Virus record (IMG/VR): IMGVR_UViG_3300038701_001228
Coordinates: 1 to 55,502 of that record
Origin: a virus
Reading direction: 5' to 3' (one strand)
Length of the DNA stretch: 55,502 nt
Shown: piece after piece, positions 1-55,502 of the stretch
Layout: every line of letters starts with the position of its first letter
Numbering within the stretch: the first letter of the stretch is position 1
The notes under the pieces: model-generated
Databases searched by the model: none
Seen by the model: the letters and a program-made list of their open reading frames with translations, nothing else
What the model was told of the DNA's origin: nothing
Program-made: the position numbers and the translations under genes

Positions 1-127
1 AGATCGTTGCCATTTACAACGAATAAGGGTCGCCTACGGAAGAAGGGTTAATTTTAGAGATAGATAGTATAGTAGATAGTTAATTATAACTAAACTAACC
101 TACCCCCTGTGGTATCCCGCTGGTTTT
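1..127. repeat. 127-bp end sequence identical to 55376..55502 (assembly circular-closure overlap or short direct terminal repeat)
   Basis: Base-by-base comparison: 1..127 (agatcgttgcc...cccgctggtttt) is reproduced exactly at 55376..55502. Confidence 0.95.
58..81. repeat. Right arm of a 24-nt imperfect inverted repeat made of (T)ATCTA/TAGATA units (partner 55320..55343)
   Basis: The reverse complement of agatagatagtatagtagatagtt matches aactatctatttatctatctatct at 20 of 24 positions. The arms are separated by about 89 bp across the junction. Confidence 0.7.
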
Positions 128-190
128 ATTGGCAAAATCCCGATACTTTACCTGTCTACTTACACAGTAAACATGTAACGTATGTGCAGT

Positions 191-218
191 AATCGGGTAT
201 TTGTCACCCCGATTTTTT
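191..218 (+). terminator. Plus-strand intrinsic-terminator-like hairpin inside the non-coding region
   Basis: aatcggg (191-197) / cccgatt (208-214) form a perfect 7-bp stem with a 10-nt loop, followed by tttt (215-218). Confidence 0.5.
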
Positions 219-333
219 AACTAACTGCGTGTCAAGTTTAGTCACTTTACCCATAACCCACTGTTTTTACACACAAAAAACTATCTAACTCGAAACTTAT
301 ACATGTAAAGTTAAACTTGACGCGCATATCTTA

Positions 334-398
334 TAGCCCCCGACTACATGGTGTATAGTTATACGTGTATATTTACCGGACACCCTGTAGCCCCCGAC
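334..398. repeat. Direct repeat of the 11-mer tagcccccgac (334..344 and 388..398)
   Basis: Exact 11-mer occurs twice, 54 bp apart. The extended 13-mers tatagcccccgac / tgtagcccccgac differ at one base. Confidence 0.7.
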
Positions 399-472
399 GT
401 ATGGGCGAGCGAAGCGAGCAGCCAATAGCACCCACGCTGAGCTGAGCCTGCTCGCTGGTGTCGAGACAAAAA

Positions 473-499
473 ACCCGCCCAGCTGTTACACTGGGCGGG
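473..499 (-). terminator. Rho-independent terminator of the small minus-strand operon
   Basis: On the minus strand: CCCGCCCAG-tgtaacag-CTGGGCGGG followed by TTTTTTG, immediately downstream of the stop of CDS 507..716. Confidence 0.8.
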
Positions 500-506
500 C
501 TGTGGG

Positions 507-716
507 TTAGAGGGCGAGGGTGGTCACGAGGATCACCGCCATGATGACGACGAAGATCAGGGTCGCAAGGGCCTCGCGGATGATGCCGGTCGGCTGCGCC
601 TCCTCTTTCTTGCGGAGGTATTTCCGCGCTGCGGCTTCGCCGAGCTTCTTCGCCGCGGCTTCGCGCCGGTTCATGATGTCGCGCAGCTCGCTGCGCTTGT
701 AGACCTTGATAGTCAT
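507..716 (-). CDS. Small tail-anchored membrane protein, function unknown
   Basis: 69-aa ORF with SD AGGAG 7 nt upstream of the ATG. Lys/Arg-rich N-terminal part and a C-terminal hydrophobic helix (ALATLIFVVIMAVILVTTLAL). Confidence 0.6.
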   Translation of the reverse strand: MTIKVYKRSELRDIMNRREAAAKKLGEAAARKYLRKKEEAQPTGIIREALATLIFVVIMAVILVTTLAL

Positions 717-743
717 GTCACTTCTCCTGTGAGGGGGCTGGCG

Positions 744-986
744 CTATCGCGCCAGCCGGTTGCAAGTTGAACAGTCGCAAGGTTTTTTGCGACGGCATTG
801 TCCGATAGCGTTTGGCCGCGGAGCGAATGAGCGTGGGGTTTTCTCCGGCCCGTACCAGTTTTCTGGTATGCGCGTTTTGATGTCCCGTATCTCCTGCTCC
901 GTGACCGCGTCACCGGGATTCCCGCCTACGCACCACGCTTTCCGCGCGGCGACGTTTTCTTGGCGTGCCAGTTCTTCCATTGTCAT
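744..986 (-). CDS. Hypothetical protein
   Basis: 80-aa ORF with GGAGAAGTGGCATG initiation context. C-terminal Cys cluster (CRRKKPCDCSTC). Confidence 0.5.
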   Translation of the reverse strand: MTMEELARQENVAARKAWCVGGNPGDAVTEQEIRDIKTRIPENWYGPEKTPRSFAPRPNAIGQCRRKKPCDCSTCNRLAR

Positions 987-1010
987 GCCACTTCTCCAAT
1001 GGTGTAAGGT

Positions 1011-1032
1011 GGCCAGCCCGCAAGGGCTGGCC
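1011..1032 (-). other. Intercistronic GC-rich stem-loop
   Basis: ggccagccc / gggctggcc form a perfect 9-bp stem with a 4-nt loop, between CDS 1040..1324 and CDS 744..986. No U-tract follows on either strand. Confidence 0.5.
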
Positions 1033-1039
1033 GTTGTGC

Positions 1040-1324
1040 TTAGAGCTTGAACACAGGCTTGCTCGATGCCTTGGTCTGCCGAGCGGTTTGCTCAGGAACC
1101 TTGGCGACGGACAGCTTGCCGAAGCGGTAGCCGAAGGCGAGAGTGTAGCCTTCGTCCAAAGCGCCTTTCTTGCGAGCCGCAGCGATAAACTGGGTTTCGA
1201 AAGCCGCCTTGGTGTCCTTGTAAATCTTTTCGGCTTCCCGCACCGCGTCGAGTCGCTTGGCCAGAGCCGCGCTTTCGACAGAAACTTCGATCCAGTTCAG
1301 TTCGGACGCGTTACGCTTAGTCAT
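1040..1324 (-). CDS. Hypothetical protein
   Basis: 94-aa ORF with SD GGAGAG upstream of the ATG at 1324. Confidence 0.55.
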   Translation of the reverse strand: MTKRNASELNWIEVSVESAALAKRLDAVREAEKIYKDTKAAFETQFIAAARKKGALDEGYTLAFGYRFGKLSVAKVPEQTARQTKASSKPVFKL

Positions 1325-1774
1325 AGTTCTCTCCTAGAGATTGAGGTTGAAAGAGAGAGCCACCATCATCGGTTCCCGGGGGAACCTAGGTCCGGTTAAC
1401 GATTTCAAAGAGCGCGGACCGGGTGGCCCGACCGAGCGGCGTGTCGTCTGCCGTTCGATGGATTCTTTATGGCATACCTGACACGGGGTCGCAAGTTAGG
1501 CTTGTTTTCCTAGGTTTTCAGGTGCGCCGCGTCACGTATCGCGGCGCGCGGCGGCGTTCGAGGGGGGAGGGGGAGGGGGGCACATGGACTGGCGAAACCG
1601 GACCGCCCCCGTATTGTAGTAAACCTCGCAAAGCACGACCCTAAAAAACCAAAGTTCACGCTTTGTTCCGCCTTGCAGAACGCCGACCCGCAAAAAATCC
1701 ACCCCCAAAAAAGGAACGTGTTAACTTTGTATACCCCCTTGTCAGACCCCCCACCGCCCAGCTATCTTCGCGGT
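1325..1774. promoter_or_regulatory. Divergent intergenic region between the small minus operon and the late (plus) arm; candidate promoters, operator and packaging signals
   Basis: 450 bp without a credible ORF. Contains a 16-bp perfect palindrome ggttcccgggggaacc (1371..1386), a hairpin gcgccgcg/cgcggcgc (1524..1547) and a G-tract G6-A-G5-A-G6 (1562..1580). Confidence 0.5.
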
Positions 1775-2251
1775 ATGGATACGCTCCCGCTGAACCACAC
1801 CAAATGGTCTGACCGCCTGGCCTTCGACGTTGCCCTTGCGCTGGAGGGCAGCGGGGAGACGCTCGACGAGATCAAGCAACGGCACCACATCTCGGCCAGT
1901 GAGCTGCTGGTCTTCAACAAGGACCCGGTGTTCCTCAAGTCGGTGGAGAAGTACCGCGAGGAGGTCCGGGAGAAGGGGCTGACCTTCAAGCTCAAGGCCC
2001 GGGCACAGGCCGAGGAGCTCCTGACGACGTCTTGGGCGCTGATCCACAGCGCCGATGTGTCTCCGGCGGTGAAGGCCGACCTCATCAAGAGCACGGTGAA
2101 GTGGGCCGGGCTGGAGGTGAAGACCGACGACAACGCCGGTGGTGCCACTGGTGGCGTGAAGATCAACATCAACTTCGGGAACAACACCCCGCCCATGACC
2201 CTCACGGCGGACGTGGAGGGCGATCTCATTGAGCATTCTGACGAGGTTTGA
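1775..2251 (+). CDS. terS: Putative terminase small subunit
   Basis: Lies immediately upstream of terL. N-terminal HTH-like segment (ETLDEIKQRHHISASELLVF) followed by a helical oligomerisation-like region. Start set at ATG 1775 because the TTG-1673 extension is Pro/Gln-rich junk. No SD is visible. Confidence 0.5.
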   Translation: MDTLPLNHTKWSDRLAFDVALALEGSGETLDEIKQRHHISASELLVFNKDPVFLKSVEKYREEVREKGLTFKLKARAQAEELLTTSWALIHSADVSPAVKADLIKSTVKWAGLEVKTDDNAGGATGGVKININFGNNTPPMTLTADVEGDLIEHSDEV

Positions 2252-2259
2252 CGCGACCT

Positions 2260-2418
2260 ATGAAGGGTCCCCGGCGGTTCGCCTCCAAACGGTTCGAGAG
2301 CATGAAGACCTACGCGCGGCGCTTGAAGGCGAAGGTCACTCGTACCGGACGAAGATCGTCCCCCCACGTGGCAGAACGCACCGACGCCCAAAAGGACGCC
2401 CGAGGGAAATCGTGGTGA
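2260..2418 (+). CDS. Possible 52-aa highly basic miniprotein (not in the ORF track)
   Basis: ATG 2260 to TGA 2416-2418 gives MKGPRRFASKRFESMKTYARRLKAKVTRTGRRSSPHVAERTDAQKDARGKSW. By hand count about 40 of 52 codons end in G/C, as in genuine genes here. It fills the terS-terL gap. Confidence 0.4.
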   Translation: MKGPRRFASKRFESMKTYARRLKAKVTRTGRRSSPHVAERTDAQKDARGKSW

Positions 2419-2439
2419 TACTGGTGAAGGAGCACACCT

Positions 2440-3828
2440 GTGGCGCTTGACATCGACTACACCCCGCCGCCCACCGGCGAGCGGTTCATGAAGTCCGACG
2501 CCAAGATGCGGGTGCTCATGGGCCCCGTTGGGTCTGGCAAGTCCGTGACCTGCAGCTTCGAGATCATCCGCCGGGCGGCCATGCAGGAACCTGACGAGAA
2601 CACGGGCAAGCGGCGGACGCGGGCGGCTATCGTCCGTGAGACGGCGCGACAGCTGCAGGACACGACGATCAAGACGTTCCTCGACTGGTTCCCGCCGGGG
2701 GTGTGTGGGCGATACATGCGCACCACCAAGACCTACTTCTTCGAGGTGGGGGACATCGAGTGTGAGATCATGTTCCGGGCGCTGGACGACGCGGACGACG
2801 TGGCCAACCTCAACTCGCTGGAATTGACCTTCGCGTGGTTCAACGAGTGCAGGGACATCCACCCCGAGATCGTCGACGCCATGTCCAAGCGGATTGGGCG
2901 CTTCCCCAGCTCCAAGGATGGCGGCCCGACGTGGTTCGGGATGTGGGGGGATACGAACCCGCCGACCATGGACACGTGGTGGTACTACCAGATGGAGCAC
3001 CTCGACCCAAAAGACGGGGTCTCGCCCAACGACAACAAGTGGGACGTGTTCAAGCAACCGTCGGGGCGGAGCCAGCAGGCGGAGAACATCGAGAACCTGC
3101 CAGAGGGGTATTACGACACTACGGGCCGGTCGGAGGACTACATCCGGGTCTTCATCGACGGGGAGTACGGGCTCAGCAGCAACGGCCAGCCGGTCTACCA
3201 GTACTTCCGCCCGGACTATCACATGGCGTCACAGGCCCTCCGGCACGTTCAGAACGGCGTGCGGCCTGTCGTCGTGGGGATCGACTTGGGGTTGACGCCG
3301 GCGGCTGTGATCGGGCAGCAAGACCCCCGCGGGCGGGCGCTGGTGCTGGACGAGCTGGTGAGCTTCGACATGGGCATCCAACGCTTCGTCCGCACGATGC
3401 TCAAGCCCTTGCTCTACGAACGCTTTTCCGGTGCGCCGGTGCTGCTCGTGGTCGACCCGGCGGGTGTGCAGCGGGCGCAGACCGACGAGCGGTCGGCGGT
3501 GGACATCATCAAGGCTGAGGGGCTGCGGGTCATCCCGGCCAAGACCAACAAGGTCAGCGCGCGGATCAACGCCGTGGACGACCTCCTCATGCGCCAAGTG
3601 GACGGCGACCCTGCGTTCGTGATGGACCCGCGCTGCACGCGGCTCAAAGCGGCCATGATGGGGGGCTACCGGTTCGACAAGAACGGCGGGATCGATAAGA
3701 ACAAGCACAGTCACGTAGCAGAGGCGCTGCAGTACCTCTGCCTGCATATATCTAGTGTCGGCGACGGAGCGGCACACATTATACAGCGCCGTGAGGTGAA
3801 ACCTGTTGCGTCTGCCGGGTGGACGTAG
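2440..3828 (+). CDS. terL: Terminase large subunit
   Basis: 462 aa with Walker A GPVGSGKS near the N-terminus and an ATPase-plus-nuclease layout. SD GAAGGAG lies 7 nt upstream of GTG 2440. Confidence 0.85.
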   Translation: MALDIDYTPPPTGERFMKSDAKMRVLMGPVGSGKSVTCSFEIIRRAAMQEPDENTGKRRTRAAIVRETARQLQDTTIKTFLDWFPPGVCGRYMRTTKTYFFEVGDIECEIMFRALDDADDVANLNSLELTFAWFNECRDIHPEIVDAMSKRIGRFPSSKDGGPTWFGMWGDTNPPTMDTWWYYQMEHLDPKDGVSPNDNKWDVFKQPSGRSQQAENIENLPEGYYDTTGRSEDYIRVFIDGEYGLSSNGQPVYQYFRPDYHMASQALRHVQNGVRPVVVGIDLGLTPAAVIGQQDPRGRALVLDELVSFDMGIQRFVRTMLKPLLYERFSGAPVLLVVDPAGVQRAQTDERSAVDIIKAEGLRVIPAKTNKVSARINAVDDLLMRQVDGDPAFVMDPRCTRLKAAMMGGYRFDKNGGIDKNKHSHVAEALQYLCLHISSVGDGAAHIIQRREVKPVASAGWT

Positions 3829-3890
3829 TAAACAGACGGCATCACGGGACAACAACCTCCCTGTTGGACCTTGCTCACTCGCTTCTCCAG

Positions 3891-3923
3891 CCCCCATCGG
3901 ACGTCACCCGATGGGGGTTTTTT
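3891..3923 (+). terminator. Rho-independent terminator after terL
   Basis: cccccatcgg (3891-3900) / ccgatggggg (3908-3917) form a perfect 10-bp stem with a 7-nt loop, followed by tttttt. Confidence 0.8.
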
Positions 3924-3930
3924 CTTTGGC

Positions 3931-3959
3931 TTGCCGGGTAACATGCTGGTGTGTATATT
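3931..3959 (+). promoter_or_regulatory. Sigma70-like promoter upstream of the portal gene
   Basis: TTGCCG (3931-3936), 17-nt spacer, TATATT (3954-3959). The portal ATG is at 3977, with GAGG in between. Confidence 0.5.
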
Positions 3960-3976
3960 CCGGGTAGAGGTACCCT

Positions 3977-6046
3977 ATGGCTGGATTGACGATACTCCGC
4001 GTTGTCGATAACGAGACGCTTGCTCGTGAGGAGCAGGAGCGGATAGATCGTGAGCTGCAGGCGCGGCAGAGTGATCCCTTCATCCTTGGCCTGACGGCCT
4101 ATCTGCGCGAGTGCTGGGACGCTGCGCGGATCGCCAAAAAACCCATCGAAGACATCATGTTGCGTGCCATGCGGCAGCGCAACGGTGAGTATGAAGCTGA
4201 CAAGCTGAGCCAGATCAGGCAGCAGGGCGGCTCCGAGGTCTACATGATGGTGACCGAGGTGAAGTGCCGGGCTGCGGAGAGCTGGCTGCGGGACATCATG
4301 CTCGACCAAGGGATGCCCCCGTGGGACTTGAACCCGACGACGATCCCCGACCTGTCGCCTGACACGGACGCGGAGATCGAGCAGGCGTTTGGGGCCAAGG
4401 TCGTCGAGATGCTGCAAGCGCAGAACACGGCCCCCACGGTGGATGAGATGGCCGAGCTGCGCGAGATGGTGGCGCAGGACTTCCGGTTCCGGCTGCTGCA
4501 GGAAGCGCAGAACCGCGCGGACCGCATGAAGCACAAGATCGAGGATCAGTTCGAGCAAGGCGGCTGGGCAGAGGCGTTCAACGAGTTCATCACGGACCTC
4601 GTGACCTTCCCGGCGGCCTTCGTGAAGGGGCCGGTCGTGCGTCGGCAGCGGACGCTGGGGTACACCAAGGCACCGGATGGGACGACTATCGTCGAGGCGA
4701 CAGAGCGCCTTGGGCCTGAGTATGAACGGGTCGATCCGTTCCGCATCTACCCCGAGCCGGGTATCCGGCACATCAACGACGGCTACCTGTTCGAGCATCA
4801 TCACATGAGCCGGATGGAGCTGGCGGACCTGATTGGTGTGCCGGGGTATGATGACGACGCGATCCGCAAAGTGCTCGAGATCGGCAACGGTCAGTCTTGG
4901 ATCAACGAGGACGTGGAGCTGGAGAAGGAGGAGCAGGAGCGCCTCTATTACGCCTACAACTCGCCCACCGAGATGTTCGACGCGCTGGAGTTCTGGGGCA
5001 AGGTCAGCGGCGAGATGCTGCGTGAATGGGGGCTCTCCGAGGAGGAGGTGCCTGACGCGGCGCGGGAGTACGACGCCAACGTATGGGTGGTGGGGAACTA
5101 CGTCATCAAGGCGGTTCTAAACTACGATCCGCTGGGCGAGAAGCCCTACGCCAAGACGAGCTTCATCAAGCAGCCCGGGGCGTTCTGGGGCCGCGGCATC
5201 CCCGAGATCATCGAGGACATCCAGAACATCTGCAACGCGGCAGCGCGGTCGCTGGTCAACAACATGGCCATTGCCTCCGGCCCGCAGATCGAGGTCAACC
5301 TCGAGCGCATCCCGCCTAACGAGGACATCACCCAGCTCCACCCGTGGAAAATCTGGCAGACGATGAACGACCCGCTCGGGTCGAGCGCGCCTGCTGTGCG
5401 GTTCTCGCAGCCTGACTCGCGGGCCAACGAGCTGATGGGGGTCTACGACCGGTTCTCGCGCATGGCGGACGACCACAGCGGCATCCCGGCCTACGTCTAC
5501 GGCGACCTGAACGTGCAGGGGGCTGGGCGCACGGCCTCGGGCCTGTCGATGCTGATGGGCTCCGCGGGCAAGGGTATTCGTCAGGTGGTGATGCACATCG
5601 ACAACGACATCATCCACCCCATCGTCAAGCGGCAGTTCCTCTACAACATGCGCTACGACCCAGATGAGGCGATCAAGGGCGACGTGGAGGTCGTGCCGCG
5701 CGGTGCGATCAACCTCGCGGTCAAGGAGACCGTCAACGTTCGCCGGGTGGAGTTCCTCAACGCCACGGCCAATCCCATCGACATCGAGATCATGGGCCCC
5801 GACGGGCGCGCAGCGATCCTGCGCGAGGTCGCCAAAGGGCTGCAGATGCCGGTCGACGAGGTCATCCCGTCCCGCGAGAAGATGTCCTACGAACAGAAGC
5901 TCGCCGCGCAGGCCATGGCCGCGCAGGCCGCGCAGGGCGGGCAGCAACAAGGCGGTGCGCCGACACCCACCTTCCCGGGTGGTATGCCCATGGGCGGGCA
6001 GCAGGCGAACACCGTGATGAATCGTGACACTGGGGGTGCAGGATGA
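3977..6046 (+). CDS. Portal protein
   Basis: 689 aa, positioned directly after terL and before scaffold/capsid. Gln/Gly-rich C-terminal tail. Call rests on size and position. Confidence 0.75.
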   Translation: MAGLTILRVVDNETLAREEQERIDRELQARQSDPFILGLTAYLRECWDAARIAKKPIEDIMLRAMRQRNGEYEADKLSQIRQQGGSEVYMMVTEVKCRAAESWLRDIMLDQGMPPWDLNPTTIPDLSPDTDAEIEQAFGAKVVEMLQAQNTAPTVDEMAELREMVAQDFRFRLLQEAQNRADRMKHKIEDQFEQGGWAEAFNEFITDLVTFPAAFVKGPVVRRQRTLGYTKAPDGTTIVEATERLGPEYERVDPFRIYPEPGIRHINDGYLFEHHHMSRMELADLIGVPGYDDDAIRKVLEIGNGQSWINEDVELEKEEQERLYYAYNSPTEMFDALEFWGKVSGEMLREWGLSEEEVPDAAREYDANVWVVGNYVIKAVLNYDPLGEKPYAKTSFIKQPGAFWGRGIPEIIEDIQNICNAAARSLVNNMAIASGPQIEVNLERIPPNEDITQLHPWKIWQTMNDPLGSSAPAVRFSQPDSRANELMGVYDRFSRMADDHSGIPAYVYGDLNVQGAGRTASGLSMLMGSAGKGIRQVVMHIDNDIIHPIVKRQFLYNMRYDPDEAIKGDVEVVPRGAINLAVKETVNVRRVEFLNATANPIDIEIMGPDGRAAILREVAKGLQMPVDEVIPSREKMSYEQKLAAQAMAAQAAQGGQQQGGAPTPTFPGGMPMGGQQANTVMNRDTGGAG

Positions 6047-6267
6047 AGCGTCCTGACCCCAAGGCGGTCAAAGCTCTTGCGCTGACGGCACGACAGTTCC
6101 CAGAGGTCCGCGAATGGATCAGGGACTGGTACCGGCAGGAACTGGAGCAACTGCCCAGTGTTGGACAGAATGTGGCACTCGCACAGGGGCGGTGTCAGGT
6201 TCTGAAAGAACTCCATACGCTTATGGAGAAGGCCCCTGACATCGCTACAGAACCCGGCAAGGGATAG
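6043..6267 (+). CDS. Hypothetical protein
   Basis: 74-aa ORF overlapping the portal stop in an ATGA arrangement. Confidence 0.5.
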   Translation: MKRPDPKAVKALALTARQFPEVREWIRDWYRQELEQLPSVGQNVALAQGRCQVLKELHTLMEKAPDIATEPGKG

Positions 6268-6301
6268 CTGTTGGCTACGCATACCGATAGGAGCGTTCAA
6301 T

Positions 6302-7315
6302 ATGGCACTACCAGCACAAGTTCGTAAGCAGTCTGAGGCAGTCAACAAACTGTACGAAGAACTCAATGCTGACACGGAACAGACGGTCGAGACGACCGAG
6401 TCTGAGCCGGAAGGCGTTGAGGGCACGTCGCAGGGCGGAGAGGCCGACAGTGCAGCGAATGGAGCGCCCAAGTCCACGAAGCCAACCGAGCAGGCTGCTG
6501 TGGACCCTGACGAGGAAGAAACCTTTGAGAAAAGGTACCGTAGCCTGCAAGGCATGTACAACGCTGAGGTCCCTCGGCTTGCCGCAGAAAAGCGGGAGCT
6601 GACCAACCGCGTACAGCAGCTCGAGCAGCTGATCGCTTCGATGAACGCCGCGCCTGCACCCCAGCAGGAACCAGCCCAGAAGCTCGTCACCGAGCAGGAC
6701 TTGGAAGATTACGGCGATTCTATCGACGTCATGCGGCGCGTTTTCCGTGAGGAGATGGCGTCGAAGGATGCAGAGATCGGCGAGCTCAAGAACTTGGTTC
6801 GGCAGATGCAAGGCACGGTGGTCCCCCAAGTCCACCAGCTTTCGCAGAACTATGCCGTGTCCAATGAGCAGCGGTTTTGGGCGGACCTACAGACGGCTGT
6901 ACCTGACTGGCAGGAGATCAACGGCAACAAGGAGTTCCAAGCATGGCTCCTTGAGGTTGATCCACTCACGGGTATTGCCCGCCAGACGTATCTGGACGAC
7001 GCACAGCGTAACATGGATGCACGTCGGGTGGCCAATTTCTTCACGGCTTGGAAGGGCCTGACTGGTAAGACCGATGCTCGTACTTCGCGGGAACCTCAGT
7101 CCGCCTCGGAGCTTGAACGTCAGGTAGCACCCGGCAAAGGCCGGTCTGGCGGTGCCAAGCCTCAAGGCGAGGCCAAAACCTATACGTCCGAGGACATCAA
7201 GAAGTTCTTCTCTGATGTCCAGAAGGGGAAGTATAAGGGACGGGAGACTGAGCGGGACCGTATTGAGCGCGACATTTTCGCTGCACAGCGGGAAGGTCGT
7301 ATCGTAACCGCATGA
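6302..7315 (+). CDS. Putative scaffolding protein
   Basis: 337 aa, acidic and coiled-coil rich, located between portal and major capsid genes. Confidence 0.65.
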   Translation: MALPAQVRKQSEAVNKLYEELNADTEQTVETTESEPEGVEGTSQGGEADSAANGAPKSTKPTEQAAVDPDEEETFEKRYRSLQGMYNAEVPRLAAEKRELTNRVQQLEQLIASMNAAPAPQQEPAQKLVTEQDLEDYGDSIDVMRRVFREEMASKDAEIGELKNLVRQMQGTVVPQVHQLSQNYAVSNEQRFWADLQTAVPDWQEINGNKEFQAWLLEVDPLTGIARQTYLDDAQRNMDARRVANFFTAWKGLTGKTDARTSREPQSASELERQVAPGKGRSGGAKPQGEAKTYTSEDIKKFFSDVQKGKYKGRETERDRIERDIFAAQREGRIVTA

Positions 7316-7331
7316 GCTTAGGAGACATGAG

Positions 7332-8255
7332 ATGTCTTTTCCTGTCGCCGGTGGCCGCCCGGACTATAGCGGCAACTTCATCCCCGAAATCTGGTCGGGC
7401 AAGCTGATCGAGAATTTCTACGACGCCACCGTGCTCGCAGCAATCTCGAACACCGACTACGAAGGCGAAATCCGCAACATGGGTGACACGGTCAACATCC
7501 GTACCACCCCGGAGATCACCATTCGGGACTACGTCAAGGGCCAGACCCTGACCGTCGAGAACCCCGACAAGCCGAAGCTGCAGCTTGTCATCGACAAGGG
7601 TGAGTACTTCGCCTGCGTCGAAGACGATGTGGACAAGGTCCAGTCGGACATCAACCTGATGGACACTTGGTCGAAGGACGCTTCCGAGCGTATGAAGATC
7701 AAGATCGACCAGCGCGTGCTGACCGATCTGCTGCCTGACATCGCCGCCACCAACAAGGGCGCGACCGCAGGCGAGCAGTCGGCCTCGTTCAACCTCGGCA
7801 CGACCGGCGCTCCGCTGTCCATCACCAAGGACGGCGCTGGCGGTACCACCTCGGTGGTTGACCTGATCGTCGACATGGGCACCGTCCTCGACGAGGCGAA
7901 CGCTCCCGAGGGTGACCGTTATCTGGTGATCCCGGCCAAGATGGCTGGCCTCATCAAGAAGTCGGAGCTGAAGGACGCATCGCTGACTGGTGACGGCACC
8001 TCCATCGTCCGCAACGGTCGTCTGGGCATGGTTGACCGCTTCACGATCTACGTGTCGCACAACCTGAACGTCTCGTCGGGCAAGTACAGCATCATCGCTG
8101 GTCACAAGATGGGTTTCACCTTCGCATCGCAGATGACGGAGATGGAATCGCTGCGTGCCGAGTCCACCTTCGGCAACATCATCCGCGGGCTGCAGGTGTA
8201 TGGCTACAAGGTTGTGAAGCCTGAAGCCATCGCTCAGGCCGTCGTCTCGTTCTAA
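7332..8255 (+). CDS. Major capsid protein
   Basis: 307 aa immediately after the scaffold gene, with a strong SD (taggagacatgagATG). Sequence is of the type seen in podovirus HK97-fold capsid proteins. Confidence 0.75.
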   Translation: MSFPVAGGRPDYSGNFIPEIWSGKLIENFYDATVLAAISNTDYEGEIRNMGDTVNIRTTPEITIRDYVKGQTLTVENPDKPKLQLVIDKGEYFACVEDDVDKVQSDINLMDTWSKDASERMKIKIDQRVLTDLLPDIAATNKGATAGEQSASFNLGTTGAPLSITKDGAGGTTSVVDLIVDMGTVLDEANAPEGDRYLVIPAKMAGLIKKSELKDASLTGDGTSIVRNGRLGMVDRFTIYVSHNLNVSSGKYSIIAGHKMGFTFASQMTEMESLRAESTFGNIIRGLQVYGYKVVKPEAIAQAVVSF

Positions 8256-8268
8256 GGAGGGCAGATAG

Positions 8269-8712
8269 ATGACTGCTTACACTGACAGCCTCGGCTTCAA
8301 CAAGGGCAACGCAGATGCGTACCTTGCGCAGGGCAACGACCAACTGACGGTTATGTCCGTCGAGCTGGACTTTGCGGACATCATTGCAGCCCGTTCGGCG
8401 GCTGGGGTTGCGGCCCTGACCACCAGCGACACGCTGCAGGTTCTGCGCATCCCCGCCGGCTCGGTGGTCCTGTCGGCTGGTTTCACCGTGACCTCGGTGG
8501 AATCGACCAACACGACCGGCACCATCGGTCTGGCAGATGGCTCTGTGACGTACGCGACCGGCATCGCTATCAACGCGACCGGTACCAGTGCGGCGAATCT
8601 GGCGAACCCCACCGTGTACAGCGCGGCGGATACGCTGGACATCTCGTTCGCCACTGCCATGCCGACTGACCTCGTGGTCAAGGCATGGGTCGTCATGGCC
8701 GACGTGAGCTAA
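8269..8712 (+). CDS. Virion structural protein (possible capsid decoration)
   Basis: 147 aa directly downstream of the capsid gene with SD AAGGAGG. Thr/Ser/Ala-rich, beta-type sequence. Confidence 0.45.
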   Translation: MTAYTDSLGFNKGNADAYLAQGNDQLTVMSVELDFADIIAARSAAGVAALTTSDTLQVLRIPAGSVVLSAGFTVTSVESTNTTGTIGLADGSVTYATGIAINATGTSAANLANPTVYSAADTLDISFATAMPTDLVVKAWVVMADVS

Positions 8713-8713
8713 T

Positions 8714-8735
8714 GGTAGGGGCTTCGGCCCCTACC
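8714..8735 (+). terminator. UUCG-tetraloop hairpin after the capsid module (attenuator / RNA-stability element)
   Basis: ggtaggggc-ttcg-gcccctacc is a perfect 9-bp stem. No U-tract follows. Confidence 0.5.
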
Positions 8736-8754
8736 TCCATCCAAGGAGGAACTC

Positions 8755-9054
8755 ATGTCTGTCTACAAAGGTACGACCTACTCGAACCTGACGGCGATCA
8801 ATGCGACTGTTGATTCGCTGACCGCGACTGGGACGATCACCGGTAGCCTCGACGCCACCGGCGGTTATCTGCAAATCCCGACGGCAGCCGCGACCGCGAT
8901 TGCCGACATCGGAGACGCCATCAACACGGCCAACAAGGCCGCTGGCTCTGTGGTGTTCGACGTGACCAACAGCAAGCTGAAGATCGCAACCGGCGCAGAT
9001 GCCGATTCGACTTGGGTCGATGCTGACGGTACCAACGCGGTGACGCCGTCCTAA
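8755..9054 (+). CDS. Hypothetical structural protein
   Basis: 99-aa ORF with SD AAGGAGG. Thr/Ala/Gly-rich. Confidence 0.5.
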   Translation: MSVYKGTTYSNLTAINATVDSLTATGTITGSLDATGGYLQIPTAAATAIADIGDAINTANKAAGSVVFDVTNSKLKIATGADADSTWVDADGTNAVTPS

Positions 9055-9058
9055 TAGG

Positions 9059-9076
9059 CGGGCCCTTCGGGGCCCG
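9059..9076 (+). terminator. UUCG-tetraloop hairpin
   Basis: cgggccc-ttcg-gggcccg is a perfect 7-bp stem directly after the stop of CDS 8755..9054. Confidence 0.45.
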
Positions 9077-9101
9077 TCTCACCATCTGAGAGGACACACT
9101 T

Positions 9102-9329
9102 ATGCCCGGCACTCGCATCAAGGACCTTATGGCTCTCTCTGGCGCAAGCAGCGCCAACAACGATGATCTCGTGATCTTCGACGCTGATGCCGATGAGACC
9201 AAACGTATTTCGCGCTCGCAACTCGCATTGGGTATGGCGGGCGACCTTGGCGGGGCAAACGGATCGTTCACTACCACAGACGGAAAAACCGTGACCGTGG
9301 TTGGCGGCCTTATCACGAGCATAGTTTAA
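9102..9329 (+). CDS. Hypothetical structural protein
   Basis: 75-aa ORF with SD GAGAGGA. Confidence 0.5.
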   Translation: MPGTRIKDLMALSGASSANNDDLVIFDADADETKRISRSQLALGMAGDLGGANGSFTTTDGKTVTVVGGLITSIV

Positions 9330-9341
9330 GGAACAACCACC

Positions 9342-10364
9342 ATGGCCACGAACTTCACAGGCTCTCAGATCAAAGACACCTACGACCAAATCCTGCACGT
9401 GGATGGTGGACCTGAAGCTACCGAAAAGGTGGTCTACAGCGGCGTGGGCGTGGCGACGGCGGTCAAAATCGGGACCGGTTCCGCCTCGGTGGATAACGTC
9501 CGCCTCGACGGCAACACAATCAGCACGCTCGATACCAACGGCAACCTCGTCCTCAGCCCCAACGGGACTGGCTCGGTCAGCATGACCAAGGCCGCCATCA
9601 CTGGCGGCACCATCACGGGGATCACCGACCTCGCCGTCGCTGACGGCGGCACGGGCGCGTCAGACGCCGCTGGGGCACGGACCAACCTCGGGCTGGGTAC
9701 CGTCGCCACGCAAGACGCCAACAACATCAGCATCACCGGTGGGTCGATCTCGGGCGTCTCGTTCTCCGGCACCTTCACCGGCATCACGGCGATCACCTCC
9801 ACCTCATTCTTCACGGGCAACGCTACCACTGGCCTGACCCTGACCGACAACGATCTGCTGGCCGACGGCACTGACACCGACATCGACATCGACCTGATCC
9901 CCAAGGGGACGGGCGAGGTGAACATCTCCAAGGTGGACATCGACGGCGGTGCTATCGACGGGACGGTGATCGGCGGCGCGACACCTGCGGCTGGTACTTT
10001 CACAGACGCATTGGCCACGGATAACGTGGGCTACACCACGGGCAACGGCGGCACCGTCACACAGACCACCAGCCGGACGACTGGGGTCACGCTCAACGCT
10101 CCTTCCGGGCAGATCACGCTGGTTGCCGGCACGATCTCTGGTCTGTCCTCGCAGGAGTTCACGCTGACCAACAGCTACATCGCCGCGACGGATGTGGTTC
10201 TCGTCAGCTTCGGGTCCGGCCTGACAGCGACGACATACGATGTTACCGTCACGGAGACGTCAGCCGGCTCGTGCAAAATCTCGGTCCACAACGTCAACAA
10301 CTCGGCCACCCCGAGCGACACGCCGGTCATCAACTTCGTGGTCTTCAAGGGAGTGAACAGCTAA
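9342..10364 (+). CDS. Fibre-like structural protein
   Basis: 340 aa, Gly/Thr-rich repeats (ITGGTITGI, ITGGSISGV). Contains the DGGTGA...ARTNLGLG motif that recurs in phage fibre proteins. Confidence 0.6.
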   Translation: MATNFTGSQIKDTYDQILHVDGGPEATEKVVYSGVGVATAVKIGTGSASVDNVRLDGNTISTLDTNGNLVLSPNGTGSVSMTKAAITGGTITGITDLAVADGGTGASDAAGARTNLGLGTVATQDANNISITGGSISGVSFSGTFTGITAITSTSFFTGNATTGLTLTDNDLLADGTDTDIDIDLIPKGTGEVNISKVDIDGGAIDGTVIGGATPAAGTFTDALATDNVGYTTGNGGTVTQTTSRTTGVTLNAPSGQITLVAGTISGLSSQEFTLTNSYIAATDVVLVSFGSGLTATTYDVTVTETSAGSCKISVHNVNNSATPSDTPVINFVVFKGVNS

Positions 10365-10639
10365 TGGCCTCTCGCGTCGACAAATCGAAGATGAAGTGCA
10401 ACTCACCGAAGCGCACTCCGAACCACCCCAAGAAATCGCACGTCGTCAAGGCGTGCTCGGGCGGCAAAGAGAAAATCATCCGGTTTGGCGAGCAGGGTGC
10501 GAAGACGGCGGGCAAGCCCAAGAAAGGTGAATCGGAGGCCATGAAGAAGAAGCGGGCCAGCTTCAAAGCGCGGCACTCGAAGAACATCAAGAAGGGCAAG
10601 ATGTCGGCGGCGTACTGGGCAGACCGCGAAAAATGGTGA
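10364..10639 (+). CDS. Small basic protein (Lys-rich, 91 aa)
   Basis: ATG 10364 overlaps the upstream stop (TAATG). Sequence MASRVDKSKMKCNSPKRTPNHPKKSHVVKAC...SAAYWADREKW. The track ORF from 10271 is an upstream extension. Confidence 0.6.
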   Translation: MASRVDKSKMKCNSPKRTPNHPKKSHVVKACSGGKEKIIRFGEQGAKTAGKPKKGESEAMKKKRASFKARHSKNIKKGKMSAAYWADREKW

Positions 10640-10657
10640 GTTATCAAGGGGTTACAC

Positions 10658-10843
10658 ATGGCTGAGAAAAAAGGCAGTCCCAAACCTACGAACCCGTCGC
10701 TCTGGTCTCGCGTGAAGGCTGAGGCCAAGAAGAAGTTCGACGTGTACCCGAGCGCCTACGCCAATGCGTGGGCGTCGAAGGAGTACAAGAAGCGTGGCGG
10801 CGGCTGGCGCGGCCCTGACAACAGGGTGAAGAAGCGTGGCTAA
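10658..10843 (+). CDS. Small basic protein (61 aa)
   Basis: MAEKKGSPKPTNPSLWSRVKAEAKKKFDVYPSAYANAWASKEYKKRGGGW... Confidence 0.6.
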   Translation: MAEKKGSPKPTNPSLWSRVKAEAKKKFDVYPSAYANAWASKEYKKRGGGWRGPDNRVKKRG

Positions 10844-11072
10844 GGGTGGGCTCGGCAAATGGTTCGGGGAGAAGTGGGTCGATGTGAAGACCGGCAAACC
10901 CTGTGGCCGGTCTGGGTCTGAGAAGAAGTCCCGCGCATACCCGGCCTGCCGCCCCAAGGCCGCGGCGAAGAAGATGACCGCAAGCGAGAAGCGGTCTATG
11001 GCAGCGAAGAAGACCGGCCCGGCCCGCAAGTCGTGGCCGGTCAAACCATCTGGGAAACGGAGATCGAAATGA
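10836..11072 (+). CDS. Small basic protein (78 aa)
   Basis: GTG 10836 overlaps the previous stop (GTGGCTAA). Sequence MAKGGLGKWFGEKWVDVKTGKPCGRSGSEKKSRAYPACRPK... followed by a Lys/Arg-rich tail. Confidence 0.55.
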   Translation: MAKGGLGKWFGEKWVDVKTGKPCGRSGSEKKSRAYPACRPKAAAKKMTASEKRSMAAKKTGPARKSWPVKPSGKRRSK

Positions 11073-11338
11073 CAACGATGTATCTGCGGAACAAGAAGGA
11101 CGGTTTCATCTACGGCTGGAACGAAATCCTTGCCATGAACCCGCTGTGCGAGCCCGTCACCGAGGAGGAAGCGTTTCCCGAGCGGTTCGTGAAGCCGGCG
11201 CAGGTGGAGACCGTTAAGAAGACCCGGGCGCGGCGCAAGACCAAGGCGCTCGATCTGTCCACGGATGACATTCCGGACGAACCGAAGTATGTTGCCCCCG
11301 AGATCGAGGCCGATGCGTCGAAGGATTTGCCTGAATGA
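11069..11338 (+). CDS. Hypothetical protein
   Basis: ATG 11069 overlaps the previous stop in an ATGA arrangement. 89 aa. The track ORF from 11033 is an extension. Confidence 0.5.
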   Translation: MTTMYLRNKKDGFIYGWNEILAMNPLCEPVTEEEAFPERFVKPAQVETVKKTRARRKTKALDLSTDDIPDEPKYVAPEIEADASKDLPE

Positions 11339-11979
11339 CACCCACTGAAGTCATATCCGAGGCCCGCAGGCTTATCAACGACAACCGCTCGCCGCAGCGG
11401 TACTCGGATGCTGACATGCTGGGGTTCGTCAACCAGACGCTGAAGCGTGCAGCGATGTACCGTCCCGATCTGTTCCTGCAGATCGGAGACATCAGCACAG
11501 CTGCCGACACGACCGTGCAGACCATGCCCGCCGACTCGATCCGCTTGGTGGAAATTTTCGGCGTCAAGGACGGCGGCACCGTCACGGAGGTAGATCGGGA
11601 GGTCTTCGACCAGACGTACCCCGGGTGGCGCTCAGAGGCGTCCGGGACCCCCGTGAACTTCATGCGGCATGTCCGCAACCCCAACGTCTATTTCCTCTAC
11701 CCTCGGCCCGTGTCAGGCGTTATACTGCTCGCAGAATACGCCAAGGTGCCGACGGATTACGCCCTCAACGATCCAATCGCTGCTCCGATTGATGCGTACT
11801 TCCCGACAATCGTGGATGGCACAGTCTATCTGGCCGAATCCGTGGACGACGAGCATGTGAACTCTGGGCGTGCCAAGCTGTTCCTCGATTCGTTCACCCA
11901 AGGTCTGGGTGTCTCGCTGCAGTCCCGCGAGATCACGGACAGCGAAGAAGCAGGGCTTGACCCGAGGAGAATTGGCTGA
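11335..11979 (+). CDS. Putative head-tail adaptor / connector protein
   Basis: 214 aa, ATGA-coupled to the previous gene. Position and general sequence style only. Confidence 0.4.
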   Translation: MTPTEVISEARRLINDNRSPQRYSDADMLGFVNQTLKRAAMYRPDLFLQIGDISTAADTTVQTMPADSIRLVEIFGVKDGGTVTEVDREVFDQTYPGWRSEASGTPVNFMRHVRNPNVYFLYPRPVSGVILLAEYAKVPTDYALNDPIAAPIDAYFPTIVDGTVYLAESVDDEHVNSGRAKLFLDSFTQGLGVSLQSREITDSEEAGLDPRRIG

Positions 11980-12749
11980 TGGCGACGCGCACGTTCGCAT
12001 CACTGGTCCCGAGGCTGAACCCCAGTGTGCCGGGTTGCCCCCAGTACACGATGATCCAGTACATCCGCGATGCGGCGATCCGCGTGTGCGAGCGCACGCT
12101 CGCTTGGCGCTATGTGCAGCCCACGTTCCCGCTCCTGCCCGGCGTGCATGAGTATCTCTACGATAAGCCTGCGGGTACTGAGGTCCACGTCCTGTTCGAC
12201 GCGATGGTCAACGACCGCCCGCTGGCGAAGCTGCCACTGGAGCAGGCCCTGTTCCAATACCCCGAGTGGGCCGATCTGTACAGCGGGGAGGACCCCTCCA
12301 CTGTGTGGAGCCTGACGCCGTCGGGGTCGTACAACAGCTTTGAGTACAACGAGGGCCTGTTCAACGAGGACCCTGCGTTCGTCCTGCCCGAGGCTGTGGT
12401 GGCCAAGGCGTCCGAGCCGCGTTCGATCACGCAGCTGACGCCCGACAAGTACATCGTCCTGCCGCTGCCGGATGACGAGAAGACCTACACCACTCGGATG
12501 TTCTATGCCCTGAAGCCGTCGCGCGATGCCGAGGGCATGGACGAGGTCATCTTCAACGCGCTCGAGGAGGCCATCCTGCACAGCGCCCTGCAGTACCTGC
12601 TGGTGCTGCCGAACGTCGCTTGGTCCGACCGCGAGCTGGCGTCTTACCACGCCAAGCAGTTCCTCCGCGAGATGGTGGAGCGCCGGGCGCGGGCCAACCT
12701 TGGAAACATGCGGGGCGTCATGCGTGCCACCGCCCCGAAATTCGCGTGA
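11979..12749 (+). CDS. Putative head-tail / tail-proximal structural protein
   Basis: 256 aa, translationally coupled (TGATG) to the previous gene. Confidence 0.4.
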   Translation: MATRTFASLVPRLNPSVPGCPQYTMIQYIRDAAIRVCERTLAWRYVQPTFPLLPGVHEYLYDKPAGTEVHVLFDAMVNDRPLAKLPLEQALFQYPEWADLYSGEDPSTVWSLTPSGSYNSFEYNEGLFNEDPAFVLPEAVVAKASEPRSITQLTPDKYIVLPLPDDEKTYTTRMFYALKPSRDAEGMDEVIFNALEEAILHSALQYLLVLPNVAWSDRELASYHAKQFLREMVERRARANLGNMRGVMRATAPKFA

Positions 12750-12757
12750 GGTAGCCG

Positions 12758-13084
12758 ATGGTCCTGAAGATCACGAACAACGCCACGACCATAGTTCCGC
12801 TGGCTATCCAGAGCACCGATACCTCCCTGACCGTTGCCACTGGCACCGGCTCCTTGTTCCCGGTCCTTGGGGCCGGGGACTTCTTTTACGCTACGCTGAG
12901 CAGCACCGCTGGTGGTATGGAGATCATCAAGGTCACTGCTCGCGCCGATGATGTGATGACTATCGAGAGGGCGCAGGAAGGCACGCTGGCCATCCCCTTC
13001 GCGGCGAACAGCCGGTTGGAGATCAGGGTCACAGCGGCCAACCTGCAGAACTACGTCGACAGTCTGGACTTCTTGCTGCTGTGA
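12758..13084 (+). CDS. Stand-alone copy of the fibre/tailspike N-terminal anchor domain (108 aa)
   Basis: Aligns along its whole length with the N-termini of CDS 13091..15073 and CDS 18082..18597. Shared blocks: FYATL, E-I-[IV]-KVT, R-[AG]-QEGT, E-[IM]-RVTAA. Confidence 0.7.
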   Translation: MVLKITNNATTIVPLAIQSTDTSLTVATGTGSLFPVLGAGDFFYATLSSTAGGMEIIKVTARADDVMTIERAQEGTLAIPFAANSRLEIRVTAANLQNYVDSLDFLLL

Positions 13085-13090
13085 GGGACG

Positions 13091-15073
13091 ATGCCGGTCA
13101 TTCTGAAGAACAACGTCGATAGTGTCCTAGCTCAGGCGATCAATGCGTCTGAGACGGCTATGGTCGTTGCGACCGGCGAAGGGACTAAGTTCCCCGCACT
13201 GGCGGCTGGTGAGTACTTCTACGCCACGCTGGTGAGCGCACAGGGCACGCGCGAGATCGTCAAGGTCACGGGCAAGAGCGGCGACACGCTGGCCATCCAG
13301 CGTGGACAAGAGGGCACGACGGCTAACGGGTTCAGCACGGGCAGCCGCGTCGAGATGCGGGTCACAGCAGCCTCCATCACAGACCTCGTGGATGAGCACG
13401 ACCAAGCCTCGGAGATCAGCATCGCTGACGCCGGTGGGTACTACACCTCAGACAATGTCGAGGGTGCGCTGCAGGAGGCTGCAGTTTACAACCAAGGCGG
13501 CTCTGGCGCTGTCACCCGCACCGTCCGGTCCCGCCTGCGCGACTTCGTGTCCGTAAAGGATTTTGGAGCTGTAGGCGACGGCGTGACGGATGATACTGCG
13601 GCTATCAATGCTGCCATCAGTTATGTGCTGACAACACCGACATCAGAATTTCGTGGACGCACAGTATATTTTCCAGCTGGCCTCTATGCAGTAACAGAGA
13701 TTGATCTGTCCAATACTGTCGCGAATTTCAACCGCTCCATCCGCTTGCTCGGAGAGGGGCGCTATGCGTCACGGATCATTCCGTTCGCCCCGGGCTATGT
13801 TATGCTCAACATGCTTGGTCGCAACGTAGCGCAGATCGAAAGTCTGCATTTTGACAGTGACCCAGCCACATCTGGAAACTCAAACATCCCGCAGTGTGCC
13901 ATATTCATGGCCCGTTCGACCACGTCTGGGAACTGCAACAACAACAAGTTCCGCGACGTATGGATTACAGGCAACTACTCTGTTGCTTCTGTGACGTGCA
14001 ACGGTTCCGAGAGCAGCACTTGGTTTGGCGGGCGCATCGAGAACAATTACGCCCCTGCCAATCATCGCTGCTTGTGGACTGGTTCGGGGACCGCCATTGG
14101 CGGCTTGCAAGGCGTCACTGTTGTGAATGGCGGCACAGTCTCGAATACGAACAACCCGAACACCGACAACAGAATGTTCGGTGTAGAGTTCTACGCGCCG
14201 TTTAACAACGCCACAATGATTAGGCTTTCTACTTCTTTTGGGTGGCTGTTTGATGGATGCACTTTAGTTCTCGGTAACACGAACAATTCCAAGTTCGTCC
14301 TTTATGACACCCCGACAGGGGGTAGAATTAACGGACCGGCCCAATGGATAGGCTGTCATTTTGAAGGGTTTGGTTCGAACAACGTGGTTCACTATTTTGA
14401 CATCCCGTCTGCCGGTGAGACAACAATGGATAGCTTTCAATCCTACGCTGGGACTATTGTTGTAAATGATGGGACAGCATGGGTCGATTTTGATAGAACA
14501 GACATAAATAAAAAATTGACGCTTTTTGGTAGTTCTCTGCAAAGAACAAACTTACCACCGGGCGTTTCAACGCTTCCGGCTTATGTCAATACTTTGAACC
14601 GTAGCGTGTTCGAACAGCAAAAGTCGAACTTAACAGTATTTGACTTTTTGCTTCGTTCTGAGGTCATTGTTGATACGCTCAATGGCAATGATACAGCCGC
14701 TCTCGCCTATCCATATGAAATTCTTTTGGACGCCCTTCCAACTTCTGGGCAGTGGATGAAGGGCACGACCATTACGAAAACAAACCCTGTGGTCGGACAG
14801 CCTGTTGGGTGGAAGGTGACGGTCTCTGGCACCGCTGGGACATTGAACGGTGGCGCAACCACGGTTGCTGCTGACGCCGTAGCCACACATATCGTGCAGC
14901 TTAGTTCCGCAACTGACCTGTTTGTCGGGTGCAAGCTATCTATCGGTGGAACGATAAGATATGTTCGGTCGATCAGCGGAACAACTGTGTATTTGAACAG
15001 CACAGTCACCGCTTTGACGGGGTCTGCCGTTGCATTCTCTGCGCCGACCTTCGTTGCGCTGCCTAATCTGTGA
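13091..15073 (+). CDS. Tailspike 1: N-terminal anchor domain plus pectate-lyase-type beta-helix
   Basis: 660 aa. The first ~100 aa are paralogous to CDS 12758 and CDS 18082. The motif VKDFGAVGDGVTDDTAAINAAI is typical of the Pectate_lyase_3 / tailspike N-cap. Nucleotide composition drops sharply at about 13550. Confidence 0.75.
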   Translation: MPVILKNNVDSVLAQAINASETAMVVATGEGTKFPALAAGEYFYATLVSAQGTREIVKVTGKSGDTLAIQRGQEGTTANGFSTGSRVEMRVTAASITDLVDEHDQASEISIADAGGYYTSDNVEGALQEAAVYNQGGSGAVTRTVRSRLRDFVSVKDFGAVGDGVTDDTAAINAAISYVLTTPTSEFRGRTVYFPAGLYAVTEIDLSNTVANFNRSIRLLGEGRYASRIIPFAPGYVMLNMLGRNVAQIESLHFDSDPATSGNSNIPQCAIFMARSTTSGNCNNNKFRDVWITGNYSVASVTCNGSESSTWFGGRIENNYAPANHRCLWTGSGTAIGGLQGVTVVNGGTVSNTNNPNTDNRMFGVEFYAPFNNATMIRLSTSFGWLFDGCTLVLGNTNNSKFVLYDTPTGGRINGPAQWIGCHFEGFGSNNVVHYFDIPSAGETTMDSFQSYAGTIVVNDGTAWVDFDRTDINKKLTLFGSSLQRTNLPPGVSTLPAYVNTLNRSVFEQQKSNLTVFDFLLRSEVIVDTLNGNDTAALAYPYEILLDALPTSGQWMKGTTITKTNPVVGQPVGWKVTVSGTAGTLNGGATTVAADAVATHIVQLSSATDLFVGCKLSIGGTIRYVRSISGTTVYLNSTVTALTGSAVAFSAPTFVALPNL

Positions 15074-15083
15074 GGACTAGATC

Positions 15084-15890
15084 ATGACTATCAAAAGTAA
15101 TGGCGGAGTGTTTGGTCGCAACCCATCGTTTAACGATGTCGAAGCGAACAGCTTGGATGTGAGTGGACCAACAACGACTGGCTCTCCTTTGAGTGTTGAA
15201 ACCACTGGTGTGCCCTTCATCTCGATGCTTCGTAAATTTACGCCTTCAGCACCAGCTTTTGGTCTTGGGGTCTTAGACTTCAAGTCGTATTCAACTGGGA
15301 CCACAGAGGTCGCCGGCGCTAGGGTTGTGCCTCGCTCTGAAGGGGCTTGGTCTGGAAGTTCCGCTCCAACAAGCCTCGTGATCCAAACGGTCAACTTTGG
15401 AAGCACATCGCTTAGCGACAAAGTAACAATAAAAGCCGCCGGTGATGTTCAGCTTAATGCTGGCAACCTTGTCGTCGCCAACGGCAAAGGCATCGACTTC
15501 TCTGCCACCTCTGGCACTGGCACAAGCGAACTGTTCGATGACTATGAAGAGGGGACATTCACGCCAACGGACATATCAGGCGCAAGTCTCTCTTTGACTG
15601 TTTATCAGGCTTACTACACCAAAATTGGTCGGGTTGTTTATGCTTACCTTGACGTGGCATATCAATCAACAGCAGATGCAAACACGATGCTGCTGTCCCT
15701 TCCTTTTGCTCCTACTTCGGACGGCGGTGGTTCTATTGGTTATCAAAACATTGCATCCGCTACCCAGATTTTCGTTAATGTGTCAGACAGTCTGAATGGA
15801 GTTCGCATCGTGGATAACAGCGGAAACACACTTGCAAACTCTGCGCTTTCAGGGAAACGAGTGCAGATCATGTGTCAGTATAACTCATAA
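15084..15890 (+). CDS. Fibre-like / tail accessory protein (low-GC island)
   Basis: 268-aa ORF with SD GAGGA. Ser/Thr/Gly-rich beta-type sequence between the two tailspikes. Confidence 0.5.
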   Translation: MTIKSNGGVFGRNPSFNDVEANSLDVSGPTTTGSPLSVETTGVPFISMLRKFTPSAPAFGLGVLDFKSYSTGTTEVAGARVVPRSEGAWSGSSAPTSLVIQTVNFGSTSLSDKVTIKAAGDVQLNAGNLVVANGKGIDFSATSGTGTSELFDDYEEGTFTPTDISGASLSLTVYQAYYTKIGRVVYAYLDVAYQSTADANTMLLSLPFAPTSDGGGSIGYQNIASATQIFVNVSDSLNGVRIVDNSGNTLANSALSGKRVQIMCQYNS

Positions 15891-15901
15891 GGAAATGAAT
15901 C

Positions 15902-17485
15902 ATGGCCCTTACAAAAGTAAACTTTCGCATGATTGACGGGTCTGTGGCAAACGTCAGGGACTTTGGCGCTGATCCGACTGGGGTAAGTGATAGTGCTGCG
16001 GCGTTTCAAGCTGCGCTAGATGCAAGCAATGATGTGTTCATCCCAGCCGGAACTTACAAAGTTCTGTCGCAGATCAACTTGAATACAAACACCTACCTGT
16101 TTGGCGAAGGCGTATCGTCTACGATCCAGTGCGATACCGCAGACATTAACATCCTATCGGCTGTATCAAAAACGGATGTAATGATCGCAAATTTGAAAAT
16201 CACAGGCGTCGAAAGCACGACAAATGGCAACGCCATTTACTTTAGTGGGTGCAGGGATTGTGTTGTTGACCATATAGAGGTGACTGGCGTTTCTGGAGCC
16301 GGCGTTCTTGCAACAGCAGGGTCAGTCAGAATTCGTGTGAGCAACTCAAGATTTGACGCATTTACTGGAACCATCCAAGATAGTGCTGGCATTTCTTTTT
16401 ACCTAAACGCAAACAACTGCATTGCAGAAAATAACATTTGCACGAATGCAACGTGGCATGGAATTAGGTGTCAGCTTGATAGTTTGAACCACATCATTAA
16501 AAACAATTATGTCGAAGGGGCTTTGGCTTATGGCATTTTGGCTGGATACGAAAATGTTGACGCAATCAGCCAAGGCGTTGTTGACGGGAATATAATCAAA
16601 GACATTGAAGGCTCTGTTTTGATTTCCGGTGACAGACGTGCTGGTGCTGGCATTTATAGCCAAAGTGTTTATGGCTTAAAAATTGTCAACAACACTTTAG
16701 CTCGATGCAACAAGCAAACAGTTACAGAGGTTTTGGTACCAGCTGCTATTGGTGTTAGTGGTCGTGTAACCGTTTCCAACAACTTCATCTATGACACGTC
16801 GTGGTATGGTATTGGTATTTTTTCTGAAGATGAGGCGAGTATCGTATCGAACAACATCATCAAAAACTCTGCAAAGACAGCCATTTATTTGAAGAACGGA
16901 TTGAATGGCATTGTTGATGGTAATTTCATATCTTTTGCCACACCGCAGCGTGGTATTCTTGCCGTTCATCAAACTGGCGTTTATCGTTTTGTAAACATCT
17001 CGAACAACACTGTTGTCAACGGTAGTGATGCCATTGCTATTATCAATGGTGCTCACTTCACCATAGCAAACAATGTGGTTGATGATGCAACAGGTCGAGG
17101 TATTGACATTCAGAACAGCCCAGACGGGGCTGTAATTGGAAACATGGTGAAGAATACAACGGGAGATGCGTTCAGGGTTGCAACTGGAAGCAATATCCAA
17201 GTGACTGGTAATACGTTCATGTCGGTAGGAACGTATTCAATTACAACGTCAGGAACTTTGTCTGATGTTCATATCAATGAGAACATTCAATCTCCTTATG
17301 TCGTAGCAATCAGTGACGGTTCCTATGTCAGTTTTCGAGACGATAACGTCCCAACTTCTGGGGAATGGAGCAGAGGTTCTCGTGTTTATGACAACACACC
17401 ATCGGCAGGTGGAACTATTGGATGGGTATGCACATCAAGTGGTTCCCCCGGAACGTGGAAAACATTTGGTGCAATCACAGCTTAA
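15902..17485 (+). CDS. Tailspike 2: pectate-lyase-type right-handed beta-helix depolymerase
   Basis: 527 aa. N-terminal VRDFGADPTGVSDSAAAFQAALDA motif, then many parallel-beta-helix-type repeats (NNxI / GIxI). It has no anchor domain. Confidence 0.7.
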   Translation: MALTKVNFRMIDGSVANVRDFGADPTGVSDSAAAFQAALDASNDVFIPAGTYKVLSQINLNTNTYLFGEGVSSTIQCDTADINILSAVSKTDVMIANLKITGVESTTNGNAIYFSGCRDCVVDHIEVTGVSGAGVLATAGSVRIRVSNSRFDAFTGTIQDSAGISFYLNANNCIAENNICTNATWHGIRCQLDSLNHIIKNNYVEGALAYGILAGYENVDAISQGVVDGNIIKDIEGSVLISGDRRAGAGIYSQSVYGLKIVNNTLARCNKQTVTEVLVPAAIGVSGRVTVSNNFIYDTSWYGIGIFSEDEASIVSNNIIKNSAKTAIYLKNGLNGIVDGNFISFATPQRGILAVHQTGVYRFVNISNNTVVNGSDAIAIINGAHFTIANNVVDDATGRGIDIQNSPDGAVIGNMVKNTTGDAFRVATGSNIQVTGNTFMSVGTYSITTSGTLSDVHINENIQSPYVVAISDGSYVSFRDDNVPTSGEWSRGSRVYDNTPSAGGTIGWVCTSSGSPGTWKTFGAITA

Positions 17486-17534
17486 TGCGCTTTGAGCGTG
17501 GACAGGTCCAACAGGACGATAAAAGGAGGCCATC

Positions 17535-17792
17535 ATGGCACTGGAGAAGAAAACGATTAACGACAAGATCGAGGTTCTGCAACTGGCAGCGGGCTATCCC
17601 TGCGTGCAGGTCCGCACGGCCACGATCATCGCAGAGGATGGCGTGGAGATCAGTCGCACCTTCCACCGCCATGTGCTGACGCCTGACGCTGATCTGAGCG
17701 CAGAGGATGCGGACGTGGCGGCCATTGCCAGCGCCGTGTTCACCGACGAAGCCAAGGCGGCCTACGTCGCAGCGCAGGAGGCAAGCGAATGA
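17535..17792 (+). CDS. Hypothetical protein
   Basis: 85-aa ORF with SD AAGGAGG. Confidence 0.5.
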   Translation: MALEKKTINDKIEVLQLAAGYPCVQVRTATIIAEDGVEISRTFHRHVLTPDADLSAEDADVAAIASAVFTDEAKAAYVAAQEASE

Positions 17793-18079
17793 CCACCATC
17801 GCATCGGCGAGCATCACCGCCCAGAACACCTTCACCGACGCCGTACGGCTGGAGGGGTACTTCAACCTGTCCATCTCTGGCACGTGGGCGGCGACCGTCA
17901 CGGTCCAACGCAGCATCGACAACGCGACATGGGTAGATGCGGACACCTTCACCGCCAATTCCGAGGAGGTTGGTTTCGAGCCTGAGCTCATGTGGTACCG
18001 CGTTGGGGTAAAGACAGGGGACTTCACTTCTGGTACCGTCGTCCTGCGCCTCGGGCGCGAAGATAAGGACCGCCACTAA
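17789..18079 (+). CDS. Hypothetical protein
   Basis: 96-aa ORF with ATGA overlap to the previous gene. Confidence 0.5.
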   Translation: MTTIASASITAQNTFTDAVRLEGYFNLSISGTWAATVTVQRSIDNATWVDADTFTANSEEVGFEPELMWYRVGVKTGDFTSGTVVLRLGREDKDRH

Positions 18080-18081
18080 CC

Positions 18082-18597
18082 ATGCCTGTGCTTCTGAGGA
18101 ATAACGTATCTGCTACGCTCGCTGCAGCTTTGTCAGCGACGGATACCGGCATTGCGTTGTCCTCGGGGCAGGGCAGCCTGTTCCCCAGTCTGAGCGCAGG
18201 GGAATACTTCTACGCCACGCTCTCCGGCCCGACCACTGGGCCGGAGATTATCAAGGTCACAAACCGCGTGGGGGATACCCTCACCGTGACCCGCGCCCAA
18301 GAAGGAACTGTCGGGCAGCATTTCCCCGCCGGCGGGCGCATCGAGATCAGGGTCACAGCAGCCTCGGTTGAGGACAGAATTTCAAATCTGGACTTCACGG
18401 TGGACAGCTTCACTGGCACCGGGTCGCAGGTCAATTTTACACTTTCTACGACGCCAATCTCCAAGAACCACACATTGGTCTTCATCGACGGCGTGTATCA
18501 GGGCAAGGCTGGGTACTCTGTATCCGGCACGACGCTCACTTTTTCTGAAGCACCGCCGCTTAACAGCGCGGTTGAATGCAACACGATGGAGTTGTGA
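18082..18597 (+). CDS. Short fibre protein carrying the third copy of the anchor domain
   Basis: 171 aa. The N-terminal 100 aa are paralogous to CDS 12758 and CDS 13091. The C-terminal part has the form FTGTGSQVNFTLS...VFIDGVYQ...YSVSGTTLTFSEAP. Confidence 0.65.
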   Translation: MPVLLRNNVSATLAAALSATDTGIALSSGQGSLFPSLSAGEYFYATLSGPTTGPEIIKVTNRVGDTLTVTRAQEGTVGQHFPAGGRIEIRVTAASVEDRISNLDFTVDSFTGTGSQVNFTLSTTPISKNHTLVFIDGVYQGKAGYSVSGTTLTFSEAPPLNSAVECNTMEL

Positions 18598-18605
18598 GGA
18601 CGACG

Positions 18606-18860
18606 ATGGAAGCGGGGATGGTCTGGAACGGCATACTCACATTCGCATTTGGCCTGCTGGGCTGGGTGCTCAGGAACTATGTCGAGGAGCTAAAGCGGGT
18701 CACGATCCTGCTGAACCGCACGCGCGAGGAGATCGCCAAGGAGTATGTCACCAAAGGCGAGGTCCACGCCGACATCAACCGAGTGATGAGCCGACTGGAA
18801 GCCCTCGACGCCAAGCTGGACCGCCTGCTGGAAAGCCGGGCGAACAAGGGAGGTACGTGA
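18606..18860 (+). CDS. Single-TM membrane protein, putative holin or lysis regulator
   Basis: ATG 18606 follows SD GAGGA. N-terminal TM (WNGILTFAFGLLGWVL) then a coiled coil. Its stop overlaps the endolysin start (ATGA). Confidence 0.5.
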   Translation: MEAGMVWNGILTFAFGLLGWVLRNYVEELKRVTILLNRTREEIAKEYVTKGEVHADINRVMSRLEALDAKLDRLLESRANKGGT

Positions 18861-19447
18861 TGCAGGTCCCTGCGCACAAGACGAAGATCATGATCCACTG
18901 CCTCGCCACGCCGCCTAGCTGGGGCAAGCACAAGTCTGCCGAGCAGATGGTGGCTGAGGTCCGTCTGTGGCACACGCGGGACCGAGGCTGGAGCGACATC
19001 GCCTATGCCGAGATCGGGGACTACGGCGGCCACGGTGCGCCGGGCCGCGACCTGAACAACGACGGCAACACTTTCGACGACACCGGGGCCGGGGCGCGGG
19101 GCCACAACAGGGATACGATCCACCTCGCTCTCGCCGGTGGCCGCTGGCCTGACGGACGCTGGGGTGAGCGCACCGACGCCTTCGAGGACCACTTCACCCC
19201 GGAGCAGGACCGCTGGCTGCGTGAGACCATCGCCAAGATCAATCGCGCCGCGGGCCGCGAGCTACAGGTTCTGGGTCACAACGAGGTCGACCCCAACAAG
19301 GGCTGCCCGGCATTCGACGTGCAGAAGTGGTTGAAGGGTGTGCCTGCCGCGCCAGTCACAAAGCCGGTTGTGACTAAGAACCCGCTCGTCGCTATTCTCA
19401 ACGCAATCCTCAAGACCCTTGGGCTCAACAGAGGCGGCCCAGCATGA
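18860..19447 (+). CDS. Endolysin, N-acetylmuramoyl-L-alanine amidase (T7-lysozyme / PGRP type)
   Basis: 195 aa from ATG 18860. Zn-ligand pattern IMIHC...GHNEV...KGCP and overall Amidase_2-like sequence. The track ORF from 18368 is an out-of-context N-terminal extension. Confidence 0.8.
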   Translation: MQVPAHKTKIMIHCLATPPSWGKHKSAEQMVAEVRLWHTRDRGWSDIAYAEIGDYGGHGAPGRDLNNDGNTFDDTGAGARGHNRDTIHLALAGGRWPDGRWGERTDAFEDHFTPEQDRWLRETIAKINRAAGRELQVLGHNEVDPNKGCPAFDVQKWLKGVPAAPVTKPVVTKNPLVAILNAILKTLGLNRGGPA

Positions 19448-19620
19448 TCGCGCCAGTCATCCGCATCATCCTCCGGTACGGCGTCGGTGCCGTGGTCGGC
19501 ATGGAAATCGGGGGTATGTTGGCAGGCGACCCCGACGTTGTGATGCTGCTCGCCGCGGGCGTCGGCGCAGCCACCGAGGCAGTCTACGTCTTTGCCAAGA
19601 AGAAGGGGTGGACCACATGA
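19444..19620 (+). CDS. 58-aa two-TM membrane protein, putative holin (not in the ORF track)
   Basis: Translated by hand: MIAPVIRIILRYGVGAVVGMEIGGMLAGDPDVVMLLAAGVGAATEAVYVFAKKKGWTT. ATGA overlaps at both ends, with the endolysin stop and with the i-spanin start. Confidence 0.6.
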   Translation: MIAPVIRIILRYGVGAVVGMEIGGMLAGDPDVVMLLAAGVGAATEAVYVFAKKKGWTT

Positions 19621-19835
19621 TCGACCTGCTTACAGCCATCGGCGCAGCACTGGCCAGCGGGCTCGTGATGTACTTCTTCGGCTACCGGAAGGCCGACAAG
19701 GCCCGCACGCAGCAGGAGCTCAAGCGGAGGCTGGAGAACACGAAGCAAGCGCAGGAGGTGCGCGATGAGGTTGAGAGCTTGGATGATATTGATCTCGCTA
19801 CCCGCGCTCGCCGCTGGGTGCGTGGTGACGACTGA
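19617..19835 (+). CDS. i-spanin (Rz-like)
   Basis: 72 aa from ATG 19617. N-terminal TM (LLTAIGAALASGLVMYFFGY) then a charged coiled coil. Confidence 0.65.
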   Translation: MIDLLTAIGAALASGLVMYFFGYRKADKARTQQELKRRLENTKQAQEVRDEVESLDDIDLATRARRWVRGDD

Positions 19836-19962
19836 GTGCGATTGGACGCGCTCCATGCCCTTTGGCAGCCAACAAACGGTTGACTGGCTGCTGGAGAACG
19901 ACCGCCAGCTACTGATGGACGTCGTGGTCCACAACGAAGCCAGAGAAAGGATTTGCAGATGA
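19765..19962 (+). CDS. o-spanin (Rz1-like lipoprotein), partly overlapping the i-spanin in another frame
   Basis: Signal peptide plus lipobox (LISLPALAAGC). The first 71 nt overlap the 3' end of the i-spanin gene. Confidence 0.65.
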   Translation: MRLRAWMILISLPALAAGCVVTTECDWTRSMPFGSQQTVDWLLENDRQLLMDVVVHNEARERICR

Positions 19963-20096
19963 TGAACAAGAAGAAACCGATGAGCTACAAGAAGGGCGGC
20001 ATGGTGTTCAAGCCGTGCGCCTCATGCCCCAGCCCGGCCAAGTGCCGCAAAGCGGGTAAGTGCGCGAAGAAAGAAGCTGCGAAGAAAAAGAAGTAG
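19959..20096 (+). CDS. 45-aa Lys/Cys-rich miniprotein (not in the ORF track)
   Basis: Translated by hand: MMNKKKPMSYKKGGMVFKPCASCPSPAKCRKAGKCAKKEAAKKKK. ATGA overlap with the o-spanin stop. Confidence 0.5.
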   Translation: MMNKKKPMSYKKGGMVFKPCASCPSPAKCRKAGKCAKKEAAKKKK

Positions 20097-20099
20097 GGT

Positions 20100-22487
20100 A
20101 TGGCCGGGATCAAACTCCAGAAGTTTCTAGGGAAAGCTCCGCGCGTTGCGCCGGAGCTCCTTCCCGATATGGCGGCGCAGACGGCGACGAACGTCAAGCT
20201 GTACTCTGGAGATTTGATCCCCTACCCCCAGCCCGTTGTCGTGGGGAACCACGGGCTGTCTGGCGTAGCACCGGTGACGCTGCACGCCCTCTACGACCCG
20301 GCGGGCGATCCCGTCTGGCTTGTGTGGGACAGCGACGTGGACATCGCCACGCCCTCCGGAACTGACAACGCCGAGGAGCAGCGGTTCTATTACACCGGCG
20401 ACGGCGCACCCAAGGTATCGACCTACGCGCTGGCCACGACCGGGGCAGCACCCTACCCCGTGGACTACTACGACCTCGGGCTGCCGCTTCCGACGCAGAC
20501 CCCGACGGCAACCGAGACAGCCTTCACCACCAAGACGACGGCGACCTACGAGCGCGATGCTGGTGGCCTCGTGACCATGACGACCTCTGCGCCGCACGGC
20601 CTCAAGTCGGGTGCGTTTGTCACCATCAGCGGGTTCACCAACCGGTCAGGGACCTACAGCCAGTCTGGTACGACCATCACGGTGACGATCACGGGCCACG
20701 GGTTGGCCATCGGCTCGCGTGTTCTGCTGCGGTTTACCTCCGGCACGGCGACCGCCAACATCTTTACGGTCACGGCCACGCCATCAGCGAATACGTTTGA
20801 GGTCACGGCTGATGCGTCTGCAACGACCAGCGGTAACGTGGACTGGGACATTACCAACCTGAACGCCACGTCCATCGAGGTCACGGTCATCGACTCGACG
20901 ACCTTCACCTACACCAGCCCGGGTTTCCAAGTCTCGACCATCTCGAGCAGCGACGGGCGTGTCGACCTTGCCGGCGCTACACAGGCCCGCAGCTACCTCT
21001 ACACGTGGTTTACCCCGTGGGAGGAGGAGTCCATCGGCTCCGAGCCGTCGAACGAGCTGTTCATCAAGGAAGGTCAGCTCGTCACGGTCAGCAACCTGCC
21101 GACGGCCAAGCCTGCGGGCAAGAACCAAGTCCAAGGCATCCGCCTGTATCGCACGCTCTCGACTGTGGCGGACACCGAGTATCTGCGCCTCGCTACGCTG
21201 TGGTTCCCTGTGACCGTGGACACTGTGGTGGGCACGACGGTCACGACTGTGCAGCCCCACAACCTTGCGGTCGGCAACTACTTCAAGATCAGCACCGGCG
21301 TGGCCGGCGGCGAAGTCACGGATGTGGCTGACGACTACACCTTCACCTACACCGGCGGTACCGGCTCCGGCGGCGCGGGCGGCACGCTTTACCACGACGT
21401 CTCGGAGAACCCCGGGACGACCACGCCTCGGTACTGGGGCGATGGCTCCTACGATTTCACCGACGATTTCAACGTGGCCAGCCTGCTCAACGCGCTGGTG
21501 ACGGACGACTACGACCCGCCGCCGGAGGGCCTCAAGGGCCTGACGCTGTACAATAACAACATCCTCGTGGGATTCGTCGGCAACGAGCTCTACTTCTCCG
21601 AACCGGGCCGGTACCACGCATGGCCGCGTGCGTATAAGCGGGAGATTCCGTTCAACATCGTGGGGCTCGCGGTGTTCTCGGGATACCTGCTGGTTGCCAC
21701 AGACAACTACCCCTACCTCGTCGCTGGTAACGACCCGTCGATCCTCAGCCTGACGCGGGTCGATGCGCGGTACCCATGCCTGAACAAGCGCAGCATCGCC
21801 AACATGGGCTTTGGTGTGATGTACGCCACCCATGACGGGCTGGCGCTCTACTCGACCACGACCGGTCCGCAGCTTGCAACCCGCCTGCTGTACAACAGCG
21901 ACACGTGGAATGAAGACCTCGACCCGAGCACGCTCATCGCCACGGCGTATAAGGACACGTACCTCGCATGGCATTCTGCGGGCGGCATCAGCTTCGAGCG
22001 CGAAGACCGCGTCGGCGGTTTTTTCGTCGATCTCACAACCGCTGACCAGCCCGAGGCCACGTGGTATGATCCGCTCACCAACAAGCTGTACTACGCCACC
22101 GGCACCAATGGCGACGTGTATCTGTGGGATGATCTGACCCAGCCCGCCCAGCCGTTCGAGTGGAAGTCCAAGATCATCGTGACCCCCAACCCGATCAATA
22201 TCGGCGCGGCGCAGGTCGATGCTGACTACGCCGCCACCTCCCCGGTCTGGGACACGGTGACCGATACGTGGGGTACGTCTACTGTACAGTGGGACAACGA
22301 CGGTGGGATCACGTTCAAGCTGTGGGTCGACGGCGAACTGGTCTCTACGCAACAGCTTGACAATCGTAACGTGTTTCGTTTGCCCCGCGGTTACCGTTCG
22401 GATACATTCGAGGTAGGCGTTGAGGGCTCTGTGCGGCTGAGAACCATCCGGATTGCCGAGACGCCGACAGGGCTGAGAGAGGTTTAA
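20100..22487 (+). CDS. Large tail protein (tail-tubular-B / nozzle-like)
   Basis: 795 aa. Size and position fit a podovirus tail tube/nozzle protein. The assignment is positional. Confidence 0.45.
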   Translation: MAGIKLQKFLGKAPRVAPELLPDMAAQTATNVKLYSGDLIPYPQPVVVGNHGLSGVAPVTLHALYDPAGDPVWLVWDSDVDIATPSGTDNAEEQRFYYTGDGAPKVSTYALATTGAAPYPVDYYDLGLPLPTQTPTATETAFTTKTTATYERDAGGLVTMTTSAPHGLKSGAFVTISGFTNRSGTYSQSGTTITVTITGHGLAIGSRVLLRFTSGTATANIFTVTATPSANTFEVTADASATTSGNVDWDITNLNATSIEVTVIDSTTFTYTSPGFQVSTISSSDGRVDLAGATQARSYLYTWFTPWEEESIGSEPSNELFIKEGQLVTVSNLPTAKPAGKNQVQGIRLYRTLSTVADTEYLRLATLWFPVTVDTVVGTTVTTVQPHNLAVGNYFKISTGVAGGEVTDVADDYTFTYTGGTGSGGAGGTLYHDVSENPGTTTPRYWGDGSYDFTDDFNVASLLNALVTDDYDPPPEGLKGLTLYNNNILVGFVGNELYFSEPGRYHAWPRAYKREIPFNIVGLAVFSGYLLVATDNYPYLVAGNDPSILSLTRVDARYPCLNKRSIANMGFGVMYATHDGLALYSTTTGPQLATRLLYNSDTWNEDLDPSTLIATAYKDTYLAWHSAGGISFEREDRVGGFFVDLTTADQPEATWYDPLTNKLYYATGTNGDVYLWDDLTQPAQPFEWKSKIIVTPNPINIGAAQVDADYAATSPVWDTVTDTWGTSTVQWDNDGGITFKLWVDGELVSTQQLDNRNVFRLPRGYRSDTFEVGVEGSVRLRTIRIAETPTGLREV

Positions 22488-22843
22488 TGGCACTGCGAAG
22501 CAGATATACAGCGGTCCCCGCAGTCCCCCTCACAGGTGTTGAGGAGTGGCAGGCGCAGCTTCTGAACGCGCTCAAAGAGAACGTCGAGCTGTTGACCGGC
22601 ACCCGTGGTGAACCTGATCTGGCCAGCGTTGCGATCAACCGCGCGCGCCTGACTGTGGCTGTCCCGCCCGAACAGAGTATGCGGCAGGTCAGTGCGAGCG
22701 GCAGTGGCGTCACCATCAGTGGGGCAGCCGTGCCAGTCCTCGATGATTACACCCAGCTTCTCACCGATGTGCAGAGGCTTGCCAACGACGTAGCCAACCT
22801 GCGGGCGACCGTGGAAGTGCTCATCACACAACTGAAGGGGTAA
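22487..22843 (+). CDS. Hypothetical structural protein
   Basis: 118 aa with TAATG coupling and a C-terminal coiled coil. Confidence 0.5.
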   Translation: MALRSRYTAVPAVPLTGVEEWQAQLLNALKENVELLTGTRGEPDLASVAINRARLTVAVPPEQSMRQVSASGSGVTISGAAVPVLDDYTQLLTDVQRLANDVANLRATVEVLITQLKG

Positions 22844-22845
22844 CC

Positions 22846-23667
22846 ATGGCTCGTGCTCCCATGACCAACCAGCGCAACGCACAGGCTCAGCCCGCCCGGC
22901 GCGCGGCACCGCCGACTGCTCTCCCGCCTATTCTGCAGGGCCTCATGGCGGCCCCGCCGCAGCCTCCTGTCATGGCCCCGGGCCGTGGCCTCGCCGGCGG
23001 TGCGCCGTCGCTTGCAGCGTCCACTGCGCCGCAAGCGGGTTTCGGGCAAGTTCCGTCCTACCAGATGGGCGGTGCCATTGGCCCGGGCGGGCAGCCCATG
23101 CGCCCCGCTGGTGTGCAGCAACAGATGAACCCGCAAGAACCGCTCTCGCCACAGATGATCGAGATGCAAATCCAAGACCTCGCCACGCGCAACCCGCAGG
23201 TGTTGGCGCAGATCAAGCAAGCGATCAACGAAGCCATGATGACGGGCGAGTTGACCCAACAAGAGCTGAACACGATGGTTCAGCTGGCGACGACGGTCCT
23301 GCGCAACCCGGCGCTTTACCCGCAAATCCGTCAGTTCGCCATCCAGCAGGGCCTCGCCACCGAACAGGACCTGTCGCCGCAGTACGATCAGGGCCTCATC
23401 ATCGCCATCCTCATCGCCGCTCGAGCGGCTCAGGCCGACGTCGGCGGGCAGAACATGATGGCCGGTGGTACCCCCGCCATGGCAGGCGCAGCTCCGATCC
23501 AGTCGATGAAAGACGGCGGGCGCGTGCAGGGCGAAGCCAGCGAGCCCGTGATGATCGAAGCCCATACTGGTGAGTACGTGATCCCCAAGCATGTTGTGGA
23601 TATGAAGGGCCGCGAGTTCTTCGACCGGATGCTGGAGCAGTATGCAGAAAAGGCCAGCGATGACTGA
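22846..23667 (+). CDS. Putative internal virion protein (Pro/Gln/Ala-rich)
   Basis: 273 aa. Low-complexity N-terminal half and a helical Gln-rich centre. Confidence 0.45.
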   Translation: MARAPMTNQRNAQAQPARRAAPPTALPPILQGLMAAPPQPPVMAPGRGLAGGAPSLAASTAPQAGFGQVPSYQMGGAIGPGGQPMRPAGVQQQMNPQEPLSPQMIEMQIQDLATRNPQVLAQIKQAINEAMMTGELTQQELNTMVQLATTVLRNPALYPQIRQFAIQQGLATEQDLSPQYDQGLIIAILIAARAAQADVGGQNMMAGGTPAMAGAAPIQSMKDGGRVQGEASEPVMIEAHTGEYVIPKHVVDMKGREFFDRMLEQYAEKASDD

Positions 23668-24091
23668 TCTGACTGTAGAGATGCTGACCCCTGAACAAGT
23701 CGAGGCGGAGTGGTCCGCACTCGAGCCTATGTTCGCAGTATCTTGCAAGAGCAACGAGTTGAGCGAAGTCGACGTAACTCCAGAGGACATCCGGTCCGCG
23801 GCGCTGAACGGGCTGTGCGTCATCTTCTGCTTCCGCAAGGCGGGCAAGGCGTCGATGGTGCTGGCCCTACAGTTCACAGATACAAACGGGCACAAGGGCG
23901 CAGAGATCATGGCCATGGGTGGCCGGCACCTTATGAGCTTCAAGGACAGGTACTGGAACCTGATCCTCGATTGGCTGAAGGCCAATGGTTGTGAGTTCCT
24001 CGATGCGTATGCCAATGAACGGTTGGCGAAGATATACATGAGCAAGTTCGGGTTCGATAAATCCTGCTCGCTCGTCCGGATGAACTTGTAG
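23660..24091 (+). CDS. Hypothetical protein (possible small acyltransferase-like fold)
   Basis: 143 aa from ATG 23660 (the track start 23642 is also possible). No diagnostic motif recognised. Confidence 0.4.
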   Translation: MTDLTVEMLTPEQVEAEWSALEPMFAVSCKSNELSEVDVTPEDIRSAALNGLCVIFCFRKAGKASMVLALQFTDTNGHKGAEIMAMGGRHLMSFKDRYWNLILDWLKANGCEFLDAYANERLAKIYMSKFGFDKSCSLVRMNL

Positions 24092-24100
24092 GAGGCCGCG

Positions 24101-25132
24101 ATGGCAAAAGGTGTCAAGAAAGTTCTGGGGGTAGTGGCAGCCATCGCTATCCCGTTTGTCGCCCCGGTTGTCGCCGGAGCTATTGGTATCTCGAGCACAC
24201 TCGGGACTGCCGTAGTCGGGGCGGGCCTCGGCGCGGCCAACGCCGCCATCACTGGTGGCGATCCGCTGCTCGGGGCTGTGACCGGGGGCCTAGGCACCTT
24301 TGCCGCAGGTGGAGGGTTCCAGAACATGTTCGGTGGGTCTCAGCCCCTCGTCGCAGGTCAGCAGGCTGTAGGCGGCGGTCTCTTTGGCGGGCCGGGCATG
24401 ACCACAGGCACACCACTGGCACAGCAGGCGGGTTATACTGCAGGCGGAGCGCAGAGCCTCTTGCCACCGGCAGCCACGGCGACCGGTACAGGCGCGGGTC
24501 TTGCAGGCGCAGGCGCTGGATTCTTGGAGGCGGGCGCGCAGGCGGGCGCGCAGACGGCCCTCCAGTCTGGTATCTCTGCCCTGTCCGACCCATCGACGCT
24601 GGCGCGGATCACGCTGCTCGCCGCATCTGGTAATGTGACCGGCCTGTCGGCTGCGGAAGAAGAACTTGTGAACCTGCGTAAGCAGGAGCTCCAACAGATC
24701 GCCGCGACCAACCAAGAGCTGTTCGACCAGCAGGTCTCTGCCGCGCGGAACTTCATGCAGATGGCTGCGCAGAACGCACCGAACCCGCAGCAGGCGTTTG
24801 CCGAGACCAAGATCGCCACCGAGCGGCAGCTTGCCGAGCAGACTCGTGGCCTCGGCGCGAGCGAAGCAGCAGCGGCGCAGCGTCGGGCAGCCATCCGTGG
24901 CACGCAGACGGGGGCAACGGCAGCCGCGGCGGAGGAAGCCCGTGGCCGGGGGACTCAGACCCAGCTCATGCAGGCTGGTATCGGGGCGCTTCCAACGTCT
25001 GCGCCGGAAGGCTATGCGGGCTTGGCACTGCCCATGTATGAAGACCTCGCCGACCGTGCGCGGCAAGCGCGCAGCGATCTGGTCTACGGCGTAACCCGCG
25101 CAGCACCGAACCTGTTCGGCGGCATCGCGTAA
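24101..25132 (+). CDS. Putative internal virion / ejection protein with N-terminal Gly-zipper TM segments
   Basis: 343 aa. Hydrophobic Gly/Ala-rich N-terminus (VLGVVAAIAIPFVAPVVAGAIGI...) followed by a Gln/Ala-rich helical region. Confidence 0.5.
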   Translation: MAKGVKKVLGVVAAIAIPFVAPVVAGAIGISSTLGTAVVGAGLGAANAAITGGDPLLGAVTGGLGTFAAGGGFQNMFGGSQPLVAGQQAVGGGLFGGPGMTTGTPLAQQAGYTAGGAQSLLPPAATATGTGAGLAGAGAGFLEAGAQAGAQTALQSGISALSDPSTLARITLLAASGNVTGLSAAEEELVNLRKQELQQIAATNQELFDQQVSAARNFMQMAAQNAPNPQQAFAETKIATERQLAEQTRGLGASEAAAAQRRAAIRGTQTGATAAAAEEARGRGTQTQLMQAGIGALPTSAPEGYAGLALPMYEDLADRARQARSDLVYGVTRAAPNLFGGIA

Positions 25133-25143
25133 AGGAGAGAACC

Positions 25144-26973
25144 ATGGCGTTGACTGTAGCGAATGTCGGGCGGGGCAATTACGTCCTTGGCGGTCTCGGT
25201 CGTCGCCAAGGTCCGAGCGCAGCGGAGGCCATGGACCTCGCCCAGCGTGAAGAACAGCGGTTCCGCGATGCACAGCGGCAGGCTCGTGAAATCGAGCAAG
25301 CAATGCAGCTGCGCGCGTCGGAGGAATCCCGGCGGCAGCAGCAGTTTCAGATGGGGCTTGAGGATCGCGCCGCCGCCCAAGCCCGCGCCGCGCAAGCAGC
25401 AGCGCAAGCTGAGACCCGGCGGCGGCTACTGGCTCAGTACGGAGGGGCGCTTGCTGGCGGCGCACCCGGGCTTGTGACTGGCGCACCCGGTGTTTCTCGG
25501 CCTGAGCCTGCACCCACATCTCCCGGCCTTACGCTTCCGGTCGGAAGGCCAACAGCACCGCCTGCGCCCGGCGGGACTGTCACCGGCGGTGCGGGGACCG
25601 CTGCTCTCCAAGGGGGTGGCGGCGCGGATACTCTTTCCGACGCTGGTGTTCGGCCTCGCGCGACCCGGGCGCGGTCGCCTGCTGCGACCGCTGGTGCAGG
25701 TATCCCCTTGAGCGCGCAGCCCGGTGTGCTTTCGCCGCCTACCCGCACTACATACTACGGCGTTGATTTCGACATCTATCCGGATGGGCGGATCATAAAT
25801 CTTGCCACCAACACCGAAGTTCCCGCCACCCCTGAGTTCGCTGATCTGCGCTCCGCAGTGGAGGCAATGGCGTCTGGCGACCCACTCCAGATGATGATCC
25901 CGCGTAGCGTCCGCCCAGAGACTGGGCAAGAGCTCCCCGCTGGTGTTGAGGCCCCGGGGCTTTATACCACGGCGCTGGGGAATTTTCCGGGGGCAGCTAA
26001 TGCGGACACGTACCTTGCCGAAGGTCTCATCAATGACCTTGAGTACCAGCAGCTTACTCGTGGCACACGTGCGCAACAGGCTGAGGTTATCACGAATGTA
26101 GTGCGGCGGCGCAATGCGGGTGAAACTGCCCCACCGGTGCCGGTAGAGGCCAGCCCTCCGGCAGAAGTTCAGATCACTGGGCCGACAGGTGAGGAGACCA
26201 CCGTCACTGTAGACGAGGGCCCCACCCTCTCTTATGGTGCGGGGCTTCGCGGGCCGGGTTCCGACTCGCCAATCGACTACGTACTTGGGCAGCCTGTGGG
26301 TAGCGGTGCGGCTGCACCCAACATCCCTCGTGAGCCTCCGCGTCTTAGCGCCGCCATCACTCAAGGGTTCTCCGAACGCGAGCGACTGGTTGAGGCATAC
26401 AATGCGTTTACCCAAGCCGGGCTGCTCAGCGAGGCGCAAAACTTCCTGCAGGCCATCCAGAACCTCGATCAGACACTGATTCGTCTGCAGGGTGAGCAGG
26501 CCATCAATGACCTGCAAATCGGCTCCGTAGAGCGCGCTGCCCAGCTGTTGTCGTATTACTACGGGGCAAGCGTTCAGCCGGTGCTGACGTCGGATGGAGT
26601 CTACGACCTGTATGTAAACGGGCAGCCGGTGGAGAACGAAGACATGCTTGGGCTGCGTCCCGATCAGATGGGGGATATGCTCCGCCCATTCTTCGATACG
26701 CAGTACCGCGAGGCTATGGCCGATGCCCGGGAAAGCTACCTCACCACCCGCGCGGAAGAACAAGCCCGCCGCGATATGGCAGAGGCGGAGAACCCGGGCT
26801 TTACGACTGAGCGGGAGCTGGCGGCGTCGGGGCCCAACGGCGAAACGGTCATGCTGATGGCCAACCCGGCAGGGGAGTATAGGTTGGTGTGGCTGGAGGC
26901 CGGTGAAGATGGTAACCTGATCCCGCGCTTCCAGTCGATAACACAAGCGCAAGTACAAAACTTGGGGTTCTAA
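25144..26973 (+). CDS. Putative internal virion / ejection protein
   Basis: 609 aa. Charged coiled-coil N-terminus and Pro/Ala/Gly-rich linkers. Sits directly upstream of the giant gene. Confidence 0.45.
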   Translation: MALTVANVGRGNYVLGGLGRRQGPSAAEAMDLAQREEQRFRDAQRQAREIEQAMQLRASEESRRQQQFQMGLEDRAAAQARAAQAAAQAETRRRLLAQYGGALAGGAPGLVTGAPGVSRPEPAPTSPGLTLPVGRPTAPPAPGGTVTGGAGTAALQGGGGADTLSDAGVRPRATRARSPAATAGAGIPLSAQPGVLSPPTRTTYYGVDFDIYPDGRIINLATNTEVPATPEFADLRSAVEAMASGDPLQMMIPRSVRPETGQELPAGVEAPGLYTTALGNFPGAANADTYLAEGLINDLEYQQLTRGTRAQQAEVITNVVRRRNAGETAPPVPVEASPPAEVQITGPTGEETTVTVDEGPTLSYGAGLRGPGSDSPIDYVLGQPVGSGAAAPNIPREPPRLSAAITQGFSERERLVEAYNAFTQAGLLSEAQNFLQAIQNLDQTLIRLQGEQAINDLQIGSVERAAQLLSYYYGASVQPVLTSDGVYDLYVNGQPVENEDMLGLRPDQMGDMLRPFFDTQYREAMADARESYLTTRAEEQARRDMAEAENPGFTTERELAASGPNGETVMLMANPAGEYRLVWLEAGEDGNLIPRFQSITQAQVQNLGF

Positions 26974-26974
26974 T

Positions 26975-29900
26975 ATGGCAGAGGCAGGTCTTCGGTTCGC
27001 CAGTGGGCGTATGCAATCTATGGGACTGGGCCTGCCTTCCGACCCGCGTTTATCGTTCGACCCGAACATGGCTGGTATCGGGACCGATCAGCTGGCACCT
27101 ACAGCAGCTGACACAGCTGTGATGGGGCAGCCAGCGCCGCAGACGTCGCAGTTTTCCATGCCCGCAGAAATGCGCCCGCCGTCTGCGTCTCGCCGCATTC
27201 GGGAGCAAAGCGCAGCAGGGCCGTCCGCCGCTGCGCCCAGCGTGCTCTATAGCCCGTCGCTTGGCCGGTTCTCGGTTGGCGGTGTTGAGTTCGGACGGGA
27301 CGAGTACGATGTTGCACTGCAATCTCCCCAGCTCCTCAACCGCCCTAACCAGCCGCAAACCCCCGCGGGGGACTGGCAATCTGTCGACGCGACCCAGTAC
27401 AGTCAGTATCTCCAATCCATCGGCGAAGGCCGCGGTTTCCTCGGCAACGTGGGCATGGGTTTCCGCGACGTAGGCGAAGGCGTTGTGGGCGGTGTCGGGC
27501 GCGGTCTCCAGATGCTGGGGGCCGAAGGTGCTGGTCAGGCGCTGGTAGATGTCGGTGAGTTCCTCGGCCCGACTGCCGCCGACGAGGCGCGGGACGCGGC
27601 CATCCGTGAGCGGCAGGGGCTGCTCGGCCAGATCGGTACCGCCGCGGCGCGCTCGATCCCCACGCTAGGTCTCGCCATTGCAGGTGGTGTCGGAGGTGGT
27701 GCCCTTGCCGCCGGTGGTCTTCGCGCGGCAGCCGCGGGCGGGGCCGCGGTCCGGGCCGGTCAGCTGACCGGTGTATCTGCAACGATCTTCCCGATGGAGG
27801 TCCAGTCCTCCTACACCGCGGCGCAGCAGGGCGGCTATGACGTCGAGGACCCCGAGGTCCAGTCGGACATCTGGGCGACGGCGGCGACCAAGACACTGGC
27901 CCAGACCCTGCCCGAGGCGTTCCTCGCCGGGGCCTTCAGCCGCGCCTTCGGCAACGCAGTCCGTGACGCCAGCCGCCGCACGATCCTCAACACGGCTGGT
28001 CCCATCGTGGGTGTCGGCTCCGCCGAAGCTGCCGCAGAGACCTTCGCCACGCTGGCTGACCGGGTGATGTTTGACCCCGAGCTGCGGGCGGAGTTCAACG
28101 AGCGCGACTGGGCCGCGCTGGCCCCGCTGATCGTCGACAAGTATGGCGAGGAGGGCCTCGTCGCCGCTGGCGCAGGCTTCCTGCTGGGCGGTGGCTTCCG
28201 CGCTGCCGTCATGCCGTTCGAGGGTGGGCGCGCACCGGCCACCGACGAGACACCACCGGGCGAAGCACCGCCTCCGCAGCGCGACCTCACGGGCACCGGC
28301 GAGACCGACGTGCTGCAGGGCGGCGAGGTCGCGGGGCCGCCGAGTGCAGAGCAGTACGCCGAGCAGCAGGCTCAGCTCGACGCGCTGGGTATCCCAGAGG
28401 TGCAGCCGGAGGCTCTCCCCACCATGGAGGCAGGGCTGCGCCTGCCTGACCAGCCCATCCTCGACCCGCTCGGACCTCGCGTCGGGGAGCTCAATGCAGA
28501 GGAGCAGGACCTCGCCAACCGCTGGGCTGCACGCACCCAGCCGCCGCTGGAACTTGGGCGTGAAGCGCGGACAGACCTCGGCCCGCTTGCGCTCCCGGCC
28601 CCCGCCTCCGGTGGGACTATCATCCCGCAGGTTCCGCTTCCGCTTGGTACGCCGCTGCTACCAACCCTGCAGGCTGCACCTCAGTTCCGTACCGATACGC
28701 TCCTTCCTCTGCTACCCCAGCAGCGTGCTGAACCCGGTCAGGTGGAGATGTTCACCCCGGATGAGATGGGTGTCGGCCCAGCCACACAGGCCCGCCTCAC
28801 AGGACAGCAACTTGCTGGTGCTCGTCGTCCGCTGACGCGGGATACTGATTTCCTTCCACCGGTTTTTGTCCCTGATCCACAGCTCAACCTACCACTTTCG
28901 CGCCCTGTGCAACCCGGTGAGGGACCAGCTACTGGAACACCTATGGCCGAGCAGCTCAACCGGCTGCTCCAGCAGGTACGGGCCCAAGCCGAAGCGCAGA
29001 AGGCGCAAGAGGCCGAGGCGGCGACCCGCGCAGCGCAGGAGGCCGAGCAGCGTGCGCAGCGTGAGGACCAGCTTCTTCGCTCGCTGGAGGAACAGCAGCA
29101 GCTTGAGGAGGACACCAACATCCTCGGCGAGGAGCTGGTCGGTGGGAACTTCGCCATCCTCGGGCAAGCAGCCCGGGCAGAATGGGATGCGGCAGTCGCC
29201 GCGCTGGACCCAGCAGTGCGCGCAGAACTCACCAGCCTCGGCCCCGGTGACCTACCCACGACCCTTGCGGGCAACCAAGCACAGGCTGAGCTGGCGCGGC
29301 TGGGGACCGAGCTGCGCAGGCGGACGAGCAACAAGCTGCGGCGGCAGGCGGCGGAGCCGCCGACGGTCATCCCGACCGAGACTCCCGCCACGGGCGTGCA
29401 GGTCAGCGGCGTGGATGAGGCCATCGCCAATGGTATCGGTACGATCACCGTGACCGACAACGGTAAGCCGGTGCCCTTCAAGAACTTTGCCCTGAGTGTC
29501 GATGGAAATCGTGCAGAAGTGGGCATGGTCGAGCGCCCCCTACGGGCGCGGCGTGGTATCGGGCGCGAAGCCTACGTTGCTCTCGGCGAGGCGCTCGCTG
29601 CTCGGGGCATCACACTGCAGTCGAGTGAAACCCTGCAGGGTCCGGGTAGAAAGCTCTGGGAGCGCCTCACGATGGAGGGTAGAGCCCGGCGGAACCAGAG
29701 CACAAAGCGGTTTGAGTTTGTCGCAGGAGAGCCTGACACAACCCCACCCGCCGGGGGTGGGCGTACTACACCACAGCAAGGAGCAGCAAAACGCCGCGAG
29801 CGCCGGAAAAAAGCCGCTGCCGACCTCAAGTCGAAGGGAGAACCCGATGCCGTTCAAGAGCAAGGCCCAGCGGAGGGCGCTGTACGCCAAGAACCCGAGA

Positions 29901-32900
29901 CTAGCGAGGGAGTTCCAGTCGAAGACACCCAAGGGCAAGAAGCTGCCCGAGCGCGTGTCGAAGAAACCCAAGCGGAAGAAGCCGTAACGCCGACGTCGCC
30001 GCCCGAGCCTGCACCTGAACCCGCGATCACGCGAGGCGACCGCGCGCCGCGCGACATGCCGCCGAACACCGCATGGGATCAGTATGTCGCCCCCTTTCTC
30101 CCTGTGGAGTTCGGCGCGCGGAACCTCGGCGCGCTTCAGAAAAAGTGGTCCGACGCGGTTAAGGCCGGGCGTGGCAACTACGACGCAGCGCGCAGAATCT
30201 TGGCGGATTCGCCCACCTACAACGTGCTCGAGGCGCAGGAGCTCTACAACACCAGTGCCGACCCGACGGTCCGGGACGATGCGCTGAGCGTCATGCTGGA
30301 GGTCGCCTTCGCCGGCGAATCCACTGGGAACCCGTCCGCGGCGCTGGGCAAAAAGACCCCGGCCCGCTTCGCGCAGGATTTCCTCAACGAGTTGAGCTGG
30401 GCACGGGCTGATCGGGAGACCCTGCTGGAGTTCGCCACACTCGACAGCATCGCCGAGGAGCGCACCGCAGAGAAACCCACGGCGCAGATGCGCGCGCTGA
30501 ACGAGCTGCTCGAGGCCACGGGCGTCCTGAACACCGCCGAGAACGTGGACGGCGACACCACCTCGAACCCTGCGGCAGAGCTCACCGAGGAGATCGTCGA
30601 GTACAACAAGAACCCGCACACCCCCGAGGGGTGGGAGCAAAATCGCCTGCGCGAGCGGGTGCGGAACTTCACCGCCTACGCCCGGGAGAACCCGGAGGCA
30701 TGGGGCTCACTCGTGGAGGGCACGACGCCCCTCTACCAGTACCTCAAGAGCGGGTATGTGAACCTGCGTGCCGGGCGCATCACGCCCGATGCCAACGCGA
30801 CGGACCCCCGCACACAGGCCCGGGTGACCGAGGGTGGCAGCACCGAGGCTGGTGGCGCGCTGACCGGCGGCTTCGCCCCGCGCACTGGTGCAGTCAGGGG
30901 TGGGTACCAAGGGAAGTACAGCCGCGTCGATTACAACGACATCTCCAACGCGCTGGATGCCAACGGTAAACCCCTCACCGGCCCCATGCCGGTGGGCAAG
31001 CAGAAGATGGTCATCAAGACGTTCCTCAAGCGGCTGCGCAATGCGCCGCGCGTCTACGACTTCAAGGATCAGGCCGACCTGCGCCGGAAGAACCCCGAGC
31101 TTTACCGCCGCGCCGCGGCAGCGCGCCCCGAAGGCGACTTCGACACGACCAATGCGGCTGGTTACTCCTTCGGCGACGGCGAGGTCATCGTCTTCACCGA
31201 CCGGATCGCCAACGACACACACCTCAAGTTCGTGCTGGCACACGAGACCTTCGGCCACTACGGCCTGCGGGGCGTGCTGCCCGCCGCCCAGTTCGACAGC
31301 CTCATGGAGGGGCTGTACGACACCACCCCGTCGATCCAGCGGTCGGTCGATGCGGCCATGATGGCCAACCCGGAGCTTGGCAAGGCCGAGGCAGTGGAGG
31401 AATACCTCTCCGACTTCGCTGCTGCGCTCGACAGCAGCATCGTGCTGCGGGTGTGGAAGGCCATCAAGAACGCCCTCAACCGGCTGGGGGTCACGTTCGG
31501 CGACGACTCGGTCCGCTACCTGCTCGACCAGTCGCGGCGCTATGCCCGTAGCCCCCTCCAAGGGTTCCCGATGGACCTCAACGGGGTCGCGCAGCGCGCG
31601 TACGACGTGGAGACGGGGGCAGCAGCGCCCGGTAGGTACAGTTCGACAGGTGACTTCTTCAAAGACCAGCGGTCGCTCGACGAGTACGCCCGCATGGGGC
31701 TTCCGGTACCGCGGAGCTTCCAAGAGGGGCTGGACGCCATGGGCGGCCAGTGGAAGAACTTCGGCGACGGGTGGCGTGGGTTCAAATCCACCTTCCTCAG
31801 CCTGAACAACTTCGATTCGCGCACCAACCCGGGCCTCAAGCGGTTGCACGATGTTCTGCAGGAAGCCGTTACCATCGCCATGTCGGTGCGCAACACGCTG
31901 AACGAGACCATGCGCCCGGCGCTGAACCGCGGCGTCCTTGGCTTCGGCGGGATGAGCAACACCGAGTACGACCAAGCCAACAACCTGCTCCATCACGCGC
32001 GTATCCGGGCGATCATGCGCCTTCGCGACGACCCGGTCACAAGCCGGGAGCCGCTGGTCGTTTTCGACGAGGCTGAAGGACAGTTCAAGCGCACCGATGA
32101 GGTCAAGCGGCTGGATGATCTGCACCGCCTGAAGTTTGAGGACGCGCGCGATGGCTTCAAGTACGTGTTCACCAACACCGATGCCGATGGCAATGTCGTG
32201 AGCACCGAGACCATCCGGGTGCCGGGGATCGACGGACTGACCAAAGGCAGCCGGGTGTGGCTGGCCTATGAGGCCGCGCGCAAGGCGTACATCGACACCG
32301 AGCTGAGGCTCCTGACGGCGCAGCTGTCGGCGGGCCGGGTCCGCGAGTCCACCGCACTGAAGGAAATCGGCAGCGTGGTGCCCGACGGCACGCTCACCAC
32401 CTCGGAGCGGGCGCTCATGCGCATTGCCATCCGCCGGTACCAAGAGCTGTACGAGGCTGGGTCGTCGACCAACGCCGAGGGGGCCATCGTCTATCTGGAC
32501 CAGTCGATGCAGACGGCCAAGGAGTTCGCTAAGGCGTTCAACATGGCAGTGATCGCCAACGAGGACGCGGCGACCGACACCGAGGCGCAAGCGCGGAACA
32601 ACGCGGTCAAGCAGTTCTTCGACCAAGCTGTTGCTGATGACGTCGTCGCCCAGATCGAGGCGTTCAAGCGGCGGGCTAACTTCGCCGATGACCGGTTCGT
32701 CGTGCAGAACAAGATCATCGGCCTGCACACGCAGGCCATGCAGGAGAACGGGGCCAGCGACTTCGCACGGAACTCCATCGTCGGACAGTACTCGCCCATC
32801 GTGCGCACCGGCGACTTCGAGATGCGGCTGGTAGCCAAGGACGCCCGCACCGGGCGGGTCGTCTCGCTCGATGGCGGCTACAAGGACGGCCTGCTGTACT

Positions 32901-35224
32901 CCCAGTTCGACTCCCGCGCTGAGGCGCTGGTCTTCGCCAAGACGGTACGCTCGGCGTTCGGCACCAAATCCTACACGGTCAAGGCCCGGAACAACGACGG
33001 GCAGATGGTGGACACCGAGGTGGTGTTTGAGCCCGTGGTGGACCGTGTTCTCGTCGAAGCCGCCAACCCGCTCGGGGTAAACCTCAACGAGTTTGTGGCA
33101 GGTCTGAACTTCTTCGACATCAACCTCCCACCGGCCAAGCGGGAGGAGGTGATCGTGGCCATGACGGCGCAGGACGCCGCCGCGCGCCGCCGCCTGCAGG
33201 CCGGTCTCAACCCGGGTGACGCCCGGGACGCCATCTCGGGTATCGCGCAGCACATCGACGGTCGCGCCAGCACCATCGCCAAGGTCCAGACCCGCCCGCA
33301 CATCGACGAGCTGATGAACCTCCGGCTGCGGGAGTCGAACGCGCTGTGGTCTGGTGACGCGGAGCGGGTCGAGGAGCTGCGCGCTCGGTACGAGGCGGCT
33401 GCCGCCGACCCGAACGCTCGTCCCAAGACGGTCGAGGTCGCCAAGCGCGAGTACGAAGAAGCCTTGATGATGTACAACAACACGCGGCCCGAGGAAGGGG
33501 ATTCGCGCAAGAACGAGGCGCTGAACAAGGCGGCGCGCACGCTGTCTTTCCTCGACAAGAACGCATCGGTCAACGAATCTGACTTTGAAGGGTCGGGGCT
33601 GATCTCGGCGTGGCGCTCCTACACCAGTTTGATCCAGCTGGGTGGTTCCATCGCCACCGGTCTGCTCAACCCGATCAGCGTCTACACCAACGGCGTGCCT
33701 TATCTCGCGTCCTACAACGCCAAGACGGCCTTCGGCGGAGGCTTCGGCGCGGGCCGGGCGCTCACCGAGGTCCAGCGGGCCTTCGCGCAGGTGGGTATCC
33801 CGGGGATGAAGAACCTGCAGGGCATGAACACCGCCGAGTTCTGGGATGGCCCGGGCGGTGTGACCACGGACCCTGCTCTGCAGAAGAAGTACGGTGTGAC
33901 CAAGCGCGAAGCCCAGATGATCGCCCGCGAAATCCGCGAAGGACGCATGATCCCGGCCCAGTCCAACGCGCTGGTGGGTACCTCTCGCGGGCGCACGGCG
34001 CGCGGCGCGGTCGGCAAGGGCATCGACCTGTGGATGGCACCGTTCAACCTGACCGAGCAGGCATCGCGCAGGGCGTTTGGTCTCGCGTCCTTCCGGCTCG
34101 AGTATGCCCGCCAGATGCAGGCGGTGGACCCGACGCTGGAACCCACCTCGCCCGAGTTCGCCGTTGCTGAGCAGGCCGCATACGACCGCGCTGTGGAGTT
34201 CGCGGGCAAGGCCATGGACACGGCGCTCGGGGATTACTCGGTGCTCAACCGCCCGGCGTTCTTCCGCTCCGGCATCGCCAGTATGCTCTACATGTACAAG
34301 GTCTTCCCGACGACCTCGATCCAGATGTTCAACAACCTGAGCTTCAACGGCAAGATGGGTATGCTGGCTGCCCTGTGGTTCCTCGGCGGCATCGCCGCCT
34401 TCCCGTTCGCTGAGGATTTGGAGGACCTGACCGACACGCTCATGCAGAAGGCCGGCGTGGGCGAAGGTAGCGTCCGGGCTTGGGCTGCCCAGCGGCTCAA
34501 CGAAATCTCGCCCGGCCTGACCCCGGCAATCCTGAAGGGCGTCATGGGCAACATCCTGCCCGGCGACATCGCAGGGCGCGTGTCGCTTAGCGTGATCCCG
34601 GGAACGGAAATCCTGCTGGCTGGTGCGAACACCACCCGGGCGCTGGAGGAGATCGCTGGGCCGATGCCGTCGGCCCTTCTCGGCACGATGCAGTTCGCAT
34701 CCGATCTGGTGCGCGCGCCATTCTCCACGACCGTGACCATGGAGCGGGTGTTCCGGGAGGCACCTGTGACCGGTATGCGCATGGCTGCGGATGCCTATGC
34801 CTACGCCCAGTCGGGCGGGATCGTTGACCGCCGCGGGTACATCGTAGCCTCGGACGTGACGACCGGCGAGCTGGTGATGCGCCTCATGGGCTTCTACCCG
34901 CGGCGGGCGGCGGAGACCTTCGGTAACGTGCGGGTCATCCAGCGTATGGCGAACTACCGGCGCGAGGCAGCCACCGCCTACCGGCAGGAGTGGGTCTCGG
35001 CGCGCATCCGCAACGACCGCGACCGTATGCGGGAGATCGAGAGGGCTGTGCGGGACTGGAACCAGTACCACCGTGGTGGCCCGCTGGTGATCCAGAACTT
35101 CCGGGAGGGGTCGATCCGGGCCTATCGTGAGGCGATCCGCCCGGCGACGGAGCGCGGGCTGCGCTCGGTGCCGCAAGCCAGCCGGGACCAGCTCACGGCA
35201 ATCGCTGATGCGCTGACCTTCTAA
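26975..35224 (+). CDS. Giant (2749 aa) multidomain virion protein with an HExxH zincin-like motif; probably an ejected polyvalent protein
   Basis: One uninterrupted frame. Gly/Ala-rich hydrophobic N-terminal region, Pro-rich and acidic linkers. A metallopeptidase-like block (VIVFTDRIANDTHLKFVLAHETFGHYGLRG). C-terminal hydrophobic segments (MGMLAALWFLGGIAAFPF). Confidence 0.6.
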   Translation: MAEAGLRFASGRMQSMGLGLPSDPRLSFDPNMAGIGTDQLAPTAADTAVMGQPAPQTSQFSMPAEMRPPSASRRIREQSAAGPSAAAPSVLYSPSLGRFSVGGVEFGRDEYDVALQSPQLLNRPNQPQTPAGDWQSVDATQYSQYLQSIGEGRGFLGNVGMGFRDVGEGVVGGVGRGLQMLGAEGAGQALVDVGEFLGPTAADEARDAAIRERQGLLGQIGTAAARSIPTLGLAIAGGVGGGALAAGGLRAAAAGGAAVRAGQLTGVSATIFPMEVQSSYTAAQQGGYDVEDPEVQSDIWATAATKTLAQTLPEAFLAGAFSRAFGNAVRDASRRTILNTAGPIVGVGSAEAAAETFATLADRVMFDPELRAEFNERDWAALAPLIVDKYGEEGLVAAGAGFLLGGGFRAAVMPFEGGRAPATDETPPGEAPPPQRDLTGTGETDVLQGGEVAGPPSAEQYAEQQAQLDALGIPEVQPEALPTMEAGLRLPDQPILDPLGPRVGELNAEEQDLANRWAARTQPPLELGREARTDLGPLALPAPASGGTIIPQVPLPLGTPLLPTLQAAPQFRTDTLLPLLPQQRAEPGQVEMFTPDEMGVGPATQARLTGQQLAGARRPLTRDTDFLPPVFVPDPQLNLPLSRPVQPGEGPATGTPMAEQLNRLLQQVRAQAEAQKAQEAEAATRAAQEAEQRAQREDQLLRSLEEQQQLEEDTNILGEELVGGNFAILGQAARAEWDAAVAALDPAVRAELTSLGPGDLPTTLAGNQAQAELARLGTELRRRTSNKLRRQAAEPPTVIPTETPATGVQVSGVDEAIANGIGTITVTDNGKPVPFKNFALSVDGNRAEVGMVERPLRARRGIGREAYVALGEALAARGITLQSSETLQGPGRKLWERLTMEGRARRNQSTKRFEFVAGEPDTTPPAGGGRTTPQQGAAKRRERRKKAAADLKSKGEPDAVQEQGPAEGAVRQEPETSEGVPVEDTQGQEAARARVEETQAEEAVTPTSPPEPAPEPAITRGDRAPRDMPPNTAWDQYVAPFLPVEFGARNLGALQKKWSDAVKAGRGNYDAARRILADSPTYNVLEAQELYNTSADPTVRDDALSVMLEVAFAGESTGNPSAALGKKTPARFAQDFLNELSWARADRETLLEFATLDSIAEERTAEKPTAQMRALNELLEATGVLNTAENVDGDTTSNPAAELTEEIVEYNKNPHTPEGWEQNRLRERVRNFTAYARENPEAWGSLVEGTTPLYQYLKSGYVNLRAGRITPDANATDPRTQARVTEGGSTEAGGALTGGFAPRTGAVRGGYQGKYSRVDYNDISNALDANGKPLTGPMPVGKQKMVIKTFLKRLRNAPRVYDFKDQADLRRKNPELYRRAAAARPEGDFDTTNAAGYSFGDGEVIVFTDRIANDTHLKFVLAHETFGHYGLRGVLPAAQFDSLMEGLYDTTPSIQRSVDAAMMANPELGKAEAVEEYLSDFAAALDSSIVLRVWKAIKNALNRLGVTFGDDSVRYLLDQSRRYARSPLQGFPMDLNGVAQRAYDVETGAAAPGRYSSTGDFFKDQRSLDEYARMGLPVPRSFQEGLDAMGGQWKNFGDGWRGFKSTFLSLNNFDSRTNPGLKRLHDVLQEAVTIAMSVRNTLNETMRPALNRGVLGFGGMSNTEYDQANNLLHHARIRAIMRLRDDPVTSREPLVVFDEAEGQFKRTDEVKRLDDLHRLKFEDARDGFKYVFTNTDADGNVVSTETIRVPGIDGLTKGSRVWLAYEAARKAYIDTELRLLTAQLSAGRVRESTALKEIGSVVPDGTLTTSERALMRIAIRRYQELYEAGSSTNAEGAIVYLDQSMQTAKEFAKAFNMAVIANEDAATDTEAQARNNAVKQFFDQAVADDVVAQIEAFKRRANFADDRFVVQNKIIGLHTQAMQENGASDFARNSIVGQYSPIVRTGDFEMRLVAKDARTGRVVSLDGGYKDGLLYSQFDSRAEALVFAKTVRSAFGTKSYTVKARNNDGQMVDTEVVFEPVVDRVLVEAANPLGVNLNEFVAGLNFFDINLPPAKREEVIVAMTAQDAAARRRLQAGLNPGDARDAISGIAQHIDGRASTIAKVQTRPHIDELMNLRLRESNALWSGDAERVEELRARYEAAAADPNARPKTVEVAKREYEEALMMYNNTRPEEGDSRKNEALNKAARTLSFLDKNASVNESDFEGSGLISAWRSYTSLIQLGGSIATGLLNPISVYTNGVPYLASYNAKTAFGGGFGAGRALTEVQRAFAQVGIPGMKNLQGMNTAEFWDGPGGVTTDPALQKKYGVTKREAQMIAREIREGRMIPAQSNALVGTSRGRTARGAVGKGIDLWMAPFNLTEQASRRAFGLASFRLEYARQMQAVDPTLEPTSPEFAVAEQAAYDRAVEFAGKAMDTALGDYSVLNRPAFFRSGIASMLYMYKVFPTTSIQMFNNLSFNGKMGMLAALWFLGGIAAFPFAEDLEDLTDTLMQKAGVGEGSVRAWAAQRLNEISPGLTPAILKGVMGNILPGDIAGRVSLSVIPGTEILLAGANTTRALEEIAGPMPSALLGTMQFASDLVRAPFSTTVTMERVFREAPVTGMRMAADAYAYAQSGGIVDRRGYIVASDVTTGELVMRLMGFYPRRAAETFGNVRVIQRMANYRREAATAYRQEWVSARIRNDRDRMREIERAVRDWNQYHRGGPLVIQNFREGSIRAYREAIRPATERGLRSVPQASRDQLTAIADALTF
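29847..29987 (+). CDS. Embedded 46-aa Lys/Arg-rich ORF in the +1 frame of the giant gene
   Basis: SD AAGGGAG lies 6 nt upstream of ATG 29847. Sequence MPFKSKAQRRALYAKNPRLAREFQSKTPKGKKLPERVSKKPKRKKP. By hand count 42/46 codons end in G/C, versus 21/47 for the giant-gene frame over the same stretch. Confidence 0.5.
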   Translation: MPFKSKAQRRALYAKNPRLAREFQSKTPKGKKLPERVSKKPKRKKP

Positions 35225-38070
35225 CGCTGTAGCTTCACGACGTTCTCTGCCGCCTTGGCCTCTGCCTCTTGCTCCAGCCCCTCGAGGATGGACTTGAGGC
35301 GGGGGTGGCGCAGGTTCACGCCATAGACGTAGCACTGCGGAGGCGAGAGCGGCGTGAGCTTGCCGAGCGAAGCCTTCTTGCTGTTCGGCGTGGCGTCGTA
35401 CCCGTCCAGCGCGATCAGGCTCATGAGCTCCCGTGGGTTCCCGCCGTTCTTGGCGAACCACTGGCGGAAGTGCCGCCGGTCGATCAGCAGCGTCCCGCCC
35501 ATCAGCTTCGTAGAACCCATCTGCCTGTGACCGTCGATCCGCATCCGGATCGGCCCGCGCGGCAGCAGATCGTAGTTCGGCTGCGGGTCCTTACCCTTCT
35601 CGTGGTAGACCAGAACGATGGTGTTCAGGTGCTCGTTGACGTACTCGGCCAGCAGGTCGAAGTCGTCCCGCTGGTTGTCGGCCACGGTCTCGCGCATCTC
35701 ATCGAGCTGGCTCAACGCCCAGTTGATCGCGTCCTCGGGCGAAAAGTCGATGATGCCCCACTCGTATGCCAGCTCCAACGCCAGCGCGACCGTGACAAGC
35801 GCCACCTCCCAGAACCGCTCAACACCTGTGAACCGCTTGCCATACTTCTCGTAGAACTCGTCGAAGGCGTTGGCCAGCATAGCGCGGATGCCCTGCTCAC
35901 CGATCTCCATGAGCCGCTCGACGAACTCGCGCCCGGCGAACCCGTAGTTCTGGGTGAACAGCCGGTGGAGCTTCCGCCCTACGCCAGTGCCCTCGGCGAA
36001 CAGCGGCGAGGGGTCGACCTTCAGCTCGAGCAGGCGGGCCAGCTGCGCATCGGTCTCGTTGCCCATGGAGAGCAGCTTGCCTGAGATCGGCCTGTTGGTG
36101 GACAGGGTGGAGAACAGCGCCCACTCCTTCGGGGCTCTCTCCTCCGCGCTGCGGTTGAGGCGGGCCTTGTCCCGCCCTTGGCTGACCCAGTACAGGTAAT
36201 CACCAACGTCTTTGTCGGACATCTGGGTGGCTTCATCGACCGTCATGGGCAGGTTGCCGTAGAGGCCGAAGCGGTTGAACAGCGAGTTCGCGGTGAACTT
36301 CGACTGGAAGTGCAGCTTCTCTGGATCGCCCCATACCGACTGCTGCATGAGCTGCGCCAGCGACTTGCCGCTACCCGATGGGCCATAGAGCGACACCGTC
36401 ATGCCCTTGAGGCCGGTGAACTGCATGAGGATCGAGGCCAGCCCGATCCCGATGGAGAACTGGTGAGCGAACAGCTTACCCTTGCGGAGGATGCTGGTGC
36501 CGGCCTTCCACGTGGCGTAGCTGCCGCTGGTCGTGAACATGTCACTCCCAGCGCGGTTCACGTGGGTGGCCAGTCGGATCGTGTCCTTCTCGACGGACCC
36601 GTCGTCCTTGCGGCGGTAGAGGTCGTCACCGAGCAGGAAGATCGAGTTGTCCTCCTTCCACCCCATCGTGGAGTAGTGGTTCGTGACGGTCCTGATCTTC
36701 CGCAGCTCGTTCATGTAAGAGCGCATCATGATCTGAAAGTACTCCGTCTGCTTCTTGGTTGCGAGCACGATGCCTTGGTCTGCGATGACGCCCACGAACT
36801 CTCGGTAGGTCCCGTCAGCGAGATAGGCTTGGCGCAGGCTCAGCACCTTCCACCCTACATGGGGGCGGTTCCACATGAATTGCGCCACCTCGTACCCGAG
36901 ATGCTCATCGTACCCGTAGCTCAGCGGGTACATGTCGAAGGGCGCGATCTCGATGTCGGTGTCGTCGATGGTGGCCATGATCCCCTTGGACGTCCGCTTG
37001 AACGGCTTGGGTATCTCGACCTCGGTGACCACCTCCTCGGGCGCGTCCTTGCTCGTATCGACCTCTTGGTACCGCACACCCAGTCGCGCTGGGCTGCCGA
37101 TCTTCCCGGCGAACGGACAGCCCTTGCACCCCACGGGGCGCTCCGCCTCGAACTTGGCGCAGGTCGTCGGCCCGGTGGCCTGCTCGCGCCACTGCTCCAT
37201 CTTCTTGAGCGTGGCGCTCTCGGAGTAACCCGGGTGGTCCTCACTCCAGCGCCGCGCCGTGTCCTCGGGGTCCTCACAGAACGCAGCCACGCCGATCAGG
37301 GCGTACCACAGGGGCTCGGAGACCTTGTCTTGGTTCTCGGTCGCCCACTGGACCTGCTGGCATTTCTGCGCCACGAGAGCGGGGATCGCCGGAGGCATGT
37401 CGCTGTGCGCTGCGAGGTTGTCGAGGAGACCGCTGTTGCGCTTCTTGGCCGGGGCGTTCGTCGGGTTGAAGTAGTAGGCCAGCGCCTTTCGCAGCGCAGC
37501 CACGGTGGTGTCGCCACCGTCAAGCAGCACCTCAACACGTTTGGGCTTGGTCGGGTCCTTGAAGTTGTGCGTCCCAACCGGGCGTAGGACCAGCGAGGCG
37601 TCTGCCGTCTTGGTCACGTCGATGTCGAACTTCTGCCCCTCGGCGGCGTCCTTCATGGCCCGGGCCAGCGGGGTCCACTCGTCACGGTCGAGGTCTCGCT
37701 CGAGCACCCAGTAGGTGTGCAGCCCGTTGCCTGACCGGACGATCAGCGGCTTGGGCAGCTTCATGTCGGTGATGAACTTGCCGAGGGCCTTGAGGCCCTC
37801 CTTCCACGTGGGGAACGGCTTGTCTTCGCCGCAATCCACGTCGATGGTGATGACCTTGGTCGCCTGCACGTTCACGTTTCGGCGACTGCTACTGTCCTTG
37901 AAGGTCGAGATAGCGAAGTATGCGTCCTGCCCACGCTGGTCCAGTTGCTGTGCCGTTTCCACCAGATCAGCGATGTCGCTGAAGAACCGGTTTCTCTTAC
38001 CGGTCAGTGCAAACCCACAGTATGTCCCTTCGGTCGGTAGGACGCGCTGGAGGAAGTCCAACGTATCCAT
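35221..38070 (-). CDS. Bifunctional primase-polymerase / SF3 (D5-like) helicase
   Basis: 949 aa. N-terminal prim-pol style block (ITIDVDCGE...SGNGLHTYWVL). C-terminal P-loop (LYGPSGSGKS) in a D5/SF3-helicase-like context. Confidence 0.75.
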   Translation of the reverse strand: MDTLDFLQRVLPTEGTYCGFALTGKRNRFFSDIADLVETAQQLDQRGQDAYFAISTFKDSSSRRNVNVQATKVITIDVDCGEDKPFPTWKEGLKALGKFITDMKLPKPLIVRSGNGLHTYWVLERDLDRDEWTPLARAMKDAAEGQKFDIDVTKTADASLVLRPVGTHNFKDPTKPKRVEVLLDGGDTTVAALRKALAYYFNPTNAPAKKRNSGLLDNLAAHSDMPPAIPALVAQKCQQVQWATENQDKVSEPLWYALIGVAAFCEDPEDTARRWSEDHPGYSESATLKKMEQWREQATGPTTCAKFEAERPVGCKGCPFAGKIGSPARLGVRYQEVDTSKDAPEEVVTEVEIPKPFKRTSKGIMATIDDTDIEIAPFDMYPLSYGYDEHLGYEVAQFMWNRPHVGWKVLSLRQAYLADGTYREFVGVIADQGIVLATKKQTEYFQIMMRSYMNELRKIRTVTNHYSTMGWKEDNSIFLLGDDLYRRKDDGSVEKDTIRLATHVNRAGSDMFTTSGSYATWKAGTSILRKGKLFAHQFSIGIGLASILMQFTGLKGMTVSLYGPSGSGKSLAQLMQQSVWGDPEKLHFQSKFTANSLFNRFGLYGNLPMTVDEATQMSDKDVGDYLYWVSQGRDKARLNRSAEERAPKEWALFSTLSTNRPISGKLLSMGNETDAQLARLLELKVDPSPLFAEGTGVGRKLHRLFTQNYGFAGREFVERLMEIGEQGIRAMLANAFDEFYEKYGKRFTGVERFWEVALVTVALALELAYEWGIIDFSPEDAINWALSQLDEMRETVADNQRDDFDLLAEYVNEHLNTIVLVYHEKGKDPQPNYDLLPRGPIRMRIDGHRQMGSTKLMGGTLLIDRRHFRQWFAKNGGNPRELMSLIALDGYDATPNSKKASLGKLTPLSPPQCYVYGVNLRHPRLKSILEGLEQEAEAKAAENVVKLQR

Positions 38071-38090
38071 GTGTCACGCCTTGCTCTGAG

Positions 38091-38116
38091 GAGGAAAGGG
38101 CCCGAGGGCCCTTTCC
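38091..38116 (-). other. GC-rich stem-loop between the HTH gene and the primase-helicase gene
   Basis: ggaaagggcc / ggccctttcc form a 10-bp stem with a short loop. No clear U-tract. Confidence 0.45.
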
Positions 38117-38127
38117 GTTCGGTCACT

Positions 38128-38424
38128 CTACGCTTCCACGTCCAACAGCTCAAGGATTGACTCGAGCCGCTTTCCGCTGGGCCAGTTCTTGGCCTCGGGT
38201 GGGGGCCACGTACCTTCCTTGATGAGAGGAAGCAGCTGGCGCAGGGTTTCTTTGACCCGTTGTGCGTTGCGCTGCCTGATCGGTCCGCCGTCCACCCACT
38301 TGTAGTAGGTGATGCGGGACACACCGAGCAGCTTGCACATATCCTTGACGGTCAGTGCCATGCGCTCGCGGACCAGCTCCACCTTCTCGAAGTCGATGGG
38401 GGTATCACTCATCGTCGTCGTCAT
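38128..38424 (-). CDS. Helix-turn-helix DNA-binding protein
   Basis: 98 aa. The segment LTVKDMCKLLGVSRITYYKWV is a typical HTH (excisionase/MerR-like style). The start may be 38424 or 38412. Confidence 0.6.
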   Translation of the reverse strand: MTTTMSDTPIDFEKVELVRERMALTVKDMCKLLGVSRITYYKWVDGGPIRQRNAQRVKETLRQLLPLIKEGTWPPPEAKNWPSGKRLESILELLDVEA

Positions 38425-39391
38425 CCCCCACCAAGGCGGCGATCTCGTCAGCCAAGCTGTTCACGTCATCGTCCACCTCAGCGGCTGCCTTGGGTTCTGC
38501 CTTGGGCTTGGCGGCTGCCTTCGGCTTGGATTCAGCCTTGGGCTCCTCGGCCTTGGCCGCACCGAACCCACGCTTGGGCTTGGGTGCTTCCTCCTCAGCT
38601 TCTTCCTCGACCTCCGGCTCGGGCTCCGGAGCAGGCTTCGCCTTCACCGCTGCCTTGCGGGGCTTGGACGGCTCGGCGACCACCTCGGGCTGCTTCTCAC
38701 CGGTGATCTCCAGCACGTTGTCAGCGCCGAACAAGGGCTCGACCGCTGCGTAGACGTCCTCGTCAAGGAACCCGCCGAAGCCGAACTTCAGCTTGGGGAA
38801 GGACGCATCGGTGTCGAACGTGATGCGCGTCTTGACGATCTCCGCCGGAATGCCCCGCATGGAGAGCTCCTTGTGGTAGGAGTTGAGGCCCTTCAGCGCG
38901 GCAGGCGTGACCTGCAGCAGGTAGACCGGACCCTCGGGGTCGTCCGCGGACACGATGGCCAGACGCTTCTGGTCCGTGCAGGCTTTCAGCTGCTGGCCCT
39001 GCGGCCCGATCTTGGAACCCCATGCGTTGTGCGGGCAGCCAGCGCAGATGTCGTTCTGCGGGCTCTCGCTCTCGGGGTGGGGGCGGATGCCGTCCAGCGA
39101 GTAGCAGTCGGGCGCGGTGGGCTCAGCGTCCTTGTCCCACGCCTTGGCGTAGAAGGTCTTGGACAGCTTGGGGTTTGCGCCGACGATGACCACGTCCAGC
39201 TTGGTGGTATCCAGCACGGTCTCGGTGCCATCCTCGACGATGCGGAACCGCGCGCCCTTGATCGAGATGCGGGGGAACGCCTGTCCCTGCGTGATGCCCG
39301 AGGCGATGCTCTGCGACAGCGCCGACGGCTGGCCGACCTTGGCCGCGAGGTGCGCCGGGACTTGGATGTTCGTGGGAACGATGTTGCTCAT
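38405..39391 (-). CDS. Putative ssDNA-binding protein with an acidic C-terminal tail
   Basis: 328 aa from ATG 39391 (SD GGAG). Lys/Ala/Pro/Glu-rich linker ending ...LVGDDDDDE. Located in the replication module. The track start 39526 is an extension. Confidence 0.5.
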   Translation of the reverse strand: MSNIVPTNIQVPAHLAAKVGQPSALSQSIASGITQGQAFPRISIKGARFRIVEDGTETVLDTTKLDVVIVGANPKLSKTFYAKAWDKDAEPTAPDCYSLDGIRPHPESESPQNDICAGCPHNAWGSKIGPQGQQLKACTDQKRLAIVSADDPEGPVYLLQVTPAALKGLNSYHKELSMRGIPAEIVKTRITFDTDASFPKLKFGFGGFLDEDVYAAVEPLFGADNVLEITGEKQPEVVAEPSKPRKAAVKAKPAPEPEPEVEEEAEEEAPKPKRGFGAAKAEEPKAESKPKAAAKPKAEPKAAAEVDDDVNSLADEIAALVGDDDDDE

Positions 39392-39401
39392 GGGTATCTC
39401 C

Positions 39402-39677
39402 TCAGCGAGCGTTGAGTTTCTGTTGTGCCAGCAGACTGACCAGCGTGGCGGAGAGGGTTTCTGCATCGGGGGCGAACGTCGCAGCGACTTTGTCCGCCCC
39501 GGTGGGGTTGTACTTGCGGGCCGCAACCAGAAAACCGTTGTTGATGGGTATGACCATCAGGGTGTCCGGGTTGTCCGGGCTGGCCATCCAGTTCAGCGGG
39601 CGTGGACCATCACCAGCGGCGACCACATCGAGCCGCTTCTGGTTCCCCCGAATCCTCTGTATGAAGTTCCTGAGCAC
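39402..39677 (-). CDS. Hypothetical protein
   Basis: GTG 39677 lies 4 nt after the upstream stop and is preceded by GAGGT. The track start 39728 would overlap the upstream gene by 47 nt. Confidence 0.45.
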   Translation of the reverse strand: MLRNFIQRIRGNQKRLDVVAAGDGPRPLNWMASPDNPDTLMVIPINNGFLVAARKYNPTGADKVAATFAPDAETLSATLVSLLAQQKLNAR

Positions 39678-39681
39678 GGTC

Positions 39682-40077
39682 TTACCTCGCTGTCGGTTTG
39701 CGGACGTTGATGTCCAGCTTGGTGCCATACTTGATGCCGGGCGGCACCGCCTTGTTGGCGTCGATGTAGCCGCGCACGGCGGTCTTGCTGACGCGCTTCT
39801 CCAGCATGTCGAAGGCTTCCTCCTCGCGGATGAAACGCAGCACGGCGTCCCAGTCCTCGACGTTGGCGAAGTCGGTGGTGGTCAGGAACGCAGTCCCGTA
39901 CTCCGTCTTGAAGGACGTGAGCCCATCGGCATCGAGCTTGGCCTTCAGGAACGCCTCGAGCTTGGCCATGTCGGCCTTGATCGCGTCCACGCGCTCCTTG
40001 ATCTCAGCCTCCACGGCTGCCTTCTTCTCACGCAGCCGCATGTATTTCTTGATGACGGCATCGACTGTCACGGTCAT
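39682..40077 (-). CDS. Hypothetical coiled-coil protein
   Basis: 131 aa with SD GGAG. N-terminal coiled coil. Sits between the helicase and SSB-like genes. Confidence 0.5.
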   Translation of the reverse strand: MTVTVDAVIKKYMRLREKKAAVEAEIKERVDAIKADMAKLEAFLKAKLDADGLTSFKTEYGTAFLTTTDFANVEDWDAVLRFIREEEAFDMLEKRVSKTAVRGYIDANKAVPPGIKYGTKLDINVRKPTAR

Positions 40078-40080
40078 TGG

Positions 40081-41634
40081 TCACTCCGTTTGTTGTTGGA
40101 TCATGTCGAGCAGCAGACCTTGCAGCTTCTGCTTGTTCGCCAGCCGGTCGTACATCCTGTGCTCCAGATCGGTGCCTTCGATGTGGACGACGTTGCTGAC
40201 GTGCTTCTTACCGATGCGCTCGACGCGCCCGTTCGCCTGAACGTATTGCTCGTTGCTGGTGATGGGGCCGTACCAGATCACGGTCGAAGCCGAGGTCAGG
40301 GTCAGGCCGTGGGCCATCGTCGCCGGGTGAGCGATCAAGACGCGCGGGTCCTTGCTGTGCTGGAAGTCGTAGAAAATCTGGTCCCGCTTCTTGGACGATA
40401 CCGCGCCGTTGACCACCGCCGTGGTCCACCGCTTGGACAGTTCCTTCTCCAGCATGTTGAGCGTCCCCGTCAGGGGGACGAACACGATGACTTTCTCTCC
40501 TGCTTCTTCGATCACCTCCTTCACTGCGTTCACCCGTGGCGAACAGTCGATCTCAAAGTCCTGCCCGTCGTCGGTGTAGGCCACACCACAGGCGATCTGG
40601 ACCAGCTTCTGCACCTTCACCGCCTCGTTCACGGCGCTGATGGTTCCGTCGCCCTGCTCCATCTCGATCACAAGGCGCTTCATCATGGTGGTGTAGTGCC
40701 GCTTCTGCTCGGGCGTCAGGTCCACCTTCCGGGTCTGCACCACGGTATCGGGCAGGTCGAAGCACTCGTCGCGCGTGTACCGCACAGCCGGTTGGAGGAT
40801 GTTCTTCACGATGTCCACGCTCTCCGGGCGAGGCACGAACTTCCACTGGCCGACCTTCATCATGACCTGCTCGCGGAAGGCGGTGTAGGTGCGCGTTGCG
40901 TAGGGGCTCTCGACCAGCTGCGACAGGGTCCACGCATCGGTGGGGTCGTTGGGCGTCGGGGTGCCGGTCATGAGCCACAGGCGGGTGTCAGGGTTCTTGC
41001 CCATCCACCGCTTGAAGTGCTTGTACCGGCTGGTCGACGGGTTCCGCAGCACAGCCGCCTCGTCCACGATGACCAGATCGAACATGCCCACCGAGTCCTC
41101 GGCGATGATGTTGAAGCCGTCGTGGTTGATGATGTAGAAATCCGCCTCGGTGTTGAGCAGCTTCTTCCGCTTGGCTGCCGTGCCGTGGAGGACCACGTGC
41201 TTGCGGTCGTAGAACCCCTTGAAGATGGCGTCACCCCACACCCGCTCCAGCGTGGACAGCGGCGACAGGATCAGCACCTTCTTCACGAGGCCCAGCTTCA
41301 TGAGGTAGTCGGCTGCCCAGAGCGAGCTCTGGGTCTTGCCGGTGCCAATCTCATTCAGCACCAAGCACTTGCGGTGCATGGTCAGGAAGGCCGCGGTCAG
41401 CCGCTGGTGTTCGTAGGGTGTGAACTGGCCGGGCCAGTCGTAGTAGTGGAGGATCGGAGACGGCGCGCGGATACCGAGACCACGCAGCTTCTCCACCTCG
41501 CTGATCTTGTGCGGCACCGCAACGAGATCAGTCCCACGGAAGGACAGCGTCTTGGCAGACGGCACCGCCGCCAGCACCCTTTCCGGGTTCTTCAGCTTGA
41601 GCGCCAGCGCCTTGGCTTTTGGAATGACGAGCAC
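40081..41634 (-). CDS. SNF2-family (DEAD/H-like) helicase
   Basis: 517 aa. Motif I LNEIGTGKT, motif II VIVDEAA, and C-terminal helicase-domain motifs. GTG start preceded by GAGGGAG. Confidence 0.8.
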   Translation of the reverse strand: MLVIPKAKALALKLKNPERVLAAVPSAKTLSFRGTDLVAVPHKISEVEKLRGLGIRAPSPILHYYDWPGQFTPYEHQRLTAAFLTMHRKCLVLNEIGTGKTQSSLWAADYLMKLGLVKKVLILSPLSTLERVWGDAIFKGFYDRKHVVLHGTAAKRKKLLNTEADFYIINHDGFNIIAEDSVGMFDLVIVDEAAVLRNPSTSRYKHFKRWMGKNPDTRLWLMTGTPTPNDPTDAWTLSQLVESPYATRTYTAFREQVMMKVGQWKFVPRPESVDIVKNILQPAVRYTRDECFDLPDTVVQTRKVDLTPEQKRHYTTMMKRLVIEMEQGDGTISAVNEAVKVQKLVQIACGVAYTDDGQDFEIDCSPRVNAVKEVIEEAGEKVIVFVPLTGTLNMLEKELSKRWTTAVVNGAVSSKKRDQIFYDFQHSKDPRVLIAHPATMAHGLTLTSASTVIWYGPITSNEQYVQANGRVERIGKKHVSNVVHIEGTDLEHRMYDRLANKQKLQGLLLDMIQQQTE

Positions 41635-41920
41635 GGATGTACTCCCTCACTGCTTCAATCGTCGCTTCATCATAGGCGACAAAGCACTTGCCACCCGCTT
41701 TCTCGATGTCCCTCATGCACTTCATCTGGAGCGCCGTGGGCTTCTTGGTCTTGTCCGCCTTGCACTCGATGCCGACGAACTGGCCTGCGACCACGGCAAC
41801 CCGGTCAGGGATGCCAGCCACCCCGAAAGGGCCGGCCTGTGGACTGTAGAACCAGACACCTTCAGCCTTCAGCATCTTGTCCAGCTTGGACTTGATCCGG
41901 TTTTCCGGTGTCGCCGCCAT
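41528..41920 (-). CDS. VRR-NUC family nuclease
   Basis: PD-(D/E)xK signature GIPDRVAVV...VGIECK. The last ~35 codons overlap the helicase start by 107 nt. Confidence 0.65.
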   Translation of the reverse strand: MAATPENRIKSKLDKMLKAEGVWFYSPQAGPFGVAGIPDRVAVVAGQFVGIECKADKTKKPTALQMKCMRDIEKAGGKCFVAYDEATIEAVREYIRARHSKSQGAGAQAEEPGKGAGGGAVCQDAVLPWD

Positions 41921-41951
41921 AGCTACGCCCTCTTGTATAGTATGTCAAGTT

Positions 41952-42614
41952 TCATTTCGCATATTCGCAGAAAGATTTACACGGGCACCAGTTGCACAGG
42001 CCACTCGGCTTGGCTGGCCAGTTGTCGTGCTCCAGCGCGCCTTCGATGCGGGTGATCTTGCCCAGTATCTTCTCCCAGATCGGGGCCTCCTGCTCGCGCG
42101 TGAACGTCTCGCTGTCCATCTTCATCTCCTTGAGCCAGACGAAGGTGGTCCTGATGCGCTCGACCTGCGGGTAGTGCTTGAACACCTGCACCGCGAACAT
42201 CTCCAGCTGGTCGAAGTCGGGGCGGCGCTTGCCGGTCTTCCAGTCGAACATGAAGGCGTCCGGTCCCTTGCGCACCAGCACGTCGATCTTCGACCGCAGC
42301 CATGCGTCACCGTCCCACCAGCCTGTGGGTTCGAGCGACTGGTTGAGGGTCATCTCCTCCTCGACGGTCAGGGCGTCAGCGCCCAGCGCCAGCTTCTCGA
42401 TGCTGGTCACGATGGGTTCATAGCGCGCCGACTCCCGGTCCAGCTCGGTGCCCTCGCCCAGCCGAAGCTCCAGCGACTTGTGGATGCGCTCGCCGTAGGC
42501 GGTCACGGCGTTGCCGCTGTCCCGCACGGACTTCTCGATCCGCTGGTGAAAGTAGTTCTTCGGACAGTTCTCAAACATCTTGAGGGATGAGTACGAGTGG
42601 GCCAGCTTGGTCAT
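41952..42614 (-). CDS. PD-(D/E)xK exonuclease, Cas4/RecB-like, with a 4-Cys cluster
   Basis: 220 aa from ATG 42614 (SD AAGGGGA). N-terminal Cys (FENCPKNY), catalytic-type FDWKTGK, and a C-terminal CNWCPCKSFC. Confidence 0.65.
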   Translation of the reverse strand: MTKLAHSYSSLKMFENCPKNYFHQRIEKSVRDSGNAVTAYGERIHKSLELRLGEGTELDRESARYEPIVTSIEKLALGADALTVEEEMTLNQSLEPTGWWDGDAWLRSKIDVLVRKGPDAFMFDWKTGKRRPDFDQLEMFAVQVFKHYPQVERIRTTFVWLKEMKMDSETFTREQEAPIWEKILGKITRIEGALEHDNWPAKPSGLCNWCPCKSFCEYAK

Positions 42615-42835
42615 TTCTTCTTCCCCTTGGTCTTGCGCGCGATGTAGATGAACTGGCCCGGGCCGCCCCGGGACTGGACGAGGCACACCTCACCGGCGTC
42701 ACTCGCCGCCATGGCGTCTCGCCGGTGAACCCCGCCGCAGTGCGGCCCGATGTGGTAGACGATGGGGTCGCCCGGTTCGACCTTCTCCAGTGCCTCGCGG
42801 AAGGCACCCTCCCGCTCGTTCGATATGTCGATCAT
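42611..42835 (-). CDS. Hypothetical protein
   Basis: 74-aa ORF with ATGA overlaps on both sides. Confidence 0.45.
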   Translation of the reverse strand: MIDISNEREGAFREALEKVEPGDPIVYHIGPHCGGVHRRDAMAASDAGEVCLVQSRGGPGQFIYIARKTKGKKK

Positions 42836-43311
42836 GCTAGTGCCGACCTCCCTTTGACAATGTCGCAGATACGTTGTTCAGATACACCGTACTCTAGCGC
42901 CAGCGCGCGACCGCGCTCTCCAGCGGCACGCCGCCGCCTAATTTCAGCGACCTGCTCAGGGCCGAGACGTTGGTTGCCACCGCGCCCCTTGCGGGCCATG
43001 TCCCTAGCATTGCCGGTGGGCGTGGCCCAGCATAGGTTGCTGATGCAGTTGTTGGTGGGATCATCGTCGCGGTGCATAACGACCGCACCATCTGGGCGTG
43101 GCCCATGGAACATGGTCAATACGAGTGCCCCGACCTCTAAGTCCACACGTGGGTTGGTGCTGACACGGACCTTCGCCCTCTGCGCCGACGGCCTGCGCGA
43201 ACCTGTCATCATGGGTGTGAGCACATGCCCGGTGCGCAGGTTTCGCACACGACCCCGGTCCGACACCTCGTACGGGTAATCTCCGGGTACCAGCTCCCAG
43301 AACTCATCCAT
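42832..43311 (-). CDS. HNH homing endonuclease (NUMOD4-like N-terminus, HNH core, C-terminal HTH)
   Basis: 159 aa from ATG 43311. YEVSDRGRVRN (NUMOD4-like), HRDDDPTNNCISNLCWAT (HNH), and a C-terminal HTH-like ALEYGVSEQRICDIV. The start shares one base with the polymerase stop. Confidence 0.75.
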   Translation of the reverse strand: MDEFWELVPGDYPYEVSDRGRVRNLRTGHVLTPMMTGSRRPSAQRAKVRVSTNPRVDLEVGALVLTMFHGPRPDGAVVMHRDDDPTNNCISNLCWATPTGNARDMARKGRGGNQRLGPEQVAEIRRRRAAGERGRALALEYGVSEQRICDIVKGRSALA

Positions 43312-45167
43312 CAGTGCGCCTCCCCATAATTTACACCCACGTCCGCCTCGCAGGCAACCGGCAGGTCCGGTGCCCACTTGGGCGCGGTGGACATCACGTC
43401 CATCATGAACGCCTTGCACTCGTCGGCCTGTGCCTCGGGCACCACGCAGACGATCTCGTCGTGGACCTGCAGGGCGACGGGGTAGCGCCGCCCGATCTTG
43501 GTCATCTGCTCAGCCACGACGATACGAGCGACCGCTTGGGTGATGTTCTCCACCATCTTCCCGCCGTAGAGCTTGGTCCACGTGAGCTCCGGGGTCTCCT
43601 CGCCCGCCACCCGGGCCTTGATGAACTTACGGTAGGTCCGCGGGTCGTTGATGTACTCGAACCCGTTGGCGGTGCGGCGCAGGGCCGGGTACCGGATGCG
43701 CATACCGTTGGGCAGGATCAGCCCATCGGCATCGAAGGGGATCAGGTCGCACACCTCGCCCTTCGCCCCGGCCTCCAGACCGTTCAGCGCGTGGTTGCAC
43801 CGGTTCCAGAAGGCTTGGATGCGGTGGTACTTGTTCCTGTACAGGTTGACGATCTGCTGCGCCTCGTGGCTCTCGACCTTCACCGAGATGAAGCCGGTGG
43901 CCAGCGAGTGTTGGAACTTGGCGGCACCCATGCCGTAGCCCAGCCCGAGGATACAGGTCTTGCCGACGTGTCTCTCCACCTTGTCACTCTTGGTGACAGG
44001 CCGCTGGTACACATCGGTGGCGAACTCGGAATACACGTCCCGCCCCTCACGGAAGGACTGCACGAGGTCGTTCTGCCCGGCGAGGTAGGCCACCAGTCGC
44101 GCTTCGATCTGGCTCGAGTCACAGGCCACGACCACGTGGCCGTCGGGGGCAGCCAGCGCCTTGCGCAGCGCACCCCCTCTCGGCAGGTTCTGCAGGTTCA
44201 CCTTGTCCCCGCCGCTGAAGCGACCGGTGTGCGCCCCGTAGTAGTTGAGCATGATAGGCAGCGGCCCGCGCTCGGAGATTTCCAGAAACCGCTTGGTGCG
44301 TGTCTCCTCGATGGTGCTCTTGGTCCCCAGCCGGGCCTCGACGATGGTGCGCACCGCCGCCTTGGGGTGTTCCAGCAGGGCCGTGAACGCGGTGTCGTTC
44401 TTGGCAAAGGCGTAGGTCTGCTTACCCGTGGTCGGGCTGGTTTTCATGGGTGGCTCCACGCCCATCGCCCGCAGCAGATCAGCGAACTTGTTGTTGGACA
44501 TGAGGAACTTCTTGGCCTTCTCCTCACCGCCCAGCTTCTCCAGCAGCTTCCGCTTGCGCTCGTAGATACCTTCGAGGTGGGCGTCCAGCACCACCGGGTC
44601 GAGCTCCAGCTTGGGCTCGGTGTACATGCGCAGCGTTTGGTCAATCACCAACAGCTCCTGCTTTGGGAACTGCCGGGCCATCTTCTTGAACAGGCGGTAA
44701 GTGAGGTTGGTGTCTTGGATGCAGTAGGCGGCGTAGGCGTCCATCTGCTCGGGCGTGAAGTCCCGGCGGCGCATCCCCATGGTGCGCATCACCTCGTCGC
44801 CCTTCTCGCCCAGCTTGTAGTAGGTCGCCAGCGCCTTGAGGCTGCCGCCCACGGTCATCGAGTGCAGGGGCCGGGCCATGCTCAGGGTATCCAGCCACAG
44901 CTTTGGGCGGATGCCGAACTTCCACGAGAGGATCGCTCCGTCGAAGGCTGCGTTGTGGGCGAGGATCGCCTTGTCGCTGTAGTCGATGCCGTGGAGGAAG
45001 CCTCCGGGGTCAGCCCCGGTGTACCAGTCCACCTCTTGGTCGTTGACCTTGACCGAGACACCGACGACCTCGAAGCGGGGGTCACGGATGTATGCCTCGG
45101 TCGTCATCTTGGACAGGCTGTAGTCCCTGTCGTAGTAGGTCTCGAAGTCGATGGTCACGATGTCCAT
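43311..45167 (-). CDS. Family A DNA polymerase with N-terminal 3'-5' exonuclease
   Basis: 618 aa. Exo I IDFETYY, motif A VVACDSSQIEARL, motif B RHVGKTCILGLGYGMG, motif C LQVHDEIV. Confidence 0.9.
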   Translation of the reverse strand: MDIVTIDFETYYDRDYSLSKMTTEAYIRDPRFEVVGVSVKVNDQEVDWYTGADPGGFLHGIDYSDKAILAHNAAFDGAILSWKFGIRPKLWLDTLSMARPLHSMTVGGSLKALATYYKLGEKGDEVMRTMGMRRRDFTPEQMDAYAAYCIQDTNLTYRLFKKMARQFPKQELLVIDQTLRMYTEPKLELDPVVLDAHLEGIYERKRKLLEKLGGEEKAKKFLMSNNKFADLLRAMGVEPPMKTSPTTGKQTYAFAKNDTAFTALLEHPKAAVRTIVEARLGTKSTIEETRTKRFLEISERGPLPIMLNYYGAHTGRFSGGDKVNLQNLPRGGALRKALAAPDGHVVVACDSSQIEARLVAYLAGQNDLVQSFREGRDVYSEFATDVYQRPVTKSDKVERHVGKTCILGLGYGMGAAKFQHSLATGFISVKVESHEAQQIVNLYRNKYHRIQAFWNRCNHALNGLEAGAKGEVCDLIPFDADGLILPNGMRIRYPALRRTANGFEYINDPRTYRKFIKARVAGEETPELTWTKLYGGKMVENITQAVARIVVAEQMTKIGRRYPVALQVHDEIVCVVPEAQADECKAFMMDVMSTAPKWAPDLPVACEADVGVNYGEAH

Positions 45168-45622
45168 CAGTCGTCTCCGATATGGGTGATGGTGACACCA
45201 GCCTCGTCGAACTGGCGGTGGGTCAGGGCGAGGTCGTCCGCCCAGCGGGTGGCGAACTCAGGGGTCGGGTGAGGCCACATCACATGGCTGATCCCGGCTT
45301 GGATCACCAGCGCAGCACACTGGGAACAGCAGGGGTGGGTGACGACGAGGGTGCAGCCCTCAAGCGGTGCCGTTGCGAACATGATCGCGTTGGTCTCGGC
45401 GTGGATGGTCATCCGGTACTTGGTGTTCCGGTCCTTGAGGCGGGCAGGGTCGTCCTTCACCCCACGTGCAAAGCCGTTGTACCCGGCGCTGACGAGTCGG
45501 CGCTTGGGGTCGAAGATCACGGCACCCACTTGGGTGCTCGGGTCCTTGCTCAGCGTGGCGACCTGCCGGGCCATGCCCAGCGCCCAGTCCCGCAGCTTGC
45601 GAGTATCTAGTGGATAATCCAT
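45167..45622 (-). CDS. dCMP (deoxycytidylate) deaminase
   Basis: 151 aa with the zinc-binding motifs HAETNAI and PCCSQC. Confidence 0.8.
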   Translation of the reverse strand: MDYPLDTRKLRDWALGMARQVATLSKDPSTQVGAVIFDPKRRLVSAGYNGFARGVKDDPARLKDRNTKYRMTIHAETNAIMFATAPLEGCTLVVTHPCCSQCAALVIQAGISHVMWPHPTPEFATRWADDLALTHRQFDEAGVTITHIGDD

Positions 45623-45646
45623 TCGCTTCTCCTTATGGTAGTCAGG

Positions 45647-45663
45647 CCCGGCATGGTGCCGGG
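45647..45663. other. 7-bp stem / 3-nt loop hairpin upstream of the dCMP deaminase gene
   Basis: cccggca-tgg-tgccggg is a perfect inverted repeat. Confidence 0.5.
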
Positions 45664-45712
45664 TGTCCGCGCGACCCCGGCGTTTAGCCCACGTCGGTGT
45701 CTATTGGTCTGG

Positions 45713-45745
45713 CCCCCGGCGCTCACCCGCCGGGGGTTTTCTTTT
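45713..45745 (+). terminator. Plus-strand-oriented intrinsic terminator inside the minus-strand arm
   Basis: cccccggcg (45713-45721) / cgccggggg (45728-45736) form a perfect 9-bp stem with a 6-nt loop, followed by ttttctttt on the plus strand only. Confidence 0.6.
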
Positions 45746-45954
45746 CACCCATCGACCGCTCTCCTCAGTTCCTCTAGCGTCCTGCGCACCTGCCAGTCGT
45801 TGCGCTTGGACGAGTTGTTCGCCACGCAGACCATCGGCTGATCCTCGATCTGCACGAAGTAGTGGTCTCGCTTCTTGACCAGTCGCCACGGGACGGGGAG
45901 GGCGGCGATCACTCGCCGCACCCGTTTGTCAATCTGTCGTGGTAGGTCTGTCAT
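45745..45954 (-). CDS. Hypothetical protein
   Basis: 69 aa from ATG 45954. The track start 46011 is an extension into the upstream gene. Confidence 0.4.
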   Translation of the reverse strand: MTDLPRQIDKRVRRVIAALPVPWRLVKKRDHYFVQIEDQPMVCVANNSSKRNDWQVRRTLEELRRAVDG

Positions 45955-46387
45955 CGGTCCCGATCCCCCGTGCTTCAAAGGCGGTGAGAAACGCCAGACA
46001 ACAAGCCGCATGGGCGAGGTGGCTCATACCCGTCTCGGGGTCGTTGTCCTCCCCGCTCCACCACGCTGCCATGTGCCGACGCAGGGCGGCGTAGGGCCGG
46101 CCCCACTTCATGCCCAGTTCCCAGTTACGCTCGCCATACTTGGCTGCCCCGAAGGTCAGCACCTTGGCGATGGCCTCCTCGACCTCCGGCGGGATCAGAT
46201 CATACCGGGCCTTGCCGGTGTCGAACTTCAACCCCTCCACCGGCTCCCGCCAGTTCTCGCTGGCGATCCGGTCGATCAGACCCTGTGCGTAGTCCACATC
46301 CACGTCACAGTTCATCGCCACGTCCTCAGCCGTGGCCTGCCGGTTGGCCAGCAGATACCGCCAGCACCGTTCTTCCGTTGGTGTCAT
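45929..46387 (-). CDS. Putative nucleoside-triphosphate pyrophosphohydrolase-like protein (phage dATP/dGTP diphosphohydrolase-type N-terminal domain)
   Basis: 152 aa from ATG 46387 (SD GAGGAG). From memory, the block FDTGKARYDLIPPEVEEAIAKVLTFGAAKYGERNWELG...RHMAAWWSGEDNDPETGMSHLAHAACCLAFL resembles that family. Confidence 0.4.
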   Translation of the reverse strand: MTPTEERCWRYLLANRQATAEDVAMNCDVDVDYAQGLIDRIASENWREPVEGLKFDTGKARYDLIPPEVEEAIAKVLTFGAAKYGERNWELGMKWGRPYAALRRHMAAWWSGEDNDPETGMSHLAHAACCLAFLTAFEARGIGTDDRPTTTD

Positions 46388-46388
46388 G

Positions 46389-47180
46389 TCACTTCTCCTC
46401 AATCGCGCCGAACCGCTTGCGCAGCTCAATGCTCTGGTTCTTCACGACCTTCTCGATGCGCTCATAGAGGTCCATCGAGTTGGAAGCCGAGCCCCAGATG
46501 TTCACTTCACTCGCTGCGAACATACGGATCAGGTCCGTGCCGCAGTCGCAATCCTTGATTGCTTTGTATAGTATGTCAAGCTCTTTCGGGTCATTCCACA
46601 CCGGTCTATCGACCCACCCGGTAGGCGATGCCCGTTCCTCGGCGATCAGTTTGTCGAAGGCTCCGAGCCGGGCGGCGACCTTCAGCTTGCGCTTCCATGC
46701 CCTGAGTGCAGCGAGCCAGACCTTGCGGTTCGCCTCGTTGACCTTGGGTTTGAACGCCTCATCGGGCTTGGGGTTGAGACACTTGCCGGTGGTCAGGTCG
46801 AACGTGAGGCCGGTGTAGACAATGGGCGAGTTGGTCGGGGTCAACATCCACTCCCAGTTTAACCCGCCGCCATCGTCGAGGTTCTCCCGGTGCTCCACCC
46901 GGTATTTCTTGTACCCGACCCGGGCCCAGCGGAACGGCAGGTTCCGGTTCATCGTGGCGCTGAGGGACTGGGCCACCGCGTAGGATGCCTCCCCGTCGGT
47001 GGTAAACATGAACGTGTTGTCAGGAAGGAACCGCCCGACCTCGTGGTCATACACCCTCACCGCATACTCGTCCCCGTCTTGGAACAACCGCCAGCCTGCG
47101 CCATTCATGGGCCGGCCCTTGGCCTTGTTCCGTGCCTTCTCCATGTGCAGCTGCGCTGCCTTGTAGCTTGAGATCATCAC
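46389..47180 (-). CDS. Hypothetical protein
   Basis: 263-aa ORF with no motif recognised. Confidence 0.5.
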   Translation of the reverse strand: MMISSYKAAQLHMEKARNKAKGRPMNGAGWRLFQDGDEYAVRVYDHEVGRFLPDNTFMFTTDGEASYAVAQSLSATMNRNLPFRWARVGYKKYRVEHRENLDDGGGLNWEWMLTPTNSPIVYTGLTFDLTTGKCLNPKPDEAFKPKVNEANRKVWLAALRAWKRKLKVAARLGAFDKLIAEERASPTGWVDRPVWNDPKELDILYKAIKDCDCGTDLIRMFAASEVNIWGSASNSMDLYERIEKVVKNQSIELRKRFGAIEEK

Positions 47181-47440
47181 TTCACTCCCAGTCGTTTCTT
47201 CGTTGCGGCAGCGACCAGTCGCTCCCGTTGCTCCTCGCCGGTCGGCAGGGCGTCCTTGGCGAACACCAAGGGGGTCACGTCCTGCTCCTCACCGACGTTC
47301 TCCATCTCTGCCCAGCAGTCGCTGCACAGCCACATGCGGCACAGAGGTGCCCATGCCACCTCCTCGGGGTGGTAGCAGGACATCTCCGGTGCGCCCTCGT
47401 GGCAGCTCTCGCACACCGCCAGCAGCTTAGGCAGCCTCAT
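47177..47440 (-). CDS. Cys-rich (zinc-finger-like) small protein
   Basis: 87 aa with CESC...C...C...CSDC spacing. Confidence 0.5.
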   Translation of the reverse strand: MRLPKLLAVCESCHEGAPEMSCYHPEEVAWAPLCRMWLCSDCWAEMENVGEEQDVTPLVFAKDALPTGEEQRERLVAAATKKRLGVK

Positions 47441-48041
47441 CGCAATCCTCCTCGTCTTGGTCCCACTCGTTCGCCTCGATGGTCTCCCACACCGCCTCGT
47501 CGCTGGTGAGGTGGTCGTACTCAGCCTTCAGCTTGCTGTAGAGGTCCTGCATGTAGGACCGCCACTGCTCGATCACGTCATCCTCGAAGTCCTCCATCTC
47601 GCGCTCCAGCTGTCGCTGCCAGTTCTCCACGATCTGCTCGTGGAACTCGGTCGGCTGGTCCACCATGCCGGTGAGGGTGTCGCTGCTCACCCAGAAATCG
47701 GTGCAGTTCTCGTGGTTGTAGCGGCCACGGTGCTTGCACTGGACGTAGAGCCCGCCGCCATGCTCCAACAGCTTGCGGATCATGGGGTATTGGTCCTTGT
47801 GGTGATGGTCGAGGTACTTGAGCGTGTCGTCCAGCGACCCCTCGAAGCAGGCCCCGTCACCCTGCGAGGCGAACCCGCTGAAGAGCATACGCCACACCGT
47901 GATGCCGACGGCCTCCATGTCCTCCTTGAAGTGCTCGTAGACGCAGTCCCACCAGTAGTTGAGCTCGACGTTAATGTAGCGGTGCTTCTCCAGCAGCCGT
48001 TCGCGTTGCGATGAGCTCACCATTTTCTCCGATCCAGACAT
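47427..48041 (-). CDS. Acidic hypothetical protein
   Basis: 204 aa (198 aa if ATG 48023 is used; both have an SD). SGFASQGDGACFEG block and a very acidic C-terminus (EANEWDQDEEDCDEAA). Confidence 0.5.
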   Translation of the reverse strand: MSGSEKMVSSSQRERLLEKHRYINVELNYWWDCVYEHFKEDMEAVGITVWRMLFSGFASQGDGACFEGSLDDTLKYLDHHHKDQYPMIRKLLEHGGGLYVQCKHRGRYNHENCTDFWVSSDTLTGMVDQPTEFHEQIVENWQRQLEREMEDFEDDVIEQWRSYMQDLYSKLKAEYDHLTSDEAVWETIEANEWDQDEEDCDEAA

Positions 48042-48246
48042 GTGCTTCTCCCTTGGCTACGTCCAGCAGGACGGTCTTGAAAAACTCGTTCTCCGTTGCG
48101 TGCAGCTCGGCGTGCTTCGACGCCAAGTCGCGGTCGTTCTCGGCCTTGGCCAGCTGGGCCGTCAGCTTCCTGATCTGGCGCTCTTGCCAGCCGGTCCAGA
48201 AAAAGGCGGCCACAAGGGCCGCCGTCATGATGAGTAGGTCTGTCAT
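47971..48246 (-). CDS. N-terminally membrane-anchored small protein
   Basis: 91 aa with [19 protein letters not shown]. Overlaps the downstream gene by 53-71 nt. Confidence 0.4.
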
Positions 48247-48839
48247 TCAGTGATCTGTCCTGTTTTCTTGAAGCGATAGAGCGCGGTCTCGTATTTGATC
48301 CCGAGTTCTGCCGCTGCATGTTTCAGATACCGCCCATCCGGCATAAGTACTCCGTCCTTTCTCTTGCGCTGATTCTGTGTTTGCTCTTTGCGGGTTGCCC
48401 ACCGACAATTCCACGGGGCATAAGGCCCATCGTTATCGACCCGCTCGATGGTGTGCTGTGGTGTAGGGCGCTGACCCATGTCCTCACGGAACCGTTGGTA
48501 GTCATCGGCCCATTCAGGGCACACCGTGATGCCCCGTCCACCATAGTTGTGGTAGGACAGGTTGGTGGGATCGAGACAACGCCGCTTCATGTTCTGCCAG
48601 ACAACGAACTCTGGCTCCCGCTGCGCACCCCGTCTCGCCCCGCCATGTAGGGTGGACTTCTCGGCAGTGACTTCCGCCCTTAAACAACCACAAGACCGTG
48701 TGTGTCCTGACCTCAGCTTGTCAGATGGTACGATACGCTCGGCACCACAGTCACACATACACCGCCAGTATTTCCCTTGGTGTCGGGCGACGACAGTGAG
48801 CCGCCCGAACTTTTCGTTTGTCAGGTCAATACGATACAT
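48243..48839 (-). CDS. Putative HNH-family / homing-endonuclease-like DNA-binding protein
   Basis: 198 aa with FGRLTVV...WRCMCDCG...SCGC...[13 protein letters not shown]...NCRWAT. From memory this pattern occurs in many free-standing phage endonuclease-like genes. Confidence 0.4.
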
Positions 48840-48861
48840 GGTCTAGCCCTCTGGTATGGGT

Positions 48862-49998
48862 TCAGCCCATCATACATACTTCTCCAAATGGAGCCTTGTC
48901 AAGACCTGTAGATACCCAAAGCACAGGGCAGTCGGGTGCGTCACCGAAGTCGTGACAATACAGGTCGGTGAGGAACACGATCCCGGCGGGTTCGATGTCG
49001 TTCTCCTCGATGTATTTGAACACGGGGCTGAAGGCGGTGCCGCCACCGCCACGGGGGTTGAACTCGAACTCGTCGTCACGTGTCAGGGTATCGACGGCAC
49101 AGACCTCGTGGCTGAAGAAGATCATGTGCAGCTTGGACGGCTTGCCGTCCTCGTGAACCACCCGGCACTCGGCACCATACTGGTTCGCCTCGTCTTGGCT
49201 GATCGACCCGGACATATCCACGGCGAACACCAGCTCGCCGAGGACCTCGCCGCTGACAGTAGGCATATACAACCCTTGGCTGAGGAACCGGCGGTTGGGC
49301 CGGGCGAAGCTGCGCTGGTCGTTCTTGGCCTTCTGCACGAACTGGTGCAGTCGTTCACGCCAGTCGACCTTGGGCTTGAGCACCTCGTCCACCAGCCGGG
49401 CCATGTTGGCGCTCATCTTGCCCATCATCTTGGCGGCCTGTGCGGCTTGGGCCACCTTGATCTTCCACTCGGCAGCCTCTTGGGCCTGCTCGGCTTGGCT
49501 GCCCTCGCCGTCCTCGAGGTCGTCGCCGGGTCCACCGGGTCCGTCACCGTCGCCGTCACCATCTGGCAACAGGTTGTAGATACCGTCGCTCGTGCCGCCG
49601 CCGTTGGTGTAGATGTTCTGGTCGAGGCAGCCACCCTCGATGAACTTGCCAATGCCCTCGTCCACCAGCAGCTGGTTGATGACGTAGTCGGCAGCCTTGT
49701 TCCACTTCTTGGGGTCGCGGGAACCGCGGCGGTAGTTGTGCTCCAGCATGGGGTGCAGACACTCATGAGCCACGAGGAACTTGAGCTCCTCGTCGGTGAG
49801 CGGCTCGATGAAGTCGGCGGAGTAGAGGACCCGCTTGCCGTTGGTGCAAGCGGTAGGGGCCCGGCCAGAGGCCCGCAGCTGCTCCTCGAACTCCGGCGTC
49901 ATCAGCTCCATGGGCATGTTGAGAGCCACCGACCCGATGAACGGGTGTTCGAGGATCAGGCTCGTCTTGGCTTTGCTCAGTCGCTTCATCAGGTCCAT
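48862..49998 (-). CDS. vWA-domain protein with an N-terminal HExxH metallopeptidase-like domain (DUF2201 / CobT-like partner of MoxR ATPases)
   Basis: 378 aa with HECLH (LVAHECLHPMLEH) in the N-terminal half and the MIDAS motif VDMSGSIS in the C-terminal half. Confidence 0.7.
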   Translation of the reverse strand: MDLMKRLSKAKTSLILEHPFIGSVALNMPMELMTPEFEEQLRASGRAPTACTNGKRVLYSADFIEPLTDEELKFLVAHECLHPMLEHNYRRGSRDPKKWNKAADYVINQLLVDEGIGKFIEGGCLDQNIYTNGGGTSDGIYNLLPDGDGDGDGPGGPGDDLEDGEGSQAEQAQEAAEWKIKVAQAAQAAKMMGKMSANMARLVDEVLKPKVDWRERLHQFVQKAKNDQRSFARPNRRFLSQGLYMPTVSGEVLGELVFAVDMSGSISQDEANQYGAECRVVHEDGKPSKLHMIFFSHEVCAVDTLTRDDEFEFNPRGGGGTAFSPVFKYIEENDIEPAGIVFLTDLYCHDFGDAPDCPVLWVSTGLDKAPFGEVCMMG

Positions 49999-50171
49999 TA
50001 GTTTTTCTCCTTCTTGCGCTTCACTTTGGTGACGGCTTCCTCCCAGCCCAGATCACCAAGCAACCCGTTGTTAAGACGGGCTTGCTCGTAGTCAGCAATG
50101 TCTGCCGCCTCGTCGATGGTGGCTGCCTCTACCGTACGGTAGAGGGCCAGTTCGATCTCAAACTTAGGCAT
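49998..50171 (-). CDS. 57-aa hypothetical protein (not in the ORF track)
   Basis: Translated by hand: MPKFEIELALYRTVEAATIDEAADIADYEQARLNNGLLGDLGWEEAVTKVKRKKEKN. SD GGGAGGA. Overlaps both neighbours by 1 nt. Confidence 0.5.
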   Translation of the reverse strand: MPKFEIELALYRTVEAATIDEAADIADYEQARLNNGLLGDLGWEEAVTKVKRKKEKN

Positions 50172-51025
50172 CAGTTCAGTCCTCCCATGAAGGCTGCCAT
50201 CTTGGCAGCGATGTCGTTGGCTTCGGTCGCTGCGGTCTCCCGGACCTTGGGGTCGGCCCGCAGGGTGTCGGGCTGGATACCAGCCAGCTTGGCCTCGACC
50301 TCTTGGCGCATGGCCTCGAGGTTGGGGTCCTCCATCACGTTGAGGCGAGGCAGCAGGTCACACAGGTCGACGAGGTGCTCCACGGTGGAATCCCGGAAGA
50401 TCGCCTTGGGGTCGTCCATCTTATCGGCGTAGTGCTTCACCTTGTCATAGAGCCGCTGCCACACGTCCTGCATGGCCTGCTGCCCAGCCTGTTTGACCCG
50501 GGCCTCGACCTCATCGTGGATACGCTCCAGCTCTGCGTCGGCGATGTTCACCCTGAAGTCGTTGTTCGGGACAGGCATGACCTGCATGTCCATCTTGAAC
50601 TTGTCGCCGATCTCGTGAGCCTCGGGGTAGTCGGTCGGCTTGTATGCTGCACCGAGAAACCGCTGCGCATCCACTACCAGCTGGGGGTAGGCCGGCACGA
50701 ACCGGTTGACCAGCGCCTCATACTCGGCCCGCTCTTTGCGGAACTCGGTCATGAAGGCGAGGTAGTTGGCGGTCGGCAGGATTTGGGTGCCCTTCACACC
50801 CCACGGCAGGGTATTGTCGTAGAACCGCTGGCGGATCAGGCTGGCCTTCTTCTTGATGTCATCCAGCAGGTCACACATCGGCAGCAGGCTCTTGTGATAC
50901 CGCCCGGCGTTCTGCTGGACGCCCTTGATGTTGTTGGTCTCGGCGCTGATCTCCTTGTCCAGCTTGTTGGCAGACCAAGTGGAGATGTTGAGTTGCACGA
51001 GGAGGGCACGGTCAGAGAGTTTCAT
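50171..51025 (-). CDS. DUF3150-like protein
   Basis: 284 aa from ATG 51025 (SD AAGGA). The N-terminal block LVQLNISTWSANKLDK and the ~290-aa length match my memory of the DUF3150 family. Confidence 0.45.
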   Translation of the reverse strand: MKLSDRALLVQLNISTWSANKLDKEISAETNNIKGVQQNAGRYHKSLLPMCDLLDDIKKKASLIRQRFYDNTLPWGVKGTQILPTANYLAFMTEFRKERAEYEALVNRFVPAYPQLVVDAQRFLGAAYKPTDYPEAHEIGDKFKMDMQVMPVPNNDFRVNIADAELERIHDEVEARVKQAGQQAMQDVWQRLYDKVKHYADKMDDPKAIFRDSTVEHLVDLCDLLPRLNVMEDPNLEAMRQEVEAKLAGIQPDTLRADPKVRETAATEANDIAAKMAAFMGGLN

Positions 51026-51036
51026 GTTACGTCCTT

Positions 51037-51639
51037 TCACTTCGCTTTGGGGATGGTGGGCAGGTCAGCGCCCAGTTTACGCAGGTCGTCCACCACAGGG
51101 GCAGCGACGGCGGGCAGGAGAGCGTTCTTGTCGCCCTCCTTGGGGATCAGGTGATGCAGCTCAGGCTCGAGCACATCATACAACCGCTTGACGGTCGTCA
51201 CGCTGCGGAGGGTGTTGAACAGCCGGGACTGCACGCTGGAGAGGAGTTCCTCCTGCTCCTTGTGCTTGGCGTAGTAGCCACTGGCGATGATGGCGTCGGA
51301 TATGGCCCCATGCAGAGGGCCAGCGTGGTGGCCCAGCCCGTCGATCCGGATGCAGAGATCACGGCGATCCGTCGGATGGCCGTAGAATTTGTGGTAGCCG
51401 TAGCACCCGCTGCCATCCCGAATCGTCATCCCGGAGTTCCCTTCCCTCAACCTGACGGGGAACGTGTTGAGGTAGGGGCGCTGCTTCAGGTCGTCATAGG
51501 CCATCTGGATGTGCAGCGGCATGTGGTCCCGGAGGACATTCTGCACCACGGCAGCCATCAGGGGGTGGTAGTCGATGTTCGGCACCGAGGCCATCGCCTT
51601 CTTGAGGATCATGTTGCGGATGTCGGTGTTCAGTCTCAT
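51037..51639 (-). CDS. Hypothetical protein
   Basis: 200-aa ORF. Confidence 0.5.
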   Translation of the reverse strand: MRLNTDIRNMILKKAMASVPNIDYHPLMAAVVQNVLRDHMPLHIQMAYDDLKQRPYLNTFPVRLREGNSGMTIRDGSGCYGYHKFYGHPTDRRDLCIRIDGLGHHAGPLHGAISDAIIASGYYAKHKEQEELLSSVQSRLFNTLRSVTTVKRLYDVLEPELHHLIPKEGDKNALLPAVAAPVVDDLRKLGADLPTIPKAK

Positions 51640-51642
51640 GTC

Positions 51643-51888
51643 TCAGTCCTTTCTGAGGGTTGGTGCGGCTCCGGTCAGCCGGAGGAACGCTTGGTAGGTG
51701 ATGAACTGGCGGGGATACTTCCCCGCCAAGAACTGGTCCCATGTGATGGGACGGGTGGTGTAGACCTTGTGCTCGGTGTAACTCATACGCGCACGCTGCC
51801 ACTCACCGGTGAGGGCGAACATTTCATCACCGGTGACTCGCCCGGTGATGCGTAACCACCGGGCAAACGTGGGGCCTTTGGCCGTCAT
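51643..51888 (-). CDS. Hypothetical protein
   Basis: 81-aa ORF. Confidence 0.45.
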   Translation of the reverse strand: MTAKGPTFARWLRITGRVTGDEMFALTGEWQRARMSYTEHKVYTTRPITWDQFLAGKYPRQFITYQAFLRLTGAAPTLRKD

Positions 51889-52109
51889 CTTGTCAGCCTC
51901 CGCTGGGTGGAGAACACAAGGAACAGGTCGGGTCGCTTACGTGCCAGTGAGGCAGCGTAGGAGGCCCTTGGATGCGCACCGGCATTGGTGAGCATCAAAA
52001 ACACTATCCCGTCCTTGGACACCGCACCGCGATCCACAAGGTAGTCACGCCATAACGCAATCGCTTGTGGATCATCGGTGAAGAACTTGTCCGGGTCAGA
52101 ACAGCACAT
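51885..52109 (-). CDS. Hypothetical protein
   Basis: 74-aa ORF with ATGA overlap. Confidence 0.45.
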   Translation of the reverse strand: MCCSDPDKFFTDDPQAIALWRDYLVDRGAVSKDGIVFLMLTNAGAHPRASYAASLARKRPDLFLVFSTQRRLTR

Positions 52110-53091
52110 CTTGGTGTGCCAGAGCCCACTTGGTAAAGGCTGCCGTGTTGGTCAGGTCGGTGTCCCGACGCACTGCCATGGACATACTGAGCACGGCGAA
52201 CTCGGCAGGCATCCGGCTGGTGTATGTCACCATCCGTTCGAGGTTGCCCTCCGTGGCCCGTTCAGCGATGGCACCGGACAGGGCGTAGAGCGTGGCGGGG
52301 TCGGTCGGCACGTCAGCCGTGTCGGGGTTCATGAGGATCGCATCGGGGTTGGGCAGCTTGCGGTAGATACGAACGAACCCGACGAACTCAGCCGCTGCAC
52401 CCTCACCGACGGCACCCTTGAAGCACTCATACTCAGCCTCGGCAGGCACCTTGCCGAGCACTGCGGACACACCCTCGACCCAGCTACGGGGTGTGGGGTT
52501 CACGTCCCGCTGGGGGTCGAAGTCGTGGAGGAGGTGAGGCCGGAACCGGATGAACGCAACGACCATGGGGTTGACGTTGTGGTCAATCATCCAGCTGGTG
52601 CTGTCATCGAGATGGGTCTCGAACTCGAGCACGGTCTCACGGTTGCGGAGGTGGGACAGAACCCGGTTGGCCCCAGCCCTGTCGGACTGGCGGTTGCCGG
52701 TCGACACCACCGTCCAGCCATCGGCGAGAGGTGCCCCGTGGAGGTTCCGAGCCTGCTGGATGTTGGCCAGCACCTTCTGAAGGTCGGCGTTGGCTTGGTT
52801 CCTGTCGTCGAACAGCAGCACCCCGCCACCCTCGGTGCCGGCCTTGCCCTTGACGGGATACCAGTCGGGCAGCTTGTAGCTGAAGGACGAACCGTCAGCG
52901 TCGGGGTAGGGTATGCCGAAGTCCTCCACCAGCATGGTGGGCATGTGCTTCTCGACGATGGGCAGCCCGAGGCTCTCGGCCACCTCGTGGACGATGGTGG
53001 TCTTGCCGCCACCCGGTGCCCCCTCGATAGCGACAGAGCGACCGGCAGGGATCAGGGCAGACAGCGTGGACTTGAGGAGCGATGCTCGCAT
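52096..53091 (-). CDS. AAA+ ATPase, MoxR / CobS-like
   Basis: 331 aa. Walker A GAPGGGKT, Walker B VLLFDD, sensor-like VVSTGN. SD GGAG. Confidence 0.75.
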   Translation of the reverse strand: MRASLLKSTLSALIPAGRSVAIEGAPGGGKTTIVHEVAESLGLPIVEKHMPTMLVEDFGIPYPDADGSSFSYKLPDWYPVKGKAGTEGGGVLLFDDRNQANADLQKVLANIQQARNLHGAPLADGWTVVSTGNRQSDRAGANRVLSHLRNRETVLEFETHLDDSTSWMIDHNVNPMVVAFIRFRPHLLHDFDPQRDVNPTPRSWVEGVSAVLGKVPAEAEYECFKGAVGEGAAAEFVGFVRIYRKLPNPDAILMNPDTADVPTDPATLYALSGAIAERATEGNLERMVTYTSRMPAEFAVLSMSMAVRRDTDLTNTAAFTKWALAHQDVLF

Positions 53092-53106
53092 TTTCGTTTC
53101 TCCATT

Positions 53107-53177
53107 TGGCTTGACTCATCAGTGCCGTGGTAGCCAACCACGACAGACGGGCCGCTTGTGTAGCGGCCCGTTTCGTC
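53107..53177 (-). ncRNA. Type II hammerhead ribozyme (HHR-c)
   Basis: Minus strand: GAC-GAAAC-GGGCCGC-uacacaa-GCGGCCC-GUC^UGUCGUGG-uuggcua-CCACGGCA-CUGAUGA-GUC-AAGCCAA. Full catalytic core. Predicted cleavage between 53146 and 53145. Confidence 0.85.
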
Positions 53178-53179
53178 TC

Positions 53180-53998
53180 TCATCCGTGCTTCCGAATCTG
53201 GCTGATGGCGTTCTGCACCTGCTGGTAGGTCTCGAAGTAGGGTATGGTCTGGGTGTCGTAGCACGTCTCGTACTGGTAGACGGCCTCCCGGAGTGCCCGC
53301 AGCTCAGTCTCCACCGGGACGGCGTTACTCATCCGGGCTGTGATCTCAGCCCAGCCCTTCTCGCCTTGGCTGAGGTAGCCAAGGGCCTCCTTCCCCGACC
53401 AGCCGTAAGGATTAATGTTGTATCTGCGACCGAACTCAGCCACCCCGAGACGTATCTTGGTCTCCAGCCACAGCTTGAACGTGTAGTAACCAGCCTCCTT
53501 GAGGGCCTGCTTACCCTCCTTGCGGTTGAGGTATGGCACCTCGAACGGCACCGCTCCACCGACCAGCTCCCAACCGGTCTCTTTGGGCTGGACGACGAGG
53601 TGATCCGGGGTGTGGTAATACCGCCCATTCACTTCCGTGATGTTGTCCGGGGCAGGGTAGTCCCGATCAGACCACATGGGGCTGACATGGGGACCGAGGA
53701 GCGACCAGACGAACCGGGTGGTAAGGCTGGAGGCATAAGGCTCAAGCTCGATGAGGTTGTTGTTCCCATCCCCATAGGAGCGGTAGCGGATCACGTCGGT
53801 GGAGTAGAGGCGAACCACGATGTCCCCCGAACACTCCTCCTGACGGATCGTCATGTTGTCGTTCCCCCGTCGACCCAAGGGACGGGTGTTCTGGTCGGAT
53901 CGACCACGGATAGGCTTGATGGCCTTCCACTTCTTGAAGGCGCTGTCGTAGGACAGCAGACGGCTCTCAGGCAGGATGGTGTTGTTTGCACCGATCAT
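53180..53998 (-). CDS. Hypothetical protein
   Basis: 272 aa from ATG 53998 (SD GGAG). The track start 54055 translates through the ribozyme and is rejected. Confidence 0.55.
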   Translation of the reverse strand: MIGANNTILPESRLLSYDSAFKKWKAIKPIRGRSDQNTRPLGRRGNDNMTIRQEECSGDIVVRLYSTDVIRYRSYGDGNNNLIELEPYASSLTTRFVWSLLGPHVSPMWSDRDYPAPDNITEVNGRYYHTPDHLVVQPKETGWELVGGAVPFEVPYLNRKEGKQALKEAGYYTFKLWLETKIRLGVAEFGRRYNINPYGWSGKEALGYLSQGEKGWAEITARMSNAVPVETELRALREAVYQYETCYDTQTIPYFETYQQVQNAISQIRKHG

Positions 53999-54016
53999 GG
54001 TGTTCTCCAGTTTGTT

Positions 54017-54082
54017 GTGGCTTGTCTCGTCAGTGTGCTGGTAGCCAACCAGCACAGACCACCCCGAAGGGTGGTTTCGACA
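54017..54082 (-). ncRNA. Type II hammerhead ribozyme (HHR-b)
   Basis: Minus strand: UGUC-GAAAC-CACCC-uucg-GGGUG-GUC^UGUGCUGG-uuggcua-CCAGCACA-CUGACGA-GACA-AGCCAC. Predicted cleavage between 54057 and 54056. Confidence 0.85.
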
Positions 54083-54083
54083 G

Positions 54084-54401
54084 TCACAGGTTGAGATACT
54101 TGGCGACGGAGTAGGCGTTCACAGACAGCCTCACGACCATCGTGCCGGGCTTGTGGTCAGGGAAGTAACCAGTGGCCTCCCAACCAGCGGTGCCAAGGGA
54201 CGTGGTCCCGTCCCACATATTGGCCCTGACCATGTCCCGGATATGGTCGATGGAGGATCGACCGGGGTTGATGACCTCCAGCACCTTGGCTGTCTGCTCA
54301 AGGCTATGCTCGTCGAACTCGATGTTGAACCCTTGGTTGATGCAGTCAGCCTTGCGCTGCCACTCGTCACGGATTTGCTGCTCAGTGGTGGACGAAAGCA
54401 T
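54084..54401 (-). CDS. Hypothetical protein
   Basis: 105-aa ORF with SD GGAG, flanked on both sides by hammerhead ribozymes. Confidence 0.55.
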   Translation of the reverse strand: MLSSTTEQQIRDEWQRKADCINQGFNIEFDEHSLEQTAKVLEVINPGRSSIDHIRDMVRANMWDGTTSLGTAGWEATGYFPDHKPGTMVVRLSVNAYSVAKYLNL

Positions 54402-54421
54402 GTCACGTTCTCCAATGTGTT

Positions 54422-54486
54422 GTGGCTTGTCTCATCAGCACAGCAGGAGCCACCTGCTGTGGACCACCCCGAAGGGTGGTTTCGAC
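54422..54486 (-). ncRNA. Type II hammerhead ribozyme (HHR-a)
   Basis: Minus strand: GUC-GAAAC-CACCC-uucg-GGGUG-GUC^CACAGCAGG-uggcu-CCUGCUGUG-CUGAUGA-GAC-AAGCCAC. Predicted cleavage between 54462 and 54461. Confidence 0.85.
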
Positions 54487-54614
54487 TAGGAAACCCAGAG
54501 GAAGTTGGTGTTGTTGGAGTATCGACGCTGGTAGTCAGCGTAGGACACCCAGTCGAACCACACTGTCTCACCAGACAGAGGGCAGCGAAGGTAAACGTCA
54601 CCGTAAGTGTTCAC
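54486..54614 (-). CDS. Possible 42-aa protein (not in the ORF track)
   Basis: GTG 54614 overlaps the upstream stop (GTGA), with SD GGAG 9 nt upstream. Sequence (M)NTYGDVYLRCPLSGETVWFDWVSYADYQRRYSNNTNFLWVS. The last base of its TAG stop is the first base of HHR-a. Confidence 0.4.
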   Translation of the reverse strand: MNTYGDVYLRCPLSGETVWFDWVSYADYQRRYSNNTNFLWVS

Positions 54615-54886
54615 AGCTCAATCTCCAAAGGGGCACAGTGAGGCTGATAGTGGATGTGGACATGGGTGTACCCATACTCCCGGAGGTGACGACGTTCGTC
54701 GACAGCTACCACCGAGCCGTAGTAGGGACTCGCTTCCGTCGTGATGACGAACTCTTTACCAGCTGCCCAGTCATAGCCAGCGTCAGCTTGGTGGAGATAG
54801 GTCCGTCGACGAGGACGGACTGTCACGATACGGTGGTCATGGTGATCGGTGAGATCGGCAAGTTTAGCCCAGACGGAAGTAGTCAC
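54611..54886 (-). CDS. Early hypothetical protein, tandem paralogue of 54883..55104
   Basis: 91 aa. Its C-terminal half aligns with the upstream neighbour (LREYGYTHVHIHYQPHCAPLEIEL vs LRDMGYTHVEFRLGAQSLEVAL). Confidence 0.5.
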   Translation of the reverse strand: MTTSVWAKLADLTDHHDHRIVTVRPRRRTYLHQADAGYDWAAGKEFVITTEASPYYGSVVAVDERRHLREYGYTHVHIHYQPHCAPLEIEL

Positions 54887-55104
54887 AGTGCCACCTCCAG
54901 AGACTGAGCACCGAGACGGAACTCAACATGGGTGTATCCCATGTCACGTAGGGTCGGTTCCTCGTAGCAGTCAATGGTCAAACCTGACAGACGGTCATAA
55001 CCACGGACTAGCACAGGCTTCCCTGATCGGTAATCGTTAAGCACTTGATGGGGGTTGGTGTAGGTCGAGAGAGGTGCAGTGGGCTGCACAGACAGGATAG
55101 TCAT
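54883..55104 (-). CDS. First early gene, hypothetical protein (paralogue of 54611..54886)
   Basis: 73 aa from ATG 55104 (SD AAGGAA). The track start 55203 extends into the AT-rich non-coding region. Confidence 0.5.
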   Translation of the reverse strand: MTILSVQPTAPLSTYTNPHQVLNDYRSGKPVLVRGYDRLSGLTIDCYEEPTLRDMGYTHVEFRLGAQSLEVAL

Positions 55105-55375
55105 GTGTATAGTTCCTTGGATTTGGTATATACCAGCGGGGCCTGCCCCGACGGCGAAGCCAAGCTGGCACGACCGGCTCGGCGTGTCAAGTTTGGTTGC
55201 CAAGCCCTTGATTTCGCTCGATTTTCGCTCGGCATGTTTATTAAGAAAGTTGACAGTGGTTTAGGTGTTTTATCTGTAGGGGGTGCGAAACTTACTTTTT
55301 AAGTGTTTGAAAACAAAGGAACTATCTATTTATCTATCTATCTGTTGAAAATAAACACGGCCCCTGAGAGATAGG
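55105..55375. promoter_or_regulatory. AT-rich non-coding region upstream of the early (minus) arm; candidate early promoters / origin
   Basis: No credible ORF. Contains the minus-strand AAACTTGACACGC motif (55183..55195; second copy at 227..239), a plus-strand TTGACA at 55250, and the left arm of the ATCTAT inverted repeat. Confidence 0.55.
55320..55343. repeat. Left arm of the 24-nt imperfect inverted repeat (partner 58..81 / 55433..55456)
   Basis: aactatctatttatctatctatct compared with the reverse complement of 58..81: 20/24 identical. Confidence 0.7.
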
Positions 55376-55502
55376 AGATCGTTGCCATTTACAACGAATA
55401 AGGGTCGCCTACGGAAGAAGGGTTAATTTTAGAGATAGATAGTATAGTAGATAGTTAATTATAACTAAACTAACCTACCCCCTGTGGTATCCCGCTGGTT
55501 TT
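55376..55502. repeat. Second copy of the 127-bp end sequence (identical to 1..127)
   Basis: Exact identity to 1..127. Confidence 0.95.

Follow-up and report, generated by a model that had tools for sequence, protein, structure and literature searches.

How can one phage tail carry several receptor-binding proteins if only part of them possess a domain for attachment to the particle? The question is raised by a locus in the DNA analysed here (the window, 55,502 nucleotides in full), a genome of roughly 55 kb from an aquatic, uncultured podophage. Two adaptor rings and a hexameric nozzle make up its tail core, which is of the GP4/Bcep22/phi24B type. The gene of head-to-tail adaptor I (214 aa, 11335–11979, plus strand, as all genes below) matches Pfam PF24175 (SU10_adaptor, E 7e-23) and is kept at the same position in every related locus. 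Tail adaptor II (256 aa, 11979–12749) matches PDB 8jov_G (phmmer, E 1e-14), the 'gp81 of phage GP4', whose 12 chains form a ring in the solved structure that also contains the fibre anchors; it also matches the virion structural protein family phrog_437, with at most 28% identity to its counterpart in any cultured phage. The tail nozzle (795 aa, 20100–22487), encoded by the last gene of the module, is a homologue of the six-copy GP4 gp74 (PDB 8jov_A, 6 chains, phmmer E 1.5e-54; phrog_511, E 3e-116). The adaptor II and nozzle homologues flank the receptor-binding-protein region, where the open reading frames lie exactly where the first-pass annotation had placed them: a 108-aa protein (12758–13084), tailspike 1 (660 aa, 13091–15073), a short tail fibre (268 aa, 15084–15890), tailspike 2 (527 aa, 15902–17485), and a 171-aa protein (18082–18597). 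Two small conserved genes accompany the region (17535–18079): the 85-aa product (17535–17792) matches phrog_6228 and has a homologue in the related locus L005, while homologues of the 96-aa product (17789–18079) occur in L004, L005, and L008, and no significant similarity was found between it and DC1 gp55.

A tail-docking domain shared by three proteins

The N-termini of the 108-, 660-, and 171-aa proteins align without gaps over ~104 residues with 37 invariant columns, substantiating the earlier proposal that one anchor is used three times. Pairwise and multiple alignment, which had been suggested as a check, gave 46–50% identity, far above chance (BLASTP: 46%, E 6e-30 for the 108- and 660-aa proteins; 49%, E 2e-32 for the 108- and 171-aa proteins; 50%, E 1e-29 for the 660- and 171-aa proteins). 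A profile HMM of the anchor returned these three matches only over the whole window, and the ~100-residue anchor is indeed missing from tailspike 2 and the 268-aa protein. The three copies differ strongly in nucleotide sequence and share no long identical tracts, which marks them as old paralogues and not as products of a recent duplication or of gene conversion.

The repeated domain is the beta-barrel found at the N-terminus of tail fibres of the Ralstonia phage GP4/Burkholderia Bcep22 type. Structural models of the anchors match PDB 8jov_1 with 39–48% identity, TM-scores of 0.77–0.81, and rmsd of 1.7–1.9 Å, residues 5–111 of tailspike 1 match the same entry at the sequence level (E 1e-17), and PHROG tail-fibre N-termini are matched as well. 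Since PDB 8JOV contains 18 fibre-anchor copies beside the 12-subunit tail adaptor and the 6-subunit nozzle, homologous anchors of the window are expected to plug into the adaptor II/nozzle junction. For phi24B, a preprint (10.64898/2026.04.10.717836) describes the corresponding N-domain as bound to the tail adaptor, with the coiled coil setting in around residue 100. At E ≤ 1e-3 there are 9,909 representatives of this very widely distributed domain, whose position is nearly always N-terminal.

The bare anchor and the anchored two-domain protein

The 108-aa bare anchor comprises a beta-barrel (residues 1–92) and a helix (93–102) and ends ...DSLDFLLL exactly where the 171-aa protein runs on as ...SNLDFTVDSF, as noted previously. 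Its AF2 model (pLDDT 83) has 8jov_1 as the best Foldseek match (TM 0.81/0.75, rmsd 1.9 Å, 48% identity), and the protein is hardly more than the tail-ordered portion of the GP4 fibre. Its orthologues make up at least 120 protein clusters at 60–96% identity, each of 108–109 aa; length stays within 105–109 aa down to about 50% identity and the ...LLL C-terminus is retained down to 51–56%. The dN/dS ratio is 0.11–0.30, bare anchors form one clade among 102 distinct anchors, and a Shine-Dalgarno-like GAGG precedes the start codon. Constant length, dN/dS, and monophyly rule out the suggestion that the present gene is the stump of a displaced fibre: the bare anchor is a conserved family under selection and functional. 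Three different sets of receptor-binding proteins are each preceded by an identical copy of it. A functional bare anchor is also supported by another phage, in which proteins made of three anchors in a single chain, likewise devoid of a distal domain, neighbour a nozzle gene. The bare anchor was not found in several complete loci (L010, L053, L070, L080, and L082), and therefore its role is dispensable. The other reading offered by the first-pass annotation, a stand-alone adaptor, is unlikely as a general role: in L003, L013, L014, and L019 the bare anchor is accompanied by one further, anchored receptor-binding protein and by nothing anchorless, so that it is probably not an adaptor for anchorless proteins.

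In the 171-aa protein the anchor (residues 1–92) and helix (93–101) are followed by a conserved beta-sandwich (105–169). According to Foldseek comparison of its AF2 model (pLDDT 88.6), the anchor corresponds to 8jov_1, and the sandwich partially matches N-domains of T7-type fibres (8dsp_E, 8vbx_S, 8i4m_M, and 7y22_e); a weak match to Pfam DUF4183 was also obtained. Members of this family are 165–231 aa long and their distal domain changes very little from lineage to lineage whereas receptor-binding proteins vary, which disfavours the earlier designation of the protein as a fibre; it is probably not receptor-binding. We consider it a putative docking adaptor for peptide-tagged proteins and a better candidate for this role than the bare anchor. 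The sandwich co-occurs with the N-terminal peptide of tailspike 2 type in seven of seven lineages (the window, L005, L023, L108, L110, L112, and L114; read partly by eye), being located inside the tailspike itself in L023, and was not seen in six lineages lacking this peptide. L110 and L114 have no anchored proteins other than the bare anchor and a homologue of the 171-aa protein (165/166 aa), which are followed by an anchorless fibre and tailspike. Counting against the adaptor reading, the sandwich differs from branching domains of the T4 gp10 type and looks like a tail-binding domain, so that it could touch the tail itself instead of other proteins.

Anchorless proteins within an exchangeable cassette

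Both anchorless proteins are headed by short conserved N-terminal peptides missed by the first-pass annotation. The 268-aa fibre begins with MTIKxxGGVFGRNPxFNDV (15084–15146), and its distal domain, carrying ...GIDFSATSGTGTSELFDDYEEGT[FW]TP..., matches C-termini of tail fibres from marine cyanophages and pelagiphages. The MTIK-type peptide starts otherwise different proteins in L005, L099–L105, L110, and L112; in L099–L105 the fibre comes after an anchored tailspike, and these contigs end too early to reveal a gene of the 171-aa type. Tailspike 2 opens with the dodecapeptide MALTKVNFRMID (15902–15937), followed directly by a right-handed beta-helix (Pfam PF13229, E 3e-26; PF12708, E 6e-15; phrog_2234, tail spike). 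This peptide is kept in L005, L023, L108, L110, and L112, the remainder of the proteins being about 24–29% identical or barely alignable.

Tailspike 1 possesses an anchor of its own (residues 1–104, 13091–13402) and a short collar reading ...ISIADAGGYYTSDNVEGALQE; its pectate-lyase-like beta-helix starts around residue 152 (residues 152–242 match Pfam PF12708, E 2e-14), and the protein falls into PHROG tail fibre/tail spike families. Pfam and PHROG assign pectate-lyase-like beta-helices to both tailspikes.

The C-terminal part of tailspike 1 (residues ~175–660), the 268-aa fibre, and tailspike 2 are exchanged together as one low-GC cassette (13615–17481), as judged from sequence comparison; its GC content is 0.40–0.54 against 0.60–0.65 in the flanks. 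Blastn homology with the 95%-related L005 ends at 13614 and restarts at 17482, with a sole 83-bp island inside (15483–15565), and L008 has the left breakpoint in common with the window, at 13618. Exchange of this block between related loci supports the earlier view of the region as a modular multi-receptor-binding-protein locus. The search of relatives for swapped modules, which had been recommended, thus confirmed swapping, but the left breakpoint lies inside tailspike 1, near its residue 175, and not at the anchor boundary.

Possible arrangement of the tail and known counterparts

The arrangement that we hold to be somewhat better than evenly probable combines a GP4-type anchor used by tailspike 1, a 171-aa docking adaptor, and the 108-aa bare anchor with a cassette (13615–17481) driving host range. 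Fibres of this tail type dock by their beta-barrel at the adaptor II/nozzle junction, as homology to the solved GP4 structure shows, and three paralogues carry this barrel. Tailspike 1 would be a beta-helix enzyme anchored directly to the tail, while the 268-aa fibre and tailspike 2 would bind the 171-aa adaptor via MTIKxxGGVFGRNPxF and MALTKxxxRMI, respectively. The bare anchor might be a fibre-less stub filling, bracing, or spacing sockets of the same class, possibly capped by its C-terminal helix and ...LLL; the selective benefit of such a retained 'blank' is speculative. Host range could evolve through replacement of the whole block, with breakpoints at the conserved beta-helix start and the end of tailspike 2 and with anchors and docking peptides constant. 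Six trimeric sockets in the GP4 complex as opposed to three anchored species here count against this explanation.

The same restriction (18 fibre chains in six sockets) favours an alternative in which anchored paralogues compete, giving mixed virions, and tailspike 2, perhaps with the 268-aa protein, is a soluble enzyme released at lysis. Lessieviruses encode 3–4 anchored fibres, one anchored fibre alone was detected in JC1 virions (PMC9144972), a heterogeneous virion population was proposed for Bcep22-like phages (PMC10269572), and so were soluble anchorless depolymerases for some Klebsiella phages (PMC6872550). We nevertheless regard it as unlikely, because N-peptides conserved on almost unrelated proteins across cassettes are not expected for a free enzyme, and L110 and L114 particles would carry zero receptor-binding proteins.

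According to the first-pass annotation, the anchorless pair docks onto an anchored protein, either the 108-aa adaptor or tailspike 1 as a branching protein, with the 171-aa product being a short fibre of the ordinary kind. Riding on an anchored protein is indeed most likely; tailspike 1 as the platform is unsupported, because its anchor and beta-helix are just ~47 residues apart and neither Pfam nor PHROG showed a branching domain there. The bare anchor comes first in gene order, its conserved hydrophobic ...LLL could be a binding epitope, and in another phage (L119) a single-chain triple-anchor protein without distal domain lies beside the nozzle gene, between it and a 1095-aa anchorless tail protein. 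Opposed to this are the four loci pairing the bare anchor with a single anchored receptor-binding protein, a conserved upstream 340-aa-type fibre occurring without the bare anchor in L010 and L053, and a distal domain of the 171-aa family too conserved to determine host range, which makes this scheme quite unlikely. Finally, insertion of the cassette might have cut a fibre gene short and left the 108-aa frame as a non-functional relic: the frame stops precisely at the domain boundary, the first position in some relatives (L010) is occupied by a full-length receptor-binding protein starting MVLKITNNA..., as the bare anchor does, and a genuine 42-aa stump retaining the MTIK-type peptide in L004 implies that stumps do arise in the region. 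This reading is hardly credible, being already contradicted by a length held throughout more than 120 clusters, selection, monophyly, the conserved C-terminal motif, and a good ribosome-binding site.

Among known systems, Ralstonia phage GP4 (gp76, 'fibre III', PDB 8JOV) and phi24B (the equivalent lateral fibre gp61) have the gene order of the window, adaptor, fibre(s), nozzle, and the N-terminal beta-barrel, 12-copy gp81 adaptor, and 6-copy nozzle of GP4 all have homologues in the window. Fibres of both phages run on into long trimeric stalks, whereas one window anchor stops after the first helix and another bears only a 65-residue sandwich. Lessieviruses (Bcep22, BcepIL02, DC1, JC1, and CSP3) likewise place 3–4 paralogous fibre genes with this N-terminal domain and variable C-termini between adaptor and nozzle genes, but all their copies are full fibres of about 290–350 aa, and their annotation includes no bare anchor, anchor-plus-sandwich adaptor, or anchorless peptide-tagged tailspike.

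In coliphages K1-5/K1E and Salmonella phage SP6, tailspikes are attached to the adapter gp37 by conserved hepta-/undecapeptides, and second receptor-binding proteins of KP34 type start with MALxxLV (PMC6872550). The 171-aa protein with peptide-tagged partners would be analogous: a small enzyme-free tail-anchored protein serves anchorless receptor-binding proteins, and, as in those phages (PMC6872550), fused (L023) and split (window) versions of the module coexist among relatives. Here, however, the anchor is of GP4 and not T7 gp17 type, the sandwich resembles T7 fibre N-domains or DUF4183 and not T4 gp10, the peptides are unrelated in sequence, and the interaction is inferred. G7C (gp66/gp63.1) and the Klebsiella KP32 group share two enzymatic specificities per particle, a tail-anchored first receptor-binding protein and a second one with a conserved N-peptide alone; unlike them, tailspike 1 has no T4 gp10-like domain between anchor and beta-helix, and branching seems to fall to the separate 171-aa protein. 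Modular swapping of host-recognition proteins is known; what is new is the combination of a bare domain, a tailspike, and a probable adaptor built on one tail-docking domain.

Three anchor-bearing proteins and a GP4-type tail core

The positions of the five open reading frames in the receptor-binding region agree with the first-pass annotation, and three of them share the same N-terminal domain: the 108-aa bare anchor (12758-13084), the 660-aa tailspike 1 (13091-15073), and the 171-aa protein (18082-18597). Their N-termini align without gaps over ~104 residues with 37 invariant columns and are 46-50% identical in pairs (BLASTP E-values of 6e-30, 2e-32, and 1e-29), so that the homology claimed in that annotation is borne out by both pairwise and multiple alignment. 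The three-copy repeat is real and biologically meaningful. Since the DNA of the copies has diverged over the full length, recent duplication or gene conversion among them is ruled out and they represent old paralogues; an HMM built from the three revealed no fourth copy in the 55.5-kb window.

No Pfam model matched the anchor domain, while all three proteins match tail-fibre N-termini in PHROGs (phrog_8469, phrog_6427, and phrog_30299; E from 4e-30 to 1e-34), phrog_8469 fitting the anchor with E of about 1e-30 to 1e-34. Among solved chains, sequence comparison pointed to a single one, 8jov_1, a "putative tail fiber protein" (E 1e-17 and 9e-16) of Ralstonia phage GP4, whose portal-tail complex (PDB 8JOV) contains 18 copies of this chain, 12 of gp81, and 6 of the nozzle. 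The same chain is the top Foldseek match for the AF2 models of the 108-aa protein (pLDDT 83; TM 0.81/0.75, rmsd 1.9 Å) and of the 171-aa protein (pLDDT 88.6; TM 0.53/0.77, rmsd 1.7 Å), and the PDB search with gp75, the second anchored fibre of GP4, has its paralogue gp76 as the sole modelled match. By homology and fold, the repeated domain belongs to the known, structurally solved family of GP4 gp76/Bcep22-type tail-fibre anchors. This domain is very common (9,909 representatives at 50% clustering, E<=1e-3), with the match nearly always covering residues 1-100 of proteins from 100 to >1000 aa, and it is found in siphophage context too.

Homologues of gp81 (adaptor II, 256 aa, 11979-12749; 8jov_G, E 1e-14) and of the nozzle (795 aa, 20100-22487; 8jov_A, E 1.5e-54), taken together with the SU10-type adaptor recognized by Pfam (11335-11979) and the SU10-type portal also encoded in the window, point to a tail core of the GP4/Bcep22/phi24B kind; gene order around the anchors is the same as in DC1 and GP4. 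According to a preprint on phi24B, the corresponding N-terminal beta-sandwich of the lateral fibre attaches to the tail-adaptor ring where this meets the nozzle, and the fibre turns into a trimeric coiled coil near residue 100 (10.64898/2026.04.10.717836). Given this site and the homology to the GP4 chain, "anchor" is an apt term and the docking site, referred to below as the socket, is known by homology. Several anchored paralogues per genome are a trait already documented in the wider phage group: tblastn with the anchor gave matches in 150 phage records, with four copies in DC1 and CSP3, three in JC1 and BcepMigl, and two in GP4-like Ralstonia phages, the four annotated tail-fibre genes of DC1 standing in tandem directly upstream of its nozzle homologue. 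For Bcep22-like phages, multiple fibre genes were noted, their assembly was left open, and mixed virion populations were suggested (PMC9144972; PMC10269572).

The phage is uncultured and has no close relative in culture: positions 11000-20000 gave no match to cultured phages in the nucleotide search, and adaptor II does not exceed 28% identity with any cultured-phage protein. Many metagenomic relatives of the window were collected, several on 54-58 kb contigs; those used for comparison bear L-numbers. Host inference from bacterial genomes (185,579 species genomes) returned four short contigs only, L115-L118, from MAGs assigned to Gemmatimonadaceae, Microbacteriaceae, an actinobacterium, and Verrucomicrobiota; most likely, these are phage contigs mis-binned in MAGs of unrelated phyla, giving no host information.

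Some side observations concern the neighboring genes. Positions 9342-10364 encode an anchorless fibre-like protein of 340 aa with 205 conserved N-terminal residues (about 69% identity) and a variable C-terminus. The slot upstream of such fibres is occupied in relatives (L003, L004, L023-L025) by a second hypervariable protein of 292-1068 aa, and some upstream-slot proteins match Peptidase_S74 or pectate lyase; this gene is absent from the window, which has a gap at 8712-9342. The 61-aa basic protein (10658-10843) is split in L053 (7691-8620) by a ~248-residue insertion that looks like an intein: it starts with Cys, ends with ...VTGN, and is followed by Ser, and the sequence on either side is colinear with the 61-aa protein. 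The interval from the last anchored gene to the nozzle gene (18576-19962) holds the gene of a small membrane-plus-coiled-coil protein and further small ORFs, and the holin and Peptidase_M15 Pfam matches of relatives at this position suggest that the segment is probably a lysis cassette within the tail module; its 192-aa candidate has no Pfam match. Pfam gave nothing for the 108-, 268-, 85-, and 96-aa products, and the 96-aa protein, considered as a counterpart of the small virion protein preceding the DC1 fibres, showed no similarity to it. The giant 2749-aa ORF at 26975-35224 has no Pfam match either; in Bcep22-like phages, the tail genes are followed by a gene for a giant DarB-like virion protein (PMC9144972).

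The bare anchor as a conserved gene

The 108-aa product was initially regarded either as the stump of a displaced fibre or as a stand-alone adaptor. A search of 5.8 billion proteins retrieved at least 120 clusters with 60-96% identity, all of 108-109 aa; remoter representatives (51-56% identity) measure 100-108 aa. Seven orthologues from related loci have dN/dS of 0.11-0.30 with dS up to saturation, and a neighbour-joining tree built from 102 distinct anchors groups every protein of 105-109 aa in a single clade, apart from the anchors bearing receptor-binding domains. Members carry the diagnostic residues TARxDDxMT and GTLAIPFxANSRFE and the C-terminus ...D/N-x-L/I-D/N-F/Y/V-LLL, which is at least 90% conserved. 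The model comprises a beta-barrel, a helix at 93-102, and a C-terminal tail; as the ordered portion of the GP4 fibre in the cryo-EM map counts 116 residues, the 108-aa protein is essentially the "ordered part only". Constant length, low dN/dS, single clade, and conserved C-terminus speak against the stump, and the protein is a conserved gene.

A stand-alone adaptor is unlikely as its general role. Across about 100 loci around adaptor II, the two adaptor genes are usually followed by the bare anchor and then by a large anchored receptor-binding protein (424-1220 aa) with hypervariable C-terminus, and an identical bare-anchor sequence heads three different sets of receptor-binding proteins. In L003, L013, L014, and L019, the bare anchor is present where the sole other receptor-binding protein is itself anchored, which argues against its being a general adaptor for anchorless partners. 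It is also dispensable, given that several loci complete from adaptor II to nozzle (L010, L053, L070, L080, and L082) have one anchored protein and no bare anchor. A role as holder of the upstream 340-aa-type fibre was rejected, this fibre occurring without the bare anchor in L010 and L053.

Our best guess, and the least certain part of the whole reading, is that the bare anchor would occupy a socket without carrying a fibre and so serve to fill, brace, or space the sockets; instead, it may act in docking or assembly. Exhaustive search revealed proteins of 367-371 aa in which three anchors follow one another and a distal domain is lacking, so three anchors without a fibre seem to be a viable part in their own right. 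P0240 and P0247 are of this kind, and the gene of P0240 lies at 3451-4554 of L119, from another phage, between the genes of an anchorless 1095-aa tail protein (phrog_2871, Calx-beta) and of a nozzle (phrog_511). It is conceivable, if rather doubtful, that bare and triple anchors make up an undescribed class of virion components, occupying sockets without a fibre and setting the number or the kind of receptor-binding proteins on the six-socket tail, or else handing over sockets during assembly; if true, they would give a concrete mechanism for populating one socket ring with several paralogous fibres. The anchor-only conserved protein is in any case a handle on the question raised by Bcep22-like phages, namely how several anchored paralogues share one six-socket ring; for the window, the evidence establishes homology, fold, conservation, selection, synteny, and breakpoints, and from it we infer both the sharing of the six sockets and the binding partners.

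Anchorless proteins and their probable holder

Tailspike 1 matches PF12708 (54 bits, cut-off 27), and tailspike 2 (527 aa, 15902-17485) matches PF13229 (92 bits, cut-off 25.9) and PF12708 (56 bits), all above the curated Pfam thresholds, which qualifies both as putative depolymerases of the pectate-lyase-like right-handed beta-helix type; neither has a close characterised homologue, the best cultured-phage matches being 24-30% identical. According to the HMM, tailspike 2 and the 268-aa short fibre (15084-15890) indeed possess no anchor domain, as initially noticed, but both carry conserved N-terminal peptides of docking type. Tailspike 2 starts with MALTKVNFRMIDG, and proteins in the same position of other cassettes start with MALTKAHNRMIEG (L005), MSLTKATYSMIEG (L023), MVLTKTTYSMITG (L108), MALTRISGRMIN (L110), and MALTKVFNRMIEG (L112), all of them, the window included, sharing the motif MALT[KR]xxx[RS]MI; past this peptide, they are 24-29% identical or hardly alignable. 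The short fibre starts with MTIKSNGGVFGRNPSFNDVEA, conforming to the motif MTIKxxGG[VI]FGRNPxF found in the window, L004, L005, L099-L105, L110, and L112, and in all of these relatives except L004 the peptide heads unrelated fibres. L004 has a real gene stump, the 42-aa ORF at 8876-9004, that keeps only the MTIK...GGVFGRSPTFNDVEA docking peptide, and its genome contains neither a 171-type adaptor nor a tailspike-2-type protein. No match to the MTIK peptide was found in cultured phages, nor to the short fibre in a sequence search of the PDB; the distal half of this fibre is a fibre-tip domain common in fibres of marine cyanophages and pelagiphages. For anchorless tailspikes of K1-5/K1E/SP6 and G7C, attachment to an adaptor or a branching domain through short N-terminal peptides is established; for Klebsiella phages, it has been modelled (PMC6872550).

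Three anchored proteins might be considered as the holder of these partners, and the bare anchor is disfavored by the loci discussed above. Docking of tailspike 2 on tailspike 1 was among the proposals, but in tailspike 1 only ~47 residues separate the anchor (to residue 104) from PF12708 (from residue 152), and neither Pfam nor PHROGs detected a branching or other domain in this gap, which makes it a poor candidate docking site. The 171-aa protein is modelled as the anchor, a helix at 93-101, and a second beta-sandwich of 65 residues (105-169). The sandwich gave weak DUF4183 matches in Pfam, and Foldseek aligned it partially with N-terminal domains of T7-type fibres over 68-77 columns with rmsd of 2.2-2.9 Å (T7 8dsp, PhiM1 8vbx, P-SCSP1u 8i4m, and Kp7 7y22), T4 gp10 not appearing among the best 50 matches. 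Within the family (165-231 aa), this distal domain is conserved like the anchor itself (NFTGTGSQVxFTL...DGVYQxKxxYSVSGTTLTFSEAPPLNxxIEV), variation being confined to the linker, and such conservation fits binding to a constant partner within the phage rather than to host receptors, which vary. The strongest argument is provided by two related genomes, L110 and L114: from adaptor II to the nozzle, they encode no anchored protein other than the bare anchor and a 165/166-aa homologue, and next come a short fibre and a beta-helix tailspike, both anchorless; something anchored must hold these two, unless the particles have no receptor-binding protein. The 171-aa protein thus looks more like an adaptor than like a fibre.

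The tailspike-2-type peptide occurs only alongside the sandwich domain (7/7 lineages), and six lineages lacking this peptide showed no sandwich either, the co-occurrence table having been completed by reading translations. This co-occurrence and the arrangement in L110 and L114 suggest that in the window the peptides would attach to the 171-aa candidate adaptor. In L023, the sandwich is part of the first tailspike, lying between its anchor and its beta-helix; it gives a weak Phage_T7_tail match there, and a separate 171-type gene is absent; the fused form of L023 and the split form of the window make a pair like K1F and K1-5. L112 has its anchor-plus-sandwich gene (6232-6738) in the head-gene region beside the 340-aa-type fibre gene, not after adaptor II, and its first tailspike after adaptor II has a differing N-terminus, MAAKRIPQLDP...

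Cassette exchange and relation to known systems

Breakpoints come from a comparison with L005, the closest relative, whose adaptor II is 95% identical. At the DNA level, the two are homologous up to 13614 and again from 17482, and L008 shares the left breakpoint (13618). The left breakpoint falls at residue ~175 of tailspike 1, where the beta-helix starts with the conserved VSVKDFGAVGDGVTDDTAAI, and the right one coincides with the stop codon of tailspike 2; L005 encodes different versions of all three products in the same order. These positions imply that one exchange replaces the catalytic portion of tailspike 1 along with the short fibre and tailspike 2. Modules are thus swapped, as the first-pass annotation proposed, but the boundary is not that of the anchor and a 3.9-kb block moves as one. 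The only homology to L005 left in the otherwise unrelated cassette is an 83-bp island at 15483-15565, which is 94% identical and encodes the GIDFSATSGTGTSELFDDYEEGT motif of the short fibre; it may mark a hot spot of recombination. GC content drops from ~0.62 to 0.40-0.54 at ~13500-17500 (flanks 0.60-0.65) and GC3 to 0.41-0.59 versus about 0.8 in the flanks; exact coincidence of this trough with the exchanged cassette suggests its acquisition from a lower-GC phage.

Receptor-binding proteins set the host choice of a phage, and engineering needs constant connectors to be told from exchangeable parts. About 100 related loci outline a widespread aquatic lineage with three kinds of connectors (the GP4-type anchor, the anchored two-domain protein, and two docking peptides) that swaps its 3.9-kb cassette between fixed breakpoints. 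New here are the conserved bare-anchor family, the anchor-plus-sandwich protein with peptide-tagged partners, and the clean cassette boundaries.

Among known systems, Bcep22-like Burkholderia phages resemble the window in having several anchor-bearing fibre paralogues per genome. G7C gp66 and KP32 RBP1 possess a T4 gp10-like branching domain between anchor and catalytic domain; Pfam and PHROGs detected no such domain in tailspike 1 of the window. The likeness to K1-5/K1E/SP6, which have gp37 and peptide-tagged tailspikes, is twofold: the 171-aa product is a small anchored protein with no receptor-binding or enzymatic domain, and the anchorless proteins begin with short peptides whose conservation does not extend to the remaining sequence. 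Those phages, however, combine a T7 gp17-type anchor with a T4 gp10-like docking domain, whereas the anchor of the window is of GP4 type. By this analogy, the 171-aa protein and its peptide-tagged partners would be functionally analogous to the K1-5/SP6 adaptor, though put together from different parts.

What the first reader, a model, noticed from the sequence alone, without database searches (positions are those of the whole stretch)
29820..29990. Overprinted 46-aa basic ORF inside an acidic linker of the giant virion gene
A strong SD (AAGGGAG, 6-nt spacer) precedes ATG 29847 in the +1 frame of the 2749-aa gene. It opens MPFKSKAQRRALYAKNPRLAREFQSKTPKGKKLPERVSKKPKRKKP followed by a stop.

By my hand count, 42 of its 46 codons end in G or C, which is the bias of genuine genes in this genome. 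The giant-gene frame over the same nucleotides has only 21 of 47, and reads as a low-complexity acidic linker (DAVQEQGPAEGAVRQEPETSEGVPVEDTQGQEAARARVEETQAEE). The codon-bias signal therefore follows the embedded frame, yet the long frame stays open.

From memory, the N-terminal MPxKSKAQ motif resembles small DUF3008-like proteins of marine phages and bacteria; this needs an HMM check. The alternatives are a true overlapping gene or a captured small gene whose host frame stayed open.
Basis: partly seen in the sequence, partly recalled or inferred. Interest (0 to 1): 0.72.

Follow-up and report, generated by a model that had tools for sequence, protein, structure and literature searches.

The report
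Conserved small gene hidden inside giant gene
A 46-residue, very basic protein gene sits out of frame inside the giant internal-virion-protein gene of this phage. The same hidden arrangement is kept in a whole group of related uncultured phages, so it is a real overlapping gene that routine annotation misses.

Summary
AAGGGAG lies at 29834-29840, followed by a 6-nt spacer, ATG 29847 and TAA 29985-29987, in the +1 frame of the 2749-aa ORF 26975..35224. GC3 is 42/46 in the small frame and 21/46 in the giant frame.

The ORF is not a composition artefact. It is a full-length member of a large family of about 45-aa phage proteins (MPFKSKAQRR...TPKGKKLPE plus a Lys-rich tail). It has 169 close homologues, at least 538 viral contigs encode a relative, and a profile search found 3590 clusters. 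Most homologues are free-standing genes.

In at least 13 distinct giant-gene lineages (GC 43-63%) the small ORF lies in the same +1 frame inside a 2200-2900-codon ORF. All 9 loci fetched through the giant protein's N-terminal domain alone also carry it.

Substitutions in the overlap follow the small frame (differences at codon positions 1/2/3 = 0.21/0.13/0.42; pN/pS 0.28, against 2.05 in the giant frame). The giant frame is closed in 40 of 42 free-standing homologues, so both frames are maintained.

The ORF is not a Pfam DUF3008 member and shows only a distant resemblance at both ends. Function and expression remain untested. I rate it a new variant of a known kind (embedded phage genes such as Rz1).

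The parts
29834..29840 (+). Shine-Dalgarno-like AAGGGAG, 6 nt before the ATG. In the giant frame it is read as part of K-G-E.
   Evidence: The same kind of SD and spacing precedes other genes of the window. An SD-like AAAGGAG/AAGGGAG/GGAGGA element is clear in 10 of 13 distinct embedded lineages, weaker in 2 (L011, L084) and poor in L007.
29847..29987 (+). Embedded gene: 46 codons plus TAA, +1 frame relative to the giant gene. It encodes a basic (pI 11.8) protein predicted to form two short helices.
   Evidence: There are 169 homologues with E <= 0.01, the best at 9e-14 and 80% identity. It keeps all invariant and nearly invariant family columns. AF2 model pLDDT is 83, with helices at 6-15 and 17-26. 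Purifying selection follows this frame.
26975..35224 (+). Host gene: 2749-aa giant internal-virion or polyvalent-type protein, the last gene of the structural block.
   Evidence: The C-terminus hits phrog_11358 (E 7.5e-28). It is about 24% identical to F116/H66-type 'PLxRFG domain-containing', 'structural' or 'DarB-like' proteins. Hardies et al. (PMC4819975) class H66 gp60, the giant protein of that F116 group, as an IVP-D (T7 gp16) homologue. The ORF is continuous in all relatives.
29846..29989 (+). Giant-frame reading of the same bases (aa 958-1005): the acidic low-complexity linker DAVQEQGPAEGAV...EETQAEEAV, pI 4.1.
   Evidence: Giant-frame pN/pS is 2.05 and variation is highest at giant-frame codon position 1. 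The frame is kept open although it is closed in 40 of 42 free-standing homologues.
29717..30020 (+). Wider stretch in which giant-frame GC3 falls to about 0.5. It includes an upstream basic flank (aa about 920-957) shared with L029 in the giant frame.
   Evidence: (WIN aa 920-1018 against L029 aa 896-990, 50% identity).
26975..28955 (+). Conserved N-terminal region of the giant protein (aa 1-660), used as an independent probe for relatives.
   Evidence: 41-77% identity to L009, L011, L020, L029 and L032. The scan with alignment A2 returned 9 loci, all with the embedded ORF.
30911..35221 (+). Conserved C-terminal region of the giant protein (aa about 1313-2749).
   Evidence: 31-38% identity to the group-A relatives. 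It hits phrog_11358 and phrog_21376.

Best explanation
29847..29987 is a genuine protein-coding gene that lies wholly inside the giant internal-virion-protein gene, in its +1 frame.

Origin (inferred). The gene belongs to an old, widespread family of about 45-aa basic phage proteins that are normally free-standing. In an ancestor of this group of podovirus-like phages it came to lie within the variable, disordered middle of the giant gene. The giant reading frame runs across it as an acidic linker. The shift of Lys codons AAG into Glu codons GAA makes this almost automatic.

What is shown. Since then both readings have been kept. The amino-acid sequence of the small protein is under purifying selection. 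The giant frame is kept free of stop codons, but its residues there drift freely.

Expression (inferred from sequence signals only). The small protein is most likely made by independent internal initiation at its own SD and ATG on the giant gene's mRNA.

Function (speculative). The protein has two short helices followed by a Lys/Arg tail. The module is almost always at the extreme N-terminus of proteins, and in one case it is fused in frame to the N-terminus of a >2000-aa polyvalent protein. This suggests a nucleic-acid-binding or virion-associated partner of giant ejected proteins.
For: 1. Homology. There are 169 proteins with E <= 0.01, the best at 9e-14 and 80% identity, all 40-79 aa. The window's copy keeps every invariant column of a 50-sequence alignment. 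At least 538 viral contigs encode a relative. A profile search gave 3590 clusters at E <= 1e-3, with the module almost always at residues 1-40.

2. Free-standing state elsewhere. In myovirus-like contigs it is a separate 46-aa gene in a run of tiny genes upstream of the sheath gene.

3. Conserved embedding. The ORF is in the same +1 frame inside 2212-2915-codon ORFs in the complete cases, and inside truncated giant ORFs in L007 and L061. The loci are L009, L011-13, L014, L020, L029, L032, L041/42, L061, L070, L084, L085 and L007, with GC 0.43-0.63. Their giant proteins are only 27-38% identical at the C-terminus or barely alignable. All 9 loci fetched with the giant N-terminal domain alone contain the ORF.

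4. Start signals. The start is ATG in 11 of 13 distinct lineages, GTG in one and ACG in one. SD-like elements are clear in 10, weaker in 2 and poor in 1. The SD context matches that of other genes of the window.

5. Selection. Across 12 embedded sequences, pairwise differences at small-frame positions 1/2/3 are 0.209/0.126/0.420. pN/pS is 0.28 in the small frame and 2.05 in the giant frame. Within group A, variable columns number 11/6/26 (chi-square p = 5e-4). Amino-acid identity is 0.86 for the small protein, 0.60 for the giant frame in the overlap, and 0.65 for the best-conserved giant domain. That domain shows the normal pattern of most change at position 3.

6. The giant frame is actively kept open. 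The equivalent frame is open in only 2 of 42 distinct free-standing homologues, and in 0 of 34 with GC < 0.5.

7. Reproducibility. A second public assembly of the phage (origin of its reads unknown) is identical over 13.2 kb.
Against: - There is no expression evidence of any kind.
- One lineage (L011-13, L094, L096) has ACG in place of ATG, a weaker SD and a displaced stop. The gene can therefore be lost, or it is read in some other way.
- pN/pS estimates in overlapping frames are biased. The sequences are not independent, and only 37 codons could be compared.
- The module could have spread among giant genes by recombination rather than by descent. That would exaggerate apparent conservation, although not the codon-position pattern.
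- No known function, fold or solved structure matches.
- Low giant-frame GC3 also occurs at about 28790-28945 without any embedded ORF.
Confidence: 0.85

Rival explanations
1. Relic of capture. The small gene was swallowed by the giant ORF and is no longer expressed. Its sequence persists only because the giant frame must stay open.
For: The L011-13, L094 and L096 lineage has ACG for ATG, a weakened SD and a shifted stop while the core is still intact. No expression data exist. Gene callers do not call the small ORF.
Against: A relic would accumulate changes without regard to the small frame. Instead, changes concentrate at small-frame third positions (11/6/26 variable columns; pN/pS 0.28 against 2.05). 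The small protein is more conserved (0.86) than the best giant domain (0.65). Start and stop are retained in 12 of 13 distinct lineages, and an SD-like element in most of them, although the giant genes have diverged to about 30% identity.
Confidence: 0.07
2. Recoding product rather than a separate gene. In one version, ribosomes start at 29847 and slip -1 into the giant frame, giving 'small domain + C-terminal 1750 aa', like the in-frame fusion seen in L059. In the other, they slip +1 from the giant frame into the small frame, giving a truncated giant protein with a basic tail.
For: L059 carries the module in frame at the N-terminus of a >=2039-aa polyvalent-type protein. The module is nearly always N-terminal in longer proteins. 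The ACG lineage keeps the +1 frame open upstream.
Against: No in-frame X XXY YYZ heptamer exists in the window's ORF, and none is conserved in position among the 13 embedded ORFs. The +1 frame upstream is open for very different lengths, from 20 to 117 codons. A canonical SD and ATG at normal spacing explains the data more simply.
Confidence: 0.05
3. Chance ORF or composition artefact. An E/A/G/P/Q-rich linker gives G/C-rich first positions, which mimic high GC3 in the +1 frame. Alternatively, an assembly error has joined two genes.
For: High giant-frame position-1 G/C also occurs elsewhere (27455-27491 and 28937-28976) with normal GC3. Another low-GC3 stretch has no alternative ORF.
Against: Homology at E about 1e-13 to hundreds of real small genes. 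The arrangement is conserved in low-GC genomes, where 2200-2800-codon ORFs and embedded ORFs cannot be chance. A second public assembly (origin of its reads unknown) is identical. The giant ORF is continuous in all relatives.
Confidence: 0.01

Closest known systems
Rz/Rz1 spanin genes of phage lambda (Rz1 wholly embedded in the +1 frame of Rz); from established knowledge
   Same: A complete small ORF with its own SD and start lies entirely inside a larger gene of the same strand, in the +1 frame. The arrangement is conserved among related phages, and in other phages the two genes are separate.
   Different: Rz1 is a Pro-rich outer-membrane lipoprotein with a signal peptide and a lipobox Cys. 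The protein here has no Cys and no hydrophobic leader, and has pI 11.8. The host gene is a giant internal-virion protein, not a lysis gene, and no functional pairing is demonstrated.
Classical overprinted genes of small phages (phiX174 E in D, B in A, K; MS2 L); from established knowledge and the reviews listed (PMC8227390, PMC6195259)
   Same: Two proteins are read from one stretch of DNA in different frames, and one of the two readings is disordered or low-complexity.
   Different: In those cases the embedded ORF is the evolutionary newcomer, born de novo. Here the embedded ORF is the old, widespread one, and the newcomer reading is the linker of the large gene. The genome here is 55 kb and is not under extreme size pressure.
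phrog_1375 (PHROGs v4, unknown function)
   Same: The window's peptide and other family members match it over residues 3-45 (E 1.4e-4 to 6e-5).
   Different: The match is weak and the PHROG has no annotated function. The family defined here is far larger than cultured-phage collections suggest, and no close homologue was found in 50,697 phage records.
Pfam DUF3008 (PF11450), about 61-aa bacterial proteins
   Same: Both share the N-terminal MPxKSKAQ(R/Q)(R/K)A motif and the C-terminal EF..KGK(KL)PE(H/R)V motif. hhalign aligns 40 columns at 48% consensus identity.
   Different: DUF3008 has about 24 extra residues in the middle. No Pfam hit was found for any of 50 members. hhalign probability is only 21-30%. 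DUF3008 proteins are encoded on bacterial genomes and MAG contigs rather than phages. No paper in the library mentions it.
Giant internal virion / polyvalent proteins (T7 gp16/IVP-D family as extended by Hardies et al., PMC4819975; DarB-like and 'PLxRFG' proteins of F116-like phages)
   Same: The host gene sits at the end of the structural block. Its C-terminal domain matches phrog_11358 and F116/H66-type proteins, and its middle is mosaic.
   Different: No embedded out-of-frame gene has been described in these proteins, to my knowledge and in the searched library. Cultured F116-type relatives lack the small ORF.

Membership tests
MPFKSKAQRR...TPKGKKLPE small-protein family (defined here; overlaps phrog_1375) | N-terminal M-P-[FM]-x-S-x-[AS]-Q-[RK] motif at residue 1 | tested here: met
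   M1, P2, S5 and Q8 are invariant. F3, A7, R9 and R10 are >= 90% conserved in 50 sequences. All are present in the window's peptide.
MPFKSKAQRR...TPKGKKLPE small-protein family (defined here; overlaps phrog_1375) | Central P-x-[LV]-A-x-E-[FW] helix and the T-P-K-G-K-K-L-P-E motif | tested here: met
   P17, A20, T27, P28, L33 and P34 are invariant. E22, K29, G30, K31, K32 and E35 are >= 90% conserved. All are present.
MPFKSKAQRR...TPKGKKLPE small-protein family (defined here; overlaps phrog_1375) | Significant sequence similarity to family members, and an HMM match to phrog_1375 | tested here: met
   phmmer E down to 9e-14 at 80% identity. phrog_1375 E = 1.4e-4.
Pfam DUF3008 (PF11450) | HMM match at or above Pfam's gathering score | tested here: not met
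   No PF11450 hit at E <= 10 for the peptide, nor at E <= 1 for any of 50 family members.
Pfam DUF3008 (PF11450) | Profile-profile homology to an alignment of bona fide PF11450 proteins | tested here: inconclusive
   hhalign of A1 against A3 gives probability 21-30% and P 2e-4 to 6e-4. Both termini align across a 24-residue gap.
Out-of-frame embedded (overlapping) phage gene, Rz1-type arrangement | Complete ORF, from start to stop, inside a larger same-strand gene in another frame | tested here: met
   29847..29987 lies within 26975..35224 at offset +1.
Out-of-frame embedded (overlapping) phage gene, Rz1-type arrangement | Own translation-initiation signals | tested here: met
   AAGGGAG, 6 nt, ATG. 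The signals are conserved in relatives and typical of the window's genes.
Out-of-frame embedded (overlapping) phage gene, Rz1-type arrangement | Comparative evidence of selection on the embedded frame | tested here: met
   Position-3-biased variation and pN/pS of 0.28 in the embedded frame against 2.05 in the host frame.
Out-of-frame embedded (overlapping) phage gene, Rz1-type arrangement | Demonstrated translation of the embedded product | not testable with these tools
   Needs ribosome profiling, mass spectrometry or genetics.
Rz1 / o-spanin | Signal peptide with lipobox Cys; Pro-rich mature lipoprotein | tested here: not met
   No Cys, no hydrophobic N-terminal segment, 18 K+R of 46 residues.
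Programmed ribosomal frameshift site | Conserved slippery heptamer (X XXY YYZ) in the upstream frame at a fixed position | tested here: not met
   None in the window's ORF, and none conserved in position among 13 embedded ORFs.
Giant internal-virion / polyvalent protein (phrog_11358 C-terminal domain; F116/H66 'PLxRFG' type) | C-terminal domain homology | tested here: met
   phrog_11358 E 7.5e-28 over aa 2221-2708. tblastn gives 23-26% identity over 80% of aa 2101-2749 to H66, F116 and others. The group-B and L084 giants hit the same PHROG.
Giant internal-virion / polyvalent protein (phrog_11358 C-terminal domain; F116/H66 'PLxRFG' type) | Presence in the virion and ejection into the host | not testable with these tools
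   Inferred only from gene position after phrog_511 'internal virion protein' and from Hardies et al..

The most novel reading that the evidence does not exclude
The small basic protein is a dedicated partner of giant ejected or polyvalent virion proteins. It could be a packaging adaptor, a chaperone, or a co-injected nucleic-acid-binding factor. On this reading its gene has been locked inside the partner's own coding sequence, which guarantees co-inheritance and co-expression despite the rampant mosaic recombination of the giant gene's middle region. The in-frame N-terminal fusion in L059 would then be the 'Rosetta-stone' form of the same partnership. The overlap would have arisen by engulfment of an older gene by a growing ORF, the reverse of classical overprinting.
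Probability: 0.25. Interest if true: 0.8.

Novelty: new variant of a known kind. Interest (0 to 1): 0.66.

Why it matters
1. Hidden genes. A real, strongly conserved gene is invisible to standard annotation. The pipeline calls only a 2688-aa product here, and the 46-aa sequence is absent from a 15-billion-protein collection.

2. Reverse overprinting. This is a clean natural case in which the embedded gene is the old one and the long gene's linker is the new reading. It bears on how overlaps arise and why new readings tend to be disordered.

3. An uncharacterised module. A very large N-terminal module (3590 clusters) becomes linked to giant internal-virion or polyvalent proteins in two ways: out-of-frame embedding and in-frame fusion. 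That gives a concrete lead to its function.

4. A ready experiment. ATG to ACG at 29848 is silent in the giant frame (GAT to GAC, Asp to Asp). This is the very change found in one natural lineage, and it allows a clean knockout.

Tried and rejected
- DUF3008 membership: rejected by hmmscan. Only a weak resemblance at both ends remains.
- Fold and structure matches: Foldseek against PDB found nothing. Against BFVD it found only uncharacterised family members. The PDB sequence search gave only noise.
- Pfam and PHROG scans of longer proteins that carry the module: only DUF5661, a ddrB-ParB domain and unknown PHROGs.
- Close relatives of the window's own giant middle region: blastn and tblastn against cultured phages found none. 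Peptide-pattern scans of viral and metagenome contigs found only a shared domain (aa 806-920) in L006, L008 and P0121, with a different linker and no small ORF. The relatives were found only by searching with the small protein and then with the N-terminal domain.
- The small protein in cultured phages: no close homologue. The only hits were weak N-terminal-motif matches in Streptomyces phages and a few others.
- Frameshift hypothesis: no conserved slippery site.
- Internal promoter or terminator near the ORF: none found by consensus scan.
- Rhizobium phage RHph_TM3_14A, the nearest portal match at 35%: no giant gene in the region inspected, so it was uninformative.
- Second low-GC3 stretch at about 28790-28945: no alternative-frame ORF.
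- Long antisense ORF 30707..35461: not conserved in length in relatives and scales with GC, so probably a shadow ORF.
- Codon-position comparison of the upstream flank, WIN against L029: the alignment was too gapped to be informative.

Full report

Yes. The window has AAGGGAG at 29834-29840, a 6-nt spacer, ATG at 29847 and TAA at 29985-29987. The peptide is MPFKSKAQRRALYAKNPRLAREFQSKTPKGKKLPERVSKKPKRKKP. The ORF lies +1 relative to the 2749-aa ORF 26975..35224.

G/C at its codon positions 1/2/3 is 22/21/42 of 46. The giant frame's GC3 over the same bases is about 0.46, against 0.81 gene-wide.

Among 10,525 46-codon windows in 25 likely genes of the window, only five combine in-frame GC3 <= 0.48 with +1-frame GC3 >= 0.91. 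All five sit at 29834-29846.

Two caveats apply to the codon-bias argument:
- An E/A/G/P/Q-rich linker automatically has G/C-rich first positions.
- A second low-GC3 stretch of the giant frame (about 28790-28945) has no alternative ORF.

Composition alone would therefore not have settled the matter.

**2. What is the small ORF?**

It is a full-length member of a large, tightly conserved family.
- A search of 5.8 billion proteins gave 169 hits with E <= 0.01, the best at 9e-14 and 80% identity. All were 40-79 aa.
- In a 50-sequence alignment the window's copy keeps every invariant column (M1 P2 S5 Q8 P17 A20 T27 P28 L33 P34) and every nearly invariant column.
- A pattern scan found at least 538 viral contigs that encode a relative.
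- A profile search of 1.84 billion cluster representatives found 3590 clusters at E <= 1e-3 and 667 at E <= 1e-10. The module is almost always at residues 1-40 of proteins of 44-540 aa.

Elsewhere the gene is usually free-standing. In myovirus-like contigs it is a separate 46-aa gene in a run of tiny genes upstream of the tail-sheath gene.

AlphaFold2 predicts two short helices (6-15 and 17-26) followed by an extended basic tail, with pLDDT 83. No solved structure or annotated fold matches. The peptide has pI 11.8 and no Cys.

**3. The DUF3008 lead**

Pfam gives no PF11450 hit for the peptide or for any of 50 family members. I retrieved genuine PF11450 proteins, aligned 25 of them and compared the two profiles.

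hhalign gives 21-30% probability. It matches MPxKSKAQ(R/Q)(R/K)A at the N-terminus and EF..KGK..PE.V at the C-terminus, across a 24-residue gap. This is a possible distant relationship, not membership. The nearest curated family is phrog_1375, of unknown function (E 1.4e-4).

**4. The host gene**

The window looks like a podovirus-type genome.
- The portal is 26-35% identical to those of Rhizobium RHph_TM3_14A-type, HMO-2011-type, CRP and HTVC103P-type phages.
- A phrog_511 'internal virion protein' gene lies upstream, and tail-fibre and primase/helicase genes are nearby.

The giant protein has no Pfam hit. Its C-terminus matches phrog_11358 (E 7.5e-28). It is also about 24% identical to the 'PLxRFG domain-containing', 'structural' or 'DarB-like' giant proteins of F116/H66-like phages. 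Hardies et al. class the giant protein of that group, H66 gp60, as an IVP-D (T7 gp16) homologue and note that IVPs host extra domains (PMC4819975).

**5. The decisive comparative result**

Searching with the giant gene's middle region found almost nothing. The only hits were a shared domain (aa 806-920) in L006, L008 and P0121, followed by a different linker with no small ORF.

Searching viral contigs with the small protein recovered many loci in which the ORF lies inside a very long same-strand ORF, always at relative frame +1:

| Group | Loci | Giant ORF (codons) |
|---|---|---|
| High GC (0.59-0.63) | L009, L011-13, L014, L020, L029, L032 | 2461-2915 |
| Low GC (0.43-0.45) | L041/42, L061 (cut), L070, L084, L085 | 2212-2803 |
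| GC 0.50 | L007 (cut) | 1043, truncated at the locus end |

These giant proteins are homologous to the window's at the N-terminus (41-77% identity) and the C-terminus (31-38%). Others are barely alignable and share only the phrog_11358 C-terminal domain.

As an independent test I scanned viral contigs with the giant N-terminal domain alone. All 9 loci returned carry the embedded ORF.

The start codon is ATG in 11 of 13 distinct lineages, GTG in one and ACG in one. An SD-like AAAGGAG, AAGGGAG or GGAGGA element precedes the start. It is clear in 10 lineages, weaker in 2 and poor in 1. It resembles the SDs of other genes in the window.

**6. Which frame is selected?**

Across 12 embedded sequences and 37 core codons:
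- Mean pairwise differences at small-frame positions 1/2/3 are 0.209/0.126/0.420.
- Nei-Gojobori pN/pS is 0.162/0.573 (ratio 0.28) in the small frame.
- It is 0.291/0.142 (ratio 2.05) in the giant frame.

Within the window's own group:
- Variable columns number 11/6/26 (chi-square p = 5e-4).
- The conserved N-terminal domain of the same giant genes shows the normal pattern in the giant frame (0.262/0.224/0.552).
- Amino-acid identity is 0.86 for the small protein, 0.60 for the giant frame over the overlap, and 0.65 for the best-conserved giant domain.

The frame equivalent to the giant frame is open in only 2 of 42 distinct free-standing homologues, and in 0 of 34 with GC < 0.5. Its openness in the embedded loci is therefore maintained rather than incidental.

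Both readings are kept. The small one is kept for its sequence. The giant one is kept for continuity.

**7. Mechanism**

- Shown: a conserved, intact ORF with initiation signals, purifying selection in its frame, and a maintained open giant frame.
- Inferred: translation by independent internal initiation on the giant gene's late mRNA.
- Inferred: origin by engulfment or insertion of a pre-existing small gene into the disordered, mosaic middle of the giant gene. The family is far broader than the embedding. The giant-frame reading is an acidic low-complexity stretch (pI 4.1) that follows from reading Lys AAG codons as Glu GAA.
- Speculative: function as a nucleic-acid-binding or virion-associated partner of giant ejected proteins. 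This is suggested by the basic tail, by the module's strict N-terminal position, and by L059. In L059 the module is fused in frame to the N-terminus of a >=2039-aa polyvalent-type protein with a ddrB-ParB domain.

**8. Rivals**

- A silent relic is contradicted by the codon-position pattern and by the retention of start and stop in 12 of 13 lineages, with an SD-like element in most. However, the ACG lineage (four contigs of one population) shows that the gene can decay or be read otherwise.
- Recoding by frameshifting lacks any conserved slippery site, and the window's ORF has none.
- Chance and assembly artefact are excluded by homology, by the low-GC examples, and by an identical second public assembly, though I do not know whether its reads are independent of the window's.

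**9. Novelty**

Embedded out-of-frame genes are known in phages (Rz1 in Rz; the phiX174 overprinted genes). This one differs in three ways:
- The embedded gene is the ancient partner, and the long gene's linker is the derived reading.
- The host is a giant IVP-D or polyvalent-type virion gene.
- The arrangement is conserved across a wide, uncultured clade while being invisible to annotation. The pipeline calls a single 2688-aa product, and neither exact sequence is in the 15-billion-protein collection.

Literature searches found no description of it, and none of DUF3008.

**10. Limits**

- No expression or functional data exist.
- pN/pS in overlapping frames is biased.
- The sequences are phylogenetically dependent, and only 37 codons are comparable.
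- Only the best 80 of at least 538 viral loci were examined.
- Modular transfer and vertical descent of the embedded module could not be distinguished.

Noticed in passing
window 28754-28980 (minimum about 28799-28945): A second stretch of the giant gene has very low in-frame GC3 (0.35-0.48), at giant aa about 606-657 (TGQQLAGARRPLTRDTDFLPPVFVPDPQLNLPLSRPVQPGEGPATGTP). No open alternative frame spans it and it has no obvious homologue. It may be a foreign or recently acquired linker segment.
   Followed up: partly
L059 6001-12117 (IMGVR_UViG_3300045241_000217, GC 0.69): The same 40-aa module (MPFRSEAQRRYLFAKEPEVAREFAAATPKGARLPEHV) is fused in frame to the N-terminus of a >=2039-aa polyvalent-type protein. 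That protein has repeated GPFIGPKGGKWADAQHT motifs and a ddrB-ParB domain (E 3e-13).
   Followed up: partly
L011 3607-3765; also L012, L013, L094, L096: One lineage, seen in four contigs from related samples plus L096, has ACG instead of ATG, a weakened SD (AGAGGAC) and a displaced stop that extends the tail. The 35-residue core is still intact. ACG is silent in the giant frame (GAC, Asp).
   Followed up: partly
window 29390-29735 (giant aa about 806-920); L006 144-488; L008 4705-5049; P0121: A domain ending ...KRFEF is 60-74% identical in otherwise unrelated giant ORFs (a marine IMG/VR contig and a TARA scaffold). In those ORFs it is followed by a different linker. This is direct evidence of domain shuffling right next to the embedded gene.
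   Followed up: partly
window 30707-35461, minus strand: A 1584-aa ORF lies antisense to the giant gene. The longest antisense frames in relatives are much shorter (146-787 codons) and scale with GC, so it is probably a compositional shadow ORF.
   Followed up: partly
window 26975 versus about 27158: The public gene call for this contig gives the giant product as 2688 aa, starting 61 codons downstream of the first ATG. No clear SD precedes ATG 26975 (acaaaacttggggttctaatATG), so the true start is uncertain.
   Followed up: no
window about 31220-31250 (giant aa about 1420-1428, VLAHETFGHYGLRG): An HExxxH-like motif lies in the conserved region of the giant protein. It may be a metallopeptidase-like domain, as in polyvalent proteins. 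There was no Pfam hit.
   Followed up: no
L100-L134 (genome-contig scan): Relatives of the small protein (41-80% identity) occur in MAGs of many phyla, including Anaerolinea, Planctomycetota, Acidobacteriota, Gemmatimonadota and Patescibacteria. Some are on Mb-sized contigs, so there may be prophage or cellular copies.
   Followed up: no
L054, L057, L058, L065, L066, L076, L081, L083 (6001 to about 6470): A recurrent 153-167-aa protein combines the module with a conserved C-terminal domain (AAEELRLKIPxRTFHGxDAA...DPLDRxTxWGxPSNLxxGDTAxRLxDMGQxT). It has no Pfam or PHROG annotation.
   Followed up: partly

What the first reader, a model, noticed from the sequence alone, without database searches (positions are those of the whole stretch)
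53091..54614. Stop codon - ribozyme - RBS architecture would excise two cistrons as discrete RNAs
Each ribozyme begins 0-3 nt after a stop codon: UAG shares its G with HHR-a, UGA-CU precedes HHR-b, and UGA-GA precedes HHR-c. Each ends 15-20 nt before the next start codon, leaving the GGAG Shine-Dalgarno just outside the fold.

Cleavage would release a 405-nt RNA (54461..54057, carrying the 105-aa ORF) and a 911-nt RNA (54056..53146, carrying the 272-aa ORF). It would also give the AAA+ ATPase message a new 5' end. Every product would start with the stem I hairpin and a 5'-OH, and end with stem III and a 2',3'-cyclic phosphate.

This is a ribozyme-based way to uncouple the stability and stoichiometry of neighbouring early genes. 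The two internal fragments also have exactly the end chemistry that RtcB-type ligases join, so circular mRNAs are conceivable. The circularisation idea is my speculation.
Basis: inference. Interest (0 to 1): 0.8.

Follow-up and report, generated by a model that had tools for sequence, protein, structure and literature searches.

The report
Three hammerhead ribozymes between phage genes
Three self-cutting RNA motifs (type II hammerhead ribozymes) fill the gaps between the first genes of an uncultured phage's early operon and should chop the long transcript into single-gene messages; the pattern is real and conserved, but this arrangement and the proposed role were already described for phages in 2011.

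Summary
Three complete type II hammerheads lie on the minus strand at 54487..54420, 54082..54015 and 53178..53104. All score above Rfam's gathering threshold and have canonical cores. Stems I, II and III and the loop I/tail pseudoknot are present. Each ribozyme starts -1 to +2 nt from a stop codon, and a GGAG Shine-Dalgarno follows it.

This is not chance. In 107 distinct related hammerheads from phage contigs, 77% abut a stop codon (null 5%). In 100 of them, 78% are followed by an SD and start codon within 10-35 nt (null 7%). Covariation is strong. Every other junction in this operon overlaps or is at most 22 nt, and relatives lacking a ribozyme at the same junction have tightly abutting genes.

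Processing of the polycistronic RNA into hairpin-capped single-gene mRNAs is the best explanation. It is also the hypothesis Perreault et al. published in 2011 for clustered phage hammerheads. They looked for circular products and found none.

This is a new member of a known kind. Circular mRNA remains unsupported speculation.

The parts
54420..54487 (-). HHR-a, a type II hammerhead ribozyme. Stem II is GUC/GAC and stem III is CCACCC-UUCG-GGGUGG. Stem I has 9 bp with loop UGGCU, which pairs with the tail AGCCA (54427-54423). Predicted cleavage is after C54462.
   Evidence: Rfam RF02276 at 45.8 bits; model R2 at 79.3 bits; sequence read.
54015..54082 (-). HHR-b, a type II hammerhead. Its 25-nt stem II/III half is identical to that of HHR-a. 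The core reads CUGACGA, where N7 = C is an allowed variant. Predicted cleavage is after C54057.
   Evidence: Rfam at 37.7 bits; R2 at 80.7 bits; 25-nt exact repeat D2.
53104..53178 (-). HHR-c, a type II hammerhead. Stem II is GAC/GUC, compensatory relative to HHR-a and HHR-b. Stem III is longer (10 bp). Loop UUGGCU pairs with tail AGCCAA. Predicted cleavage is after C53146.
   Evidence: Rfam at 40.6 bits; R2 at 80 bits.
54486..54614 (-). 42-aa ORF (GTG start, 4-nt overlap with the upstream 91-aa ORF). The G of its UAG stop is the first base of stem II of HHR-a.
   Evidence: The L002 orthologue shows only synonymous differences in the last 14 codons. tblastn gives 88% identity in L002.
54084..54401 (-). 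105-aa ORF, the only cistron on the predicted 405-nt fragment (54461..54057). Conserved hypothetical protein.
   Evidence: 57 homologues, none named. AF2 pLDDT 92.3, no PDB fold neighbour.
53180..53998 (-). 272-aa ORF, the only cistron on the predicted 911-nt fragment (54056..53146). Conserved hypothetical protein.
   Evidence: 108 homologues, all hypothetical. AF2 pLDDT 92.5, no PDB match; only uncharacterised phage proteins in BFVD.
52096..53091 (-). 331-aa P-loop, MoxR-like AAA ATPase gene. Its mRNA would start at U53145 after HHR-c cleavage.
   Evidence: phrog_1297 ATPase, E = 5e-67. Pfam AAA_5 and AAA hits fall just below their cut-offs. About 26-31% identity to ATPases of cultured phages, including Erwinia, Pseudomonas, Rhizobium and Vibrio phages and Bacillus phage G.
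55204..55502 (-). AT-rich non-coding region (GC 0.385, genome 0.613) upstream of the operon. It is the likely promoter region for the transcript that carries the three ribozymes.
   Evidence: No sigma-70 consensus promoter was found on the minus strand between 49000 and 55502, and no terminator-like site below 55361.

Best explanation
**The element.** The three elements are active type II hammerhead ribozymes embedded in the sense strand of the leftward operon of a complete ~55.4-kb uncultured tailed phage (probably a podovirus).

**The predicted cuts.** As the polycistronic RNA is made, each ribozyme folds and cuts itself between stem III and stem I. [quoted passage not shown]

**The predicted products.**
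- Each upstream message keeps its stop codon and ends 24-34 nt after it, in the G+C-rich stem III hairpin with a 2',3'-cyclic phosphate.
- Each downstream message begins with a base-paired 5'-OH at the foot of the 9-bp stem I hairpin. That hairpin is locked by the loop I/tail pseudoknot.
- A free GGAG and ATG follow 12-21 nt later.

**The proposed consequence.** The 105-aa gene, the 272-aa gene and the ATPase-led remainder of the operon become separate mRNAs with standard, structure-capped ends and their own ribosome-binding sites. Elsewhere in the operon, and in relatives, the same kinds of junction use overlapping stop/start translational coupling instead. The ribozymes would therefore decouple translation and decay of neighbouring cistrons, acting as a natural insulator analogous to synthetic RiboJ-type parts.

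**Shown.** Motif identity, covariation, conserved placement and strand.

**Inferred.** Cleavage in vivo, product release, and any effect on stability or stoichiometry.
For: **Motif identity.**
- All three score above the Rfam gathering threshold and have canonical cores.
- In 28 distinct related copies, 98.6% of stem cells are paired and 16 of 19 pairs show compensatory changes. No shuffle of 500 reached this, and slid controls give 29-46%.
- The pseudoknot is 91.5% paired, with C-G to U-A swaps.

**Orientation.** All 38 copies found in the window and the ATPase-defined loci lie on the coding strand.

**Placement.**
- A stop codon ends within -3..+4 nt of stem II in 82 of 107 copies (null 5%).
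- An SD plus start codon follows 10-35 nt after stem II in 78 of 100 copies (null 6.6%).

**Within-genome control.** Ribozyme junctions have 84-88-nt spacers. All other operon junctions measure -14 to +22 nt.

**Between-genome control.**
- The same junctions exist without a ribozyme in relatives, and there the genes abut.
- Orthologous junction ribozymes keep a stem I lineage with compensatory changes.

**Folding.** Stem I forms at the extreme 5' end and stem III at the extreme 3' end of the predicted products.

**Transcription signals.** No consensus promoter or terminator lies between the cistrons.

**Precedent.**
- Triple hammerhead clusters from A. tumefaciens, A. caulinodans and C. scindens cleave during in vitro transcription, and the A. 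tumefaciens ones also in vivo (PMC3088659).
- Three type II hammerheads cleave in vivo in D. vulgaris (PMC8782182).
Against: - There are no RNA data for this phage, and its host is unknown.
- Ribozyme presence is patchy. Only 7 of about 61 loci in the 68-76% ATPase-identity clade carry one near the ATPase. The same junction works without one in relatives. The element is therefore dispensable for expression as such.
- A stop codon touching stem II means a terminating ribosome would melt stem II and part of stem III. Folding must therefore compete with translation.
- In hosts with RNase J, 5'-OH products can be destabilised rather than protected. The glmS precedent is cited in PMC6765202.
- An SD-unmasking effect of cleavage is not general.
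Confidence: 0.6

Rival explanations
1. **Selfish or recombinational element.** The hammerheads are small intergenic elements that spread and are exchanged between gene junctions. They could act as conserved 'linker' sequences for cassette shuffling among phages. Cleavage would have little or no consequence for expression of the flanking genes.
For: - Distribution across relatives and junctions is patchy.
- HHR-a and HHR-b share an identical 25-nt half.
- Stem III types at the 105->272 and 272->ATPase junctions are swapped between the window and L001.
- The gene set between ribozymes varies: the 42-aa and 105-aa genes are present or absent.
- The same 15-mer occurs in at least 119 stretches of diverse viral contigs.
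Against: - A DNA-level element needs neither a preserved catalytic core nor RNA-level compensatory changes. Both are seen in more than 100 distinct copies.
- All copies are in sense orientation.
- Placement relative to the stop codon and SD is precise.
- Orthologous copies persist at a junction across diverged genomes.
Confidence: 0.15
2. **Programmed decay.** Cleavage marks the early transcript for rapid degradation, as with glmS. It would serve to shut off or limit early gene expression rather than to create stable monocistronic mRNAs.
For: - The glmS ribozyme precedent, in which the 5'-OH product is degraded (summarised in PMC6765202).
- The host, and therefore its RNase repertoire, is unknown.
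Against: - Both product ends are buried in stable hairpins.
- Every ribozyme is followed at a conserved distance by a strong SD and a start codon. That fits continued translation of the product.
- One cut would be enough for decay, yet clusters of 2-4 bracket single genes.
Confidence: 0.12
3. **Circular mRNAs.** The 405-nt and 911-nt fragments, which carry a 5'-OH and a 2',3'-cyclic phosphate, are joined into circles. The joining would be by a host RtcB-type ligase or by the reverse hammerhead reaction.
For: - The end chemistry is right.
- For the 405-nt fragment, the HHR-a 3' half (GAC) and the HHR-b 5' half (GUC) could rebuild stem II.
- Eukaryotic retrozymes use this route (PMC7229834).
Against: - No RtcB or RNA-ligase family was hit in any tested ORF of the window.
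- For the 911-nt fragment the two halves give GAC with GAC, a central mismatch.
- Three base pairs cannot hold together the ends of a 0.4-0.9-kb RNA.
- Perreault et al. looked for circular or spliced products from such clusters and found none (PMC3088659).
Confidence: 0.04

Closest known systems
Clustered hammerhead ribozymes flanking genes in prophages and phages (Perreault et al. 2011, PLoS Comput Biol, PMC3088659). One example is the Agrobacterium tumefaciens triple hammerhead around ardA.
   Same: - Several hammerheads lie a few hundred nt apart, in sense orientation, bracketing single small genes of a phage transcript.
- The proposed role is the same: processing long RNAs into single-gene mRNAs.
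- The same circular or spliced-RNA idea was considered.
   Different: - This is a different, uncultured ~55-kb phage lineage, and the flanked genes are different (105-aa and 272-aa proteins of unknown fold, and a MoxR-like ATPase).
- All three copies here are type II.
- The tight stop-codon overlap and fixed SD distance are quantified here across about 100 copies. I did not find that stated in the papers I read.
Rfam RF02276, Hammerhead ribozyme type II
   Same: Canonical core, open stem II of 3 bp, closed stems I and III, and a loop I/3'-tail pseudoknot. Scores are above gathering.
   Different: Nothing structural. N7 = C in HHR-b is an allowed variant.
HHphage in haloviruses HF1/HF2 (PMC3088659)
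   Same: The ribozyme lies about 13 nt upstream of the start codon of an early replication-type gene. The mapped 5' end of the transcript coincides with the cleavage site.
   Different: It is a single ribozyme at the start of a transcript in an archaeal virus, with a variant core that depends on high salt.
Synthetic ribozyme insulators (RiboJ-type parts) and engineered inter-cistronic RNA processing. This comparison rests on my own knowledge and was not checked in a paper here.
   Same: Self-cleavage removes upstream RNA, so each cistron has a defined 5' end with a hairpin ahead of its RBS.
   Different: Those are engineered from type III sTRSV hammerheads and leave almost the whole ribozyme on one product. 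Natural type II copies split into one hairpin per product.

Membership tests
Hammerhead ribozyme, type II (RF02276) | Score at or above the curated gathering threshold of the family model | tested here: met
   45.8, 40.6 and 37.7 bits against a threshold of 37.
Hammerhead ribozyme, type II (RF02276) | Conserved catalytic core: C3 U4 G5 A6 N7 G8 A9, G12 A13 A14, the A15.1-U16.1 pair, H17 at the cleavage site, and the G10.1-C11.1 pair | tested here: met
   Read from the sequence: CUGAUGA or CUGACGA, CGAAA, and ...GUC before stem I in all three.
Hammerhead ribozyme, type II (RF02276) | Three helices around the core, supported by covariation | tested here: met
   98.6% of cells paired. 16 of 19 pairs show changes on both sides, and no shuffle of 500 reached this. 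The alignment was fitted to the model, but slid controls give only 29-46%.
Hammerhead ribozyme, type II (RF02276) | Type II topology: stems I and III closed by loops, stem II open | tested here: met
   cmscan structure lines and folds of the products.
Hammerhead ribozyme, type II (RF02276) | Pseudoknot between loop I and the tail 3' of stem II | tested here: met
   UGGCU with AGCCA in HHR-a and HHR-b, and UUGGCU with AGCCAA in HHR-c. Across 28 copies it is 91.5% paired, with C-G to U-A swaps in 3 copies.
Hammerhead ribozyme, type II (RF02276) | Site-specific self-cleavage giving a 2',3'-cyclic phosphate and a 5'-OH | not testable with these tools
   Needs in vitro transcription or end-specific RNA-seq.
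Clustered phage hammerheads that flank genes (Perreault 2011) | Two or more hammerheads within a few kb, in the same orientation as the genes, bracketing single genes or short gene blocks in a phage or prophage | tested here: met
   There are three copies, spaced 405 and 911 nt apart, each gap holding one ORF. The phage context includes terminase, portal, major head protein, DNA polymerase and primase. In related contigs, 21 loci have two or more copies, spaced 235-1411 nt.
Clustered phage hammerheads that flank genes (Perreault 2011) | The cluster lies on one polycistronic transcript | tested here: inconclusive
   No consensus promoter or terminator lies between the cistrons, and an AT-rich region lies upstream. 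There are no transcript data, and phage-specific promoters would not be detected.

The most novel reading that the evidence does not exclude
The near-universal contact between the upstream stop codon and stem II could make cleavage depend on translation. In 24 of 107 copies the stop codon even shares its last base with stem II, and UAG is the commonest stop. A ribosome sitting on the stop codon must unwind stem II and part of stem III. Each ribozyme could then fold and cut only in the gaps between terminating ribosomes, or after translation of the upstream gene stops. Release of the downstream message would be tied to the translational state of the upstream gene. A second unexcluded reading is that a host RtcB-type ligase circularises the excised single-gene RNAs.
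Probability: 0.08. Interest if true: 0.7.

Novelty: new member of a known kind. Interest (0 to 1): 0.3.

Why it matters
The biological role of bacterial and phage hammerheads is an acknowledged open question (PMC6765202, PMC6155905). This locus does not change what is known. It does give a clean example and, with its relatives, a natural comparison:
- The same gene junctions occur with a ribozyme (an ~85-nt spacer with its own SD) and without one (overlapping or abutting genes).
- The rule 'stop codon touching stem II, SD about 10-20 nt after the tail' holds over about 100 distinct copies.

That makes a direct reporter test easy to design: junction with ribozyme, with a dead ribozyme, and the ribozyme-free orthologue. 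It also supplies natural, compact inter-cistronic insulator parts.

Tried and rejected
- **Other ribozyme classes at ribozyme-free junctions of relatives.** None was found at Rfam gathering in 16 loci.
- **Hammerheads in the nearest cultured relative.** None was found in the ATPase region of Rhizobium phage RHph_TM3_14A, with either R2 (filters off) or Rfam at E <= 0.1.
- **A fourth, degenerate copy in the window.** None was found.
- **Cleavage unmasking the SD.**
  - In the uncleaved HHR-a context, the SD pairs with an upstream CUCCAA.
  - The predicted unpaired probability rises from 0.03 to 0.93 on cleavage.
  - CTCC is not enriched upstream of 108 hammerheads (6-8% against 7-11% at random positions).
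  - The mean change in SD accessibility is only 0.48 to 0.52. I rejected this as a general rule.
- **Function of the excised genes.**
  - Pfam and PHROGs gave no hit.
  - The AlphaFold models are confident, but there is no PDB neighbour.
  - BFVD returned only uncharacterised phage proteins.
- **An RNA ligase or RtcB in the phage.** No such family was hit in any tested ORF.
- **Near-identical cultured phage.** Megablast of the region found nothing.
- **The 2749-aa protein against PDB sequences.** No match.
Full report
**What is there**

Rfam finds three matches in the whole 55.5-kb window. All are type II hammerheads (RF02276) on the minus strand, at 54487..54420, 54082..54015 and 53178..53104, and all score above the gathering threshold. 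A more permissive scan of 40000-55502 adds nothing credible. A family-specific covariance model run without filters finds no fourth copy.

Reading the sequence, each copy has these features:
- The canonical core: CGAAA, then GUC before the cleavage site, then CUGAUGA. HHR-b has CUGACGA, where N7 is free to vary.
- A 3-bp open stem II. It is GUC/GAC in HHR-a and HHR-b, and GAC/GUC in HHR-c, which is a compensatory swap.
- A closed stem III and a closed 9-bp stem I.
- A stem I loop (UGGCU or UUGGCU) complementary to the tail just 3' of stem II (AGCCA or AGCCAA). This is the pseudoknot typical of type II hammerheads (PMC3088659).

Cleavage after C17 falls after 54462, 54057 and 53146. The internal fragments are 54461..54057 (405 nt) and 54056..53146 (911 nt), as stated.

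| Ribozyme | Upstream stop | Bases before stem II | GGAG | Next ATG |
|---|---|---|---|---|
| HHR-a | UAG 54488-54486 | none; its G is the first base of stem II | 54413-54410 | 54401 |
| HHR-b | UGA 54086-54084 | CU | 54008-54005 | 53998 |
| HHR-c | UGA 53182-53180 | GA | 53103-53100 | 53091 |

'15-20 nt before the start codon' is roughly right. The distance is 12-21 nt depending on where the 3' end of the ribozyme is drawn.

The flanking ORFs are genuine genes:
- The 105-aa and 272-aa proteins have 57 and 108 homologues.
- The three differences seen in the last 14 codons of the 42-aa ORF, compared with relative L002, are all synonymous.

**Genome context**

- The window begins and ends with the same 127 nt. 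It is therefore a complete phage genome of about 55.4 kb.
- The plus strand carries terminase, portal, major head, internal virion and tail-spike-like genes.
- The minus strand carries primase/helicase, helicase, exonuclease, DNA polymerase, dCMP deaminase, two HNH endonucleases, an Nmad5-domain protein and the MoxR-like ATPase.
- The three ribozymes sit among the first six genes of the minus-strand operon. An AT-rich non-coding region lies just upstream (GC 0.385 against 0.613 for the genome).
- No consensus promoter or terminator separates the cistrons.
- The nearest cultured phages are distant. Rhizobium RHph_TM3_14A and Pseudomonas KPP25 share 37-39% DNA polymerase identity.

**Is it more than chance?**

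I collected 80 related loci through the ATPase and one through the 272-aa protein from IMG/VR. I added three more through homologues of the 272-aa protein.

A covariance model built from the three window copies, then rebuilt from its hits, gave these results:
- It found 38 hammerheads in the window and these loci, all on the coding strand. It found one in each of the three extra loci.
- Rfam independently confirmed 12 of them at gathering.
- Across 28 distinct sequences, 98.6% of stem cells are paired and 16 of 19 pairs show compensatory changes. No shuffle of 500 reached this, and slid controls give 29-46%.
- The pseudoknot is 91.5% paired, with C-G to U-A swaps.

The 15-mer CUGAUGAGACAAGCC occurs in at least 119 stretches of viral contigs. 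The model finds 105 hammerheads in the 80 stretches returned, often in clusters of 2-4. Spacings between neighbours are 235-1411 nt.

Over all distinct copies:
- A stop codon closing an open frame of at least 40 codons ends within -3..+4 nt of stem II in 82 of 107 (random positions 5%).
- In 24 copies the stop codon shares its last base with stem II, and UAG is the commonest stop.
- An SD plus the start of an ORF of at least 40 codons lies 10-35 nt after stem II in 78 of 100 (random 6.6%; median 25 nt).

The 'stop - ribozyme - RBS' layout is therefore a conserved property of this ribozyme subfamily, not a coincidence of this window.

**Controls that bear on function**

- Within the window, the three ribozyme junctions have spacers of 84, 85 and 88 nt. 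Every other junction in the operon overlaps by 1-14 nt or has a 3-22-nt gap.
- Among relatives without a ribozyme before the ATPase, the ATPase start overlaps or abuts the upstream stop.
- The same junction occurs with and without a ribozyme:
  - 105->272 has one in the window, L001, L002 and L005, but not in L011, L014 or L027.
  - 91->272 has one in L003, L009 and L082, but not in L084.
- Where a ribozyme is present, orthologous copies keep a recognisable stem I lineage with compensatory changes.

These results argue for long-term selection on the RNA structure. They also show that the element is modulatory rather than essential.

**Mechanism**

Type II topology puts the cut between two closed hairpins. 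After cleavage only the 3-bp stem II holds the halves together, so they should part.

Folding of the product ends gives this picture:
- Stem III sits at the extreme 3' end of each upstream RNA, and the stop codon is retained 24-34 nt upstream of that end.
- Stem I sits at the extreme 5' end of each downstream RNA, with the 5'-OH nucleotide base-paired. The pseudoknot tail and the SD follow.

It is established that base-paired 5' ends lacking a monophosphate are poor entry points for 5'-end-dependent RNases, and that 3' hairpins impede 3' exonucleases. From this I infer that the ribozymes turn one operon RNA into separately stable, separately translated messages. These would replace the translational coupling used elsewhere in the operon. 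This step is inference, because no RNA data exist for this phage.

**Comparison with what is known**

- Perreault et al. 2011 described exactly this: multiple hammerheads, including the newly found type II, flanking single genes or short blocks in prophages.
  - They suggested processing into single-gene mRNAs.
  - They showed cleavage of three triple clusters in vitro and of one in vivo.
  - They considered circular or spliced products but could not detect them (PMC3088659).
- Reviews repeat the hypothesis and call the biological role unresolved (PMC6765202; PMC6155905).
- Type II hammerheads near phage-like genes cleave in vivo in D. vulgaris (PMC8782182).

The finding is therefore a new member of a known kind.

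**Circular mRNA**

- The end chemistry fits. For the 405-nt fragment, the two ribozyme halves could rebuild stem II.
- For the 911-nt fragment, the halves give GAC against GAC.
- Three base pairs are too few to hold the ends of such long RNAs together.
- No ligase family was hit in any tested ORF.
- The only published search for circles from such clusters was negative.

I rate this reading at about 4%.

**Dead ends**

- An attractive idea was that cleavage frees the SD from an upstream anti-SD. This is predicted for HHR-a, where the unpaired probability rises from 0.03 to 0.93. It is not general: CTCC is not enriched upstream of 108 copies, and mean SD accessibility barely changes.
- The two excised proteins have confident predicted folds with no PDB neighbour and no family assignment. 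The identity of the cargo does not explain the ribozymes.

**Verdict**

The architecture and products are correct, the function is plausible but untested, and circles are unsupported.
- Novelty is low.
- The modest added value is the quantified stop/SD placement rule and the natural with/without-ribozyme junction pairs, which make the open question of phage hammerhead function easy to test with reporters.

Noticed in passing
window 1-127 and 55376-55502: There is an exact 127-nt terminal direct repeat. The contig is therefore a complete genome of about 55.4 kb, either a circular assembly overlap or true terminal repeats.
   Followed up: partly
window 53180-53998 (-) and 54084-54401 (-): The 272-aa and 105-aa proteins give confident AlphaFold models (pLDDT 92) with no PDB fold neighbour and no Pfam or PHROG family. 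For the 272-aa protein, a BFVD search returned only two uncharacterised phage proteins; BFVD was not searched for the 105-aa protein. Both are conserved in this uncultured phage group.
   Followed up: partly
window 54057-54081 and 54462-54486; L001 2782-2859 and 3679-3749: Ribozyme halves are reassorted. HHR-a and HHR-b share an identical 25-nt stem II/III half. The stem III types at the 105->272 and 272->ATPase junctions are swapped between the window and L001. This suggests recombination or gene conversion between copies at the conserved core.
   Followed up: partly
window 54611-54886 (-) and 54883-55203 (-): The 91-aa and 106-aa ORFs at the head of the operon look like paralogues. They share a ...GYTHV... 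segment (27-nt repeat, 74% identity) and similar C-termini (LEIEL and LEVAL).
   Followed up: no
window 50171-53091 (-): A MoxR-like ATPase is followed by small ORFs, an Nmad5 (nucleotide modification associated) domain protein and a conserved 289-aa protein. Relatives place a DUF2201 metallopeptidase-like gene downstream (L082-L084). This may be a conserved functional module of unknown role.
   Followed up: no
window 26975-35224 (+): A 2749-aa ORF lies next to internal-virion-protein genes. It matches only PHROGs of unknown function and has no PDB sequence match. It may be a giant ejected or virion protein.
   Followed up: partly
L146 8797-8873 and 9174-9249, L154 3859-3933, L148 12172-12243, L135 3166-3235, L158 5157-5227 (strand-oriented positions for minus-strand hits): Six model hits in other phage contigs lack a canonical CUGANGA core. 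They are either core variants or decayed ribozymes sitting inside hammerhead clusters.
   Followed up: no
window 54385-54520 (-): In the uncleaved HHR-a context, the SD (UUGGAG) is predicted to pair with CUCCAA inside the end of the 42-aa ORF, which would enclose the whole ribozyme. Cleavage would free the SD. This is not a general feature of the family.
   Followed up: yes

Follow-up and report, generated by a model that had tools for sequence, protein, structure and literature searches.

Three type II hammerhead ribozymes in consecutive intercistronic spacers of the leftward arm of a podovirus-like phage genome

Three short elements that follow one another in the leftward arm of a phage genome, each lodged between two genes, raise the question whether they are self-cleaving RNAs and, if so, what their cleavage would do to the transcript that carries them. 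The purpose of bacterial and phage hammerheads was called "undefined" in a 2019 review (PMC6765202). The window, the whole 55,502-nt stretch of viral DNA analysed here, holds a complete, podovirus-like genome of 55.4 kb with a terminal repeat (55376-55502 is a copy of window 1-127). The genome is apparently non-integrated, and no integrase was detected in it with Pfam or PHROGs. A megablast search with the window found no close cultured phage; overall, the nearest relative is Rhizobium phage RHph_TM3_14A (capsid 55%, DNA polymerase 39%), in which positions 15000-60889 (45.9 kb of the 60.9-kb genome) gave no Rfam match. The features of the locus, in the direction of the leftward arm, are as follows.

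55105..55502, no strand: non-coding, AT-rich stretch that precedes the leftward arm and holds GATAGATA-type repeats
54486..55104, minus strand: first cistron block, with three small ORFs from the ORF list that overlap (sizes about 73, 91 and 42 aa), no family match
54420..54487, minus strand: HHR-a, type II hammerhead (Rfam RF02276, 45.8 bits; minimum-free-energy fold is the hammerhead fold; ortholog in the relatives L002/L004)
54486-54484 / 54431-54429, minus strand: HHR-a stem II, with GAA at 54483-54481
54480-54463, minus strand: HHR-a stem III, 7 bp, cUUCGg loop; C17 at 54462
54461-54439, minus strand: HHR-a stem I, 9 bp, loop UGGCU; core CUGAUGA at 54438-54432
54427-54423, minus strand: HHR-a pseudoknot tail AGCCA
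54084..54401, minus strand: 105-aa ORF between HHR-a and HHR-b, Shine-Dalgarno (SD) sequence GGAG at 54413-54410
54015..54082, minus strand: HHR-b, type II hammerhead (Rfam, 37.7 bits; minimum-free-energy fold is the hammerhead fold)
54081-54079 / 54026-54024, minus strand: HHR-b stem II; stem III at 54075-54058; C17 at 54057
54056-54034, minus strand: HHR-b stem I; core CUGACGA at 54033-54027; tail AGCCA at 54022-54018
53180..53998, minus strand: 272-aa ORF between HHR-b and HHR-c, SD GGAG at 54008-54005
53104..53178, minus strand: HHR-c, type II hammerhead (Rfam, 40.6 bits; competing minimum-free-energy fold for the isolated element)
53177-53175 / 53115-53113, minus strand: HHR-c stem II GAC/GUC; stem III at 53171-53147, 9 bp, 7-nt loop
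53146, minus strand: HHR-c C17; stem I at 53145-53123; core CUGAUGA at 53122-53116; tail AGCCA at 53111-53107
52096..53091, minus strand: MoxR-like AAA ATPase gene, the first after HHR-c (phrog_1297, E 5e-67; weak AAA_5 match)

Judged from their sequence, the three elements are genuine type II hammerheads. A cmscan search of both strands of the whole window gave just three matches above the gathering score of any family, all on the minus strand and all to Hammerhead_II (RF02276), whose curated threshold is 37 bits: HHR-a (54487-54420; 45.8 bits, E 2.9e-6), HHR-c (53178-53104; 40.6 bits, E 6.7e-5) and HHR-b (54082-54015; 37.7 bits, E 4e-4), the margin of the last over the cut-off being only 0.7 bits. 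Each matches the model over its full length, positions 1-66. An earlier note had proposed three type II hammerheads on this strand and had suggested a search with the Rfam covariance models, which all three elements pass above the gathering score; the sequences that it transcribed are present in the window exactly as written, and its positions are essentially right, the Rfam matches reaching 1-3 nt further. A permissive Rfam scan of the window (E<=1) for ribozymes of any class added a single noise match only, and a clade-specific covariance model found no fourth hammerhead copy in it. The units are compact, at 68-75 nt.

The order of parts is that of type II: 5' strand of stem II, GAA, stem III hairpin, C17, stem I hairpin, CUGANGA and 3' strand of stem II, so that both RNA ends lie within stem II and loops cap stems I and III. 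The core (C3 U4 G5 A6 N7 G8 A9 and G12 A13 A14) is intact in all three, reading CUGAUGA in HHR-a and HHR-c and CUGACGA in HHR-b, with GAA correctly placed in each. The A15.1-U16.1 pair that closes stem III is formed by A8 with U25 (HHR-a and HHR-b) or U32 (HHR-c), and C17 follows. Both the topology and the invariant core had been read correctly by the earlier note, as the sequence and the Rfam match indicate. The minimum-free-energy fold of HHR-a and of HHR-b is identical to the hammerhead secondary structure, while that of HHR-c, folded alone, competes with it. The 5' halves of HHR-a and HHR-b (26 nt) are identical, and their core, tail, spacer and SD nearly so. A repeated peptide, DETSHN(K/T)LEN, had been explained as a spurious translation of the RNA repeat, and it is indeed confined to ORFs whose frame crosses the ribozymes.

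In the window itself stem I is wholly different between HHR-a and HHR-b, and stems II and III differ in HHR-c, as had been claimed. This covariation was followed in uncultured phages related to this one, from which 27 distinct copies were placed in a model-based alignment, which favours helices I-III. Over these copies 97.8% of the predicted pairs are formed (stem II 100%, stem III 99.5%, stem I 98.3%), and 19 of 24 pairs, the pseudoknot included, show changes on both sides (16 of 19 in stems I-III). None of 500 shuffles attained the observed covariation score, and slid controls pair at 33-46%; the earlier conclusion that selection acts on the RNA structure thus holds over the 27 relatives. 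The core bases and the A15.1-U16.1 pair are invariant in 27/27 copies, and H17 is C in 26 and A in one.

The pseudoknot between loop I and the 3' tail, UGGCU with AGCCA, has 5 bp and is present in HHR-a, HHR-b and HHR-c. It is absent from the search model as a pairing and is nevertheless 93% paired among the 27 copies, with compensatory changes at 3 of its 5 pairs. It changes from UGGCU/AGCCA to UGGUU/AAACC in relatives, and the variants UCGCUU/AAGCGA, UAGCCU/AGGCUA and UCGCCU/AGGCGA occur in other viral contigs; the prediction of this contact from the window alone is borne out by these changes. The Rfam model RF02276 itself carries the consensus UGG...AGCCaAA, and the pseudoknot was described by Perreault et al. 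2011 (PMC3088659). In most type II members loop I pairs in this way, over at least 4 bp, with the bases that directly follow stem II. Topology, core, very short stem II and loop I-AGCCA pseudoknot are the same here as in RF02276 and in Perreault et al. (PMC3088659). Compared with published type II hammerheads we find no structural difference, stem III of HHR-a and HHR-b being capped by a cUUCGg loop. Type II hammerheads, their loop I pseudoknot and their gene-flanking clusters in phages were already published in 2011; the sequences reported here are new and their kind is known.

The leftward arm runs from a non-coding control region by the terminal repeat into the replication genes. The three ribozymes lie within its initial 2 kb, and they fill the only sizeable spacers within the first 7 kb of this otherwise overlapping arm. 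On the coding strand, each of the three is framed by a stop codon upstream and by the SD and start codon of the following gene. HHR-a overlaps the UAG stop at 54488-54486, whose G is the first base of stem II, and the UGA stop of the 105-aa ORF ends 1 nt ahead of HHR-b. The ATPase gene (SD GGAG at 53103-53100) opens a tightly overlapping gene block. Orthologs of the 105-aa ORF are 81-98% identical in the closest relatives; the 272-aa ORF has no match in Pfam, PHROG, NCBIfam or PDB sequences, a tblastn search of 50,697 phage records gave none either, and Pfam, PHROGs and NCBIfam gave no function for any of the five flanked ORFs. The ATPase reaches at most 31% identity to proteins of N4-like and other phages, and a scan of 185,579 species genomes for a host or prophage copy of it returned only matches of ~30% identity, in MAGs. 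Promoter and terminator consensus scans of 50000-55502 stayed at background level, and no terminator-like or promoter-like site was detected between HHR-a, HHR-b and HHR-c on the minus strand.

The same packing recurs elsewhere. In 26 of 27 phage-family copies the distance between the upstream stop and ribozyme position 1 is -3 to +9 nt, and the next start usually follows 9-21 nt past the tail, with a GGAG-type SD. Among 76 distinct copies from other viral contigs a stop is found within 3 nt of the ribozyme in 46, compared with 67 of 820 random positions, and a start within 25 nt in 51, compared with 92 of 820; copies with gaps of 10-180 nt also occur among these contigs. This tight packing against stop and start, a modest addition to the known picture, may merely mirror the compaction of phage genomes.

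From the sequence, core, fold, covariation, pseudoknot and placement of the elements and their conservation in relatives we infer that the ribozymes in the intercistronic spacers probably cut the leftward, probably early transcript into separate messages, co-transcriptionally and with effects on stability and translation. Stems III and I would fold locally while RNA polymerase passes each spacer, and the pseudoknot of loop I UGGCU with tail AGCCA would dock stem I on the 3-bp stem II. The RNA would then cut itself 3' of C17 (54462, 54057 and 53146), which agrees with the starts of the 3' products previously predicted from the sequence at 54461, 54056 and 53145. The products would separate, since only the 3 bp of stem II join the two halves. 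The upstream message would end ~26-33 nt past its stop codon, its last element being the G+C-rich stem III hairpin and its terminus a 2',3'-cyclic phosphate. In the downstream message the 9-bp stem I hairpin would come first, with the 5'-OH at its base, and GGAG and the start codon would lie ~45-50 nt further in. The resulting messages would comprise (i) the three-ORF block; (ii) the 105-aa gene; (iii) the 272-aa gene; and (iv) the ATPase gene with the genes downstream of it. Such ends would be poor substrates for 3' exonucleases, for polyadenylation and for 5'-monophosphate-dependent RNase E, and neither its neighbours nor host RNases would then govern how stable each cistron is and how it is translated.

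We also considered whether cleavage unmasks the SD. Predicted folding does not support this: accessibility is about equal before and after the cut, the mean unpaired probability of the SD being 0.65/0.62/0.40 in the cleaved and 0.77/0.75/0.32 in the uncleaved RNA. As to timing, by position only it is plausible that the leftward, ribozyme-bearing transcript is an early operon. If a 2749-aa ORF encoded a virion RNA polymerase of the N4 type, early transcription would be defined by it; this identity found no support in Pfam or PDB.

The processing of a polycistronic early transcript at intercistronic sites has a well-known counterpart. The RNase III sites among the T7 early genes, studied by Dunn and Studier, need a host enzyme, leave 5'-phosphate and 3'-OH ends and give mRNAs whose 3' ends are protected by hairpins. 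They are likewise intercistronic and structured, lie in an early polycistronic transcript and yield separate mRNAs, an analogy of role and not of homology; unlike at those sites, cleavage of HHR-a, HHR-b and HHR-c would be the work of the RNA itself and would yield 5'-OH and 2',3'-cyclic-phosphate ends. RiboJ, reportedly engineered by Lou and colleagues in 2012, is said to be a type III hammerhead of satellite-RNA origin to which a hairpin was added. There too a hammerhead stands directly upstream of a ribosome-binding site, and self-cutting strips the upstream context and leaves a hairpin-led leader; unlike RiboJ, the phage elements are natural, are of type II and would leave a hairpin on the upstream message as well.

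Closer counterparts are found in prophages and bacterial chromosomes. Clustered prophage hammerheads are known from Agrobacterium tumefaciens, Azorhizobium caulinodans and Clostridium scindens, and in triple arrangements all sites were cleaved during in vitro transcription, according to Perreault et al. (PMC3088659), where the processing of a polycistronic phage transcript into gene-length mRNAs is already proposed. These clusters resemble ours in that several ribozymes lie within ~2 kb on one strand and flank single genes or short blocks with no assigned function; they differ in that our ribozymes belong to a complete, apparently non-integrated genome and stand at the very start of a replication-gene arm. 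The packing against stop and SD is documented here, as is the gain or loss of ribozymes at orthologous junctions; neither appears in the part of the 2011 text that was consulted (PMC3088659). In Desulfovibrio vulgaris three type II hammerheads near phage genes, two of them ~300 nt apart, cleave in vivo as detected by cyPhyRNA-seq (PMC8782182). That set lies in a bacterial chromosome and its cleavage is proven, whereas HHR-a, HHR-b and HHR-c lie in a phage genome and their cleavage is predicted.

Orthologous copies of HHR-b are found upstream of the 272-aa gene in five relatives (L002, L005, L007, L009 and L016), and those of HHR-c directly upstream of the ATPase gene in seven (L007, L011, L014, L016, L027, L079 and L081). 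The ortholog of the 272-aa gene in L001/L016 likewise has two flanking hammerheads, and among the ATPase relatives the presence of this gene tracks that of hammerheads. The copy upstream of the 272-aa gene is absent in L011, L014 and L027, L015 is without any hammerhead, and in at least one relative, L014, a stop/start overlap takes the place of the lost ribozyme. Most relatives with 68-76% ATPase identity have neither a hammerhead nor any other Rfam ribozyme, and a scan of 13 hammerhead-less relative loci (143 kb) at the Rfam gathering scores revealed no ribozyme of another class. This patchy presence implies that the ribozymes are dispensable at a given junction. Stem I keeps with the downstream gene across relatives, and between L016 and the window the stem III types are swapped at the two junctions that flank the 272-aa gene. 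Viral contigs that are otherwise unrelated carry this subtype in at least 119 stretches. Arrays of 8-10 ribozymes, which delimit nearly all genes of an operon, are also present in contigs other than the window; these arrays and the presence or absence at orthologous junctions are modest additions.

The patchy occurrence at orthologous junctions of close relatives, the wide spread among unrelated contigs, the exchange of stem III types and the near-identity of HHR-a and HHR-b could also mean that selfish or near-neutral cassettes of hammerhead plus SD are spread by recombination or gene conversion and cleave without benefit to the phage. We regard this as rather unlikely: compensatory change preserves structure, core and pseudoknot, which shows selection on activity, its beneficiary unspecified; stem I is tied to the downstream gene, as expected of vertical, position-specific inheritance; and the copies come without a transposase, an integrase or repeat boundaries.

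A further proposal, which we hold to be distinctly unlikely, is that hammerhead plus SD forms a general, portable module of the cistron boundary in phages, with a role beyond constitutive cleavage, in which ribosome-gated cleavage is combined with use of the core as a recombination point for gene cassettes between phages. Each cassette may bring its own stem I (at its 5' end) and stem III (at its 3' end), and the upstream stop abuts or overlaps stem II, so that a terminating ribosome would gate folding. The stop-codon rule, the exchange of stem III with stem I fixed, the overlap in L014 and the arrays of 8-10 ribozymes would fit this proposal. If it is true, the fate of the downstream message is coupled to the translation of the upstream gene.

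Gating by translation could also act by itself: a terminating ribosome would unfold the ribozyme, and the cut would report translation of the upstream ORF and be regulatory rather than constitutive. A stop lies within 3 nt in nearly all family copies and in 46/76 unrelated ones, compared with 8% at random, stem II of HHR-a starts with the G of the UAG stop, and the possibility that phage hammerheads cleave in a regulated way was raised by Perreault et al. 2011 (PMC3088659). Spacers in this genome are minimal as a rule, however, and such adjacency is therefore expected of any intergenic element; there is no aptamer-like extra domain, and the copies with gaps of 10-180 nt also speak against gating, which we consider quite improbable.

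That cleavage is followed by ligation, the gene-length RNA being circularised or the outer fragments being joined by the reverse reaction or by an RtcB-type ligase, is highly improbable. The fragments would bear the necessary 5'-OH and 2',3'-cyclic-phosphate ends, the ends of the a-b fragment could rebuild a chimeric hammerhead (stem II is GUC/GAC in both), and eukaryotic retrozymes give hammerhead-flanked circular RNAs (PMC7761336). The ends of the b-c fragment, in contrast, would place GAC opposite GAC, with an A.A mismatch in the 3-bp stem II, and a search by Perreault et al. (PMC3088659) for circular or spliced products in comparable prophage arrangements revealed none.

That the elements are not ribozymes at all, being chance matches or else the ordinary hairpins of, for example, a terminator or an RNase site, is effectively refuted by the Rfam matches and the covariation: despite the 0.7-bit margin of HHR-b and the competing fold of HHR-c, there are three same-strand matches in consecutive spacers (E 4e-4 to 3e-6), every invariant core base is present, all helices and the pseudoknot covary strongly, and no U-tract follows the hairpins.

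The reading that we prefer thus remains the probable self-cutting of the leftward transcript into separate messages. For the function of bacterial and phage hammerheads, a question that dates from their discovery in 2011, this locus offers a clean natural case rather than an answer. Units of 68-75 nt could serve as natural insulator parts in synthetic operons. Close relatives with and without a ribozyme at the same junction form natural comparison pairs, and these pairs, together with the packing seen across contigs, suggest reporter work on mRNA stability, translational uncoupling and ribosome gating.

The three elements read on the minus strand of the window (HHR-a, HHR-b and HHR-c, here copies a, b and c) are, judged on their sequence, almost certainly true hammerheads. 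A Rfam scan of the whole window gave three matches above gathering, all of them to RF02276 (Hammerhead_II, gathering cut-off 37 bits), and no further resemblance to a ribozyme family at E≤1 in the 55.5 kb:

54487-54420, minus strand, copy a, RF02276, 45.8 bits, E 2.9e-6
54082-54015, minus strand, copy b, RF02276, 37.7 bits, E 4e-4
53178-53104, minus strand, copy c, RF02276, 40.6 bits, E 6.7e-5

The covariance-model check proposed in the earlier note thus bears out its type II assignment, and the three spacer sequences quoted there occur exactly on the minus strand. The core is complete in each copy (CUGAUGA or CUGACGA, GAA, the A15.1-U16.1 pair and the cleavage nucleotide C17), and every sequence and structure feature that defines type II hammerheads was found. 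C17 lies at 54462, 54057 and 53146, in agreement with the 5'-OH ends predicted earlier at 54461, 54056 and 53145. The minimum-free-energy fold of copies a and b is the hammerhead secondary structure; copy c, folded alone, has a competing structure that pairs GACG with CGUC. The repeated peptide DETSHN(K/T)LEN, explained previously as a by-product of the conserved RNA, was indeed found in ORFs reading through the ribozymes.

Covariation was measured on 27 distinct copies. In an alignment fitted to helices I-III, which are thereby favoured, standard pairs occupy 97.8% of cells, versus 72.7% in shuffles and 33-46% with slid partners; changes occur on both sides in 19 of 24 pairs, and none of 500 shuffles attained any observed covariation measure. 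The proposed pseudoknot between loop I and the tail (AGCCA after stem II), absent from the model used for alignment, is real: it is 93% paired, shows compensatory changes at three of its five pairs (UGGCU/AGCCA to UGGUU/AAACC), and covaries in unrelated viral contigs (UCGCUU/AAGCGA, GACCU/AGGUC, UAGCCU/AGGCUA and UCGCCU/AGGCGA). The published type II consensus contains the same pseudoknot (PMC3088659).

An exact 127-bp direct terminal repeat (1-127 identical to 55376-55502) makes the window a complete genome of ~55,375 bp. Structural genes occupy the plus strand (about 965-35224); the minus-strand arm runs from 55104 down to 35221, small ORFs first and then the MoxR-like ATPase onward:

plus-strand arm, portal/adaptor and major head protein
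13091-17485, plus strand, tail fibre and tail spike ORFs
plus-strand arm, internal virion protein
26975-35224, plus strand, unannotated 2749-aa ORF
45167-53091, minus strand, close together, MoxR-like ATPase, Nmad5-domain protein, DUF2201/VWA metallopeptidase-like protein and dCMP deaminase
minus-strand arm, family A DNA polymerase, PD-(D/E)XK nuclease, SNF2 helicase and primase/helicase

Pfam and PDB sequence searches gave no match for the 2749-aa ORF, of which the C-terminus alone matches phrog_11358, a function-unknown family ~3400 aa long; the ORF may encode an internal virion protein of giant size. The 45167-53091 group may form a nucleotide or DNA-modification module. The divergent arms are separated by an AT-rich non-coding region of ~1.2 kb (55105-55502 plus 128 to about 964) with GATAGATA-type repeats, probably a promoter or origin region; a similar block at 1638-1770 of the viral locus L001 produced a spurious microRNA match. 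G+C falls to 0.48-0.50 at 14001-18000, a dip that spans the fibre and spike ORFs, versus ~0.62 elsewhere; this has the look of a host-range module acquired by recent exchange. Over its first 7 kb the leftward arm consists of genes that overlap or almost abut, and the only sizeable gaps are the three ribozyme spacers, with a real intergenic gap of ~84-88 nt at each. The label "early operon", taken from position alone, is reasonable for this region.

Relatives were searched with covariance models built in this analysis (R1, then R2). The ATPase identified 80 viral loci (68-90% identity, contigs up to 55-62 kb), 23 of which carry 33 hammerheads besides the three in the window. At least one was present in 16 of the 19 loci with ≥82% ATPase identity, but in no more than 7 of the other 61, which are more distant; 13 relatives without hammerheads had no Rfam ribozyme of any class either. 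No hammerhead was found in the scanned 45.9 kb of the 60.9-kb genome of Rhizobium phage RHph_TM3_14A, the nearest cultured phage, and no close relative among 185,579 species genomes. Hammerheads in the ATPase relatives (L002-L081) occur mostly where the 272-aa gene, which lies between copies b and c, is present, and on one IMG/VR contig an ortholog with 66% identity is likewise flanked by two type II hammerheads. L015 has a 39% identical copy of the gene and no hammerhead, and in L017, L019, L036 and L048 the hammerhead adjoins other genes.

Each unit is tightly packed. The stop codon of the preceding ORF runs into stem II or lies right beside it (the G of UAG is the first stem II base in copy a; UGA lies 1 nt ahead of ribozyme position 1 in copies b and c), stem III is 7 bp long and capped by a cUUCGg loop in copies a and b but 9 bp long in c, and the tail is followed by 8-14 nt, the Shine-Dalgarno GGAG, 8 nt and AUG. 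Of the 27 phage-family copies, 26 have their stop between -3 and +9 nt relative to position 1, and the next start is usually 9-21 nt past the tail. At least 119 stretches of IMG/VR match CTGAYGAGNCAAGCCA exactly; R2 found 83 hammerheads in 75 of those listed. Among these listed matches, a stop lies within 3 nt in 46 of 76 distinct copies versus 67 of 820 random positions, and a Shine-Dalgarno-preceded start within 25 nt in 51 of 76 versus 92 of 820 random positions. Genome compaction may be all that lies behind such packing: in genomes this dense, whatever stands between genes will touch its neighbours. In two other contigs with type II arrays, almost every operon gene is bounded by hammerheads: L135 (IMGVR_UViG_2974780611_000001) has 10 by R2, 7 of them above the Rfam cut-off, in ~7 kb (6927-13917), and L148 has 8 in ~5 kb (1661-6541), all above it.

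Three loci retain orthologs of the 105-aa gene (between copies a and b in the window) and the 272-aa gene with no ribozyme between them, the spacers being 23-29 nt:

L014 3905-3965, hammerhead-less junction upstream of the 272-aa gene
L011 4070-4120, the same junction
L027 4076-4126, the same junction

The L014 junction keeps CACAAGCCAACAAGGAG, a match to hammerhead tail and Shine-Dalgarno, and its upstream ORF overlaps the next start as TAATG, which suggests, in this single example, that the ribozyme was deleted and translational coupling took over from it. Across relatives, stem I mostly travels with the gene downstream of it: of 7 copies ahead of the 272-aa gene, 5 share UGUGCUGG. Compared with the window (54082-54015 and 53178-53104), L016 (2783-2857 and 3680-3747) has the CACCC-tetraloop and GGGCC-long loop types of stem III in exchanged positions at the two junctions on either side of that gene. 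Exchange of stem III with retention of stem I hints at recombination among ribozyme copies.

A 2011 report already described type II hammerheads, the pseudoknot they form and gene-flanking clusters of them in transcripts of phage origin, with triple prophage arrangements that cleave in vitro (PMC3088659). Type II hammerheads cleave in vivo in D. vulgaris (PMC8782182), and reviews list hammerheads of all three types for phages (PMC6765202, PMC7761336). The window copies add members to a known class, and the finding of the earlier note, right and soundly interpreted as it is, is an ordinary one in this field. The additions are modest: the quantified stop-ribozyme-Shine-Dalgarno-start packing, a geometry with no mention in the available text of the 2011 description (PMC3088659), the junction pairs with and without ribozyme, and the large arrays in other contigs.

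The explanation with the best support, and in our view a likely one, is that the leftward transcript is self-cleaved into separate messages. Cleavage would be co-transcriptional and, owing to the type II topology, both products would bear hairpins protecting their ends. The upstream product would keep the stem III hairpin and GUC with a cyclic phosphate; 3' exonucleases and poly(A) polymerase act poorly on a 3' hairpin so ended. The downstream product would have its 5'-OH at the foot of stem I, a 9-bp hairpin, and retain core, tail and Shine-Dalgarno, and such an end escapes 5'-monophosphate-dependent RNase E entry. Release should be fast because only the 3 bp of stem II join the products. Folding gave no sign that cleavage exposes the Shine-Dalgarno. 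A selfish cassette, ribosome-gated cleavage, and circularisation or splicing are rival explanations; circularisation of the 272-aa message is disfavoured, as joining its two ends would set A against A within a stem II of only 3 bp. By producing separate messages the ribozymes would do what host RNase III sites do in the T7 early region and RiboJ parts in synthetic operons. Individual junctions can do without the ribozyme, so its benefit is probably quantitative.
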